DNA of 64,000 nt. Source: Paraspadella gotoi. Taxonomy: Eukaryota > Animalia > Chaetognatha. This document shows, piece after piece, positions 1 to 64,000 of this stretch. The stretch is taken from assembly GCA_051294375.1 (NCBI GenBank), contig CM119266.1, forward strand, positions 2,345,008 to 2,409,007. Reading direction: 5' to 3'. A model generated the notes under the pieces. That model worked only from the letters and a program-made list of their open reading frames with translations. It did not search any database and was not told the DNA's origin. Positions within the stretch are counted from its first letter, which is position 1; each line of letters opens with the position of its first letter. The translations under genes were made by a program, and so were the position numbers.

Positions 1-3000
1 GTTCGCTGCAAGAGAATCTGCACTTCCTCCATCTTTAATTTCTTGACGCGATTGAAGGAGACGTTGAAATCGTAGCGGAACGCCTCGTCGAAATCGCGCG
101 GCAGGCTCATCAAGTATTTGCTCGAGCAGTCGGCGCGAACTTTGTCTTCAGAGATTCGCAAACATTTGCATCTGTCGTCGCATTTGGAAACGAAACAAGA
201 ATACATCTCTGGAGTTGCCGAGGTGAGGCTCGATTTGGGCGAGGTGAGGCTGAAGTCAGTATCGGCGATCACTTTGCAGGTTGAGTTGCGAAAGGGAAAC
301 GAATCGTGATTCGTTTGACAGGAGATCACGTGATCGTCGGCGGAATTTTCCGTCGAGAGAGCAAGAGATTTGAGCAGCAAGGCCGAGTCTTGCATGTCGC
401 ATCCGTGACAAACTTGCCACTTTTTCTGATGGTGAAAATCTGGAAAGAAGACGCCGATGCCGGAGCAATGGTACAGTTTGACGAGGCAGAACAGGTGGCG
501 CAAGTTGTAAGAGACGAGGTCATTGTCCCCCAAGTCTGAGAAAAGGGCAATAAGAAGAGAAACGAAAAAAAAAGTGCGTACGTGATCTTTATTTTTATTC
601 GATTGTTTAAAGGACTTACCTATCGTGTATTTGTTGTTGGCCGTTATATTTTCGCACTTGAACATTTGTTCCTTGGATTTAATCAGTTTTACCAATCCAC
701 CTTTCATTCTCCTCAGAGATTCAAAATCACTTGGCAGAACCAAACTGCTGATGTTGTTTCTCTGGACACCAATGAACACCGACCTGTAGCCAACGTTTCT
801 GGACAAAAAGTCGTCGAAGATTCCGTCCGATTCGTTCTTGGCCTCAAACTCCGGCCACAGATTGAATTGCTTCAGCCGGTTGTCGTTTAACCGCAAAGCG
901 GACAAAGACGGCAGCAGACGGACCAAGTTGTCGATCCGTGAGATTTTGTTCTGAGCCAAAATCAAAAATTTGAGATTGGGCAAATTGTGAAACGTGTCCC
1001 CGTTCAAGGTTTCGATTCGATTGCCGACGAGATTCAAATGAATCAATCTGGGTAGATTTTCGAAGACTCTCGGTTCCATCGTGAAAATCCGGTTCATCAT
1101 GAGCGAAATCGTTGTCACGAATTTTAAATCGGAAAATATTCCTCGAGGGATCGATGCGAGTTTGTTGCTGTCCAGAATTATTTCCTTTAATGACATTCGA
1201 GCGAAGAATCCCTTTTGGACGAATTGGATTTCGTTGGCCGAAAGGTCGACCTCTTCGGTTTGATCCCCGACGAGGAAGTTGGACTCGTTCAAGAATCTCA
1301 ATCGACACTTCCAACAGCTCAATATCTTCAACTCGTCCGAGGTGACGTTGACGAAATCGACCATCGACTTCCACGCTTGCAGCTTGACGGCGTTGACGGG
1401 GCCTTGGAGGGACGTCAGAGGATTGGCCTCGAGGCTCAACTCTTTCAAAGTCGATTTGAATGCGAGAGGAATTTGAGTAAAGTTATTCTTCGTCAATTCC
1501 AATCTGGATCCTTCGGGAAGGTGGCTCAGCGCGCCGTCCGGGTCGATGACCGAGAGGCCTAGATGGCGCAAAGTCGCCAACGTCGGTTTGAGGAATCGAG
1601 TCCGAGTCCAGGAATCGGGAAGACGACCTCCGGGGACGCCTTTGCTGTTGTCGTAGCCGACGATGGAAAGGCTCGTGATGCTGTGAATTATGGAGAACGC
1701 GGGTGAAAATGAGTGTGAATATATCGGAATATTTCTAAACGACCACAAGAGCCTCATTCCAAATTTTTATGTTTTCGACGTCGCGGTCCTAAATCAACTT
1801 GATCAGATAAGCATATATCAAATCAAGACGATGTGGCGGTAGATTCACACCGCCTCACGTCCACCCTCGTTCAGCCAGCTCAGAGGGGGAACACGACATC
1901 CCAAGCGTTGTGTCCCATTCACAGTCCTAACGACTTCCCTCTGCGTTGGCAAAGCGAGTGACTGGAGGCGTCACTGAGGGTAGGAGGCCCCTGAAGCCAA
2001 CAGTGAGATGTCCCATCCCATTGGGCATCACAGACAACCCGGCTGTTGCTCTAAGTCTTTTATTCACTCACTTCATTTTCTTTCCCATCACGACGTTCTC
2101 AAGAATTCTCATGTCCTTCGAATGAATTTTGAGATTGATCAAATTTGGCGCCTCCAGGATCCAGGGGCGCGTAAAGTTGGGCGCGCAGGGGCGCCCGTAA
2201 TCGGGGCTGAAGTCCTTCAGTTCTAGAATCTTCAAGCGGCTCGTCAGGTTGGCCGAGAGCGGCGAGAGTCGGAAAGGGCGGTCGGCGTCGCAAACCATCC
2301 ATTTGATCATTAGCTATTTAACATGAAATTGAAATTTCTCTATATTACAAAATCATTATAATTTATATGCAAATATGTATCATAAATATTCATATGTATA
2401 CATATGTCATGTTTTTCTTTAATGAAATTGAAATTTCTCTATATGATAAAATCATTATAATTTATATGTAAATATATATCATAAATATTCATATGTATTC
2501 ATATGTCATGTTTGCCTTAAATGCCCATTTTTTTAAAAAAATTATGAAAAAGTTGACTAAATAAGAAAAAAAATTGGTTCAAAGTGATCAATTCAGATTA
2601 GGATATTGTTATCTATTCGTGATTTTATTCATAAAGGGAAATGATTGGGTTTTCGCATTGATTAGCACGTAATTGAACTAAATAGTTAATTAAAATTTTC
2701 GAGCATTAATTAAAACCGTTCGAAAACTTGACAATTAAAGGAAAGAGGGACCGTGAAGGGAAGTTCCTCCGCTCCTTTCTCCACGATGGCTGCGTCGACG
2801 ATCCTTTCCAGGTCCAACTCCTTCCTCAACAGATCCTCCTCCAAATCGCATCGGACGAGGAGACTCGATCGAAATTTGGTGGAGCGACACTGGGCGTCGC
2901 TGGAGTGAAGGAGCGAAAGAGCCAGGATCAAGAGACATAATAAGAGTAGTGGTTTTGTTGACGATGTCGTCGATAGGCGTCGCTTTTTCTTATCCTCGAT

Positions 3001-3060
3001 TTCTTTCCGAACATCAACTCTGGCCGCAAATGGGAAGAAATATCCGGAGAAAATTTGCAT
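1..3060 (-). CDS. Toll-like receptor-like LRR protein (multiple cysteine cluster type ectodomain), partial; continues off the left edge
   Basis: Exons ~3060-2728, 2313-2072, 1680-620, 535-1. Hydrophobic signal-like segment (PLLLLCLLILALSLLHSSDA). Canonical LRRs (EEVDLSANEI, KEIILDSNKLASIPRGIFSDL, LIHLNLVGNRIETL, LKFLILAQNKI). Internal LRRNT cluster CDDRCKC...ADCSSKYLMSLP followed by a further LRR. No TM or TIR domain lies in the window, so TLR identity is inferred. An acceptor just upstream of the ATG implies a further 5' exon. Confidence 0.7.
1832..2053 (+). mobile_element. Solo LTR-like copy of the twister-LTR element, with an internal deletion of the ribozyme core
   Basis: Clear homology (reverse complement) to 31870-32124 and 51149-51398. 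Starts TGTGGCGG and ends GTTGCTCTA. Lacks most of the GACCG...TAAC..GC segment. Lies in an intron of the LRR gene. Confidence 0.85.
2323..2520. repeat. Tandem duplication, two ~99-bp units
   Basis: atgaaattgaaatttctctata...tatgtcatgtttt starts at 2323 and again at 2422 with few mismatches. Confidence 0.9.
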
Positions 3061-3508
3061 TTCGCTGAAAAAAAAAAAGAAGGAAAAACTTGAAGTAATG
3101 AAGAAATTTTATTTTTTTTGGGGGGGGGGCTTTTTGCCTTCCTGAAGAAAATAAAAATTAATGATTTTTACTTTAAATGTATTCAGACAATGCGAAGGAT
3201 TTAAAATACGTCCTAAATTTTATTCATTTACTGAAAAAAAGATTCGAATTGAAAAAAGACATATTTATGCCCACATTTCTAAACGCTCCGGTCTTTTTAT
3301 CCAGAAAGAAAAAAATAAACTAACACTGCTAATTAAATAAATACCAACGCCCTTATAAAACTCGGTTTGACAGGAAAAAAATTCATTTAATGCAGTCAGT
3401 GATAATTCAGAGAAAACTGACTCTTTTCTTTTCAATTATACGTACGTACTATTTGGATTTTACGTCTTTAGATTAAATATTAATATTTAATGCTTAATAT
3501 TCCTGTTT

Positions 3509-3610
<102 letters not shown>

Positions 3611-4428
3611 CGAAGCCAGCGTGGAAACTTTATTTCCATCGATGACGAAACGTAAAAGTTATGCGTTTATTGAACCTGGATAAAAAGTAATAAAACGAAA
3701 CAATTTAATAAAATTTTTAAAATCTCAGAAATAACAACGATTTAATTTTCTTCACAAAAAAAACGATTTTAACCGTAATTTTAAATTTCTTCATAAGCTA
3801 GTTTGATTTTGTATCTTTTAAAAGTTAAATTAAGAGAAAGAAAGAAGATCATACAAAAGATAAAAAAGTAAAACAGGTTTCAGATTGCATTTAACCAATT
3901 ATGACGTTAGGCTTTTGTTTCTTAACTGTATTAAGTGTCACTGTTCTCGAGATTGTTAATAATCGAGTTAAACTTAACTTCGATGCTTAATTAGCAGTTT
4001 CAAGGCGTTGGGCCGCTGTGACTTTCTTTTGCCTATACATTTTCAGATATTCACGTGACTCCACAAGTCTGAAACATGTACAGTTGTACATGTACATTGT
4101 ACACTGTACAATTTGTACAATTTGTACAGTGTACACAACTAGCATCTTATGTTTGGTTACGTCTCTGTTAAGTATCAATAAAAACAGCCAAATATTACGC
4201 GAAATATGCCGCTTATGCTTTTAGATCACGTGACTTAAATTCTTCGTGGTCACATGACTAACAAATAATAAAACATATGTACAAGAAGCATTTGCTGATA
4301 CCAGTCTGTCGAATATCAACTAAAGTGACTCAGTATTTCATGGATGATGCCGCATTGAATTTCTGGTCATATGACCATTTTTTTAGGAGATCACGTGACT
4401 GCCCGAGTACTCTGATACATATGTACTA

Positions 4429-5010
4429 GAGCGTAGTGAAAGTTACATACGAAAATTCTAAATGTTAATTATGAACAACATAGCATCAGTGAACATTAAT
4501 TTGTAAAAAAAAAATTAATTTTATATTCTTCAATTTTCGCAGTAGGCTATATTTATATATAGTACTATCCTTATAAAATCGAAAAATTTCAAAATAGGCT
4601 TTTCTTAATTTTGATAGCAGATTTGAATTCCTCGTCAAAAATTGATAAAAGAAAATATAAATCATTTTTAAAAGTTCTTTCATTAAGTATAGGTTAAAAA
4701 TTAAAAAAACTATATTTAATATTTAAAATTTTAATTTTCACCTTGAAATATAGGTTTTCTTTATATTTGATCAACTTAATGAAATAACTTTTTAAAAAGA
4801 GTTATATTTCTTTATATCAACTTTTCATGACGAATCCAAATCTGCAAAAAAATCTTACAAAAAATATTTTTAAATTTTAACATTTATAGGATTAGTAATA
4901 GTAGAAAAATGTCCTACTGCATAAATTGTAAAATTTATTATTAAATTTTTTTATACATAAATGTTCATTAGTATGACGTTGTTAATTCCTCACTTTTAGA
5001 ATTTTAATTA
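4429..5010. mobile_element. AT-rich foldback MITE family A, copy 1
   Basis: Begins gcgtagtgaaagttacata and aligns by eye to the reverse complement of 33044-33642. Right boundary approximate. Confidence 0.75.
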
Positions 5011-5185
5011 CGTTATGTACGTTAAAGGTTTTAAAGTATCTACCAAATATAAACTTAATTGAAGTAATATTAGTCAAGTTATGAGCATTAAAATATAAGT
5101 TGGACATACTGACTGACAGACATACAGACAGCTAGCCAGACAGAGTGATTGACAGAAAGATCGAAAGGGACAGAGTCGCTCCGCG

Positions 5186-5572
5186 AAAGGAAAGGAAAGG
5201 AAAGGAAAGGAAAGGAAAGGAAATGAAAGGAAAGGAAAGGAAAAGGAAGGAAAGGAAAAGGAATGGAAAGGAAATGGAAAGGAAAGGAAGGAAAGGAAAT
5301 GGAAAGGAAAAGAGGAAATGAAAGGAAAGGAAAGGAAAGGAAGGAAAGCACTAGAAATTAGAATGGAATGGAATGGAAAGGAAAGGAAAGGAAAGGAAGG
5401 AAAAGGAAAGGAAAGGAAAGGAAAGGAAAGGATATAAATTAGAATGGAAACGGGAAAGGATAAGGAAAGGAAAATAAAGGAAAGGAAAGGAAAGGAGGTA
5501 AGGAAGGAAAGGAATGAAAAGAAAAGAAAAGAAAAGAAAAGAAAAGAAAAGAATAGAAACGAAAAGAAAAAT
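5186..5572. repeat. (GGAAA)n/(GAAAA)n purine-rich simple repeat
   Basis: Directly visible; followed by (GAC)n at ~5635-5672. Confidence 0.95.
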
Positions 5573-5634
5573 AGGGAGAGAAGAGTGCAGCAAAGGTGAA
5601 AGGAAACGAAGACACAAAAAAAAACGATAAAAAT

Positions 5635-5672
<38 letters not shown>

Positions 5673-7353
5673 CCGAGATTGTCGCCTCAATCGTCGGTTG
5701 TGGCGCCATCAATCCGCCATCTAAAAGATTGAAGGGATATCTCACTTCCTTTCTCTCTCTCTCTCTCTCTTCTTCTCTCTCTCTTCTCTCTCTCTTCTCT
5801 CTCTCTCTCTCTCTCCCTCCCCCTCCAAGGACTCCATCTCTATCAATTCCTCGACAAAAAGGGATAAAAAGGTTCTATGTTTGTGTCGACGCCGGGGGGC
5901 GCCGCGTCGCGGAGATCGCGCCGCTTTTTGCTCCGGCGCTTCTATTTATTCAATTTGGGAATCGTAAAAAAGGGGAAATTTTTCGTACATAGAAAATATG
6001 TCATATTTCCGGGGTTTGAGAGGAGGAGAGAGGAGGAGGAGGAGGAGGAGGAGAGAAAATAAAAGATTGGCTCTCTTTTGAGAGCTGTCGAGGACGGCGT
6101 CGGCGGCGTCGGCGGCGTCGATACGGCGTCGGCGACGGAAGCTACGACGACCAAAGTATCATCATGATAATTGATTGTTATCATATATTTCGTTACTTTT
6201 ACATTCTGAGGTAAGTTTCGCAAACGTTAATATAAATCAAAATTTCACAGAGATGTATCATGGCGCCACGATTTATTTATTTAAATTTTATTATACTTAA
6301 TTAGGAAATATTTATCTTACAACAATATATAAATATATATTATAATATCCAATATATTATACATAACAACTTTTAATTTTAGTAACAAAAATATTTTAGA
6401 CAAACCTTTTGGTTTAAATTGTTTTTTGAAAAGAACGGAGAAAATATTGTCACTCTCTATCTCTATTTTAGCCAGTCCAAAGTCAGAGACAAGATAGCTT
6501 AAGTGAATGTGTAAGAGATTCAATCTCATTTAACATAATTTTAATAATAGTAATTTTTATAATGGTTGTACCAATTTCATATATCATTTCATAATATGAT
6601 TTATCGAATAATATATTTTGATTACGAACGATGGTGACGAGTAAATGACAGGCCTGGCGCCGAGAGAACCTCGGGGGGCGCTTGGCAGGTGAAGTGTTAA
6701 TGAGATGATGGAGGCAAATAATGCGCGGCGGCTGCGGGGAGCGGTTGCGGAGGGCGGCGGCGGGAGGCGGCGGGCGGCGGCGGCGGCGTGAGGTAAAGGA
6801 ATAAGAAAGGACTAAATGAGATGGAAATGACATCGACTCTCAGAAATGACATCGAGAGACGCGGAGAGAATTAAATGAGAAAAACAACAACAAAGCACAA
6901 CGAAAGGAGGGGGGAGAGAGAGAGGAGAGAGAGAGAAGAGAAGAGAGGAAGAGAGAGAGAGAGAGAGAGAAGAGAGAGAGGACAGAGAGAGGATTAGGAG
7001 ATGGAATCCGAGCTTCCGTCTCCTTTTTTGATCCCGGACCATCGACCGATGACACCACTGATGGTGGCGTCGACGGCAGCCGCAAATGGCACCGCAAATG
7101 GCACCGCAAATGGCATCGTAAATGGCAATGCAAATGGCGACTGAGTACTTTTTCGGGGCTTTATTGATTTAATATGGTTTGTTGTTGTTGTTGTCCTCGC
7201 CTGAATCTGTTGTTTCATTTTCTTTTCCCTCTACGGTTTTGTAAAGAGTAAGGAAGGTAAGCGAAAAAGGGAAACAAAATCTTTGAAATCATCAATAAAC
7301 GAACAGTAAAGCAGGGATTAGTTATGAGTTGTTTTCGTCCTTTTTTTTGTAAA

Positions 7354-7420
7354 TAAATAATAGACACTAAATAAATACGCCTTCAGTCTGAAGGAGTATT
7401 TATTTAGTGTCTATTATTTA
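7354..7420. repeat. 67-bp near-perfect palindrome
   Basis: taaataatagacactaaataaatac-g-ccttcag-t-ctgaagg-a-gtatttatttagtgtctattattta: one mismatch and a 1-nt centre. Confidence 0.92.
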
Positions 7421-7971
7421 GTTCAGATAAGGAACATCGCAACTGTTCCTTTGTTGCTGAAAGGGCGAAACGACAGGGTTTTTCCTCAGCTTCGGCCTCT
7501 TCCAGCCTTTGAAAGAATCAATATTAACAAGTGAACATAGCAGGTCGTTTCTGGAAAACCCGTAATTTTCTTCCGCACCGGGACTTTTTCGAAAAAGTTT
7601 TGAAGGCAAAATACAGAACTTGGGCGGCGGAGGACACGCAAAACTCGTCGTTGGTTGCGAAGCGACGACCCGGCGGAGCAGCAAACAAGAAACCATTTGT
7701 TGTCATGGGGTTCTGTCGCTATATGTAATATGGGAGGAAAAATTGTTTATTAGAATTTTATTGTTATAAAAAAATTAACATTTTATCTGGTTCTTCAAAA
7801 TCAAATTTAAAGTCATTTAATATCAATCACCCTGATCTTGTATTTATTCTATTTTCGTGATGTCTAAAAAAATTTTTCTAGGTAAAACCATTTTTTTCAT
7901 TGATTGCCTTTTGCAAATATATGTATAAAAAAACGACCGAATAAAACTAAACTAAAAACCAAAAACAAATT

Positions 7972-10900
7972 ATGTCGGAATCGCCGGGCGATACTTCGGC
8001 CGACGCCGAGTCACCGAAGCCATCGATAGCGGCGCCGTCTTCGGTTGGCGACGCCGGTGGTGCCCCCACTGGCACCGTAAATGGCGCCGCGGATATCGAG
8101 AAGTTGGCGATCGACGAATCGTCTTTCGCTTCGTTGGAGAAAGAGTTTCAGGTTCGAAATGTGCAAATACAATGCTTACATTCATTAATATTATTGTTAT
8201 CGTTAAAAGTAAATTGCATTGATAAAATTGAATATCGAGACTTTATTTGAATTATAAGATCTTATTCGCTGGTATTGCCAAAAAAAAAGTGTTATCCGTG
8301 TTTGATAAGAATTTTAAGTCTTTAAAATAAAACTTAATCCTAGTTAAAATCTGATTTATCTTTTGATTTCTCAGGAAGTTCTGCAAGAATTGATGGGCGA
8401 CCGAAATCTGGAGAGGTTCAGAGTGGAATACGAAAAGCTTCACCGCGCGTTGTCCAAATCTCACGAGAGCGAGAAAAGACTCATGAATAAATGTCGGGAA
8501 CTCAACTCGGGTAAGAATGGAAATGTTGGAAAGGATTTAAAACAAAATTTATTACTAATAAAGATGTTCACGAAAAGACGGAATTTTATTTTTGTTTCGA
8601 GCGTTCTTTAGCGTAAATTGAAGCCGAATATTTTTTTTATTTTTTATTACAAAAAACGATAGAACTATGGTATAAAAATAAAATAAAAATTCCGGTTTTC
8701 TGCCACTTGTATAATTAAAATTTGTTTTATTAAAAATCGTTTCATTCTCCGTGGAAATTTTAAAGATATTTAGTTATTTATTTATTTATTATATTGAATA
8801 AATCTGCAGAGATCGTGGCGAACTCGGCGAAAGTGACGACTGCGCTTAAACTGTCGCAACAAGATCAAGAGACGATCGCCTCTTTGAAGAAAGAGATCGA
8901 GAAGGTGATAGGAGTGATGAAAGGAGTGATAAAAGGAGTGATAAAAGGAGTCATGAAAGGAGTGATAAAAGGAGAGATGAAAGGAGTCATGAAAGGAGTC
9001 ATGAAAGGAATGATGAAAGGAGTGATAAAAGGAGTCATGAAAGGAGTCATGAAAGGAGTGATGAAAGGAGTGATAAAAGGAGTGAGGAAATGAGTGATGA
9101 AAGGAGTGATGAAAGGTGTGATAAAAGGAGTCATGAAAGGAGTGTTGAAAGGAGTGATAAAAGGAGTGATGAAAGGAGTGTTAAAAGGATTGATGAAATG
9201 AGTGATGAAAGGAGTGATGAAAGAAATGATAAAAGGAGTGATTCTAAGTGTAATAGGGAGTGATATAAATTTCTAAAATGGTAATATGAGTCAGAAAAAA
9301 AGTGATAATAATTTTTAAAAATGTTAGTAGGGTGGCATAATAGTTTGATAATAGTTATAATATTGAGTATATATCGTTATTACTCCCATGGTATTGGAAG
9401 GATAAAAGAAGTTATGTTGCGATGGCAAAGAGTAACACGTTGGATTTTTGAAAAAAAAAAAATTTTAACACGCATTCTTACGAGATCTGCTAGGTGATAA
9501 CCTTACTTCCTTTCTTACAGTGTTCAATGCTTAATGCTGACCTTACCTTCTTGTCTTTAATCAGGCCTGGAAGATGGTGGATCAGGCTCACGAGAAGGAG
9601 ACCCGAGCCCGCGAGACCATCCAAAGCCTCAAGCTTGAGATAACCAACCTGTCCAAGCTGGTGGAGCAAGGGGCGGGGCTCAGCATCGGGCAGGAACAGG
9701 GCGTCAATGAACTCTTGCGGCAGAAGGAGGAATTGCAAAGGTGAGGAGCGAATGAGGAAGGTTGGGTCATTTGATTGATTGACTCTCTCGACTGAGTTAC
9801 GGATTGACTGATTTCAAAATTAACTGCGGAATGACTGTGATTGGTTACTAACTGATTTGAATGACCGAATGGCGAATTGACTGACTGACTGGTAGAATTT
9901 TTGATTGATTAGGTGATTGGGGGCATCAATTAGTAACGGATAGCCTGACTGATTGAATTGCTGACTGGCTGATTGATGACTGAATGGGTGATTAAAAAAA
10001 GCTGCGAAAACAACTGAGATATATATACACAAATGTTTCTTAAATCTAAATTATTTACCGTACAATTGAATAATATGGTGGAGGTTTTTTTTTTCCACTC
10101 CTCTAATTCAATGCGCCTAATCTCTCTTTCCCCACCCAACTCCTCTCTCGCTCCAGCGAACGCGACGCCCAGCTGCAGGAGCTGGTCTCTCTACGGGAGC
10201 AGCTCTCCTCCGCTCAAGACAAACAGTCTCGTCTTGAGACGGAGAAGGATGAAGCGGAAATGAAAATCGCTGAGCTGACGCAAGACATTCAGATGCGGAA
10301 CAACGAAGTTCAGCGGGAAATGAGGAAGAAGGTCAGTTTGCGGGCGAAGTTAGTGGGTGAGTCAAGAACGCGTATTAATAGATGCTGGAAAAAAGGGACT
10401 GGTGTGTGAATGAAGAACGTGGATAGATGAGAAATAGGTGGTTATGGGTGTAAAATTACAATATTTCGTAAATACTTTTAAAAATCTGTTGTTTAATTTT
10501 GTACGTAATACGAATATTTCATCACCGAAACTACTTAAAATAGTAAATCTCGTTACGAGTTAATGGAACTTCATATAAATTTTTATCAAATTCCCACCCC
10601 CCGGTTTTCAGGATCGAATCGAGAGAGAGATCAAAACGGCCAAGTCGGAGCTCGACGCCAAGCAGGGCGAGCTGAAGGCCATGCAGGGTCAGCTGGAGCG
10701 GACGAAGGGAGACGTGACCAAACTGGAGATCAGTTTGAAGGAACAGAAGATCTTGTACGAACGCTCCGTCAAAGAGGTGGACATCCTCAACACTCGGTTG
10801 CAGAAGTTGCAGGGAGATTATGATCTACAGGTAAATTGTCCATGCTTCGTCATACTTCTGTCCAATCTTTGTCAACACTTCTGTCAAACTATCCTCCAAA

Positions 10901-11917
10901 CTTTTGTCCATTTTTTCTCTAATCTTTGTCCCATCTTTGTCAAACCATCTAACTTCTAGCATCTAGTCACACCTGGTCAATTTGGCTTCAAAATATCTCT
11001 CTTCTTTTTTCCAACATTTATCCTTACTCTGTCCCAAATTGTGTCCAATCCTTCATCCAACCTTTTCATCCCACAGATCTACAACAACGAGCAAATGGCG
11101 GGAGAGAACGAACAGAAAAAGGCGGACCTCAAGACGAAGGAGGAAGAGATCGCAACGCTGCGTCAGGACACGCAGCGCCTGACCAAGATGCGGGAGACGA
11201 TACAGCGAAAACTGAGGACGACTGAGGACGCGAAGGCCGACGTGGAGCAGCAGAAGGTGAGGGAAGGTTGGGTCGAGGCGGTTCGCGTTGGAGGTCAGCA
11301 GAATTCGGTAAAAAGTGGAAGATAAGAATGACGAAGGCGAGGTAATTTTGAAAAAATACTAAGGTTGTCGATAAAGACCCAGTCCCAACAAAAGATGCTA
11401 ATTTTTAGAAATAGATTAATCTTTCGAAAGGAGGTCAACGATGATAAGCGAAACTGAGACGGCCGTGTTTTCGATTCTATTATGTTTCAGCCTCATTTGC
11501 ACCTTTTTTGTATTAAAATGAACTTTATACCGTATTCGTGTTATTTCCTATCAATTAATTATTTAAGGATAAGTTTATCTTGGCTGCCGTTATTTGATAC
11601 TCACCCCCACCTTCCGGCATTTTCCTCTAGGAAACTCTCAAAAGTCAAATCGTGGGACTCGAGAGAGAATTGGAAACGAGTCGCAAACAGGCCGAGGCCG
11701 ACCGCAAGACCATCGACGAGCTCGTCCGCGAACGCGACATCCTCAACAAGAACCTCGTCAAGGCCGCGGGCGCAACGCAGAAGCAGATGAACTTGGTCAA
11801 GTTGCACGAGCAGTCGAAAAAGAATTTGGAGCAAGAGATCGCCAATTACAAGGAGGAGGGCGCAGAAGCAGAGGAAACTGATCCATCAACTGGAGAAGGA
11901 GAGGGATAGGTGAGAGG

Positions 11918-11977
<60 letters not shown>

Positions 11978-14435
11978 GAGAGAGAGAGAGAGAGAGAGAA
12001 GGAAAAAGAAAGGAAATGGTAGAAGGTTCAGAGAATTTATTTTTAATTTTCCTTTTATCTTTACTTTCCTCTTTCTTCACTTACCCCCAAAAACCGCCAC
12101 AGGTACATAAACGAGGCGAGCGAACTCACCCAAAAAGTCCTCCAACACATGGAAGACGTCAAAGTCCGCGAGATGCAGATCTTCGACTACAAAAAGAAAA
12201 TCGCTGAGGCCGAAACGAAGCTGAAGCAGCAACAGAACCTTTACGAGGCCGTCAGGTGAGGGTGGGTTGAGGCCAAGGGGGGGGTGGGGTTGGTTGGGTA
12301 GGTGTGGGGCAATAGGTAGTGGATTTGATCCCCGAATCTCCGATCCACGAGTGAACAATCGATTTTTCTTACATGAGGAACTTGGGAGGTGAGCCAAATA
12401 TGATTTGCAGTTGTTATCCACGGTGATGCTTCACTCGTGGATTGGCGGTTCGGGAATCGAATCCACGCTCTGAAAACAAAAAAATTAATTATACCGTTTG
12501 TGATAATGTTACATATGCATTGCGAGTGATTGACCTAGTTTTACGTAAAGTACTTTACGTAAGTATTTTTACTTACTTTACTTTACTTTACTTTCACTTT
12601 GTCGGTCCGTCGGTCCCACCCCGAAATCTTGTCGGTAAATCATTTTTATCACATCAGAACATCATAAAGTTAAAAAAATGATGCAAGTTGAAAAAATGAT
12701 GCAAATTTGAAAAATGATGCGAGTTGAAAAAATGATGCAAATTTGAAAAATGATGCGATTGAAAAAAATGATGCAAGTTAAAAAAATGATGCAAATTTAA
12801 AGAATTATGCAAGTTGAAAAAATTATGCAAGTTGAAAAAATTATGCGAGTAAAAAAAATGATGCAAGTGGAAAAAATAATAACAGTTAAAAAAATTATTT
12901 GTAATTAATTTATTTATTTATTTATTTATTTAGCTGATTACCGCTTAATTATCGTGGGCAGATCCGACTTTGTTTGCTCAAACTTGTTTTCCCTTGAAAC
13001 TGGCATTTCTTTTAAAACCTCAAGCTCAATCTATCCTTAATACCATCTGCCACGCCCACTTCCGGTCCCGCAGATCCGACCGTAACCTCTACTCGAAGAA
13101 CCTGATCGAGGCTCAAGACGAAATCGCGGAGATGAGGAGAAAATTGAAGATCATGAATCATCAGATCGATCAGTTGAAAGAAGAGATCACAGCGAAGGAG
13201 GCCAATTTGGTCAAGGAGCATTTGGATCATCAGAGGGTGGAGAAGGAGAAGGACGCTTTGAAGGTGGGGAGGGGGAGAGAGAGAGAGAGAGAGGGAGAGA
13301 GAGAGAGAGAGAGAGATAGAAAAGAAAAGAGGATTAAACAAATTTATACGAAAAGAGAGTATAAGAACTAGCGGAATGGTCCATTCTTCCGTTGCCAAGT
13401 TACCACAAAACCAAAAAAGTCATCCTTAACCCACCCACCCAACCTCTCCACCCACCCAACCCCTCCCCCCCAAATCAGGCGGACCTGATGCGCATGAAGC
13501 AACAGGCGGCGGAGAACAAAAACTACATCGAAGAACAAGAGGCGGAGCAGAGGAAGTTGCTTAAGATCATTTCGGAGGCGGACGCAGAGAGGTTGCGGCA
13601 GAAAAAAGAGTTAGATCAGGTGACGAGAGTATAACATCGATAATAATGTTAAAAAGCTTTTTTTAGCAATGTCAACTAACAAAAATGCCCAGATTTACCT
13701 ATCGAGTGTGCATTTTTTAAACTAAATGAACTTAGTAGTTTGATTTCTCACTTAAGGATATTGCTTAAGATTAACTGGCATTAGTAATATTACTACATTA
13801 TGAACAAATTATGAACGATTTATGTGCATTTTTAACATAAGTGGGTCAGACCGACGGACAGACATACAGACCGACCGACCGAAAAGTGAGTACTCGCGGC
13901 GCAACTAAAAATATCTTTAATGCGACTGATTTTCAGGTGATCAGCGAACGTGACATTCTCGGAACGCAGCTGGTCCGAAGAAACGACGAGCTGGCTCTTC
14001 TGTACGAAAAGATAAAGATTCAGCAGTCAACACTGAACAAGGGCGAGATTCAGTACAGGCGAGAAATAATAAAAACAAATTCAAATTAAACGTAGTTAAA
14101 GGAGATAAATTTAGATAAATTGAAACTATATCCCAATTTATTTTCAAACTTTGTAAAATAAGTATGATACAAAATAACAAAAGAGCAAACAACAACAAAA
14201 AATGACCCCGTTTCTCCCATCAGAGCGCGAGTCGAAGATATTCGACTCCTTAAACTGGAAATCAAGAAATTGCGTCGCGAAAAATCGATTCTGCAGAAGC
14301 GAGTGTCCAACGTGGATGATTTGCGACGCGAGGTCTTCCATCTGCAACGCGAATTGTTGCGAGAGAGAACGAGATGCAAGGCGTTGGAAGAAGAGTTGGA
14401 AAATCCAATGAACATTCACAGGTGGAGTGTAAAAG

Positions 14436-14520
<85 letters not shown>

Positions 14521-15422
14521 TCCATTTTTACGTTAAAAAAATTGCCAGATGGCGCAAATTGGAGGGAAGCGATCCGTCGACCTACGAGATGATTCAAAAG
14601 ATTCAAACTCTGCAGAAAAGACTCATCACCAAAACGGAAGAAGTTGTTGAGAAGGAATTGTTGATTCAGGTGACGAGTTTAGAATGTAAATCTTTGACAG
14701 AACTACAATATTAACGAATTGTATTTTCAATATAATGAGGCAGTCATCAATTGGAGAAAATTATCTAGAATAAAATAATTCGTTACCGGAAACAAAGTAG
14801 AACAGAGAGAGAAAGAGAGAGAGAGACGGTACTATTAAGCCAAACGAATGACCGACAGACCAAAATGTTTGTTTGTTTTATTTTGTTTTCATTTCGTTTT
14901 ATATCATTTTTTTAATACCAGGAAAAAGAGAAACTCTATGTAGAGCTGAAACACATCCTGGCGAGACAACCGGGACCCGAAGTTGCAGAGCAGATTCAAA
15001 TCTACCAGGTGTCGCTAAAGGAGAAGACGAAGCAGATGAAGAGCATGGCCAGCGAACTCAATATGTACGAATCGCAGGTCAGTTAGAGAGAGGGAGCGAG
15101 AGAGAGAGAGCGAACACTTAATAAAAAGAATTATTTTTTCAACCAGGTCCAAGAGTACAAATACGAGATAGAGCGCCTATCGCGAGATTTGCAAGACGTC
15201 AAGAAAAAGTATTTCATGCAGAAAAAAAAAGAGCATCAGAATCGAGAGAAGGAGAGGGCGTTCGCAGTGGCGGGGGGCGGCGCGACCGGTTCGGGGAGTC
15301 AGGGCATGGTGGGTAGCATGTCGACGGGTGGGGTGCAGCCCCAGAGGACGGGCGAGGGGCCGCGCTTCACGGGGGGCGGATTTAATTTGCGGCAGGCGCC
15401 GACGGGAAAGGTCACTTCGTAA
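7972..15422 (+). CDS. CFAP58: Cilia- and flagella-associated protein 58 (CCDC147), ~16 exons
   Basis: Spliced peptides match CFAP58: FRVEYEKLHRALSKSHESEKRL, AWKMVDQAHEKE, LKQQQNLYEAVRSDRNLYSKNLIEAQDEI, VISERDILGTQLVRRNDELALLYEKIKIQ, ALEEELENPMNIHRWRKLEGSDP, RFTGGGFNL. One apparent +1 indel at 11858-11860 and one GC-AG intron at 14059. Confidence 0.95.
8905..9245. repeat. 12-bp minisatellite (gtgatgaaagga)n starting at a CFAP58 splice donor
   Basis: Directly visible. It produces the spurious GVMK/TPFI ORFs in the track. Confidence 0.95.
12319..12466. mobile_element. Small inverted-repeat element (MITE-like)
   Basis: ~36-bp imperfect arms: gtggatttgatcccgaatctccgatccacgagtgaa and ttcactcgtggattggcggttcgggaatcgaatccac. 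Confidence 0.6.
12594..12989 (-). mobile_element. Degenerate HINE/DINE-1-like copy containing an 18-bp tandem repeat (~12672-12875)
   Basis: Both ends match the reverse complement of the 40969 and 53271 elements (tcactttgtcggtccgtcgg; gcagatccgac...tttgctcaaacttgtt). Internal repeat unit gcaagttgaaaaaatgat. Confidence 0.7.
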
Positions 15423-15944
15423 AAGAATGTGCGCAAAGCATTATTTTATTTACTTTTAAAAATTATTATGCGTGTTCAATTATATTTTATAATTTTTTAA
15501 TAACTTCGATTTTATTAAATAAAATTTAATTTCTCGTCGTATTCCACCCGGATATTTTAACTCTTCATCGTAATGACCTCTTTTCATGCATTCTATTTTA
15601 AATTCAGCGGAATCATTTTTTCAAAGTGATTTTGTCATAGCAGAGTCGAAGCTAGTCAAATGTAAATAACTCGATTTAATCTTATACATTTTTGTCGCCA
15701 ATTAAACCCACCGGCCCTCATTGTCTTCATTGCATTTCAGCCCTTTGTACTGTAATTTAAATATTTTTGTCTTTTACAAACGGTTGCTTTTCTTCCAGTT
15801 ATATCTTTACTTTATGACTTACCGATATAACCTCATTATGACGCTACGCACGCTACGCGACCAGCCAATAAACCGTAGATCCAAGTGACGTAACAAAACA
15901 CTCTCTATCGAATCTCAATCTCAATCTCAATCTCGACCGCAATC

Positions 15945-16843
15945 ATGAACATTTTCGGTGATCTCGGCCGCGCGAAGAAGAGAGCCTGCTTCGGCGCGAC
16001 GGGGAATCGCGAGGTCTACCCCATGGGGAAGATTGCCTCCAAATTTGGGGCCGAATTGGCACCCATCAGGGGAGACCCGTTCGGTGAGTGAGGGGCCCAG
16101 CTTTGGTTGAGGCGGAAATTAAATAATTGAATAGTAAACCGATAAATTAATAATTAAGGCTTTTATTTAGTTGGCCCGGGTTCATATCAAAACGAAGAAT
16201 TCACGAACTTATCATTCCAGGTTAGAAAATCACCTGGAATAATTGCTGCATTTGTTAGAGATGTAAATGTATTTAACTATTACGTATATATATAACAAAG
16301 GTTGTATTTACACGACCTTATTTGAAATCAGATCGACAGTTTTCTCACGTCCAGACGCGGCTATTCGTTAGGAGCCAGGACGGGTCCGCAAATCAAACCC
16401 CACGGAAGACCCCATTGGGTCTACCCACTCGGGGTCACGGAGACCCCCTCGCCCGAGTCCTATCAACAGGATCACACGGCGCCGCGTCGATTCAAGCAAA
16501 ACAAGCACCCGTTCGACGCCGCGGCGCGTCGGTTCAGCAAGGGGATCGGCGAGGCGGATTTGCCCGGACCAGGAGCTTATGATCACGACGTGCAAAGGAA
16601 TAAGCACGTGCAATTGGCCGGTGAGCTACATATAGTTTATTTTCCGATCTTGCTTAAAACCTTTTTCATAATCTTCAAAAAATAGGCTAATCTATGGATT
16701 ATTTGTCGGTAGGTTGTTTCGGCGGTCCGCAAACAAACGTGATTCCACTGGAACTTCAACCCAGCGTGAAAAGACTTATGACTGAGACAGAGCTAAAGAA
16801 GCATCGAAGAAGACTGTCCTACTTAAGCCTCCACTGGAAATAA
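15945..16843 (+). CDS. PIFO: Pitchfork / ciliary microtubule-associated protein 3 (CIMAP3), 4 exons
   Basis: Exons 15945-16083, 16171-16220, 16332-16620 and 16713-16843 splice in frame: CFGATGNREVYP...PIRGDPFVGPGSY...TSRRGYSLGART...KQNKHPF...PGPGAY...FGGP...KKHRRRLSYLSLHWK. This matches the motif order of Pitchfork. The ORF track misses this gene. Confidence 0.85.
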
Positions 16844-17766
16844 TATTGAGCCCACGTACTTTTTTTTGCGTTGTATTCAATTTATCTTCAAAACTGCGCG
16901 TTTGGGGAAAACGCCCCAAACAGATGGAATTTCAGAAATGAGAGGAAACAGAAAATAGTGCGTTTTTTTAATATTCAAAATGCCGTTCTCGCGATGCTTT
17001 ACCTACAGTATACAAACTGTATCGACGGCATGTAAAAATGGTAAATTTAGAGACGAAATCGGAGGTATATATATTGACAGTAAATTGAACGAACAAATTA
17101 AAAAGTTGGCCATTTTTGCCTAACGACTCTTGTTTGGATGATCGAGACAAACAGTTCCTCCGAGTCGAATATATACGAGTAAAGTCAATGTTAAACCTTA
17201 ATAAAACAGTATACCGAAATACGGGCTAACGTTTTATTTTTATAATTTTTATAAGTATCTTTAACTTAAATCTCGCGACGGAAATTTTGATAATCGAAGG
17301 AAAAGAAAAACAGCAATCGTCGCGATTTATTCAGGGGGAAGAGAATGGGGTCTAAATTTTAATTTTAATCATAACTTTTTAAAAAAGTTATTAAATATTT
17401 TTCGTCAAAGAAAGTTAATGAAAAAGAAGCGAGTAAGATGGGAATGAGTAGGGGGCGAGAAGGAAAAAGAAAAGGTGATGACTAGAGTTAAATCCACTCT
17501 TACTGAAAGAACTTTCTTCAGGTAGAAATAGCTCTAGCTCGTTTTTAATGAGACTGGAATAAAGCGAAATGTCTTTTTTTAAAAATTGTGTTCGTGAAGA
17601 AACAACCGTAAATTTTCGAATGAATCGGCGTCCTACTGCCTCAGCGTATGTGATTTGGTCAGCGCCGCTCATCGCGAAAACAAAAGGATCGAAACGATAA
17701 CAAAAAGAATTATCAAAGAAGTTATTCCAATATCCATTTCGTAAAAAACGTGTCCGAATCGAGAAC

Positions 17767-17802
<36 letters not shown>

Positions 17803-18154
17803 GAGATAGGAAATAGAAAGAGAGGAAGGAAGAACTGGAGAGTGGGTGGCAAGATGATGTCCGTTCTCGAACATATACATGTATTTCATCGCTGACCGAA
17901 ACTCACGGGGGAATAAGGGGAGGGGGAAAAGATTTCTGAGTAAACGGAACAGGTAAATAGAAAGGGGTGGGTCTGACAAACGGAGATCTTAAATTAAATT
18001 AAATTAAAAAGTAAGAGTAATAAAGGACAAAAGAGGTCGGGAATTAAAGGGAAAGAAATAAAAGTGAAAAAAGAAGCGTGAGGTTTCTGCATCAACGTAT
18101 TTCGCGCAGCCGTGTCGTCATATTCCATTTCGGAGTGAACAGAGTTTGTCTGGA

Positions 18155-20979
18155 CTAAAAATCCTGATTGTTCATTCTGTTCTTTCCGGGTCCCATTCCG
18201 CCGCCACCGCCGCCGCCACCGCCTCGAGGTCCGGGCATGTTGTTACGCTGGCCCCACGGGCGGTTGTTCCACGCGGGGCGAGGGTACATTGGGGGTCCGT
18301 TGCGATGATAACCTGAGAAAAAGTGCAGAAAAATGAAAATAAAGCATAGGACAACGTACTTTCGCTTGGCCTAACAGAAAAACTAAATCCTACCCACAGG
18401 ACTTACCCTGCCCTCCGCGCCTGTAGCCTCCGCGCCAGCCGCCGCGGCCTCCTCTGCCGTGATGATATCGTCTCGCCGCCGCGACCGAAGGAACGCCGAA
18501 GGTCTCAGAGTTCAGGGCTCGTTCCTCTCTCCATGAGGGCCTGTTCGAACTGAGGGTGGACCCGGTGGGGGATAGAAAAAGAATTGATTAAGCGGATCAA
18601 GAAAAAAACGGAAAAGAACGCTCAGACTAAGTGCACTTTGAAAAAATAGTTATATATAAAATATTGAGTGCCTCACTCATTCCAAACATGTGTCCTTACC
18701 CGCCCTTAAGTCGTTCGGTGGCCTCGCAAGAGATGTTGTCAAAGAAGCTCTTGCTTTTGTTGTAGTAACCGTCGTCTTCCTCTTCGTCGACTTCGCTACC
18801 TTCCGGAATCTCTTCGTTCTCCATGTCAGCTCCATCCGAGGCCTGAAGGCGGAAAATCAAAATGTCAATTTAACGATACTTAATTTAATTCAATTCAATG
18901 ATTAATAAATTAGTCTTAGTACTAAACAGTAAAACAAACTTAAGTTTGGGGTAGAGCGGAACGAAAAAAATTTTCAAATTAAAAAAAACCGTACAATTAC
19001 GTAAATTAAAAACCATATTAACATTACTCCGTTGAAGAACTTGCTTCGAGTTTAATAAATACCGTATAATGTCATCAACTATATAACGATATTAACATTA
19101 CACCACTGAAAAACTCGCCTCGTTCCTCGTCTCCTTCTCCTTGGGCGAATGAGCCTCTCCATTGACGTGGTTGGTGGCGACACCGTCGGTGCTCGTCTTG
19201 TCGTCGTCGCTGATCTTGAGTTTTTGGCTCAACTCGTCCACGATCTTGTCCTTTTCGAATTTGGCGTTGGCCTCTTCGAAGTCGTAGTCGCCCTCAAACT
19301 TGAGGACGTCTTTGCCGCGCGAATTGCCGGACTTGTTCGCGGATCGCCCGCGTTGCATACCGTGGCCTAGTGGGCGAGAAATAGAATGTGTATTGTGCAA
19401 GGTATTTAGAATGTGACTTTTAATCTCTTAACTTTCACAATATCACTCCCTGAAATTAATTATACGGTAAAGAGCCTTAGACTCACCGGGCGGGGGTCCA
19501 CCGACTCTTCCAACTCGACCGCCGGGTCCCATTGGGCCCATCATGGGCGGTGGGCCTCGCGGGCCCAAGTTGTTCATATTTCCGTGATTCATATTTCCGT
19601 GGCTCATATTGCCATGGCTCATATTGCCATGGCTCATATTGCCATGGCTCATATTGCCATGGCTCATGTTCCCGTGGCCCATGTGAGGTCCCATGTGCAT
19701 GGGCACCTGCCGGAAAGGCCGGGGCGGCTGAGCGGAGGGAACGCCTCGAGTGGATCCTCCTCGAGAGCCTGGTCGGAAAAAAGAAGATTTTGAAAGATTT
19801 CAAATCAAACTTTTCACTACACATCCCACGACGCGAACCTTGGTTTCCGACGGACCGTTGTCCGACAGAATTCTCTTTGTTTTTGGGATCCCTGTAGTCT
19901 CGGTGATTACTGATCGGACCGCCAGGGGCGCGGTTCATGTTCCGACCGGCGACGTGGCCCACTTCTTGGTCCAACAAAGGCGGTGGGTGAGACGAAGGCT
20001 GCGCCAGATTAGCACCACCGGGAGACTGCGACGTTCTGCAGATAGGAGAGAAATGGTGATCTAACGATTATGTTGCTTATTATTAACATAATTTTTAATA
20101 AACTAGGATGACTATAACCTCGTGTTACGCCCGCACCTGGGATGTCCGGGAGAAGTCGGGCTAGCCTCGACTCTTTGCGGGGAAGTGCTGCGTGTTTCCT
20201 GTACATTGGCGGCATTCTGGACGGGAACGCCGGGTTGTGAATTTGCACCGTAATGTTGATGATGAACATGCTGTGTGACAAAAATTAAGTGTGAAAGATA
20301 AATTCAAGAAAGACTAATTGGCGGACGCACTGACTCTCCATCAGCCGACCTGGAAAGCAGGCTGAGGCGGCGGAGCTTGCGGCAATCCTCCGAGCGGTCG
20401 ATACGGTCCCGCAGACTGGCTCGACGGCGGGTTGGCCGGACCGATGGGAGCCGGAGCTGGCGGAACCGTCGTCGAGCCTCCGGGAGATGGCAGTTGGGCA
20501 GAGGATGTCGGAGAAAACGAGGTCGTTGATGGGACGGGCGCGGATTGCTAAAATTGGGAGGGATTTGAGGTTAGCTTATATTCCCATAGAGCTTGCTTTA
20601 CTACATCCCACTATTTCGCTCACCTGAACGATGGCAGGATCGTGCGGTAGGCAAGGTCCTTTCGGCCCCTCGCAAACGTGAAGATCTTTTATGTCGCTCC
20701 CGCGAAAGATGATGTACTCGTAGATCTCATCTCTCGGAGGAACTGGCCGCTCCGTAGGTCGAATTTCCGTCCCGAATGAACGCACTGGTAATTCGGGGAA
20801 AAACTAAAATGTTATTTTCGGAGGGAACATTAATAACATACAAAAAAAATCTTACCTTTCGCTAGAGCGACGGTACTTTCGTTCGGATCTATCGTATATA
20901 GAATGCCCTCGTATCTAATTTCCGCCTTGGAAATCAGGCTGATCTTACTCCCCAAATAGGGGATACCACCCCCGCTCAT
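18155..20979 (-). CDS. LSM14: LSM14 / RAP55 / Trailer hitch mRNA-processing-body protein
   Basis: N-terminal Lsm domain [31 protein letters not shown]...VRSFGTE...[19 protein letters not shown]-type motif ([16 protein letters not shown]), FFD box ([14 protein letters not shown]), TFG box ([11 protein letters not shown]) and an RGG-rich tail. Stop at 18155-18157. Confidence 0.96.
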
Positions 20980-21790
20980 GATTCTTCTCTCGCCCGCCTG
21001 TTTTGTTTATTTGTCACGAGACGCGAATAAATCGAATCCTGATCGAATCGAAGAAACGAAACAAAAGATGGGGAAAAAAATTATTAAACTTTTTTTTCTA
21101 ATAATGAAAAAAACTGAGGCAAAATGGCAGGCGAGCCGAGGCGGGCAGCGTCAATGATGCGATCCTTTTTCTTTCTTTATGTTTTGAAGCGGAGCGCAAC
21201 GCCGCCGACCGGGACGAGGGAAGATTTTTCCCTAATTTGGATCCACGGAACGAATTGCGTAACCCAATTCGCTCTATAAATCTAATATTTTGATCGAGAA
21301 ACAAAAGGCCAAAGTCACTAAATTTCTTGCTCATCGGTTACCGGATGTAACACAAGATTGAAACAAGTAGGGAAAAATTAAAACCACTCGTATAGGAGGA
21401 AGTCGCTGCCGAATGTGCCGCAGCAGCCCCGGATGTAGTTTAAATAACTAACGTATTCAAAACCCGGATGTACACATTTAATCGTTGAGTAGGTAAGGCG
21501 CTGTCGTCGATGCGTCGTTGCTTTTATTTAGAGGTTTTTAAATTGAAATATATGGATTTGACGCGTTTTTTAATAGAAAAATTGAAAATCTATAAGAAAA
21601 TTTCCGCTAAATTATATTTAAATAAAATATTTATTCCTGAAAAATTCGACCGAGAAAGGATGTAAAGACACGTAAGGGTTACTACACCCATAGCATGAAT
21701 TTCCCACTGCTCTGCCGCGTCGCGTCCAGGAATTTGCTGATGTCTATCTCGCCGCGCATGCGCGCCATTTCCCCGATGCAGCCAACATCA

Positions 21791-24700
21791 ATGGCGGCGG
21801 GAGGGAAGCTTTCCGCGGGGGTCCGAGGTCGGACCCTCGAGAATGGACTGTTTCCCGGCATTTTGTCGCGTATTTCGTCGTCAGGATAACGTATTTTTGT
21901 GTTTTACTCGTTGGTACTGTGTTTTGCTGATATTCCACCGATTTTAGGGTCAACATTTGACGGTTGCATTATTGTACTATTTCCAGGGGTCTGCTGGTAT
22001 TATAACTTTAAAGAGGTGGTGGGATGAATTTTGAGAGTTGTTCTTTCGTCATTTTCTAATAAATACCTTCTAAATACTCCATGAAGCAATAGACATGGTA
22101 TTCAAATTTTCAGTGAAAACTTTTTTTTACATTTTTGTCAGCGTTTTATTTTTATTCATAACCTCATCCCTATGAATTAAGAAGAATCAATCTAAATTTA
22201 CTTTTTAAGAAGTAGTCCTCATTGTGAAAAGGTTTTATTATTTAAAAGTTTGAGAACGTTTGTGATGAGTTAAAAACCGTGAAATAATTCTATAAAGTTT
22301 AAAACCAGTTTCCACGATTTATTTTTACCGCAACATGGTTTTTCCCAAATCATTCGCTCTTTTAGACCAAGGCAACGATCTTAAAAGAGCGGGATAGATA
22401 TGGCTGCAGTTTTGAAAACCTCATAAAACGTTCGATTGGGCTAAATAATATAATACGTGTCTGGTGCAAACAATTGCTGGATTGGGAACTTCATTGCTAA
22501 CAAAAGCAGCGCACAGAAAATGCAATACTAGTTTAAATAAAATAAAAATTTCAACGTTCCCGGACGGGCACTTTCGTCTTCACTCTGCGGAACATCGGCT
22601 TCATCGGAGGCGCGCCGATTCGTTCCGCGCCACCCTACCAACTCTGCCGCGAGTGACTCTATGGGTTTTGGCGCGGAAGCCTCCACTCTCGACGCCGCCG
22701 ATGCCTGCCACCGTCTTCCAGTTCTTCGCCCACAAGTTCTCTTCCTCGCTGCGTCGTTGGGAGGGGATTGACCTCTCTATTTTTGCCGCCGTCTTCGATC
22801 CGCGCCGCCATCGACCCTTCCTCCGCCATCGTCGTCGTCTGCGCCGGTGACGCGAGACATGGCCAGCCCCGCCCTGACCCTCGCCAACGCCCTGAACGTT
22901 AACGCCAACGGTCCTAGTCAAGCCAACTCGGCGACTCTGACGGTCGGGACGCCGGGAATCGGCGCGTCTCAGGTCGCCATGGTACGCCCGGTCTCGGGAA
23001 TGGCCGTCGCGTCATCCCCCGGGGTCCAGGTGGTCAACATGTCCTCCCCGCACGCTCCGACGCCGACCGTCATCGCCGGGGCTCAACCTCAAAAGATCAT
23101 GGGCCCCAGGATCCAAACCGCGGCGACACTTAGGATCCAGCCCGCGATCGCCCCTCGACCCAATGTCATTCAAATGACCGGACAGGTGAGATAAGCCTCG
23201 TTTCATCACTGATTACTGAGCGATCGTTGTAAGCTTTTGCTCGGTTGGGGATTCTACGGATTAAGCCGGAATAAGTTGGAAACTAAGATTTCTACCTCTG
23301 TAGAGTTAACAGTGAAAAAATATTTTCAATTCCCATAATACATGACCATTTGATGACAAAAAAAGCTGCCATTTGCAAACCGGTAGTGATTTTATTCATA
23401 ATGATAGCTAGTTTTGTAGACCTAAACTATTTGTGTAGTCTAACTAATTTATCATTTAATTATTTTTTTAACTTTGAGTAAAATTTTTTTAAAAAGTTTT
23501 AATTAAAATTCGGGTAAATTTACTATTCGCCGACCGTAACCAACCTTAGCTACCATCGGTCGGTGCTTTAATTCCATAACTTATGTTTTCCCTCTAGCGT
23601 CCAGTTTTAGTTTGCGCAGTAATATAAATATTCATTTTAATTTTTTATTTTTTTAAATTTTTTTATACATTTTTTGTCAGTTGATAAAAAGGTATAGTTA
23701 GTATTATTCAAAACGAGGCCTTAAACCTCCAAAGTCAGGGGCAAAATAGCTCATTTATTAAATGAGGCGGTGTGAATATACCGCCACAGGATAATTATAT
23801 TAGTTGTACCAATTTCATAACAAGTTTTATTTAAAATTATTACTTTTTCGTACGTTTTTTGTTAATTTTTGTTAAAAGAAAATCTAGAATATAAATTTTT
23901 GTACGTGTTTAGTTGGTAAAAAAATTCTATGTTCGAATAATTGTTTTGAATTTATTTTAATTGCCATAGGGGTTAATTTCGCTGGTTAGGGGGGGTTTAG
24001 GGGTGGTGAGGGTTTAGGGTTAGGATAATTAAGTAATAATATTTTTTTTAAAATAAATATTTTAAATGGTTTTTCAAAACCTTGGTCGGCAAAAGCAAAA
24101 TTTTACCTAAAATGGCTCATCACAATTTATTAATAACCTTAAACTTGCTCTGTTTCAACTGTCTTAATTAAATTAATTAAATTATACTATAGTGTTTGCA
24201 AGTACATTATTCTTTTCATATTTGCAAGGGCTTTTAGAAACTATTGACATTGATACTTTTGTATTTAAAGATTCTTTAAAATTAACAAGCTCAAACAAAA
24301 ATTTATACATTTTTTAAATATACTTACAATGGACAAAAAAATTCTTATATAGCTTTATGCCTTAATAATTATTTTTTTACTCTTTATTTATATATAGGAA
24401 AGGCCAAACAATTTTTTTTTTAATTTTAAAACCAGATTCAGATAACTCCTAAAATGTGGTCTCCACAAAGTATAATTATTTTTAAAATATTTTTATCATA
24501 AGTCAGTCAAAAATAAGAAAAACCATAAAAAATCGTTATCATCTTTTGATAATTTTATCAGTTTTTTTAGATTTTTATTGAGAAAACGTAAAAATTTTTA
24601 AAAGCTGTAATTATATTTCTCGTTTAACTTTTGATGCTCTATCAGAATCCATCAAAAAATTTTAATATTTCAAAAAAAATATTTTTTTTTATATATTAAT

Positions 24701-27700
24701 ATAATAATTTTAATTAGGCTAGTACCCTCAGAAAAAAATAATTTTGGACAAAAAATATTTTAATACTTTAATCTATGCTCATGATAGATTATTTTATCGC
24801 TGTATACATAAGCATTTAAATTTCATCGGCTATGGCTACTAGAGTTAAAAAATTGACTCTAAATGTAGTTAATTTCAATATGAGAAATCCGTCTCACTTC
24901 TCTCATTATTAAATTAAATTAAAACTAATTAATTTGAAATTTGTACATTTAAGATTAATAAAATCACAACGGGTTTGCAAATAGTTATTTGTAAACTATT
25001 TTACTTAATATAAATTCTTTTTTTCCAATTCGTAATTTTGAAATTGGTTTCATTAGTTAAAATGAGCAAAAACTGAAGATTTTCTTCGTTTATCCATTTT
25101 CAAAGTTTAAAATTTGTCAACAAATATTTTACAACTGTATGCATTGATTCTTTTAATACCTTAATGTTTTAATACTGTACTTCACTAATTGACAGTTTTT
25201 CCAAATTAATACTTATAAGAAAAAAGAAAATTAATATCGCAAAATCTAACTTCAATTTGATAAAAGAATAAATACTGGCACGCCTTATAACAATTTATTT
25301 GGTTTAGACCTATTTTTACCGCCATTTGTGCAGAAAAATGTTTGTATAACTACTTAAGTAAAACATGAATAACCTTATGCCGGTAAACCTTAATCTATAT
25401 TTTTTTTAAATTTTTGTATTGGTATAGTGCTATCCTTATAATATAAAAATATTTCAAAATAGATTTTTCTATAGTTTCTAGTTTTGTATTTTTGAATTCC
25501 CTTTCAAAAGTTGACAAAAGAAAATCTACAGATTGATAATTTAAAGAAAATATAAAGCATTTTTAAAAATTCTTTCATTAAGTTGGTTAAAAATGTAAAA
25601 AAATATTTACATAACCCAAAAATTATATTTTGAGCTTCATATATTAATTTTTGTGACTTTTAACCCTCCTAATGAAATAATTTTTCAGTTTATTTTTTAT
25701 CAACTTTTTACGAGGAACCCAAATCTGTTAAAAATCTTTAAAAAATTAACCTTTGTAAGTACTATGTATAAATATATTTTAATGCGTAAATTGATTAATA
25801 ATTAAAAATTTTTGTTACTCAGTAATGTTCAGATGAACTGTTGTTTCTTTACTTTAGGAATTTTTATTCAAGCTAAATTTAGGATTTTCACCTCGCTTTA
25901 ATGGCTACTAGTGCGACATTTAAGTTAGTTCTCTTTAAGTAACGTTTTTGAAAAGAATCGCCCAATTAATTTTAGAGATAAAACATTATTTTGGTTGTAC
26001 TAATTCCATGTGATTGGTAGCGCGGCTTGGTCCCTTCTAAACCAAAAATAGTTTGTGATCGCTAAATTTCACCGTATCCTGGCGATGTACCTGAGGGATT
26101 GTTGTGAAATTGAGTTTTGCCAAGTTCATGTTCATTTCTTTAAATTATATTGTTTTCATTATTAATTTGCTTCAAAATGTTCCCTTTCAGAATCAACAAC
26201 CGGTCCAACTTCCACCAGGATATACCATTCCACCAGGAACACTGCTTGTAAAAACCGATACCGGTCAGCTACAACTTATTCACACAGGCGCCAATCAAGC
26301 GGCCTTCATTACTCCGGGACGTAACGTTACCGGAACCACGCAATATAGGTTTGTACTATAAACCTTTATTTTTAAATAAGAAATAAAAAATCAATACATT
26401 GAGGCGCAAAAAAAAGAAAACACTAAGATATAGAAACATAAAACATGTATTTAAAAATACATAGTGTCTTTTTTTTTGGCGTTCTTAGATTGGACATTTA
26501 CAGACTGCACTATGCGTATGGTTAAAAAAATAGACAAACATTGTCTTCCATTTAAAAAAAATATCTTCTATATTTTATGAAATTTAATGTTGATAAACAA
26601 AAACGGAATCAAAATCTAGTTTCTGGAATATGGGAACAGTAAATATATTTTGAGTTATATGGTAGATTGTTTATTACTTTAGATTACTGCAAAGTTTTAT
26701 TTTTCCATTTCATGTTATAGTATATGATAATTTATTAGTGAGAAAGAGGAGCTCTTCTCATTAATGATAACACTAAGATATTTTTGTTGCTATTAATCGA
26801 CTCTTAGCTCGGGCTCAAGATTGCGCGAATTTCTCAGTAATAAAAAAAGACCAACTCTCTGGGCAACTTTTTACGATTTTAACATATTCATTATTCAATA
26901 TTCAATATGTAGTGTTTTTTCAATATCATTCAATATTCATTAAAAAATGTATCTATATTTCAGTACATCCGAATGAATTACAACAATTTTTTTTCTGATC
27001 GGTTCATTCCTGCCTTCGTTCGTTTCGCTGTGATATAAACTGTTTTTCAAGACATAACAGAAATTCTGATTGGTTGCCATACGCCTGATGTCACTTTTTC
27101 TTGGCATTTTCGGTAATCATATCTGCTACTAAGCATATTTACTATTTAACTTCGTTCCCTTCTGCCCTCGATGCTTTCAGAATGACAGCGTTTTTTTTAT
27201 TTAAAAACAAAAGACACTAACAACAATAAAATGTCAAAACCTAAGTTATAAGAAACTGTTGTGAATAAACGTTCAAGAACGTTCCAAGATAAGATGTCCA
27301 TAAAACCAAAAACAGTAAAATTAAAAAAATAAAAACATCTAGTCTAAATAACGTTAATAACGTTCAAAAAGTAATGCGCGAAAACAAAAAAAATACCGTT
27401 ACATTTAAAAATGTTAAGAACTAATTCATTAAAAACGATAAGAACAAATTGTTAGATAATTTATCAGTCAACAGCAATGACAAAATCCGTTTGCTTTCCC
27501 TTCAAAGAAATGGTTTTTGAAACTCCAATTTAATGTTTAATTATCCCGGATTATTCTTTTCAAAGAAGTATAGTTCTGAAATCATGCCATCAACAATACT
27601 GTCATCCAAGCATCGGTTTAATTTTTTAACTTTGAAGTATAATTTTTTTTCATGATATATCGTAACATTTTCTTTACAAATGCAAATAAACTTCTTAATA

Positions 27701-30700
27701 TCGGACTCGTGCTAAGTTGGTGAATAGGTCTCGCCAGCGGCTAATATAATCGCATTTGCATTTGCACGAAACCTGCTGCTGCTGCTGGCGTCCCACTCCG
27801 GATGATGAGGGCGACGCCGCCGAAATTTTCTCTCGCTGCTGCTGCCTTGGACGGGCGATGTCAAGAAAATATTCGGCTCTGTTATGTTTAATTATTATAT
27901 ATTCATCACTTGATGACTTATTGTGAGTTTGATTTCGTTTCATTTTAATTTTAGTTTTCTCCATTGCTGGGATATATGCTTTTGCTCATCTCTTGCAGCC
28001 GAAATCCATCGACTCCGGTTTCGTGTCATCAATAATTTAAACCCCTGCCACACTCCCTCCCCACCCTTTTCTTCCGATTATTCCACGGCGCTCATTGCAC
28101 CACTTCCCCCCCTTTTAATTTGGGTAAATGGGAAATGATAAACACTGGTCGTCTCTGCTTCCTCCTTTCTTCTCTTCTTCAATTTCCATTTTCCCGGATT
28201 TTGATTCGTGTTTTTGAGGTTATTTTTCGTTTTTATTTTCTTTACCTGATTGCTCTCTCTCTCTATCTCTCTCTCTCTCAATCTCGAGCGCGCGTCTAAA
28301 AATTAAAAATCGATTATTTTTTTTTCTCTTTTCGGAATTCGAGCAAGGCGCGAGGATAACCTCCAGATCGCGCCACAAAACGGCACGCAAAGCACACACA
28401 AGCGTGCGCATAAACGCAACAAACGCATATTTTCTCTCTCTCTCTCTCTGGTCTTGTCGCGCGACTCTTTCTCCTCCTCTCCTTTCCGTCTCTCGTCCAA
28501 TCGGCGGTTCCTATTTTTTATTCTCCAGTGGCTGACCGGCGGTAAGTCGCTCTCTTCCGACCAAATTCGCTCGCCGATTCGTCGATCCTCCCGCGAGCCT
28601 TGTTATTCTTTACGTCAACCTCCCAGGAAAAAAGCGGCAGCCTGGAGGAGATAAGTCCCCTGTTCCCCGTTGACGCTGCTGCGTTTTTCTCTTTCTCTCT
28701 CCAGTGCGGAGGAAGAGGAACGAAAAACGCGAGAACAGCGGCAGAGTGAGACAGAGCGAGGAAGGAACGTTGCTTTTTTTATTATTAACGATCGAATACA
28801 CGAGCGAGAGAGAGAGAGTTGACGACGACGATGAGAGCGACGACGAGTTTTAAAGAGACGATTGCCGACGCGAAGTGAGTTCAGCCTCGATCGTTCCGAC
28901 CAGTAAGCGGCGCTTTCCTCTCGTCGCCACCGCGCAACTCTGTCTCTCTCTCGTTTTCCTGCGAGAAGAAAAGGGAATTTTAGTTTTCTGCGACTGCAGC
29001 GAGAAAACAACACAAAATCAATCGAAGCTCCAGTATCGTTCAAATTTTTTTCTCTCGCGCGCTTATTTTTTGTAAAAACTCAAGTAAAACCGTTGTATAT
29101 TTTACTCTTCGAATTTATAAAACCAAAGATCATTCTCTGAATCCGACGGGAGGATTAAATATTTATATTTTCCTACTTATTATATTCGGCTGTGTCCTTC
29201 GAGCGCGCGCGTCCCCTTTATTTCTCCGCCCTCGTTAGTCAACATGAACAGTCACCCCTTGTTCGCCGAGGGTCATTATCGCGGATCTTATCAGTATTTC
29301 GAGAACTCTAGCCCCGTCGACTCTGGCGGGAGCGTTGAGTCCAACGGGTTCCTCGGTTCCAGCCCCAGCAGCGGTGTCACCAGCCCCGGAAAGACGTTCA
29401 GCCCTCCCAACTCGGCCGGGCCGGTGCGGCACGCCAGCAACCCTTTCGAACTCCCTGAAGAGACCAACGCAGTCGCCGGCGGGAGTTACTACGGAAACGG
29501 TCTGGCATCGGGCGGTTTTCGAAGCTACTCTTCCGCAAACCCGGCTGCCGATCCGGGATCCGGCCATTCCTTCGGTCCCCTCGCTCGCCCTTCCGCCTTT
29601 TCCGGCTACCCGTCCGGCAATGTCGCTTACACGTCCTCCCCGGGAGCTTACTCCTCCGCCCCTTCCGATCTCCCGTCCGTCTCGTCCTACCCGCTCGGTG
29701 GAATTCCTTACGAGAACCAAAGACCTTATCCTCCCTCGCCTCAAAGATTTTTCCGCCGGGACGGTCCTCCGCGGTCTCATCGTTTTGATCACAACAACTA
29801 CACTCAACAACAGCAACCATATCGCCTTCAACACTACGATCTCACGAACGGTTGGCCCGCCCAGGCTTGGCCTCAGAGACCCCACGCTCCTCATCATCGT
29901 AACTTTCAGGAGAATGACTTTACTCGACCCCTCGTCCAAACTCAACCCGAAAACCAAATGCTATACCGAAACGAAATTTCCGCTTTTACTGATCGTCGCC
30001 CGTCGGCAAAACGCGGCGCTTACTTTAAAAACGACTTATGTCGTCAGAGGGAGGCTGATCCTCGGAAAACAGCCGGGATCGCTTATGGCGGGTGGGAGCC
30101 CTTTCCGTGGGGAAAATCTATACCGTCCAGTCAATCGTGTCAAATAAATACCTCCAGGTAGATTTGCCTGGGACAGTTTTGTAAATTGTCTGTATATTTG
30201 CATTTGGTATAGAGGGCATTCGATCGATCTATGTGTAATAGGGCTCAACAACCTTCGAGTGCCAGCAGCTTCCTCTGCTGCGCTGATGCGGCGCCAGTAG
30301 TTTACTTGTCAGATACCCATTTCTTTTGCTGGGAATTTAATTCTGATTATTCTCCTCCTCGAAATGAGAAATAGAAATAAAGAGAGATGCTCCCTAAGAA
30401 GTTAGTTAACTCGACTAGCTTTTTGACAATTTTTGTAGTGATATTGTGTCCTAACTTCACTCGTAAAGTTATTCTTCCGGTTCAATAAGTTCTTTCACTG
30501 CACGTAGGCCCAAATCCAATTTCTGGAATCGTTTAAGCTATTTAACTATTTGTCATGGAAAATTAAATTTGCATAGTAGTAATAAACATATGTTACACAA
30601 GATAGTTTCTACCAGGCCTTTGTTACGAGAAAAAATCTAGTGTTTCAACAAAAAGTTGAGGGCCGAAGCTCCGCGAAAAAAAATATTATCTATTTCATTT

Positions 30701-33700
30701 CTTTTGTAGTCAAAAACATTGTACATTAATACTTTGTGAAATAGAATACAGTAAAAAACATTTTCGTTAAAATAATAACATTTAAATTATTAAAAATTGT
30801 TACCTGTCTGCAATACTCATCAGTTTTAAAAACGTGACTCGTTTATTCAGATTCGCCCAAGCGATGCCGCCAGCTGCGGCCGCTGCGCCGCACCCGCCCA
30901 ATGGTACGGCGGCGCCGACTCCAGGCGCCTCAGCCATCGCCGTCGCGGGCGTGGTGCAGCAACCGCAGAGCATCGCCAGTGTGCCCAGCGCCGCCCCGAA
31001 TCACGTTCCATCCATCGCATCGGCGCAGGTGAGACGATTGGGTTCAAATTAAAGTCGTGTTTTTGGTTCATCGAAGCCTCGATTATGATAATTATTATGA
31101 AATCGAGAGAATTTGGAAGTTTCTCTGTGAGTTATGTGGTTGATTTCTTGTCCAATGTCCATTAGAAATGCAACTCATGTCATTGGTTTTCCCTTCAGCT
31201 CCGTCCGTAACGGGCGGCCGTGACGACGTTTCGTCGGCCCGTTGCGGCGTCGTCGGTTCCGGGACGATGCCTCCACCGGCGCTGCTCCCGGGCGCCCACT
31301 TTCATTCGGCTCAACCGCCCAAGTTCGGCGATGACCTCAACGCCGCTGCACATGCCAAAAGTTAGTAGTATGGGCAACAGCCGGGATTTGCCTGTTGATG
31401 CCCATTGGGATGGGGGCAATCTCACTGTTGCTTTGGGGCTCCGACCCTCAGTGACGACTCGCAAGTACTGGCGCGGTTCCCTAGAGACGGGTCTCGCTTT
31501 GCAACGCAGACGGGAAGTCGTTAGGACTGTGGATGGAACACTACGCCTGGGATGCGTGTGTTCCCCCTCTGGCAATGGATTTGGCTGAAGGATGAGTGGA
31601 CGTGAGGCGGTGTGGATATACCGCCACAGGATCCCCGGCCAAGACATCACTCAGGTTCCTCAAGCCTGAGAGGTGTCTGACAAGGACTGTTACCATAGTG
31701 GAGAGAGAGAGAGATGAGCGCGAGTTTGTGGGGGCATAGGCGTTTGTCGTACTACCCCAGGGGCATAGGCGTTTGTCGTAGCGTGACCCGAAGTCGGCAG
31801 GGCATAGGCCGTTTGTCGTAGCGTACCCTGAGACAAGGTTGCGTGTGTTCGATAGTAGGGCTCACCACTTATGGCAACAGCCGGGTTGCCTGTGATCGCC
31901 ATGGGATGGGGCATCTCACTGTTGGCTTTGGGGCTTCCGACCCTCAGTGACGACTCCAGTCACTGGCGCGTTACCCTAGGACGGTCTCTGCTTTGGCCAA
32001 CGCAGAGGGAAGTCGTTAGGACTAGTGGATGGACACTACGGCCTGGATGGTGTGTTCCCCCTCTGAGCCAATGGATTTGGCTGAAGGATGGTGGGAACGT
32101 GAGGCGGTGTGGATATACCGCACAGTAGCCACTTAAATATGCTCGAATATACTTTTTATTGATAGGGAAAGCCAAGCTAGGATGTGTGAAAAACTTATCT
32201 TGTAAAAGGGATGGAGACTTTAACCCACTAAAGTCTGTCCAAAATCAGCGGCAAAATTGTTTTTTAATGAAATGAATGACAATTTTTACCTTCGTTGTAC
32301 CAATTTCATACTCAATTACTCAATACTCATTCGCTACTCGCTTTTGTCTTTACCTTTTTTCGCTAATATTTACATTTTATATTTTAGCGAGTGCGTTGGA
32401 AAACGTGAAAAAGTGCAAAAACTTTTTGTCGACGCTGATCAAGTTGGCCGGAAGTCAACCCCAGGAAACGATTAAGAACGTTAAAGAACTCATTCAAGTG
32501 AGTAATCGTAATAAACTCAAACTCAAAGTATTGCGTATATATAGCTTTTGTTTCTCTTCTTCGCAGGGTTTAATCGACGGGAAGATACAACCGGAGAAGT
32601 TCACCGAGCAGCTTCAAATAGAGTTGAAGTCAAGGTGATGCCGACGAATCATGTCATCCAATCCAATTGCAGCCTCCTTACCTTTCAATCGTCCCCCTCT
32701 TACTTCTTCAGTCCGCAACCTTACCTGGTTCCGTTTCTCAAAAAATCCCTGCCGATGCTACGTCAGTCTCTGGCCGCCGGTTCATGGCCATCGAGGCGGT
32801 TCGAGCGCCTGCGGGTTTTCCGGTCGCCAGTATCGCCAGCGTGGCCGGAGCGACGTCGCTTCCAGGGGCATGGCAGTGATGACGAATCAGATGGGAGTCC
32901 CAGGGCAGCATCCGCTCATTCTGCAGGTTCATAAGGGAGAAACCGAGACCGACATAAACAAGTTTTATAAGTTTGTTTATTTTAATTTAACTGTATACAT
33001 TATACAGTGTACTACTGTCCTTATTGTTGAAACTGTGTTAATAAGGCGTAGTAAAATTTCTAAATTTAACTTTAATTAAAATTCTAAAAGTGAGAGAACG
33101 AATAATATTAAACTAATAAACATCTATGTAATAAAAATTTATAATAAATTTTACAATTTACGCAGTAGGCCATATTTATACTAGTACTATCCAATAAATG
33201 TTAAAATTTTAAAACAGTTTTTTCTAAGATTTTTTTGCAGATTTGAATTCGTCAGAAAAAGTTGATAAAAAGAAATATATCTTTTTAAAAAATTCCTTCA
33301 TTAAGTGGGTCAAAAATTAGAAAAAGCTATATTTTAAACTGAAAATTAACTTTTTATATATCAATATAGTTTAAATTTTTAACCCCTTAATGAAAGAATT
33401 TTTAAAAATGACTTATATATTTCTTTTATCAACTTTTGACGAGGAATTCAAATCTGCAATCAAAATTAAGAAAAGCCAATGTTGAATTTTTGCAATTTTA
33501 TAAGGATAGTACTATATATAAATATAGCCTACTGCGAAAATTGAAGAACATAAAATAATTTTTTTTTATAAATTAATATTACTGATGGTATGTTGTTCAT
33601 AATTGACATTTAGAATTTTTATATGTAACTTTCACTACGCCTTAGTGTTTAATTATAAGATTGCTAGTGAAGTTAATAAATTAACTTAACCAATTAAAAT

Positions 33701-36463
33701 AAATTTCACAGCAACGCGTGATGACGTCATCAACAGCGGGTTTGATGACGCGACCGACGATCATCGCTGCAGGAACCGGCGGCGCGCCCACCGCTATCGC
33801 GTTGGCGCCCGGCCAGCCCGTTTTGCAGCACCAAATGGCCGGTAAGAATAAGGCGGTCTTACCCTCTTGTTTAGGTCGTTTATAAGCTACCCGATTCCGT
33901 TTCTAGGCACGCAACTCATTCGCGCGCCCAGCGGGGCCCTCGTTGCCGGAATAGGCGGAATCCGCCCTGGGGTCTCGATCATTCCCTCGTCCCACGCCCC
34001 CACTCCCGCCACGACGCTGCCGACTACGACTTCCTCCTTCGCTACGACGGTAACTTTGACGCCGAGTTCTATGACTATGGGAACGACGTTGGCCTCAACG
34101 CGGCACCACTCCGTCATCGCTTCCCCGGCGTCGGCGGTAGCGGCGACACCGACGGCGGCGGCGGCGTCGGTGGGCGGACCCAGAATCATCACCGTCCCAA
34201 ACACCGCCGCCCGATTTGAGACTGGGACCGTCGGAAAAGGTGAGGTCGTTCATGGTGCTTTAGTGGGAAAGGATAAGGTGTAGCAGTTTGTTAAAAAGAA
34301 ATTAAAATCATTACAAACTATATATATCTAATTGCAATGACTTTAAAATGTATTTATCTTCTTCTCTTTCCTCCTCATCCAGCCATGCCTAAAGTATCTG
34401 CGACCCCGGTGACAACGGTTCCATCCACGACGCCCCCCGCGCCCCCCGGCGCCACCGTCATCCCCAATCCGGCGATGATGGGCGGCGGCGGCGGGCCTCG
34501 CCTCATCCACGTCTCCACGGCGTCGCATCGAAATCAGTCCAGATTCTCGGCGGCTTCTTCCTCTTCCTCCTCCTCCTCATCTTCATTTTCCTCCATCCCC
34601 TCCGTCGTCGGCTCTTCCAGACCCCACGCCGCAACCGCCTCCCCGACGCCCTTCCTCATACGCAAGGAGAAGCACTCGGGACCCGCCTTCAAATCTGTCG
34701 ACAGGTAAGCGAAGATCGCGGTGGGGAAATGTACTTCATGTACTTTACTCCCATCTACTCAAATCGGTGGCAAGCGGCCCATATTGTATTCTCTGTAATG
34801 GTATTTTTTTTCGACAGCAAACTTTATAGAAGAGTCAACTGCAGTCCTTTTCAAGATTATCGAAAGATTCTAAAGTTTCCAGAGGAAGAGTAAGATTTTT
34901 TGTTTTGACCTTCTCGCTTTAGTCCGGGTCGAAATTAAATACGTACTACATACTCTTTGGCAAATCGAATTTTTGTTTTTTTTACATTTGTATAATTAGA
35001 ATAATGTTTGCTTTGGCTATTTTAAACGTTTTTATTTGTGTTTTTTCATCAGGGAAGACGAAGATTTCAACGACGTCGCCGCCATGGGAGGCGTGAATCT
35101 CAACGAAGAAAACGCCAGGATTCTCGCTTCGCAGGTTCGCCGAATTTAAAAAAAAAAACTTTTTAATAATGGCTTTAAAAAACGTTAATGATGACAAAAT
35201 TGGTAATTTTTTAATGTAATTGATTTTAATAACTTTTAGTCGGATTTCATCGGAACGCGGATTCGATCGACCAAAGAAATCGATGGCTACTCAGATTCGC
35301 CCTCTCTCGTCGGAACGACGCCGCTGCTCAAGGTGGTGATTGGTGGTGAATGGTTGTGATTTGACCTCGAGGCAATAACGTCACTTTTCCGAGTATTCTA
35401 ACAAGTTCTCGTTTCTTCGTCACCAGAGAATCACGGACTTGGCGAAAGCGTCGGGTGTCGACGAAGTCAACGGCGAAGTTGCCTCTCTCGTCGCCTACGC
35501 CGTCCAGCACCGCCTAAAGAACATCCTCGAACGCGTCAACCTCATCGCCGAGCACCGGATGGAAGTCCCCAGGGTGAGTGGATTCTTAATATTTTCTTTT
35601 CTAATTTTTTTGTAACGCTCGGCGAAACTATGTAAATTTTACTTCAATACCTCTCTCTCTCACAGACCGACTCCCGGTTGGAGGTGACGAGCGACGTGAA
35701 ACCCCAGTTGAAGTTCCTTGCGGACTTGGATCGGCTAGAGAAGGAGCGGCAGGACGAGCAGGAGCGGGAGCGGCTTCTGAAAGCTGCCAAGAGCCGCAGC
35801 AAAATGGAGGATCCTGAGCAGCTTCGACTAAAGCAGAAAGCCAAGGAGGTGCGCGCGAGGGAGAGAGCGGGAGAAAAGCGTGTGGAATGCGCGAGCGAGC
35901 GAGAGAGAAGAGTGTGAGAGAAATTCAACAAAATTTCAAATAAATTTAAAAAGAATTTAAAATTCGTCTCTGCAGTTACAACAACAGGAGGCGGAAAACC
36001 GACGGCAAATCGAAGCCAACGAAACGGCCCTGGCGGCCATCGGCCCTCGGAAGAAGAAGGCCAAATTCGGAGACGATGTAAATCACCTTGAGGCTTTACG
36101 TCCTCTTTTTTTTATTTCATTTTATTTCCTTCATTATGATTACCCTTTGCTTTTATTTAAAAGATGAGCGGTCCCTCTGGCGGCGCGTCGGAAGTCGACT
36201 CTTCCGTCGACGCGGCGTCGACGTCCTCGGTTTCCGGTTCGACGGTGAGTCTACGATGAACTTTATTGTTATTATTAATATTTTATTATAGAAAAAGTAA
36301 CAAATTAGTAATGATTAACTTATATCGCCCCTTTTTCCTTCCTTTCTATAACCAGACCCGTCAGAGAATAAAGCGCGTGAACCTCAGGGACTTGATATTT
36401 CTCCTCGAGCAAGAAAAGGAAACGACAAAGTCGAACTTTTTGTATCGGACGTTTTTAAAATAA
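21791..36463 (+). CDS. TAF4: Transcription initiation factor TFIID subunit 4; 5' end unresolved
   Basis: TAFH domain (ENVKKCKNFLSTLIKLA...GLIDGKIQPEKFTEQLQIELKS..PQPYLVPFLKKSLP). Histone fold (EDFNDVAAMGGVNLNEENARIL). C-terminus LLKAAKSRSKMEDPEQLRLKQKAKE, ANETALAAIGPRKK, TRQRIKRVNLRDLIFLLEQE. Start placed tentatively at MAAG (21791). The first clearly open exon is ~22772-23185. Several apparent indels. Confidence 0.93.
23513..24107. mobile_element. MITE family B with ~23-bp TIRs and ggttagg-type internal repeats
   Basis: TIRs ggtaaatttactattcgccgacc and ggtcggcaaaagcaaaattttacc. Similar TIRs occur at 45787-45929. Contains a ~26-bp fragment of the twister-LTR end at ~23762-23788. Confidence 0.65.
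25400..25900. mobile_element. Foldback MITE family A, degenerate copy
   Basis: Shares tatagt.ctatccttata, ttctttcattaag and caaatctg blocks with the 4429 and 33044 copies; ends ttcacctcgcttta. Confidence 0.6.
29244..30161 (+). CDS. 305-codon S/G/P/Y/Q-rich ORF inside a TAF4 intron; probable alternative first coding exon of TAF4
   Basis: Long GC-rich open frame. Acceptor-like ccctcgttag just before the ATG. Phase-2 donor CCAG|GTAGAT at 30157/30158 matches the phase of the TAF4 exon starting at 30851. Confidence 0.6.
   Translation: MNSHPLFAEGHYRGSYQYFENSSPVDSGGSVESNGFLGSSPSSGVTSPGKTFSPPNSAGPVRHASNPFELPEETNAVAGGSYYGNGLASGGFRSYSSANPAADPGSGHSFGPLARPSAFSGYPSGNVAYTSSPGAYSSAPSDLPSVSSYPLGGIPYENQRPYPPSPQRFFRRDGPPRSHRFDHNNYTQQQQPYRLQHYDLTNGWPAQAWPQRPHAPHHRNFQENDFTRPLVQTQPENQMLYRNEISAFTDRRPSAKRGAYFKNDLCRQREADPRKTAGIAYGGWEPFPWGKSIPSSQSCQINTSR
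31369..32124 (-). mobile_element. Non-autonomous miniature LTR retroelement (TRIM/retrozyme-like): LTRs 31870-32124 and 31369-31628, 241-bp internal region
   Basis: Direct ~255-260-bp repeats with TGTGGC...GCCATA-type termini on the - strand. GTAG duplicated at 31365-31368 and 32125-32128. TGGTGAGCCCTAC PBS-like sequence 2 nt after the 5' LTR. No recognisable retroelement ORF. Confidence 0.8.
31921..32001 (-). ncRNA. Putative type-P5 twister self-cleaving ribozyme in the 5' LTR; predicted U/A cut between 31973 and 31972
   Basis: Minus strand reads GUUGGC caaa GCAGA GA CCG UCCUAGGG UAA CGC GC CAGUGAC..GUCACUG A GGG UCGGAAGC CCC aaa GCCAAC. P5, P3 and P4 stems, T1 (CGG/CCG), T2 (GC/GC) and the conserved UAA and GA core are present. 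P2 is imperfect and P1 is very short. Confidence 0.68.
33044..33642. mobile_element. Foldback MITE family A, complete copy with TA target duplication (Tc1/mariner-like)
   Basis: ta|aggcgtagt ... actacgcct|ta, with long internal inverted blocks (cgcagtaggc...gtactatcc / ggatagtac...gcctactgcg). Confidence 0.85.
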
Positions 36464-37983
36464 CCCCTCCGCTGGGGGTGTTCGAGAGAGGGGGTATCAC
36501 CGCCGCCACGGATCCAGCTTTTTTTTTTTCACCTTCTACTCTTTCGTTGTGGACGTCGTCGTCGAATTCTTTTCAATGACGATCGTGACGACGACGACGA
36601 CGATGTTGGCGACGGAACTCTCTCGAGGGGGAGGGGGGGAGGGGGGGAAAGAAAACTGCGAACCAGCCTCCGTCGACATTCGAGGCAACCTTCGTCTCCG
36701 CCTCGAAGACGAAGTCCACCGTTGCGTCCAAATGATCTCTCTCGCTTTTTCTTTTTTTTTTAATCTTTTTCTTTTGTTAACGCTAACTTTGTTTTACTTC
36801 ATCATCGAGCGATGCGCAGCTCGCGAATTCCAGATCCATTTTCTCCTCTCTCTTTTCCTTTTCTACTCCCCCCACCCCAACATTCTTCGATACACTCTCT
36901 GCGACCCCCCACCCCCAGCCAACCCCCCTTCTCCCTCACCCGATTCCTACTGCCTCTCGTCCTTCCTTCCTCCGTTACCCCATTACCTCTTCGACGCCGA
37001 CCGCGCGTTTTATACATCATCAGGTTTACATTTCAGTATCGTTTTTGTTTGAGAAATTTTTTTTTTTGGAGATAACGTTAGCTAGGATTCGCCATCTACC
37101 AAATATCGATCTATATTTGTACGTACGAGGAGATTTCCAACTGGGTTCTTGTTCGTTTTCGCTGTTAAAAAAGTTTGCAAACAAATATAACAATTATAAT
37201 TATTAACGGACGATTATTAACCTCTTTTTTCAACTGGTAGACATAATTTTTTTTTCTTTTCAGAGGTAAATTCGAGATCTGAATATAAATTTGGGAATAT
37301 ACAGACACTTGCTGCTTGACGCAATGAAATAGATAGCGTATTGGTTTTCCCATCAAGGCACGCGTCCCTTCCCTCAAGTTGATGTAACACTGTGATAATT
37401 TGTTTTATTTTGATGGCTGTATCATAGATTTTAACCATGGCAGGTAATATGTAAATTTGTAAAAATGATGTACGACCCTACGAATCATTACTTTACGCTG
37501 CTATGTCTTATTTATTTTTCATTTTCAGATGATGATAAACCAATAGGTAGACGGCCCAGAAATGGCTTGCTAGCTTGGATGCACTGTGATTTTTATCGAC
37601 GTATTTAAAGTTAGTTTACTGAAACTGGTAATAAAAGTTAAAACTTAGCATAGTTTTAGAAATTTCGCAGAGTAGAATTTGGAGATTTGAGAGAAAAAAG
37701 ATTTTATCAGATTTCAACCAAAGCAAATTTAGAGCGTCGAATTGTCACACTTGACACTTTTCTCACGGCGGACTTTTGGCAAAATGAAAATCGAAATAAG
37801 TGAAGTCGATCCGTTATTTTTGATTTCGAGCTAAGGCCTCTTGGTATCAAATAGTGAATAGTGAATAGTGAATTCGGAATGCGAGACAGTTGATTAAATT
37901 CAATTATTATTATTATTATTACAAGTCATTCATAAAAAGATTATAATCCTATCGAAAGAAAGAATAAAAACGAGGATAAAATC

Positions 37984-40900
37984 TCAAACTGAAATCTCTT
38001 TACTCTTTGGCGGTAACTTGGGGGCTATATCTTTGTTCTTTTTTTTCGGCAACTGTGGACGACTGGCCTCGGCTTCGGATTTGCAGGCCGGGCAGTCGGT
38101 CGCGTAGCAACCGGCGGGCACGTCGTAGAGAAAAGGAGCGTGAATCGAGTGATTGTGAACTTGGTAAAAAATTAGAGAGCGATGTCTATAATATTTTAAT
38201 TCTAACTTATCTTTTATTTTTCCTTACCCAATTCGGTTTGCTGTTGCATTTGTCCTTTGAAAAACTCTTGCTGCTTCAAGATTATCTCGAGCTCGTCGCT
38301 CATCGCGGCCGAAGCCACATGGTCGTAGAAAAGCGAGGGATTCTTGGCAATTTTTGACGATTGACGCGCGAAGGCTGGCGGTTGGCCACGCCCCGTCGCC
38401 TGCTTGGCCGGAACGTCGTAGCCGGGTTGACGCAGCGGATCGTTCCCCGTCGATACCGAGCCTTCGTCTAAGGATCTTGAAGAATGCCGTCGCTCCGGGG
38501 CGCTTCGAAATTTTGCCTCTTCCCTCTTATCGTCTTCAGTGCTTCTCCGCCTCTCGGTCTTTTCCTCACCATGACCTTCCTCGATCCTCCTCCCCTGCTC
38601 CTCTTCCACGCTCTTCCGCCGCCGCGCCCTCTTTCCGTCCCTTCGTTTCCCCGTTTCCTCCTGCTTCCGTCGCGTCACCGTCCGCTCGGGCAGCCTCGGT
38701 TTGGACCCGTCGTCCAGACCCAAGTATTTCCTCAAGTCTTTCGTCTTGCCCTCTTCCTTAAGCCGCTGGTAGACCTCGCCGTCTTCCTCAAAGGTCTGCG
38801 AGTTGCGATTGGGTTCGATCGTGTCGTCGCTGCTCGACTCTTCTGAAGCGCCCGATTCGTTGGTCGACGCCGCGTGCCATGTGACCGTATCAGCCCGCGC
38901 GTCGCGCGCCAAGTCCACCTTTACATGGGTAGTGGGGGATAATAATAATGTGAATCAGAATTAATATTATTTAAATTAACATCAACAAACGAAAGTTTTT
39001 AAAGATATCTAACCGGCCAATCCTCGGTCAAAGAGTGCGTCCCGCTATCACCCCTCTCCTCCCGCCGTTCTCCTGCGACCCCTCCTTCCGCAAACGCGAA
39101 TTGCCGCGTGAGTCTCGGACTCATCACGGCGCCGCTGTCCACGCTCTCCGCATCACTGTTCATGCTGTCGGTCAGTCGCGACCCGACGCTCTCTTGTCGG
39201 TTCGATTGCAGCATCGTCCTTCGCCGATTGATCTCGATCATGGTGTCGTCCCTCGAACCCCGCCTCATGAAATCCCCGTCGGCCGGTCCTCCGAGCCGCC
39301 GTCGGTGGTGTTGATCCAGGGAGGAGGAGGGTATGCCCGGTAATGGACGTGCTTTGAACTTTTCCGGACAAGAGTTGTTGGACGCGCGAGTCTTGGCCGC
39401 GTTTACTACGAAGTTTTCCGCGAAAACGTCGTCTTCCTGGGATTCCTCGAGCGACCCGTCCACGGAGCTCTTTCCGTGACAAACGTGCCCGGATTCGACG
39501 AGGTGCTCGACCGGACCGCGTCCGGAGACGAAATCCTCCGACGGCATCGAGTGTCGTTGAAAACTCGACCCGTAGCAAAAGTCGGGGGTTGAGCCGAGGA
39601 TGCTGAGGGATCGATGGCCGTGGGCCCGACCGGTTTCAGAATCGAAGCAGATCTGCTGCTCCTTAAGCGAGAGCACGGCTCGCAGCAGCTTCAGCTCTAA
39701 TTCCTTGAGAGGCTTGCGGGAGAAAAACCGAAATTCTTGGTCTTGAAAGCCGGGGCTGAGAGGGAAATGAAGTTTTAGTTTTTCTTAGTAGTCTATACAT
39801 TGTACAATTATTTTTTTTTTTCGAAATGAGATTGCGATTTCAGGTCTTGATTGTTTTTTTTTTTTGGTTTTTTTGTCTCCTTTTTTCGGTGTTCAAATTG
39901 TTTTTTTAGTTTTCAATCGAGTTTTCGTTTTTTTTTTCTTTTTATTGGTTTTCGCTTTTGTTTTCACGACTTACCTTCCGGGATTCAGGGTGACGCTTAA
40001 AATCTTGTGTGCGTCTTGCGCGACGTCGCTCCCGACCATCTCGACCTTCTTGACGACGCCGAGCGGCCATTCCGCTATCGTAGAGGCGTCCTCTTGACGC
40101 AACAGCACCAGGGCCCTCGGCTGGAGATCGAGGTATACGCTGCCCGTCATCCTGGCTTCTCTGCTCGCAAGATTGTCGATGATAGCCAGATCGTAGACTC
40201 CTTCGGGGAAGTGGCATCAAATTGCGTTATTTTATATCGAGTACATGAAAATATTTTTCCTAGAAGTGATCGGTCTCTTCCCTTCCCTTCCAAGGAAGCT
40301 TGATTATAATTTCAAAAAGTTTATCCGATAGTTGATATCATTCACGCCCCGATAATTAAAAGCAACTCATTCCCTGAGCTTTTCGGCTATTGTCCAGGAT
40401 ATTGCTTGAAGCCCCTCGTTTGAACTTCTCCAACCCGAAAAACTTAACTGTTATTCATATCCAAAAGCCCCTTTAGTCTTCATACCCAGTTTTCGCATAC
40501 GAGTTCTTTTTTAGTTCGGCCCCGAAGATGAACTCTCCCGACCCCGGGGCCACCGGGAATACAATTAATGGCTGGACATTTTTAGGGCTGATGCTTCGAA
40601 ACGACGAGGTTTATCGTTCTGTGACGTTCTATTCCTGTCCTGTGTAGCTTTTAGCTCCATGCGGCTTCTGTTCCTAATATTTTTATTTTTATAATTCCTG
40701 TATCTATCTACCTTCTTCTCTTTTCCTTTGATCGTTCCTGACACTAATTGCCCACACCCACTCTGACCTTCGAGAAGCACTTTGCCTCCTGGCCAAAGGC
40801 ATTCCCTGAAAAAGCGAATCCAGGCTTGAGAGTCGCTCTCGCTGTCGCCCGCCAAATGCAGATTGGCGCGAACGTTGCACCCGCATTCCGAATCCACTTG

Positions 40901-43900
40901 CTCTGGAGAGAACGCGAGAGCGAGATTGATATCGGTCTCTACAGAGATTTAACGCGATAATAACCGAAAATAAGTTTGAGCAAACAATGCCGGATCTCCC
41001 CACCATCTTTAGCGGTAATTAATTAATTAATTAATCAGTCAATTCATTAATTAGTTTGATCCGACCTGTCTGTTTTTAGGTCTTTTCGTCACTGACCATA
41101 ACAAAAGCAACGACGATGATGGGGACGACGACAATAATGCCGATAACGATTAATTGATTGAATAATTAATAGATTGATTTTTGATTAATTCACTGATAAA
41201 TTAATTAATAAATTAATGATTAATTAATTAGTATTGATTTATTAATTAATACGTCTTGCATTTACAAATAATATAAAAAAACAAGCATAATCAATTAGTA
41301 AAACAGGTTTTTTGTTTTTTACATTTTAACTTATTTTCACTCAGACGATTTCATTGAAACTTGATATATAATAATATATATATATAATAAATACAATCCC
41401 CCCATCCACTCATGAGTAATTAGCGTTCAAATAGTGAAATATATATATTTTTTTCTTCCATTTAAACTCATTTCCACTCGGACGATTCTATCAAAACTTT
41501 GTTTCCAGCTTAATCACACACTTTTCTACCCACATACAAAATTTCAAGTCAATCGCCCCATACAATCATGAGTAATTGGCGTTCAAAGCTAAGGGGGTTC
41601 GGACGGACGAACATCAATTTTTTTTTCATAATTTATCATAATTTGATTTTCTGACATGATTTAAGTGACTTACCGATAAGATTGGGGGGGGCGGACCGAC
41701 GGACCGACAAAGTGAATTATAGAGCCGGAATCTGCTGTCAGCAGATCCGGCTAAAAACCTTGGATCTCTTGCCCTTATTTACCTTTCGTGAAGATGGAGA
41801 AGGCGTATCGTCTCGTGCTGGAAACGCACCTTAAACAAGGGGGTGGGAATTGTATAGAGAGGCCATCGACTTACCCTTCCGAGAAGGGTCTTCAGCCCTT
41901 CATTACGTATTCGGCTCTTTTTGTTCTCTGCCAGTCGGGGAAAAGAAAAAGTTAATCGGCTTTTTTCGGTGTTCGGTCGCGAGAAGATAGCTTCAGTGTC
42001 TGAACTCACCTACCTTACCACCACCACCACAATTTTTCGCAAACACTACTTTCTCGCCAGGTTGTTCCTATTTCCTTTCACCCTCGTCGTTTTTCCAAAG
42101 CCTATCATCTTTGACTTTCAGTCCATGTGTTTCTGTACGAACTTTTACGCTAATGCTTCGTGTACCGTGCATTAAAAGTTCGTTTTTATTTTACAGTTTT
42201 CTAACTTGGTGTAAAATTTTCTTTCGATTCGTTGTTTGGATTTGTTGTTGCCAATAAAAATCTTATTTTGTCTCTCAGTTTTCTAACTTAATTCTTTTTC
42301 TTTTTTGGACGACCTTTTCGCCTTAATTATAGCCCCAAGGTTTACAGTTGTCATTCAAGAGAGAGAAAGTGTGTGTGTTTAAAAAAAAACTGGTTTGATC
42401 ACTCAAACTTAAACAAAGAATCGAGAGAGCAGTTTACTGGAGATCTTTTTCCCTCTCTCTCGATCTCTCTCTCTCTCTCTCGAGTCGACTGGCCTCCAAA
42501 CCAGTGAGAATAGCAGTTAAATTTTGTTTTATTTTCGGAAAATGTTTCGATTTCAGAGTTTTGTTTTCTTGACAATCCAAAACCGAACCTACCGAACGAT
42601 CCTGACGATCTGTCCGTCCGACAGTCCGTAGCTTTGGCAGTCGTTCTCTCTCGATCTCGAGAAGGACTGTTTGTTGGGGTAAGTATCAAGTCTGATGGTG
42701 GTTTTCCGACCGCTCGGTCCCACCTCCACCATTCGGAAGGCGACGCAGTATCGCCTCTTCCACGGGGATCGCATCGCCTGGGGGGGTAGTGAGAGTTAGT
42801 AACCACTTTGTTGTTAATGTTATCGAAAAGTAAGTCTCGAAACTCCAGTGCGAATGTGGAGTCACCAGTGGTTTCGTGAGTCATCGAGAAATACTTTTGG
42901 GGTAGTGGTCGATATTTGGTTTTTTTTTAACACTCAGAAGTTTAAATATTTTATATTAAATAAGTAATTTATGCAACTGATTGTAGATAATCAATTCATA
43001 ATTATATAATATCAATGGAACATTTTAATTTTGAATAAAATAGGCGTTTTTTAGCGAAAAAGATTTGAATTTTATTGAACAACGATTTTATTTTAAATTA
43101 AATTAAATTTTCTTTATATTTTCCTCTTCTCGGGTTCTCTCGTTTTATTTTGCACTCTCGATCGTGATACCCCGCATATTTTTGGCACTATTTCATATTA
43201 ATTAAATTTTGTGTGTGTATCTCGTTCTACAGCAACACGGATATAATTTCTATTTAAAAAAACAATAATATAAAACAAAAAAGGAAATAAAATCGGGCAG
43301 CGGCCATGTCCGAGCTAGATCAACTTCGCCAGGAGGCGGAGTCGCTTAAGTCGCAGATTGAAGCCTCGCGTCGCAAAGCGGCCGACGCGTCCCTCGTCGA
43401 GGCCGCCCAACGCCTCGACGCCCTCGGACGCCTGCAGTTTCGCCAGCGCCGCACGCTACGCGGACACCTGGCCAAGATCTACGCCATGCACTGGGCGGCG
43501 GACTCGCGTAACCTCGTCTCCGCCTCGCAGGACGGGAAGTTGCTCGTCTGGGATTCGTACACGACGAATAAAATTCATGCCATTCCGCTCAGGTTTGTGA
43601 GTTGACTTTGGACAATGGAAGTTTGTGTCGAATTAATTATGAGTTTGATGTGATTTGTTGGGGATGTCTCACATTGTGAGTTTTTGTGACTTGTACTTAA
43701 GCAACAAGTTTGACCAATGAGCAATCGATCCATAAAATCACTTCGGGACATAAGGTCACTTTTTCTTGAATGGTTTCTTATTGCGTTTCTTCTGTTCTTT
43801 TTAAAGTATTCCCATTATATAAGAACACATTAAACAGTAAACATGCATATAATACGTATAATTATATATAATTATTCGTATATCTTAACTGTAAACGAAC

Positions 43901-45548
43901 TCCAATCGGACCTGTAATTATTCATATGGCTCCCCCCCCCCATTTTTTCCTCCAGATCGTCCTGGGTGATGACTTGCGCCTACGCGCCATCCGGCTCCTA
44001 CGTGGCTTGCGGCGGCCTCGACAATCTCTGCACGATCTACTCGCTCAAGAATCGCGACGGTAACGTCCGCGTCTCGCGCGAATTGTCCGGCCACAGCGGC
44101 TACCTTTCCTGCTGCCGCTTCGTCGACGACGCCCACGTCCTCACCGCCTCGGGCGACACCACCTGCTCCCTCTGGGACGTGGAGACGAGTCAGAGCGTCA
44201 CACGATTCTCGGGCCACGCTGGCGACGTCATGTCCGTCGCTCTCGCGCCCGATCAGCGGACCTTCGTCTCGGGCGCCTGCGACGCCTCCGCCAAGCTCTG
44301 GGACATTCGCGACGGATCTTGCAAGCAGACGCTGTCGGGTCACGAGCTCGACGTCAACGCCGTCTGCGTCTTTCCCAACGGCAACGCCTTCGCCACGGGC
44401 AGCGACGACGCCACCTGTCGCTTGTTCGATTTCCGGGCGGATCAAGAAGTGGCGCGCTACGCTCACGAGACGGTGGAAACGGGGGTGACGTCGGTGGCGT
44501 TCTCGCGATCGGGCCGGTTACTGTTTGCCGGATACGACGACTGCAACGTCCTTGCCTGGGACGCGCTCAAGGCGGAGAGAGTGGGGGTCTTGACCGGGCA
44601 CGACAATAGAGTCAGCTGTTTGGGGGTGACCGAGGACGGGATGGCGTTGGGCACGGGGTCGTGGGACGCCTTTTTGAAGATTTGGAATTGAAGACGGAGA
44701 GGGGATTGGCCTAATGGAGGTTGGGTGTCGAGTTTTGCGGGGGACGGGTTGAGTTGTCGCGAGTTGGAGTCGTTCGTTTAATTCGTTTGTTTCGGGCGGG
44801 GGGGGGGTGGCTTAAGTCAACTTCGCAGTTTTTTGAAAATTGAGCGAGTCTTTAAGTATGAATGGTATGTTATGATTTGAAATTGTCTAGTCAAGGTAAA
44901 TTTGTAATCGTTTTACGGAATTGAATCGTTAAATCGTGCCAAAAGGATGTTCTCCTGTCAATTGAGGAATATCCGTGCGTTGGTAATCCACACTCGGCTC
45001 GCCAATGAGAACAAGATTAATTTATCTAGGAGATAAAGTCTTTATTAAAGAGAGGCTTTATACTTTAAAGCTAATCGGCTTTAGGTCTGAGTGCGCGCAG
45101 AGGGAAACCCACTGCATTGGGAAGCGCATTCCCTTATTATGATTGTTTAAATGTTCATATGTATTATTTTTTTTTATTGACGCTTATTGCACAAAAGAAT
45201 TTACCTTTTTTATAACATTTAACTGTTGCTTGTAAAGTAAACAAAAAACAAAAAATGTTTGTACACTCATTGAACGGAGTTGGATACAAAATGTTCTTTA
45301 AAATCGCTGGTCGCTGGTTTGGGCTGATTTGATCAAAAACAAACAATAAAAACACGGTCGTAGATTAGCTTATACAATTTACGAACTGTAAATGAATTCT
45401 ATCATTTTCTTTATTTTATTATGTTGGATAGATTGGTCCGATGTAAAATACTCGCCTTGAAAAGACCCTTCTCCCTCGTGTGATCGCTCTTGACATCGAG
45501 AAAGCCAGATATTTCCCCGTCGTTTCCGTATTGAGAAATAAAGCTCAT
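37984..45548 (-). CDS. PH + IRS-type PTB domain docking protein (DOK/IRS-like adaptor)
   Basis: Approximate exons 45548-45456, 42777-42593, 41830-41783, 40902-40768, 40201-39975, 39755-39013, 38918-38228 and 38159-37984 splice in frame. PH domain: [10 protein letters not shown]...PWKRRYCV...IRLDTY...RYAFSIFT...[19 protein letters not shown] domain: [14 protein letters not shown]...[11 protein letters not shown]...EFRFFS. Disordered tail with YDVP x2, YDHV and YQRL tyrosine motifs. Confidence 0.8.
40969..41757 (+). mobile_element. Helentron-associated (HINE/DINE-1-like) non-autonomous element
   Basis: 5' aa(c/t)aagtttgagcaaacaatg, subterminal cggatct, (attaatta)n tract, ggac/gacc microsatellite, 3' hairpin gccggaatctgctgtcagcagatccggc, then taaaaa. 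Homologues at 53271, 56846, 12594 and 13840. Family assignment is inferred from structure. Confidence 0.75.
43306..44691 (+). CDS. GNB1: Heterotrimeric G-protein beta subunit (G-beta-1 class, divergent), 2 coding exons, nested in a DOK-like intron
   Basis: Exons 43306-43592 and 43956-44691: [12 protein letters not shown]...[16 protein letters not shown]...[10 protein letters not shown]...PLR|[13 protein letters not shown]...[31 protein letters not shown], with seven WD40 repeats. The symbol denotes family, not proven orthology. Confidence 0.95.
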
Positions 45549-45786
45549 TTTAAAAGCCGATTTACATTTACCAAGGAATTTATTGAAAAATAGGTAACTG
45601 CGCCAAAATCATTTTGAGTATCCTTCTTGTGAAGGGGCGTCTACTTATCAGGTCATATTGATTGTTGTGACTTTGATCCCTCGCATGTGAAAAAACTTGA
45701 AAAGAAATAAAGTTCCACGGTCTGTTTTAATGAGAGTTAGGCAGTTAACTTTTTGATTTAGCTCCGTTACGTAATTAAAAATATGC

Positions 45787-45929
45787 GGAAAAATTTTACT
45801 TTCGCCGACCGGGATTTTCGCGTCTTTTGAAAAAAACTACTAAAAAATTAAAATAAATTATTACTTAATTACCCTAACCTCTTTACCCTAACCACCCATA
45901 ACCCCGGTCGGCGAAAATAAAATTAAGCC
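45787..45929. mobile_element. MITE family B, short copy
   Basis: TIRs aaattttactttcgccgaccgg and ccggtcggcgaaaataaaatt, with internal ccctaacc repeats. Confidence 0.65.
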
Positions 45930-47213
45930 ATTTTTTTATTATTTAAAAAGTAGTCTCGAACGTAAAAAAGTTTTATTGGTTTTGCCAATTTCATCTGCCT
46001 CAAACTGACCGTAAGTTGAACGTAGAACAAATTACCACCCAGATTTAGTAAAAAGCTTGCGACACCTTACTTTGATTTTCGAGATAGGAGAGTAGGAATA
46101 AAATGTGGAGACCTGCTTATTGCTTAATGCTAATCACGAAATCGTAATGATTGATTATAATTTTATAATCGGTGCACAATCGCTCTTACCTTTTGCTTCA
46201 AGTTCCTGCATTTTTATTGACAATTTTACATTTCAGATCTAATTCAAACTTCAATACGATTCACCCTAAAGCTTCAAAAATATATACTTATGTGAATTTC
46301 GTCTCAAAAACAGCCACCATTTATATTTATATTTATATTCATTCCCTTACTTTAACTCTACCCGCCTTTTGTTTCCATTTCCAATTTAAAAGTCGTTTTT
46401 CGACTCGAGTTGGCGCCACCCGCTCCGTCGCCGACCTAAAGTGCTGAGAGGAGGAAATCGAGAAAGCAGCCGTCGATCTGGGCTTAATGGAGCGTACGCC
46501 CGAAAACCACCTCCTTGACTCAGAGAATAAAAAGGAATACATAGCCTTGCACCCGCCAGCAAACTACTTGCACTTTCCAAACGGCCGGGCGATCACCGGT
46601 TTTGTTGGCGATGTGATTTTTTCACAATTGTCATCGCTGATGTGATTAAAGCCTTTGCTGCTCTGGCGCTCTTCTCCCCCCTCTTCTTCCCCCCTTTGGC
46701 TCAGCGATTCCGTCCATCGAAAAGCGCCTCCCGACGCCGGCGAATTGAAGAACATGTGGACAGAAAGTTGACGCCGTCGTTCTTTGCCTTAAGCGCCGCG
46801 CTCGGCGCAAAGTGTGCAATTACCTCGTTAAAACCGGGTAAAGTGTAACCGTTTTTACTATCAGCTTTACATCAAGTCTTAAGTTACGCATCTCCAGCTG
46901 TTTAAACAAGTTTCGGATCCCGTCAATTATTCTTTTTGAGTGTGGATTACAACCAAAACGCATTAATGTTATTAAATTCTATTTTCTTTTTATCTCCAAC
47001 TCGGATCGCGAATTCGATCAGTCGTCGCGCGAAAACTTGAAAGGAAATTTTGATCGGATACAAAAACGATGAGTGTTGGCGACCCTATAAGTAGTGGCGA
47101 TAGGAACTCTTATTCGCCAGGAAAATAAACTGAAGAAAGGGAGAAATATTATCTGGCGGCGCCGAGAATCTAAAAACGGTTATCTTCCTAGCCCCGCTCA
47201 CTAAAAACCGAAA

Positions 47214-50200
47214 ATGAGCACGATCGATGACGGCGTCAACGCGGCCCTCGACGAGGTGCTGCTGGCCAAAATTACCTCCTCCAACAATCAGTCGAGGCTC
47301 CAGGCGCACGCGACCCTCGTGGAGATCCTCCAGGCGCTGGTTTCGATCGACGATCCCGTCGCTATCGCCGCCGCCTTCAAACTCTCCGATCCCGCGCAGC
47401 TCGACCGTCTGGTGGAAGGGGTCGCCCTTTGGCTGGCTAGCAGCAATTTTAAGGTTAGAGGGGATAGGTATGCGAGCGAATGGCTCATGGATTGTTTAGT
47501 AATCAAAAATTGTCTGTTATAAACATAATATTTATCAGTCACATCACAGCCATTTGTTGAATGAGATGGAACAGGACCAGGGGAAATAACTTTCATCAAA
47601 AATAATTAATGACTTTAGTATATAATGATTTGTCTCAATTGGTTAGAAAAATTTTTAGGGTCTGGGCGAGTTTATGATTGATGTTGATATTCAAATCGTC
47701 TGAGAAAAATGCTTGGGTGTGTGGGCCAAGTCGCTTCTCAGTTTTTAAGACGAGATGATTGAAAAACTGCTTGGGTCACCGCGATCGTTTTTACGAGCTC
47801 TTTGATTGGTCGACTTCGATTTGGTGATTGGTTACTAAAAAAAATTGTAACGATGAATCAAAGGTTTTGCGGTTTTTTTATTTGACATTTATGACTCGAT
47901 AGCGAACGGTAATTTTATTGCGCTGGTTTGGCGAAATAGTTATTGGTCGGTAGCTGCTGATGAAATTTTGAGAATTTTGAGTTTGCGTGTTTGCGACGGG
48001 AGCAGGGATTTCCCCCCCCCATTTTCGATTAATCATCATTCATAAAATATAATTAATATATTAATAATTCTTTAAGATTGCCTTGAACGGTCTCGAAGTT
48101 TTGCTGCTTCTTCTTCATCTCTTGAAGAGCGGATTCCGCCACTTTCTTCCCGGCGTCGTCCCGGCCGTGATCGACCGGCTGGGCGATGCGAAGGACCAAG
48201 TCCGGGAAATGGCGCAGGTGAGGGTGGGACCGTGTAAAAATTTATGAGTTCGTGTGTAGACGAGAGAGAGAGATAGAGCGAGCGCGCGCGTGCAAGAAGA
48301 AAGCACACACAAGAAAGAGAGCTACCAAGTTTAAGAATTCGGTAGGAAGAAATCGACTGGTTTTCCTCAATGAGGGAAGGACCACTATTTAACGTTGGTT
48401 TTCTTTAGTTTAATTTATTTAATTCTTTAATTTAGGTTATTTCTTGAATCTTACTTTAATATATTTCATTGATTTCCTTGTTACTTCACCCCCCACCGCG
48501 CCCTCTTTTTCTTCCTCACATCCTCCTTCCACACCCACTCCCCCACTCACCGCCCCTCCAGACCCTCCTGCTGGACTTAATGGAGATCTCCTCGCCACAG
48601 TATGTGTTCGAGCGACTCGCGCCCAACGCCTTTCAGCACAAGTTGTGGCGAGTGAGGGAAGAGGCGATGATCTGCGTCTGCAACACTCTAAACACTTACG
48701 GCGCCGCCTCGCTCTCTCTCTCCAAATTCGTGCCCTTCATCATCAAGCTCGTGTCCGACGCGCAGGTTTGAAGAATAGAGATAGAGCGACGACTAGAGGC
48801 GGGGGGGGGGCGGCGGGTGGTTTTATGGCCGTTCTTCGAGCAGAAAGAGCTCTCTCTGACTGAATCGAACTTTTGCCCCTGAGCTGCGACGAGAATCCCG
48901 TTCTGAAAAAATCTAATTCGCCGGAATTTAAATTGGATTTGTCTCGGTACTCGTGAGCGAGTATTTCGACAGGTTGATTTCTAGACTGAAAAATAAAATG
49001 TCCGGAGTTATCGATGGTGAAACTTAAATATCCAAGGTTTGTTTTTGTAAATCACTGAAATTGTACATTTTTTTTCGTTTAAATAATTTTTCCTTCTTAT
49101 TAGGAGGATTTGTTTTTTATTCTCTTTATTATGAGCTCTTTTTTTATAGAAATTTGCTCTTCTGTTTGCACCCTCTAGATATTCACTTGCATTGCATTTT
49201 ACAAAATAGTAAATTTTTATACATTTTAGTTTTAATAAACAGAAGGCAGTATAAATTAAAAAAAATATTTTTAAAAATAAAATAATAATACATTTTTTTT
49301 CTTCTGAAAATAAAGAACAGTCTGATAATTTTTTTTTATTTTTACTTTATTCTATTAGAGGGTTCTCTAAAGAAAAAAGCTTTTTGTAAGATAAAAGGAC
49401 ATTCAAAATAAACTTTATAAATTTTATTTTATTCTATTTTTTATTCTATGTATTGATCAAAGCATTTTAATCATATTATTTTGATTTATAAAATATTTTT
49501 GCAAATAGCAAAATGTTAATAATGCCGCAGTAACAGTTCAGTTTAACCCCTTGAAAGTGATTTACGTGTATTTGCCACGGGAATCTTTTTTGCATTTACT
49601 AAGTTTTATAATTATATGTATCTCAATAATTTGTTAAGTTCCTTCTAATTTTAATTTTTGTTCTTTTTTCTTTCCTTAACCTGTCCACTCCCTAGGGTCC
49701 AGTCCGCGACCAGGCGGTGCTCACCTTGGTCGAAATCTACCGCCACGTGGGCGAGCGAGTGCGAACCGATCTGACGAAGAAAGCTGCGGCGGCTGGAATC
49801 CCCGAGGCGCGTTTGCGAACCATCACCGCCCGATTCGACGAAGTCCGCGACGCCGGCCAGATGGTGGCCGATATTGAAGAGGGTGGGTCGAAGTATGGGA
49901 GGCCTGGTTGATTCTGGGTTGGGGAAGATAAAGTACAGAAGGCTTTATATTAGAAAATTCTCTCCCGTTTTTTTCGAACCGAGAATCGGTTCCGATCAAA
50001 CTACTAGGCCGACTTCGGTGAAATTTTGCACGAATTAATTTTAGAGTAATAGAAATGAGACTATCGAGGGGATTTTTGAAATTTGACCTATGACCCGAGA
50101 TATGGGTCCCTCAGCTCAGGGATCAGCCCAGGCAGGAAAAAAATGGGGAAAAATGTTTTAATTCTGTTAATTCTTTTATCCTTATCAGTTGCAGAAACGT

Positions 50201-53200
50201 TTACAGGTTTAGAAAAGTACATTTATTATGACAAAAAATAATTTTCTTTAGAGGAGCATTTTATAATATGAAGACTTTTCTGTATAACTTAATGATTTAA
50301 ATATATTTTCGTGATTTAATCAAAGCCATCCCTCCATTTAGTTCCTCCCTTCAAGTCGTACGCCGATGAGCCGGAGGCGGCGCCCACGCCTTCCTCGACG
50401 TCGTCGGCGGGGTCTTCGAGGGAGCACACCTTTGCGCGTCCCGTGCAGCCGGTCGTTGCCGCTTCCACCGCCAAAACGCCCGCGCGGCTCACTTCAGGGT
50501 CAGGGTCTCGGGCCACCATCCGCGCGGGCTCGGCGCACGGCGGATTCCCCAAGTCCGATTCGGGTGAGTGGAGTTGGTGACTTGGGAGAGCTGATTTTTT
50601 GGAGGCATAGTTGGACCTGAGTGTGTGGGTGAATGTCGGCTGATTTTTGTGTGGCCTTTATTTAGTGGATCGGAGTATAAAACCGTTTGACGATAAAATA
50701 AAAATTTTAATACCGTTTAAAATTACGCGCGCCTTAAATAAAAATGGGTGGAAAATACTCTGAACTATGCCAAGAATTTTTATGCTTCTCTTTAACTTTT
50801 ATAGATGTATCATTTGATAAATTACAATCTTGTGAAAAGAAACACTGAAGAAGGCGGCATCCACCTCCTGTTACTTGTCACTTTCTCATCAAGGTTTTAT
50901 TTTCTTATTTTTTTCTATTTTTTTAGTCTCTGGAGCAACGAACGAAGACGAGTTTCTCTCCGCCTTCGAAGACGTCCAGAGAGTTCAAGTTAGTTGTAAC
51001 CATTTTTGTATTTCATGGATGACAAATCGAATGATTCCATACATTCCTGTTTGCAGATTTATTCCGCGAAGGATTTAGAAGAATCTATGCGCCAAGTTAA
51101 AGACGTGTTAGCGGACGGTAAGTTCCAAGAAATAGGGGAATAATGTTTTATGGCAACAGACGGGTTGCCTGTGATGCCCATTGGAATGGGGCATCTCACT
51201 GTTGGCTTTGGGGGCTTCCGACCCTTAGTGACTCCTGTAACTGGCACGGTTACCCTAGAACGGTCTGGCTTTTCCAACGCAGAAGGAAGTCATTAGGACA
51301 GGATGGAACGCAACACTTTGGATGGTGCGTTCCCCCTCTGAGCCAATGGTATTGGCTGAACGATGGTGGATGTGAGGCAGTGTGAATATACCGCCACAGT
51401 CAGTTATTTTCGGCATCGAGTCTTAATGTTTTTCCACTTCGTTTTCCAGGCAACCTCGACTGGGAGAAACGCGTGGTGGCCATCAAGCGACTCCGCGGCG
51501 TCGTCTTGGCCGAGGGCCACACCAACTTTCCCGACGAGTTCTTTCTCTCCCTCCGAACCCTGGAGAATCCATTTATGACCACGGTGAAGGATCTCCGGTC
51601 GCAGGTCGTGCGAGAGGCCTGCGTCACCATAGCGTGAGTATAAGGAGGAAAGAGAGTGTGTTTATTGTTTTTATTATTATTATTATTATTATTATTGACT
51701 GTTTAAATCTACCGAGTACGGTGATTAAAAAGGAGGGATGGCTTAAAATGTCATTCGATCTTGCGACCCAGCCAGAACGACCATAGCCCTCTAGCTTCTC
51801 TCGCGAATAATTGTTAAAAATCGCGAAAAAATACTCTGTTTCTGACTTTTTTTGTTCGATCAATTAAGCCTTTCTAAAAAACAAACTTAGAAACTGGTTT
51901 TGGGAAAAACACAATAAAAATGATGTGAAACAGAACTCTAAATTGGTCACGCTCAAAAATTTTGATTTTTCTTTCTAGATTGTTTCGTTTCATTCCTATT
52001 CTAAAAGTCAACATCTATTGTTTCGTGATTTATTCCTACTCTGGCTTTTGAATTTAATGACACGATGCTAATTGGAAAGAACATTCTAACATTTAATGAA
52101 CCTATGCAGATCATTAATATTTAATGTGTACAATGCGGCGACTTGTTAATCACACACGTTTTACACTATTAACTAATAATATCGATATTAACCCCGGTAA
52201 CAAATAATAAACGGAAGTTAATTTAAGCGTTAGTTTTTTCCCGGTTGAATAATGAATTACATTCGGTGACTTTATATTTTTGAAACGACATCCATGTATG
52301 CATAAAATGTTCATAGAAAATATTTAACGTCAACACGAAGCCGTCGTGAGTAATGTAAATTTATTTTGTGGCGAATCTGCCTTTACAGAGTCGCCACGGT
52401 CTCGCTATTGAGTTCAACCGTGACGGCGGCGGCAATTGTTCCAGCCTCGACAGAATTTTGACATTGTCCGTTCGTTTTATGAGATTTGGGTCGCAGTTCG
52501 TTTTCCTTCTGTCCCTTTTGGATCTGCCTCACTTCGTCTGCGTTTTGAGACTTGACTTCGACGGACGTTGATAACGTTTCCTCGACAGCCAGCGTTGGAT
52601 TCTATTGGATGCATAGAATTGCTTGTGTATTAATATGTATATATTATTTTATCATTTTAGTAGAAAAATAAAAAAAAACTGTTTGCTTACCGTTTTTTTG
52701 TCTCCCTTGGAAACCGGTGAAAAATCGTCTTGAGCGAAAAGGGTGTTCTTTTTCGAGGAAGGTTTTTTGCCAGAGATATCCCATCTCTTTTTGGTTCCTG
52801 AATAAAAAAACATCGTGCAACGCTTCGCCTTCGCTTTTCATTTCTTACTCTGTCTCGATATTTAACGCACCTCGAATGTGAATAACTTCTAAAAAGGTTT
52901 TTCGAAAACCCGATGAAAAGGCACAATAGAGCAAGAAGTTGGTCGCCGAGTTTATGGTGGCGCTCATTATTGCCACCGAATTCAGATCGATCAGCCAGTT
53001 TCTCTGTGCAATCGAATTATTCAAAATTTATCTAGACATTGGCTTGTAAATTTCAAAAGTAATCGATGAGTTCTTGCTCACCTTGTTACTGTCTGTAGGG
53101 GTGGTGAGGATACTTCCTTGGTAACTGAGCGCCCAGATGATCGTTGCGACAATGAATGGAAGTTGGCAAACCAAAAAGAGAATAACGACTCCCACGCAGA

Positions 53201-56200
53201 TAACGTTAACGTGCGTATCCGTCTAAACATAAATGAATTTCGTTTCCCAGAAAAATTTAGTTCAGTAAATAACAAGTTTGATCAAACAATGTCGGATCTG
53301 CCCACGATCATTATCGGTAATTAATTAATTAATAATTAAATAATTCAAGTTAATTAGATAATTAATTTGATCCGAAATGTTTGTTTTTAGGTCTTCTCGT
53401 CACTAACCACGACAAAAGCAATGATGACGATGAAAATAATGACTTGATTGACTGATTAATTAATTATTGATTAATTAATTGATTAATTAACTGATTATTT
53501 GATTAATTAATTGATTAATTAACTGATTATTTGATTAATTAATTGATTAATTAACTGATTATTTGATTAATTAATTGATTAATTAACTGATTATTTGATT
53601 AATTAATTGATTAATTAACTGATTATTTGATTAATTAATACATCTTGTATTTACATTTACTATAAAAAGAAAAAGAAGCATAATCATTGATTATTAATCA
53701 ATTCGTGAAATAGGGTTTTTGTTTTTTCCATTTAAACACATTTCCATTCGGACGATTCCATCGAAACTTCATATCCAGCTCAAACACACACTTTCCTACT
53801 CACACACAAAATTACATTCCATTCCATCGATGCAATCACGAATAATTGGTGTTTTTTGCTAAGGTGGGACAGACGGACAGATATTTTTTTGAATAATTTA
53901 TCATAATTCGATGTTCTGACATGATATAAGTGAATGCCCGACAATATTGAGGGGGCGGACCGACAGACCGACAAAGTGAATTATAGAGTCGGGATCTGCT
54001 GATAAGAAGATCCGACTAAAAATGTCTTACTTTAACTTTTTTTCGTGATGACTCTGAAGAGCTGGAACCGTGTGAAGTTAGCCGCATTTTGACGAGGTGT
54101 CGTTTGCGTAGTGCGTAAATTATGAATGCGTTTAAAACCTTGATTTTGAGAAAATTTATGATTTTTAACGCCGTTATATTCTTTTCTTCGTGTTTTAGTG
54201 CTTACCAATAATATTAGAAGAGGTGATACAGCATAGAATCCGCAGTACATCCAGAGTTTATAGATAAGTATATATAGTCTGTCAATTTTAGTTGGTGTTC
54301 GTACAGTGTCGATAATTTCCCCAAAACGGGGTGCGTTATAAAGCACGGCACCGAACACTATGAGTCCAACAACCTTTGTGGCTTTGGGGACGTTGCACAT
54401 CGTCGCCATCTATAAAGAAGGAAGCGAAATATAAATGGGTTTTGAAATTATTCCGCTTCATGAAATTTCAAAGTTGATCGTCAATTTCGCATTTAATAAA
54501 TGAAGCCTAATTTGTCTATTTAATTATTTGCTTGTTTATTTCCTAATAAATTAATAGAATTCTATTAACTAATAAATAAAAAGTTACAAGAATATGTGAA
54601 ATTGCGTCATAACTACAATTACCCTATGAGGATGACAGACGGCAATGTAGCGATCGACGGAGACGCAAACGACGAGCCAAATGTTGATCAGCAAATTAAT
54701 GTAGTGGATCTGGTAAGTGAATTTGGCAACGGTTCTGGTCCAGTCACAATCATAGATGGAACGGAGAGACCAGTAAAACGTTTGCGTCACCAAAAAAATG
54801 AGATCTGTCACGGCGAGCGAGAGAAGATAAACCACAGTCGAAGTCCGTGGTCGCTGGAACATAAAAATAGAAATTAACTTAAAAGCAATGTTTTCATTGT
54901 GGCATCTCCTTTTCCGATCTTCAAGTGTCAATAAGTAACGGTTGGTTCAAAACTGTTATAACTTATTGGAATCTTATTTTCGGCGTCACTTAAAAAAAAA
55001 TTTATGCTTTAACCTTCTTTTTAAATTTTATTAATGTGCAACCTACCCCAAAGAATTTTTATAAACATTGAAAGTGTTTATGCTTTTTACGATGCAGCTA
55101 AAAGCCGTCAACAGAAATTATTTTTCTTAAAAAGACTCAAAAACGTTTCATTTTAATAGCCGAAATGTTTTTTGGTTACAAGCCCCAGCAAGATTTGTCG
55201 GTCGGGAATTTTGAAACGCGAAACTCTTGAAATGAGAAGATGTTACTCGAAGGCGGACATTCGCGCGGTCGCGGACCTGTCTAACGAGAGTGAGCAGAGT
55301 GAAGACGTTGCCGACGACGCCAAAGACTGCGATACAGGTGGCGGCCACACCCTCCACTGCATATTTGAACCGGTACTTTTCGTGTTGGTGGACCCAACCC
55401 AGGTACATGGTGCCGTTGACGACCGAGGTCGCGGCGCTGCCGTTTGTCCACCGGTAATCGTCCCCTTCGCTGTCGAATCGACTCTGGTTCCAGTTGGAAG
55501 TCATTGCGAATTTTTTGCTGATTTAAGTTTCGGTGTCTTTGCGGCCAACGTCAGCTGTCGCTCGTGTATATTTTCGTAGTAGCACGTTTTAAAAGAAAAC
55601 TTTGGGCCTGGCATTAAGTTGTTGTTTTGTTATTTTAGCGTGAATAATATTTTTTTCATCTCTTGGGTGGCGCTGGCAGAGTGGATGCGAGATTGTGAAT
55701 TATTTAGGAGGCGACAAGTTTTTTCTTCGCGCTTCCAGCTCGAAAATGGTGCGCTTGAACGCGAAAGTGACGCGCGGTGACAACGCTCGTACGTTTCTGT
55801 GAAATTCTAAACGGAATCACGCGCTACTTTTTTTCTTTTTCTCTCGGAGACGCGAGAGAGACGCGAGTTTTGAGTCGTTTCTCGCGACGCGGAACGACCA
55901 CGATTACGACGACGGCGGCGTGGTCCGGATGACGACGATGTGAACGACGATGTAGACGACGGGCTGTTAAGAGGGGACGGTGGCGCGTCTATGATAAGCG
56001 TTGAATACTGAGGAGGGGAAAACGTTTTATATAAAAAGATAAGTGGGTAAAAAAAAAATTTCGTGGACGGAACGACATTATTTTTTCGCTAAGTCAATCC
56101 GCCTCGGCCACAATTGCGAAACGATATATTATGACGTTTCGTTCACGATAATTTCCCCCATGAGAAACCCATAAATGTCGGTTGAAGATTTTTCTCTATT

Positions 56201-59200
56201 AAAAAAGCGGGTTCTCGCTTGTTTCTTTGCCGGTTTTAACGAGTGTAGCTGAGTCGTTACGTACTCGAAAAAGGTGACACAAACGCTATCAAAACCCGCC
56301 GCCATTCCCGTCTCCCACCCCCTATTTTTAAATCGTGGGACCGTCGTCGAAATTTTATGCGCGCAGATAATTTTTTTTCCTTTTGGTCGAATGGCGCGGG
56401 TTTTGTTTTTGGAGAGTTTCTTTGCTCTTCACTCGAAAATTTCGAAGTCGCGCCGGGGCTCGAGAAAACTTCGTTTACGAAGACGAATGGCTTAAAATGG
56501 GGGGGCGTGATGCAGAGGAGAGGAGAGATAATTCCCCTCCCCCCCTATTTTTTCTACTCTTTTTCTCTCCTTCAAGTGATAGATGGGTGTTGATAATGAG
56601 CGTTAAATTCGATGTCAAAAGGGGGTTGTTTTTTTATATCAAGACGAAAAAGAGGCTTTTGTTTCATAAGCTTTTCGAAAAAGGGGGAGAGGACTTGGGC
56701 TTTTCAATTCATTATCGATGATGGGGTTTTGTTTGCTGCGATACTGCGATGGGCGGAGGTGATAAAATATGAGGATTATGAAGGTTCCGGTCGGGGTATG
56801 ACTCTTCAAAGATTTTCCATTTAATACAAATTATGTAAATTTTTATTTTTAGTCGGATCTGCTTATTAGCAGAAATGAGTTTAAATGAAAAAAAAAATTT
56901 TACTATTTAAACGCCAATTATTCAAGAGTGGATGGGGCGATTGACTTGAAATTTTGTATGTGGGGAGAAAAGTGAGTTTAAATGGAAAAAAAATTCTCTA
57001 ATTGATTATGCTTCTTTTTCTTTTTATATTAAATGTAAATGCAAGATGTATTAATTAATCAAATAATTAATCAATTAGTTAATTAATTAATTTATCAGTC
57101 AAGTAATCAATCAATTAATTATTCAATCTTTCAATTTATTTATTTTTTTATTTTTTTATTAATTATTAATCAATTAATCAAGTCAATCGTTATCGGCATA
57201 GTCGTCGTCGCCATCATCGTTGTCGTTGCCTTTGTCGTGGTCAGTGAAAACAAACATTTTGGATCAAATTAAATATATTATCAATCAATTAATTATTAAT
57301 AATTAATTTATTAATTGATTACCGCTAATGATATTGGGCAGATCCGACATTGTTTGCTCTTTTTTAGTGATATAGCGTGGAGAAGTTTTGTAGTGAATGC
57401 CGATGATTCCGGTCGATTTCGAATAAGTCGAGGCGGTTGCTGTTGGTGGATCATAAATGTAAAAACCAGTAGGATTTTTTTTTCATTATCTTATCTTATC
57501 AATCTATTTTTTTTTATTTTTTTTAATGTTCGAGGTCAATCGGTTTTATTTAATTTTTTTTAATGAACGTACTCGTCCGGTTTCAGTATGGTAAAATATC
57601 GTTGTTCTTGAAAGTTGATTTATCATTTTTCCTCCTCGGCGTTGGTAAATATGAGGCTCGATCTTCGGCTTTTCGGGGGCTTGAGATATGGCACAGACAC
57701 TTTTCTTTCTGGGGATCATTAATTTCTGTCGGTCGAGACCTTTTCTCCCTCGCATATCGTCAATTAGGAAGCAGCGTCGTCGATGCACCCAAAAATGATA
57801 TTCTGTTGACTTTATCTTGAACAAACTGTTGGTTTTATCCACGATCAGTTGTTTACATTTCAGTCAACTTGGAAAGAAGGGAGTCGCAACTCTAGGGCAC
57901 GCGTTTCATGTCCCTTTATCAGTTGCTGTACTTTTTAAATATTATACGTAACTGAGCTGTTAAAATAGCTTTGATTCATGACGAAAGGATGATTAAGAAG
58001 ATCGCTGTAATCGATTATTACAGGACTGATAACGGAGCTTTCCTACGGTGCGTTTGTCACAGTTATGTACTTTCCTCATAATGATTAACAAAAATGCTGA
58101 AAAAAACCCGATATAATTATAAAGATACTATTTTTTTTCTCTTCAGTTATCTCTCCCAGTCCCTCGCATCAAAGTTCGATCATTTCGCGGAGATGGTTCT
58201 CCCTACCCTCATCTGTCAACTCCCCTCTTCCGCCAAAATCATGGCCACGTCTGCCTCCACCGGTGAGTGGTAATCGCGGTCTTGAATTGGTTCCCAATTC
58301 GAGTCATTCATTTTGTTCACGCACTCATCCTCACTTCTCCACCTCCTCAGCAATCCGTTTCATCATCGTCAACACCTTCTCGACGAAACTGGTACCAATC
58401 TTCATCTCCAACCTCTCGTCGAAATCGGCGGAGATTCGGAGGCGAACCTCGGAATTCCTCGACCTGCTCCTTAAGAATTGGGAGACGCACTTTTTGGAGC
58501 GACATCAGGGAACCCTGAGCGAAGCTTTGAAGAAGGGACTGTCCGACGCGGACGCGGAGACGCGAGCCTTTTGCCGGAAGGCCTTCTGGTCGTACCGCGA
58601 CCACTTCCAAGATCAGGCCGACGCCCTCATGAATTCACTGGAGCCTTCCAAACAGAAACAACTCCAGGTGAAAGGAGGGTGTTCTTTAGCTTTTTGGGGT
58701 AATATAGGATGTGATGTGACAATTCGTGACAAAATCTAAAAGAAGTGCAATTAAATGAGGTTTTACCCCCCTCCCCGATCTTCACGTTTAAACAGAGCGA
58801 ATTGACCGGGTCCACTTCTCGGGGTTCTCTCGCGCCGCCGTCGTCGTCGCGCTCTCGTTCCGCAGCTCGCCCCGCGACCACACACCGCGCCGGTCTGGGG
58901 GGCCAGGGCGCCTCTGCCGCTCCCGTCTCGCAGCGCCCCGGCACTTCAGGTATAAAGCGAATTTCAAATCTTAATCTTATATCTAAATTAGATGATAGTG
59001 GATCATCATAATCTTGATCATCAGGGTCGTCGCGAGTCGGTGGTGGCGTCGTCGGCGTCACATCGTCGCCTTCGTCGTCGTCGCTGGCGTCGTCGCGCGC
59101 CAGGTCGGCGTCCAACGATCGAATTCTCGACGAGAAACCCGCGGCTGGAAGAAGGTAATGTTCGGAGAGAGGAGCTCAGGGTTGTTAATTGTAAAATTAA

Positions 59201-62200
59201 CTTTTTTATTGACAACAAATATTTTGTCTTTTGTCTTTTCATTCCCCCAGTTCACCTTGTTATCTATCCTGAATGATTATCTGCAAAAAAAAAAAAATCG
59301 AAATATTGGTTGTCAATAAATATATGTTTAACTTGTTACCCAATTCGACGTTTCCAAATCAATAATTAAACAGTGCATGCGATAACTGTGCAATTGTTTT
59401 AACTTCATTTCATTTTACCCTACGTATCCAAGCGTTTCTTCCATGGGCGCCGTACGACGCCCCATCAAACATTCGGTCCTGAACGGAAGACAATCAAGTG
59501 GTGAGTTACTTCTCTCGTTTTTTTTCCTCACTTGCCACGCCCCCTTTCCACCTCCCCCCAATTTTCCTTTTTCGTGATCCGCAATCACGTTGGGTTTTTT
59601 TAGTTGTTTTTTTTGTAAGCCAAGTAGGAACCCATTAAAACTCGGTTGTAAGGAGGGGGAAAATGAGGCTTAGTTAATGGCGCCGTCGCTTGGCTTCATT
59701 GTAAATATTACGATGGAAAACTGCCTTGACGTCTGCAACTCCCGCGTAACGTCTTCCGGTTTTGCTGCAGTAAATAAAAAAAAACCGTTGCTTTTTTGCC
59801 TCCAGCGTTTACGGCCAGAATTGAGGAAGAAAAAAAATTAATCTTATTTTTTCTGCTTCCACGGGTTTTGTGTCCGTGATGTGTTTTTTTTCGCACATGC
59901 CTTTCTTCTCTTCCTTCGTTTTCTTTTGTTCTTTCTTTCGTCTGATCGCTTTTTATCCCTTTCTGTTTCTGTACTACTACTATATTCACTTTTCCCTTCT
60001 TCCTTTTCTTCTTCTTTTCTCACCTTTTTTTCTTTTTAACTCTTATTACCTCTCGTTTCTAATTCTTTTTCAACTTATTTTTTCTTTTCTTCTCTCGTCT
60101 TCAATTTTCACTTTCCTTTTCTTCACCATTATTCTCTCTTTCAACCTCGTTTCTTCTTTTCTTCTCTTCCCTTTTCTTCTTCTTCTTCTTCTTCCTTTTC
60201 TTCTTCTTCTTCTTTTCCTCTTCACCCCCCCCACCCCAGCCCCCCAACCGCGCACCTCCTCCGACGACTCTGAGGGGATTGACTCGATGGAGTTTCCCCT
60301 CGATTTCGAGGACGGGGGAGACGGAGGTACAGTGGGTCACGCTTTTAAATACATTCCCGCTCAATCAGCTTTATTTATTCTTTCGCCATCATAGACGTAA
60401 CCGCCAGTTAATATTTTTATTTTGCGCCTTATACTTTTCGTTTCGTTAAATTACCAGCTTTTATATACGTTATGTAAAACGGCGGCGATAATTCGACTTC
60501 AGGCAAATTCGGATTTGTCCCAAAAATCCAGATGCGAGATAAAAACTGGATATATTTCGAGTCAAAAACCGTCATGCCTGCTTAACGAAGAAAAATAGTC
60601 TCGCTTTGAAAAAAAAAAATTTTTCTCCTTAGTTTTTATCTTTGGTGTTGTCGTAGCCCGAGTATTTCCGTCCCCTTTCGGGACACCAAACAATAAATAA
60701 TATTAATTAAGCGGAAGTCGATAAATCTACTCTGAAATTATAATTATAAATCTGAGCTTAAAATGTCATAAGTTTCGATTTTCGTCGCTGCCCTCGGGGG
60801 GACAAAAAAATTCTTTTTTTTTTCTTATTTACGAAGCTTTCGTTTTCATTTTTGCCTCCTACGCCCCCCTCCCTCTATTTTAAATTTCGGTGTTGTAAGC
60901 CTCTTAACTATATCGTGATATTAAGTTTTAACTTTCGCTTTCGTGTATAACTCGATATGGTATTATTTCGTTTTTAAATTTTTCGTCGTTAATTTGATTT
61001 TTTCTTCGTTTCCCTTCGCTTTTCCCCTTTTCTCTTTTGTCGCGAGTACGTGTCCTTGTTTCGCTTTCGTATCGTGCTCTCCTTCGTTTTCTTTTTTCTT
61101 TCTTTTTCCCCTCTTCTCTCTGGCTTTGTCTCCTTTCTCTTCCTTACTCTTTCCTTCCCTTTTCCTTTCCTCCATTTTCTCTGCCCCTTTCCTTCCTTCC
61201 CACTTTCCTTCCCCTTCGCTCTTTCTCCCCCTACCTTTTCGGCCAAATTAGAGCCGCAATCAACTCTCTTTCATCGAAACCCCGTGAAACGCTCCAATTC
61301 GGCCGCAGACATTTTAGACGAGGATGAGGCGCCACGACCGGCGCCGTCGATGGCGCCATCTGCGGCGCCGGCGAGGAAGTCCCGTGGTCCCGCGCAGCGG
61401 ATCGAGAGACGAGGTTAGCTCTGGGCCTGAGAATAGTAAGGTCAAGTGGTTGAGGTTGGTGAGACTGGGGGGCAAAGTATGTGTAGAATTAGAATGGTTT
61501 CGAGCGGAACCCAATAATTAAGCGTCTTTTTTGTTGCGTTAATTAAAGTCGGACGTGACTCCGGGCTTCTTTTTAATTTCTCCTTCTTTATCCTTTTCCT
61601 AACTTTTGCTTCCTTTTCTCCTCCTTTCTTTCCTTTTGTCTTTCTTCTGCTTCTCGACTCCATCCTTCTCCCCCCCCCAAAATTCTCTCCTCTCCCCCCC
61701 CTTTCAAAGCCTCCGCAACGAAGGCTTCTTCCTCGGCTTCCCCTTCCGCCATCCCCTCCATCGACGATCGAGGGCGCGCTCGGTCCCGGGTGGGCGTGTC
61801 TCAATCTCAGCCCGGGTCCCGCTCCGGGTCGCCGGGATCCGCCACCGCCCACCTCTCCTATGGATTTTCCATGGACACTTCTCCGGGCAAGGTTTGACTC
61901 ACGGACGGACTGCGATTGAAATGTGTCTGTTGGGAGAAAAGAGAAGAGAAGAGGAGAGAACAGAAAAAGAGGAGAAAAGAGAATAGAACAGAGAATTGAA
62001 GAAAACTGAATTAAACTGAACGAGGAAAACAACCAATTGATTTTTTTCTCTCCACCTGTCTCTCACGATTGCGCCACCCAAGGGAATCGGGGATCAGACC
62101 TTTTCGGGTCTCAGCTTCGCAGCCAGTCCGTGCACCCCGACGGGCACGCCGGGGAGCGGGCAGCGGAGCGGGCCGCGGCGGTCGCGGATCCCGCGGTCGG

Positions 62201-64000
62201 CCAACGCCTCGCGGGAGTCTTCACCGTCGCGACTCGGGTTCAGGTGAGGACGCGTGATGAGGTTGGGGGTCACGAGGTGAGGTCGACGGTTAGAGAGAGG
62301 GTTGGGGGGACTTATCACGGCGTGTCGGTCTCCGAAGACTCGTCTTGGAATCCTATTAATTTAAATGAATGGGATTAACTGTGGTTATCGCACAACAGCA
62401 CTCTGGCTTCCATTGTTTATACATCGCGATATTGTATTTATTTTATACATTTATTTGCAAAAAACACGTACTATACGAAACTGTGGCAAGTCATCTTATC
62501 ACTATCAATTAATTATTAAAACAAACGGCGTTATAAAATAATTTTTTTCGACGTGTTTACCTTTACGTTTTCACTTTTTCAGCCGACAATACTTTTCATT
62601 TAGACTATCCAGGTACATCTTTACTGAAACTGTTCGTGAAAAAAGCGGCCGATTCCATTTGGCAAATGTGAAAAAAAATGGTGTCTTCGGTCGCCGAGTG
62701 GAAGGGGGGTTGTTAATAAATCGATTTAATTTGACTACTAGTATTTCGAACGCTACTTTGTAGCACAGAGACATCGATTAACGAATTTTAGCAATATATA
62801 TTTGTTCACGGTTTTCGGTTGAAATGTTTTTATCCACGATAAATTAACGAGTTTATATAATAAAGTAAGGAATGCTAATAAACTTCACCGAATGTCGCAC
62901 CATGACGTGACAGGTTTATTGGTTAAGATGTGACGAGTTGATTTTAGAGATTAAATATAACTAAATACATAGATTTATTTACACCAAACACAATGCAATC
63001 GATGCATGCTACGCATTAGCTTATAAAACATTCCGTATTTCTTCCTGCCTACTAATTTTGTGAGGGATAAATTAATACAATAATTAATTAATAATCATCG
63101 CATAATCGACATTTTATTCGTTGGAATCAATCTTTTACATTTAACTCAATTCAGTTACTCCATGAAGAAATGCGGAATATGTTTTTTGAGGCCTTTCTTT
63201 CTCTATCATTTTTTCTATGGTTATAAAATAAAATATTTATTTTTATATTATAAGACCATTTTAAGGCAATCCTCTCTGTAAATTTTTGTTTTGTTTGCTA
63301 ACTGGAAAATAAACCTGTTGTGGACGAACCTTGTGTCGTCCATACTGTCGGTTATTTTCTTGTTGGCGGTTAAATGCCCTCTTAAAATTTATCAAGACAA
63401 TTTTTTAAGGAAATTGGTTTATATTATCGATCGTCCATTTTTTTGTTAATAAATAGTGTTCATTTTTTTGTGGTCAGTGCGGGTCGCGACCGGAGATTGA
63501 GTTCTGGCTCCACAGGTGGAACGCCCCTCTCTGCCGCCCGACGGTCAGTCAATTTTATTTTTGTGAACCAAGTTTTATTTTATTTGCCAACCTATTTCCT
63601 TCTCTTTTTAGCATTTACATACTACTTTATTTAAATCTTGTCCATTGTTCAGTGTGATCTATTTTATTTTCTTTTTCCATCCCAGGGTCCGCCTCTCCTG
63701 TTCTTTCTCATTCCTTTACTTTCGTTTGCTCTGCCAACCGTCGGTCAGTCTCCAGATTCAGACTCATTAAGGCACAGATTTTTTCCTCTAATCGCTTCTT
63801 CATCATCTTCTCTTTTTCCTCGAGTTTGAGATTTTTTTTTTCTGCTAACGAGGATTTTATGCGCCTTTCTCGAATTTTTCCTCTTCAAATCCTATCATTT
63901 AATTTTTGTTTACTGCAATTATTCTCCACATTACAATACATTACAATACAGGAACTACGGCGCCAATCGGTCCGGTTCCAATAGGAGCGATCCTCTCGCA
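47214..64000 (+). CDS. CLASP: CLIP-associating protein (CLASP/Orbit/MAST), partial; continues off the right edge
   Basis: TOG1: WLASSNFK|IALNGLE...VIDRLGDAKDQVRE...FQHKLWRVREE...LVEIYRHVGERVRTDL. TOG2: DWEKRVVAIKRLRG...VKDLRSQVVREACVT...LKKGLSDADAETRAFCRKAFW. Also GVSQSQPGSRSGSP and an SxIP motif (RRSRIPRS...SRESSP). At least 19 exons in the window. Confidence 0.95.
51149..51398 (-). mobile_element. Solo LTR of the twister-LTR element; ribozyme-like region at 51201-51278
   Basis: Full-length homologue of 31870-32124 in a CLASP intron. Retains the GA-CCG, UAA, GC and UCGGAAGC core, but P2 and P3 are weakened. No clean TSD. Confidence 0.85.
52477..55504 (-). CDS. Rhodopsin-class GPCR, FMRFamide/peptide-receptor-like, 8 exons, nested antisense in a CLASP intron
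   Basis: Approximate exons 55504-55277, 54853-54623, 54409-54206, 54138-54031, 53222-53082, 53004-52871, 52797-52691 and 52602-52477 splice in frame. TM1 GVVGN, TM2 YLLSLAVTD, TM3 SVDRYIAVCHP, TM4 YNAPRF, TM5 PLLILLVLN, TM6 FLVCQLP, TM7 INSATNFLLY...FR. Confidence 0.9.
53271..54022 (+). mobile_element. HINE/DINE-1-like element filling most of a GPCR intron; internal ~27-bp tandem repeat
   Basis: Colinear with 40969-41757 from aacaagtttgatcaaacaatgtcggatctg to the hairpin gtcgggatctgctgataagaagatccgac-taaaaa. Confidence 0.8.
56846..57359 (-). mobile_element. HINE/DINE-1-like element, internally deleted reverse copy
   Basis: Reverse complement matches both ends of 53271-54022 (tttttagtcggatctgct...; gggcagatccgacattgtttgctc). 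Confidence 0.75.

Follow-up and report, generated by a model that had tools for sequence, protein, structure and literature searches.

What kind of element is the pair of direct repeats near the start of an intron in a TAF4-like gene, and do its repeats carry a self-cleaving ribozyme? A first look at the 64-kb stretch of DNA analysed here (the window), made from its letters alone and referred to below as the sequence-only reading, had taken the pair for a miniature LTR retroelement with a twister-like motif in each LTR. We examined its architecture, the contigs of several sequencing runs that cover it, the fit of its LTRs to known twisters and its likeness to described small retroelements.

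Architecture of the element

The element totals 756 bp (31369..32124), and its sense strand is the minus strand. Its parts are the following.

31870..32124, minus strand: 5' LTR, 255 bp, with TG...TA ends and a 5/6 terminal inverted match
31369..31628, minus strand: 3' LTR, 260 bp, a direct repeat of the 5' LTR
31629..31869, minus strand: internal region, 241 bp, between the LTRs
31850..31867, minus strand: primer-binding site (PBS), with a TGG start 2 nt past the 5' LTR, closest to tRNA-Trp
31731, 31760 and 31800, minus strand: three occurrences of a 21-nt motif repeated within the internal region
near 31700-31718, minus strand: short GA microsatellite in the internal region
31629..31643, minus strand: position of the polypurine tract (PPT), poor, longest purine run 5 nt
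about 32059..32069 (approximate), minus strand: A-box-like motif, one mismatch to the A-box pattern, upstream of the predicted cut
31365..31368, no strand: left copy of the TSD, GTAG, near the start of the TAF4-like intron
32125..32128, no strand: right copy of the TSD, GTAG, at the outer edge of the 5' LTR

The two direct repeats of about 255 bp that had been claimed around 241 bp were thus found, and the 4-bp TSD is present on both sides (a match of this length has a chance of ~0.004). The LTRs start with TGTG(G)C and end in a GCCATA-type sequence, as had been read, and these termini are identical at all three loci of the window that hold a whole LTR. The PBS was likewise located where the sequence-only reading had placed it; it matches honeybee tRNA-Trp, used as the reference rather than the host tRNA, at 11 of 13 positions (two mismatches), compared with 5-8 of 13 for four other tRNA ends, all ends being taken from the supplement of PMC10886601. 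At the PPT, a 5-nt purine run stops 3 nt short of the LTR, purines make up 7 of the 15 nt and the sequence is error-rich.

Five open reading frames of 74-150 aa overlap the element, and the four of them that were scanned gave no Pfam match, in line with the claimed absence of coding capacity; a search for RT or gag motifs across the 64-kb window gave no match either. The LTR was searched for a B box and for GGTTC and has neither, no tRNA match was found in the element and Rfam scans of the LTRs returned no 5S match. With a length of <1 kb, two LTRs, a non-coding body, a PBS and a 4-bp TSD present once at the empty site described below, it is very probably a TRIM-type LTR element.

Insertion as one unit and copy abundance

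We aligned the contigs of four of nine sequencing runs (X1, X4, X5 and X9) to positions 31000-32500. X1, X4 and X5 are DNA, and X1 and X4 come from one sample, possibly the window's own. In record 1 of X1, 25 letters separate 31336 from 32124; they are made up of 22 exon letters (as at the X9 joint) and 3 intron letters, and a single GTAG remains. In record 8 of X4, 61 letters separate 31296 from 32124. Records 15 and 21 of X5 agree with an empty site, but as two separate contigs. The empty-site contigs in X1 and X4 therefore indicate that the 756 bp were inserted as one unit. The X9 joint is a splice joint that connects 31336 with 32388 and leads into the next exon of the TAF4-like gene, which encodes its TAFH domain. 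This domain is known only from animals, and the gene content of the window as a whole marks the host as an animal. Contigs of X9 cover the element and carry neither strand, ends nor level; the ratio of internal to LTR depth, 0.33 in X9 and 0.11-0.26 in the DNA runs, is without bearing on expression.

Both LTR-internal junctions are covered by contigs (for example, records 10 and 12 of X4 and record 16 of X5). These junctions and the internal region are multi-copy in the contigs, and further contigs likewise show that region attached to LTRs. Relative to the flank, the three DNA runs gave a depth of 484-702 times in the lowest internal bin and of 2,196-6,487 times in the lowest right-LTR bin, figures that are depths and no copy numbers. 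We read them solely as very many copies, with LTRs exceeding internal regions. The claimed miniature LTR retroelement is thereby upheld, by the empty-site contigs and the multi-copy internal region together; one full-length locus was read.

The two LTRs are 86.5% identical by blastn. Under one gap-friendly scoring their alignment has 33 gap columns and no substitutions, whereas the remaining five pairings of the four window copies, scored alike, have 12-23 substitutions each. The gap differences between the two LTRs are probably read errors. A letter at 31953/31457 is common to both LTRs, and X1 reads otherwise there in 542,378 of a depth of 544,873; a second letter shared by both, in the terminal hairpin, differs in all three other window copies. 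A single event in which one template gave rise to both LTRs explains these shared private letters and the lack of substitutions; a chance tandem would not. Judging from the substitution-free LTRs and the empty alleles, the insertion appears to be recent.

A predicted twister motif in the LTR

A partial Rfam match to the twister-P1 model, given in full below, fixed the register in which we read the LTR. The strands missing from that match sit upstream of it, and the motif is therefore circularly permuted, in the manner of type-P5 twisters. Its layout is as follows.

31921..32001, minus strand: type-P5-like twister motif of the 5' LTR, a predicted ribozyme with both pseudoknots
32001-31996 with 31926-31921, minus strand: P5 stem, 5' LTR motif
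31986-31985, minus strand: general-base G and A, 5' LTR motif
31984-31982, minus strand: strand CCG of the 3-bp pseudoknot, 5' LTR motif
31981-31974, minus strand: palindromic P1, 8 nt, 5' LTR motif
between 31973 and 31972, minus strand: predicted cut in UAA, 5' LTR motif
31970-31968, minus strand: P2, 5' LTR motif
31967-31966, minus strand: GC pseudoknot, 5' LTR motif
31965-31945, minus strand: P3, 5' LTR motif
31943-31941 with 31932-31930, minus strand: P4, 5' LTR motif
31940-31933, minus strand: L4, with the letters UCGGAAGC, 5' LTR motif
31427..31506, minus strand: twister motif of the 3' LTR, core interrupted by single-base indels in the assembly, corresponding cut position near 31479/31478

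The consensus of Rfam Twister-P5, obtained via viral type-P5 twisters, is P2'-GA-GGG-P1-UAA-P2-GC-P4-UCCC AA GC-P4', and the LTR reads P5-AAA-P2'-GA-CCG-[8 nt]-UAA-P2-GC-P3-GGG-UCGG AA GC-CCC-AAA-P5, so that GA, UAA, GC and GU..AAGCC have the order and spacing of the consensus. The catalytic A(+1) and A(+2), the general-base G in L1, the two pseudoknots and P3, P4 and P5 are present in the 5' LTR and in a solo LTR at 51.2 kb. Both pseudoknots can pair by Watson-Crick rules, as GC/GC (2 bp) and CGG/CCG (3 bp), the latter being a double change from CCC/GGG with pairing preserved. P1 is an 8-nt palindrome for which no hairpin is predicted, with a self-duplex of -11.0 kcal/mol, P2 of the 5' LTR is one base short as assembled, and ~50 nt of the P5-permuted motif lie downstream of the predicted cut. 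The sequence-only reading had put the cut at ~31972, and the twister register drawn here places it at the same position.

The claim of a twister-like motif in each LTR stood in part: the core is complete in the 5' LTR and broken in the 3' LTR as assembled, which lacks the U preceding the cut as well as an A in L4 and is not matched by the core descriptor. At some of these broken positions the runs have different letters, and we infer that the broken core is a read error. Within-family conservation of the core was judged from the contig rows listed and from loose ends, and the loose-end lines of X1, X4 and X5 have identical core letters.

A type P1 twister register using 31953 was dropped as wrong. 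Hammerhead, HDV-like and pistol readings, compared by eye with consensus structures, did not fit.

Statistics, folding and database scores

The core descriptor matched two sites in the 64-kb window, both of them copies of this LTR. Of 100,000 shuffled LTRs, 9 and 17 matched, and shuffled windows yielded 0.025 sites each; letters and spacing alone were matched by 10 of 50,000 shuffles, and a looser form by 208 of 50,000. These frequencies belong to a descriptor composed after the motif had been seen, with positive controls (12 of 12 matched) chosen by a similar pattern. A strict version missed the 5' LTR owing to an extra base before P2', and the core descriptor was relaxed at that point.

When the catalytic strands of the 5' LTR were kept single-stranded, P5, P2, P3 and P4 arose unprompted, with 6, 2, 7 and 3 bp, respectively. 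The core is buried in an alternative fold, which is better by 7.5 (5' LTR) and 7.3 kcal/mol; the corresponding gap is <7.5 kcal/mol in 11 of 12 viral twisters (0.8-7.1) and 10.7 in one. That alternative fold could itself account for the complementarity of CGG and CCG, which makes the pairing not fully independent evidence. Whole-LTR folding is mildly better than that of shuffles (z -1.6 to -2.6), and for the predicted circle the advantage is slight (z -1.55), with 8 of 100 shuffles folding equally well.

Rfam returned no match at gathering score, no twister match on the whole element with E up to 10 and none on the 51.2-kb solo LTR. On the 5' LTR alone it gave the partial twister-P1 match (model positions 11-56, 13.8 bits against 67.2, E 3.7), which is non-significant. 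Twister-P5 (RF02684) was never matched by the LTR or the solo and was reached by 12 of 20 viral loci. The Rfam scans of the element and LTRs contained no hammerhead. Among 11 loci found by pattern (5, 1, 3 and 2) there was no natural twister with the CGG/CCG variant; these loci have no twister stems and no further similarity to the element and were taken as chance matches. A test on ~2,600 natural twisters of type P1 is reported to have shown that P1, P2 and P4 tolerate faults and that the pseudoknots and catalytic bases do not (PMC11662667), and P1 of twister is described as dispensable (PMC5408937).

Comparison with known ribozymes and retroelements

As described in PMC5408937, type-P5 twisters (RF02684) share with the LTR motif the permuted order, the catalytic A and G, the GC/GC pseudoknot, the letters of L4, and P3, P4 and a closing P5. 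The motif differs from them in its CGG/CCG pseudoknot, a P1 reduced to an 8-nt palindrome, a weak P2 and a sub-threshold Rfam score. The twister T-variants of the RTE element Perere-3 in Schistosoma also belong to an animal retroelement and have a non-standard P1, but the single motif reported there forms part of an autonomous non-LTR element, at its 5' end, whereas here the motif is permuted and lies inside both LTRs of a non-coding LTR element (PMC8501958).

In its architecture, the element resembles the plant LTR retrozymes as described in PMC4918200, with two LTRs, a non-coding interior, a PBS adjoining the 5' LTR, a 4-bp TSD, solo LTRs, polymorphic insertions and a presumed Gypsy helper. 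Plant LTR retrozymes have a self-cleaving motif in each LTR; here the motif is predicted, and complete in the 5' LTR only as assembled. The same source gives type III hammerheads for the plant elements, where we find a twister-type motif and an animal host, and further differences in LTR length (300-400 bp, against ~255 bp here), monomer length (600-1000 nt, against a predicted ~495 nt) and primer (Met, against Trp-like), with a poor PPT here (PMC4918200). Because a hammerhead is absent, the element falls outside LTR retrozymes as defined.

Gypsy-dependent TRIMs with 4-bp TSDs have already been described in animals (PMC10886601). The element is like animal TRIMs, Helenus and Ajax among them, in being <1 kb with two LTRs, a PBS and a 4-bp TSD, in its excess of solo LTRs and in having a structured-RNA module within the LTR, and Trp-primed examples are reported among them (PMC10886601). 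That module is a promoter with tRNA-derived A and B boxes or of 5S origin in Helenus, Ajax and Cassandra (TRIMp3) as described there, in contrast to a predicted ribozyme fold here (PMC10886601). Identity with Helenus or Ajax was ruled out, since the element has no B box and no tRNA or 5S match.

Metazoan non-LTR retrozymes are likewise animal, non-coding, ribozyme-bounded units of a few hundred nucleotides (PMC7229834; bioRxiv 10.64898/2026.07.22.740005), and the weak palindromic helix recalls that of amphibian retrozymes, where it is reported to be rescued by dimer formation (PMC7229834). They differ in being described as tandems of type I hammerheads that are tied to PLEs and have no LTR, PBS or 4-bp TSD (PMC7229834; bioRxiv 10.64898/2026.07.22.740005). 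The PBS, the 4-bp TSD, the fixed termini and the lack of a hammerhead set the element apart from them.

Reports of LTR retrozymes are from plants, with hammerheads, and those of animal retrozymes concern non-LTR hammerhead repeats (bioRxiv 10.64898/2026.07.22.740005; PMC7761336). Our search of the literature, outside subscription journals, Repbase and Dfam, found no element such as the present one, and published twister lists may hold the motif without its context. The new part is the ribozyme in the LTR, with the motif predicted. If true, the design of LTR, ribozyme and circle would have evolved more than once and independently of ribozyme class, eukaryotic twisters would have a role beyond RTE 5' ends, and there would be a genomic source for the twister-bearing circular RNAs of metatranscriptomes (bioRxiv 10.1101/2022.07.19.500677). 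Similar elements would then probably have been overlooked, as is suggested by Rfam not calling the motif. The family is abundant and polymorphic, and the claim is therefore cheap to test.

Proposed life cycle and alternative explanations

On balance, we lean towards an element that functions in the manner of plant LTR retrozymes, its twister taking the place of their hammerhead, with cleavage and circle as predictions. A transcript would arise from the LTR or by read-through, and the ribozyme would cut it between 31973 and 31972 and at the matching site of the 3' LTR, a double cut that would release a ~495-nt monomer without terminal redundancy. Under the model of PMC4918200, this loss of terminal redundancy on cutting makes circularisation necessary for reverse transcription. 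The monomer would be closed into a circle by a host RtcB-type ligase; for hammerhead retrozymes of animals, such ligation has been demonstrated in vitro (PMC7229834). Copying round the circle would then be carried out by a Gypsy reverse transcriptase from a tRNA-Trp-like primer, and a Gypsy integrase would insert the copy with a 4-bp TSD. The helper would most likely be of a Trp-primed lineage such as CsRn1, because of the Trp-like primer and the 4-bp TSD, both of which are reported for the CsRn1 lineage of Gypsy (PMC3630058; PMC3587641).

By analogy with amphibian hammerheads, which have a palindromic helix III and cut better as dimers (PMC7229834), the self-complementary 8-nt P1 may allow the two LTR ribozymes of one transcript to pair and cut as a dimer. 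A bolder version, in which the element is an animal LTR retrozyme that originated independently of those of plants through acquisition of a twister by its LTR and P1 is a two-copy switch, such that only two-LTR transcripts are cut and intronic solos stay silent, seems to us conceivable but doubtful.

Two other readings accept the element as a TRIM and give its twister less to do. In one, which we hold to be unlikely, an ordinary TRIM has captured a twister that is now an inactive relic, and its transcript is a linear LTR transcript with terminal redundancy. The alternative fold favoured by 7.5 kcal/mol, the lack of a proper P1 hairpin and the non-significant Rfam score are all consistent with a relic, as is the existence of deletion variants across the motif (in contigs and in the copy at 1832). 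Active ribozymes in thousands of intronic copies would, moreover, be costly, and animal TRIMs with 4-bp TSDs manage without a ribozyme as described (PMC10886601). However, a fresh insertion, an older solo and the loose ends of three runs all retain the full set of catalytic and pseudoknot letters, and the deletion joints reach depths in the tens to hundreds, where the LTR has ~100,000. Rather less likely again, an active twister may make the 5' end only, with transcription stopping in the 3' LTR before the full motif, which would give a short R and a linear RNA. Since ~50 nt of the P5 motif lie past the cut, a 3' end in that stretch would leave an R and no second cut; there are parallels in the 18-nt R of Cassandra (PMC10886601) and in the twisters that form the 5' ends of Perere-3 RTE elements (PMC8501958). 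Yet a terminator or polyadenylation site was not identified in that stretch, the palindromic P1 suggests the joint action of two motifs, and plant LTR retrozymes of the same layout are reported to yield circles (PMC4918200).

The remaining readings question the LTRs themselves. Termini fixed at three of three loci, their terminal inverted match, a TGG PBS at a distance of 2 nt and the 4-bp TSD, together with a depth that drops stepwise from LTR to internal region, argue against a Penelope-like (Naiad) derivative in which a 1.5-unit tandem of a non-LTR retrozyme presents its repeats as pseudo-LTRs. Animal non-LTR retrozymes are also described without a PBS and with longer TSDs (PMC7229834). We consider such a derivative very improbable, even though animal retrozymes are held to derive from PLEs (bioRxiv 10.64898/2026.07.22.740005), the PPT is poor and the solos have no 4-bp TSD. 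It is harder still to credit a chance tandem of dispersed repeat copies or an assembly artefact from an error-rich read. Such an origin would suit the frequency of solo copies, the stretch from 31037 to 32124, which is error-rich relative to the contigs and clean beyond, and the finding that no contig of the four runs spans this filled site; against it stand the exact TSD, the private letters shared by both repeats and a multi-copy internal region that further contigs show attached to LTRs. The case that the sequence-only reading had named as its own refutation, two SINE or MITE copies in chance tandem, found no support.

Other copies and gene context in the window

The repeat was found at three further loci of the window, as two solo LTRs and one fragment; like the poor PPT, these loci go unmentioned in the sequence-only reading.

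51149..51398, minus strand: solo LTR in a CLASP intron, termini intact, twister core complete, stems decayed
1832..2053, plus strand: solo LTR with recognisable termini at both ends and a deletion of the ribozyme core
23763..23788, minus strand: LTR fragment, the LTR's first 26 bases

The twister core is thus lost in one of the two solo LTRs, and the predicted cut of the 51.2-kb solo lies between 51252 and 51251. Neither of the two solo LTRs in the 64-kb window has a 4-bp TSD. The LTR terminal motif had 0 matches in viral and metagenome contigs. The gene content of the window comprises TAFH, a rhodopsin-type receptor, CLASP, CFAP58 and G-beta.

Orientation and integrity of the LTR-element copies

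The strand that carries the predicted twister motif of the LTR element is apparently antisense to the host gene at all four loci in the window, with the host-gene strand being firm at two of them (TAF4-like and CLASP) and inferred from open frames at the other two:

1832-2053, solo LTR
23763-23788, 26-base LTR end fragment
31369-32124, minus-strand sense, 756-bp element in a TAF4-like intron
51149-51398, solo LTR in a CLASP intron

This apparent placement of four out of four copies agrees with selection against sense insertions, but the sample is just these four loci, and an antisense bias is in any case common among LTR elements.

Comparison with contigs assembled from the DNA run X1 revealed that the assembly is error-rich across 31037-32124 (9 substitutions and 14 gaps over 300 flank bases) and clean from 32124 onward. 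The pattern looks as if few long reads had supplied the filled allele, and the insertion at 31369-32124 may be rare or heterozygous. At 31845, some contigs from the runs X5 and X9 share the 25 bases next to the tRNA-Trp-like primer-binding site and then run, as loose ends, into different internal sequence. Possible readings of these contigs are other subfamilies or the supposed autonomous Gypsy-type helper element.

Type-P5 twisters were numerous in viral contigs (loci L006-L053), where 12 of the 15 loci scanned reached the Rfam Twister-P5 threshold.

Other open frames and repeats

The window also contains the following features:

43918-44691, intronless G-protein beta subunit frame, 257 codons
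19483-20067, open frames encoding EPWQY on the minus strand and AHIAM on the plus strand, each repeated in tandem
4425-5010, 25423-25900 and 33073-33646, three copies of an AT-rich, MITE- or foldback-like element with long terminal inverted repeats
12593-12991, 40969-41757, 53271-54022 and 56872-57359, second dispersed repeat family, ~790 bp, copies 65-82% alike
32223-32325, another high-depth repeat

The EPWQY and AHIAM repeat frames had no Pfam match. The G-protein beta frame is possibly a retrocopy, and the high-depth repeat lies directly downstream of the LTR element, within the same TAF4-like intron.

Follow-up and report, generated by a model that had tools for sequence, protein, structure and literature searches.

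Twister-like motifs in both LTRs of a short non-coding element of the chaetognath Paraspadella gotoi suggest an animal LTR retrozyme

In the Paraspadella gotoi genome, a window of 64,000 nucleotides (the whole stretch of DNA analysed here) contains a 756-bp non-coding element with two LTRs (31369-32124, minus strand), and its 5' LTR carries a motif with all 14 of the fixed twister nucleotides, read from the sequence in type-P5 order (minus strand, 32001-31921). In our judgement the fold is likely real and twister ancestry very probable; both the fold and the cleavage are what we infer from the letters. Ribozymes in the two LTRs of an element that codes for nothing would constitute the retrozyme layout. 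We hypothesize that the element is a twister-based animal LTR retrozyme, propagated by cutting, circle formation and copying, which is the best reading and probably the correct one.

The twister-like motif of the 5' LTR

The motif (31921..32001, minus strand) is supported by sequence, descriptor match and chance test. It is closed by P5 (GUUGGC at 32001-31996 with GCCAAC at 31926-31921, 6 of 6 pairs); the termini lie in P5, which has pair probabilities of 0.95-1.0 in folding, and P1 is capped by a loop. Following P5, GA (31986-85) aligns with the GA-NNN of phage type-P5 twisters, and G31986 is the predicted general base, a role taken from Table 1 of PMC5408937. Next come CCG, the 3' strand of T1 (31984-82, 3 of 3 T1 pairs), the 8-nt P1 region UCCUAGGG (31981-74), U^AA (31973-71) with the cut U^A predicted at 31973/31972 from the motif parse, GC as the T2 partner (31967-66), P3 (CAGUGAC at 31965-59 with GUCACUG at 31951-45, 7 of 7 pairs), and AGG-G-UCGGAAGC-CCCA as P4/L4 (31944-31929). 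Within the latter, G-UCGGAAGC (31933..31941) comprises the invariant G-C pair, L4 with the T1 5' strand CGG, and the GC of T2, these features being assigned after section 11 of PMC5408937. Both halves of T2 are present (GC at 31967-66 and at 31934-33), and P4 consists of the invariant G-C and two of three other pairs, the outer pair being mismatched in both window copies that parse.

The preliminary description had proposed a type-P5 fold with a compensated T1, and this is supported as the best account of the letters, since order and spacing fit the Rfam Twister-P5 consensus and section 7 of PMC5408937 and chance is unlikely; the letters and the full lengths of P3 and P5 were likewise as described. 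T1 (CGG/CCG) forms three of three Watson-Crick pairs, a statement of complementarity only. The T1 exchange is compensated as proposed, but only two of its three pairs are swapped relative to CCC/GGG, and the first C-G, kept in 9 of 9 rows of an alignment of window copies and phage P5 twisters, is retained. Measured against the pair types most frequent in phage P5 twisters, two T1 pairs and one P4 pair are altered on both strands in the window copies, although covariation counts against the phage rows are partly circular, those rows having been chosen for T1 pairing. P1 is minimal, as stated earlier; with three base pairs it would leave a 2-nt loop, so that it has at most two pairs around 4 nt. 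The proposed 4-nt P2 proved to be a family feature, present in contigs, but it is broken in the assembled sequence of this copy, with only 3 nt on the 5' side and a surplus base on the 3' side, and the pair adjoining GA is a C.A mismatch.

A type-P5 descriptor, defined as the 14 fixed letters, three Watson-Crick T1 pairs and at least two of three outer P4 pairs, matches two places in the window: the 5' LTR motif and a solo LTR at 51.2 kb, which also holds 14 of 14 fixed nucleotides. Five GU-NNN-AAGCC cores occur in the window, and only that of the 5' LTR motif adds P3 and P5 helices of at least 6 pairs. Spacing across P2 is canonical in the solo LTR and in the contigs, and one base short in the 5' LTR copy as assembled.

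The host element and its genomic context

The 5' LTR (31870..32124, minus strand) is 255 bp long with TG...TA ends, its boundary is supported by contig loose ends at 31869-31872, and the predicted cut lies at LTR position 152. The usual LTR ends are TG...CA; the TG...TA ends of the element may help to identify its helper. The 3' LTR (31369..31628, minus strand) contains a second motif (about 31427-31505), indel-damaged as assembled; as previously noted, the U preceding AA and one A of the loop are missing from it. A PBS-like TGG motif follows the 5' LTR by 2 nt (31858..31867, minus strand) and shares its strand with the motifs of both LTRs. The internal non-coding region of about 240 bp (31629..31869, minus strand) holds short repeats, a CT tract and a weak purine run; the polypurine tract is accordingly weak, a run of 5 purines ending 3 nt short of the 3' LTR. 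The insertion is flanked by the TSD CTAC (32125..32128 on the 5' side and 31365..31368 on the 3' side, minus strand).

Two older solo LTRs are present in the window. The one at 51149..51398 (minus strand) has canonical spacing with T1 and core intact and P2, P3 and P5 decayed, and the one at 1832..2053 (plus strand) has lost the T1 partner, P1, the cut site and P2 by deletion. Neither carries a TSD, so that one of three insertions has one, and as assembled none of the four window copies has an intact motif. A further LTR fragment of 30 bp (23763-23792, minus strand) corresponds to the 5' end and the three internal bases preceding it, and includes the LTR-opening GGCGG/CCGCC hairpin.

The two longest ORFs overlapping the element have no Pfam match, and no tRNA gene was detected in the window. 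On either strand of the element there is neither a CUGANGA motif nor an Rfam hammerhead, the twister-like motif standing in its place. A likeness of the element to 5S rRNA was considered and was not borne out by Rfam, which gave no 5S or tRNA match at E<=10; a short partial 5S promoter could escape such models.

All three LTR-bearing insertions (31369-32124, 51149-51398 and 1832-2053) are intronic and antisense to the host gene, the hosts being a TAF4-like gene (TAFH, E=0.0025), CLASP and a minus-strand gene deduced from splice signals. Such placement would be expected if the cleaving strand were selected against in pre-mRNA, and is also usual for LTR elements. Elsewhere in the window, a long uninterrupted G-protein beta-subunit reading frame (43918-44691, plus strand) is 71-77% identical to most of the animal G-beta sequences listed, its top-scoring match bearing a plant label at 69% identity. 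Exons of a rhodopsin-family GPCR (7tm_1, E=1e-14; 54032-55522, minus strand) lie between the CLASP exons at 51.5 and 58 kb on the opposite strand, as a nested gene. By sequence, the G-beta frame and the GPCR exons mark the host as an animal, and G-beta does not discriminate among phyla. Two AT-rich interspersed repeat families have three copies each (4425-5010, 25423-25900 and 33073-33646; 40969-41757, 53271-54022 and 56872-57359); with some copies inverted, both are likely non-autonomous DNA transposons.

Chance, covariance models, folding and the family form

To estimate chance occurrence, the core was planted in first-order Markov sequence and the fixed letters, P4 of at least 2 pairs, T1, and P3 and P5 of at least 6 pairs each were required. 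The full pattern was found in 5 of 4.2 million planted cores at window composition (6.9e-6 per window) and in 0 of 4.8 million at element composition (<1.9e-6 per window), with descriptor thresholds that were fixed after the sequence had been seen; without the P3 and P5 requirement, 3-8e-3 matches are expected per window. Over about 250,000 windows, 0.5-2 chance matches are expected, and genomic context therefore matters. Of at least 120 viral loci matching the fixed letters when T1 is left free, 80 were evaluated: T1 was present in 10 and P4 as well in 7; of the 7, 6 also had P2, 1 also P3 and none P5. The six loci with T1, P4 and P2 (T1 CAC/GTG, CTC/GAG or CCC/GGG) look like real P5 twisters by sequence. 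No twister with T1 CGG/CCG was present among 12 viral and 10 metagenome pattern matches. In the phage material, contigs L023 (60-179) and L026 (60-159) carry tandem type-P1 twisters 48 nt apart, and contig L061 has two type-P5-like twisters (40-94 and 451-506) about 410 nt apart.

The covariance-model search proposed in the preliminary description gave no twister match, either in Rfam (at gathering or at E<=10) or with a model of our own. At the gathering threshold, Rfam returned no match of any kind in the whole window, and at E<=10 the element and the solo LTR yielded only 6 and 2 unrelated weak matches. The motif is below the gathering threshold of RF02684 (37.6 bits) and is not a member of that family by score; as a control, 5 of 15 phage loci scored above Twister-P5 gathering, at 40-56 bits, and phage loci L022 and L024 passed Rfam gathering despite a 3-bp P2. 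Our own model, built from 8 phage P5 twisters with P1 left unpaired (3 of 11 were dropped owing to MAFFT misalignment), matched the window at 7 places with E<=10, but at no LTR copy. The construction of the Rfam model, with an 8-bp P1, no P3 and T1 as plain letters, suggests why the motif is missed, and the penalties it incurs would appear to be a deletion, a 21-nt insertion, four compensated changes and indels.

Nested folding, which leaves pseudoknots uncounted, favoured a long CCG/CGG hairpin in the 5' LTR copy (-27.4 kcal/mol) over the twister scaffold (-17.1 kcal/mol). Pair probabilities in this copy were 0.09 for P4 and at most 0.12 for P2, against 0.46-1.0 and 0.47-0.9 in the phage controls, of which 4 of 4 fold both helices; the folded copies carry errors or decay and do not represent the majority form of the family. 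The cut-to-cut unit is 494 nt as assembled, with 57% GC, and is 59% paired as a circle (z -1.9), below the >70% quoted for animal retrozyme RNAs (PMC4918200). Neither the monomer fold (z -1.8/-1.9) nor the whole-LTR fold (z -1.6) is significant. Three G.U pairs gave an apparent sign of selection on a helix joining the LTR 3' end to internal sequence, but 12 of 200 shuffles in one test and 50 of 60 in another did equally well, and the helix was rejected.

Aligned with each other (258 of 260 bases of the 3' LTR), the LTRs show 26 gap events against 5 substitutions, and few substitutions with many gaps suggest sequencing error more than age; unpolished long-read errors may thus affect repeats in this assembly. 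Parts of the element were detected in nine sequencing runs of one organism from three studies, and contigs aligned to it from four runs numbered 4255, 60, 348 and 1745. These numbers imply a large family, from which no copy number follows. Runs X2 and X8, of similar size and under one organism label, gave 4255 and 60 contigs, respectively; family abundance may differ between populations, or the library types may differ.

An extra base at 31969, which restores a 4-nt P2 5' strand, was read in 4 of 4 runs, in run X2 as an insertion with a depth of 115,308 of 276,728 in 52 contigs. Loose contig ends at 31970 (62 contigs in X2 and 14 in X1, which give the proposed 3' strand) and at 31512 (30 in X2, 16 in X1) likewise agree with the 4-nt P2 strands of the preliminary description. 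From insertion and loose ends together it follows that the family form has canonical spacing and three P2 pairs plus C.A; the broken P2 of the 5' LTR copy is not the majority form in contigs of the four runs. Variant counts are based on 40 of 69 substitution rows and 12 of 81 indel rows. Those 40 substitution rows include none at the 14 fixed or 6 T1 positions and 3 within the motif (P3 loop, one P2 base and AAA linker), and the 51 LTR bases downstream of the motif likewise have 3. No compensatory change within the family was seen in contigs of the four runs. The family is very uniform, too much so for a core better kept than the rest of the LTR to be demonstrable.

Comparison with known systems, proposed mechanism and meaning

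The motif shares with Rfam RF02684 (type P5) the order P2-3', GA, T1, P1 hairpin, UAA, P2-5', GC, P4/L4, as well as the fixed letters and the first T1 pair C-G, and natural copies of the RF02684 type vary T1 two-sidedly (CCC/GGG, CAC/GTG, CTC/GAG), as the element does. In contrast to the model, the element has T1 CGG/CCG, a P1 of 2 bp where the model has 8, a C.A mismatch at the foot of P2, a 7-bp P3 that the model does not contain and a closed 6-bp P5; it also scores below the family threshold and resides in an animal LTR. The motif would appear to have the sequence-readable features of the twister class, with type P5 assigned by topology, and we make no claim that type P5 is new to eukaryotes. 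A further comparison is offered by the twister T-variants of Schistosoma Perere-3 (Liu et al. 2021, PMC8501958), which are likewise linked to an animal retroelement and have a weak or variable P1. Their P3 3' strand GUUACUG and AAA linker (Table 1 of that paper) resemble the GUCACUG and AAA of the element, whereas they are of type P1, have T1 CCC/GGG, and occur as a single copy at the 5' terminus of a non-LTR element that is autonomous. In its P3 3' strand and AAA linkers the element is closer to Schistosoma type P1 than to phage P5 twisters, most of which have no P3.

At the level of the element, plant LTR retrozymes (Cervera et al. 2016, PMC4918200; PMC9695139), as described there, have the same non-coding two-LTR design with a ribozyme in each LTR, and share the 4-bp TSD, PBS-like motif, solo LTRs, GC content (57% here) and a cut-to-cut unit without terminal redundancy. 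The element differs in being animal, in having a twister rather than a type III hammerhead, a weak PPT and a PBS-like motif not matched to tRNA-Met, and in size (255-bp LTR and ~495-nt unit, against 300-400 bp and 600-1000 nt in the same sources). If active, it would by analogy work like a plant LTR retrozyme, although its lack of a hammerhead places it outside that group. Metazoan non-LTR retrozymes (Cervera and de la Pena 2020, PMC7229834) share the animal host, the repeated ribozyme and a short non-coding unit, but consist of type I hammerheads in tandem repeats and, according to that paper, have no LTR, PBS or PPT and a GC content <50%. The animal TRIMs Helenus and Ajax (Kojima 2024, PMC10886601) are equally short non-autonomous LTR elements with a PBS, Helenus with 4-bp TSDs; their LTRs contain tRNA- or 5S-derived promoters, none of which was detected in the element, and four motifs of the element are absent from the supplement of that paper.

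According to the mechanism we propose, a transcript through both LTRs would fold the twister twice and be cut at the same U^A each time, and a host ligase, for which RtcB is a candidate, would then join the ends of the ~495-nt cut-to-cut unit to form a circle. Cleavage would leave 2',3'-cyclic phosphate and 5'-OH ends, the known products of twisters (PMC5408937). The P5, P2 and T1 halves at the ends of the unit could re-pair and bring the cut ends together. With a weak P2 and another hairpin in competition, cleavage may be slowed, or the closed circle may be protected from a second cut; in the RNAs of plant retrozymes the hammerhead is predicted to be kept in a blocked form (PMC4918200). The circle would be primed by a tRNA at the PBS and copied past one round, rebuilding two LTRs, as in the plant retrozyme model (PMC7761336, PMC4918200), and reverse transcription might be supplied by a Gypsy-type helper retrotransposon, given the 4-bp TSD and by analogy with PMC4918200. 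Since the cut-to-cut RNA has no terminal redundancy, the usual strand transfer cannot copy the unit, and the presence of an active ribozyme in each LTR would be consistent with a copying route that runs mainly via the circle. Tandem twisters yield circles in mammalian cells (PMC7229834), and P1 has two pairs or is dispensable in known twisters (PMC5408937). We give slightly better than even chances to a more specific proposal, that an animal type-P1 twister independently gave rise to the P5 permutation and that the element is a natural twister-flanked circular-RNA retroelement missed by covariance models; independent permutation of an animal twister, as read from sequence, is a lead and not a result.

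Weighed against this mechanism, the element could be inactive or nearly so, an ordinary TRIM that acquired a twister, since detuned, and that copies itself by linear strand transfer. The C.A in P2, the 2-bp P1, the competing hairpin and the lack of a match to the Rfam model or our own favour such detuning, as does the consideration that efficient cutting inside the LTR would destroy a linear template; twisters at the 5' ends of non-LTR elements, known in animals (PMC8501958), provide a possible donor. However, the majority form of an expanded family keeps all fixed nucleotides and the two-sided T1 change, whereas a functionless motif in a master lineage would be expected to lose some of the 20 positions, and we consider this explanation rather unlikely. 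Alternatively, the ribozyme may be active but only trim, freeing or destabilising element RNA from read-through transcripts or providing a 5'-OH, with no circle, a role that HDV-like and twister ribozymes are reported to play on non-LTR elements (PMC7761336, PMC6765202, PMC8501958) and one that would suit the only moderately structured monomer and the intronic position of the examined copies. Against this, the motif sits in both LTRs, and cutting would deprive the RNA of the redundant ends on which linear LTR copying depends; the intronic copies are antisense to their hosts, so host transcripts would not contain the active strand. Trimming alone seems improbable to us.

Finally, the twister words might be present by chance in a GC-rich hairpin of the LTR, formed by CCG-U-CCU and AGG-GU-CGG and closed by the P5 helix. 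Folding predicts this hairpin as the minimum-energy structure, and it could account on its own for the complementarity of CCG and CGG; covariance-model support is absent, and many windows were read. It nevertheless leaves unexplained the 14 fixed nucleotides at canonical spacing and the flush 7-bp P3, and it is no more stable than shuffles (z -0.74), giving no sign of selection on the hairpin; we consider a chance origin very improbable. A twister-based retrozyme copied through a circle is retained as the best reading.

The literature describes plant LTR retrozymes with hammerheads, animal non-LTR retrozymes, and twisters on non-LTR elements. In the portion of the open literature covered, there is no twister in LTRs and no animal LTR retrozyme, and neither is reported in the passages considered of bioRxiv 10.1101/2022.07.19.500677, PMC13725137, PMC11722881 and PMC10085705. 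The literature covered splits retrozymes between plants, with LTRs and type III hammerheads, and animals, with type I hammerheads and no LTR, PBS or PPT, and places twisters at non-LTR 5' ends; an LTR element of an animal that bears a twister in each of its LTRs would not fit this division. If the proposed reading is true, the circle-based LTR strategy would be independent of the ribozyme and not confined to plants, and twister would gain a second concrete biological role. The motif would also offer a natural P1-minimal, T1-swapped variant for mechanistic work, Rfam models would be shown to miss such copies, and, if the reading is true, a whole class of ribozyme-bearing animal LTR elements may have been overlooked.
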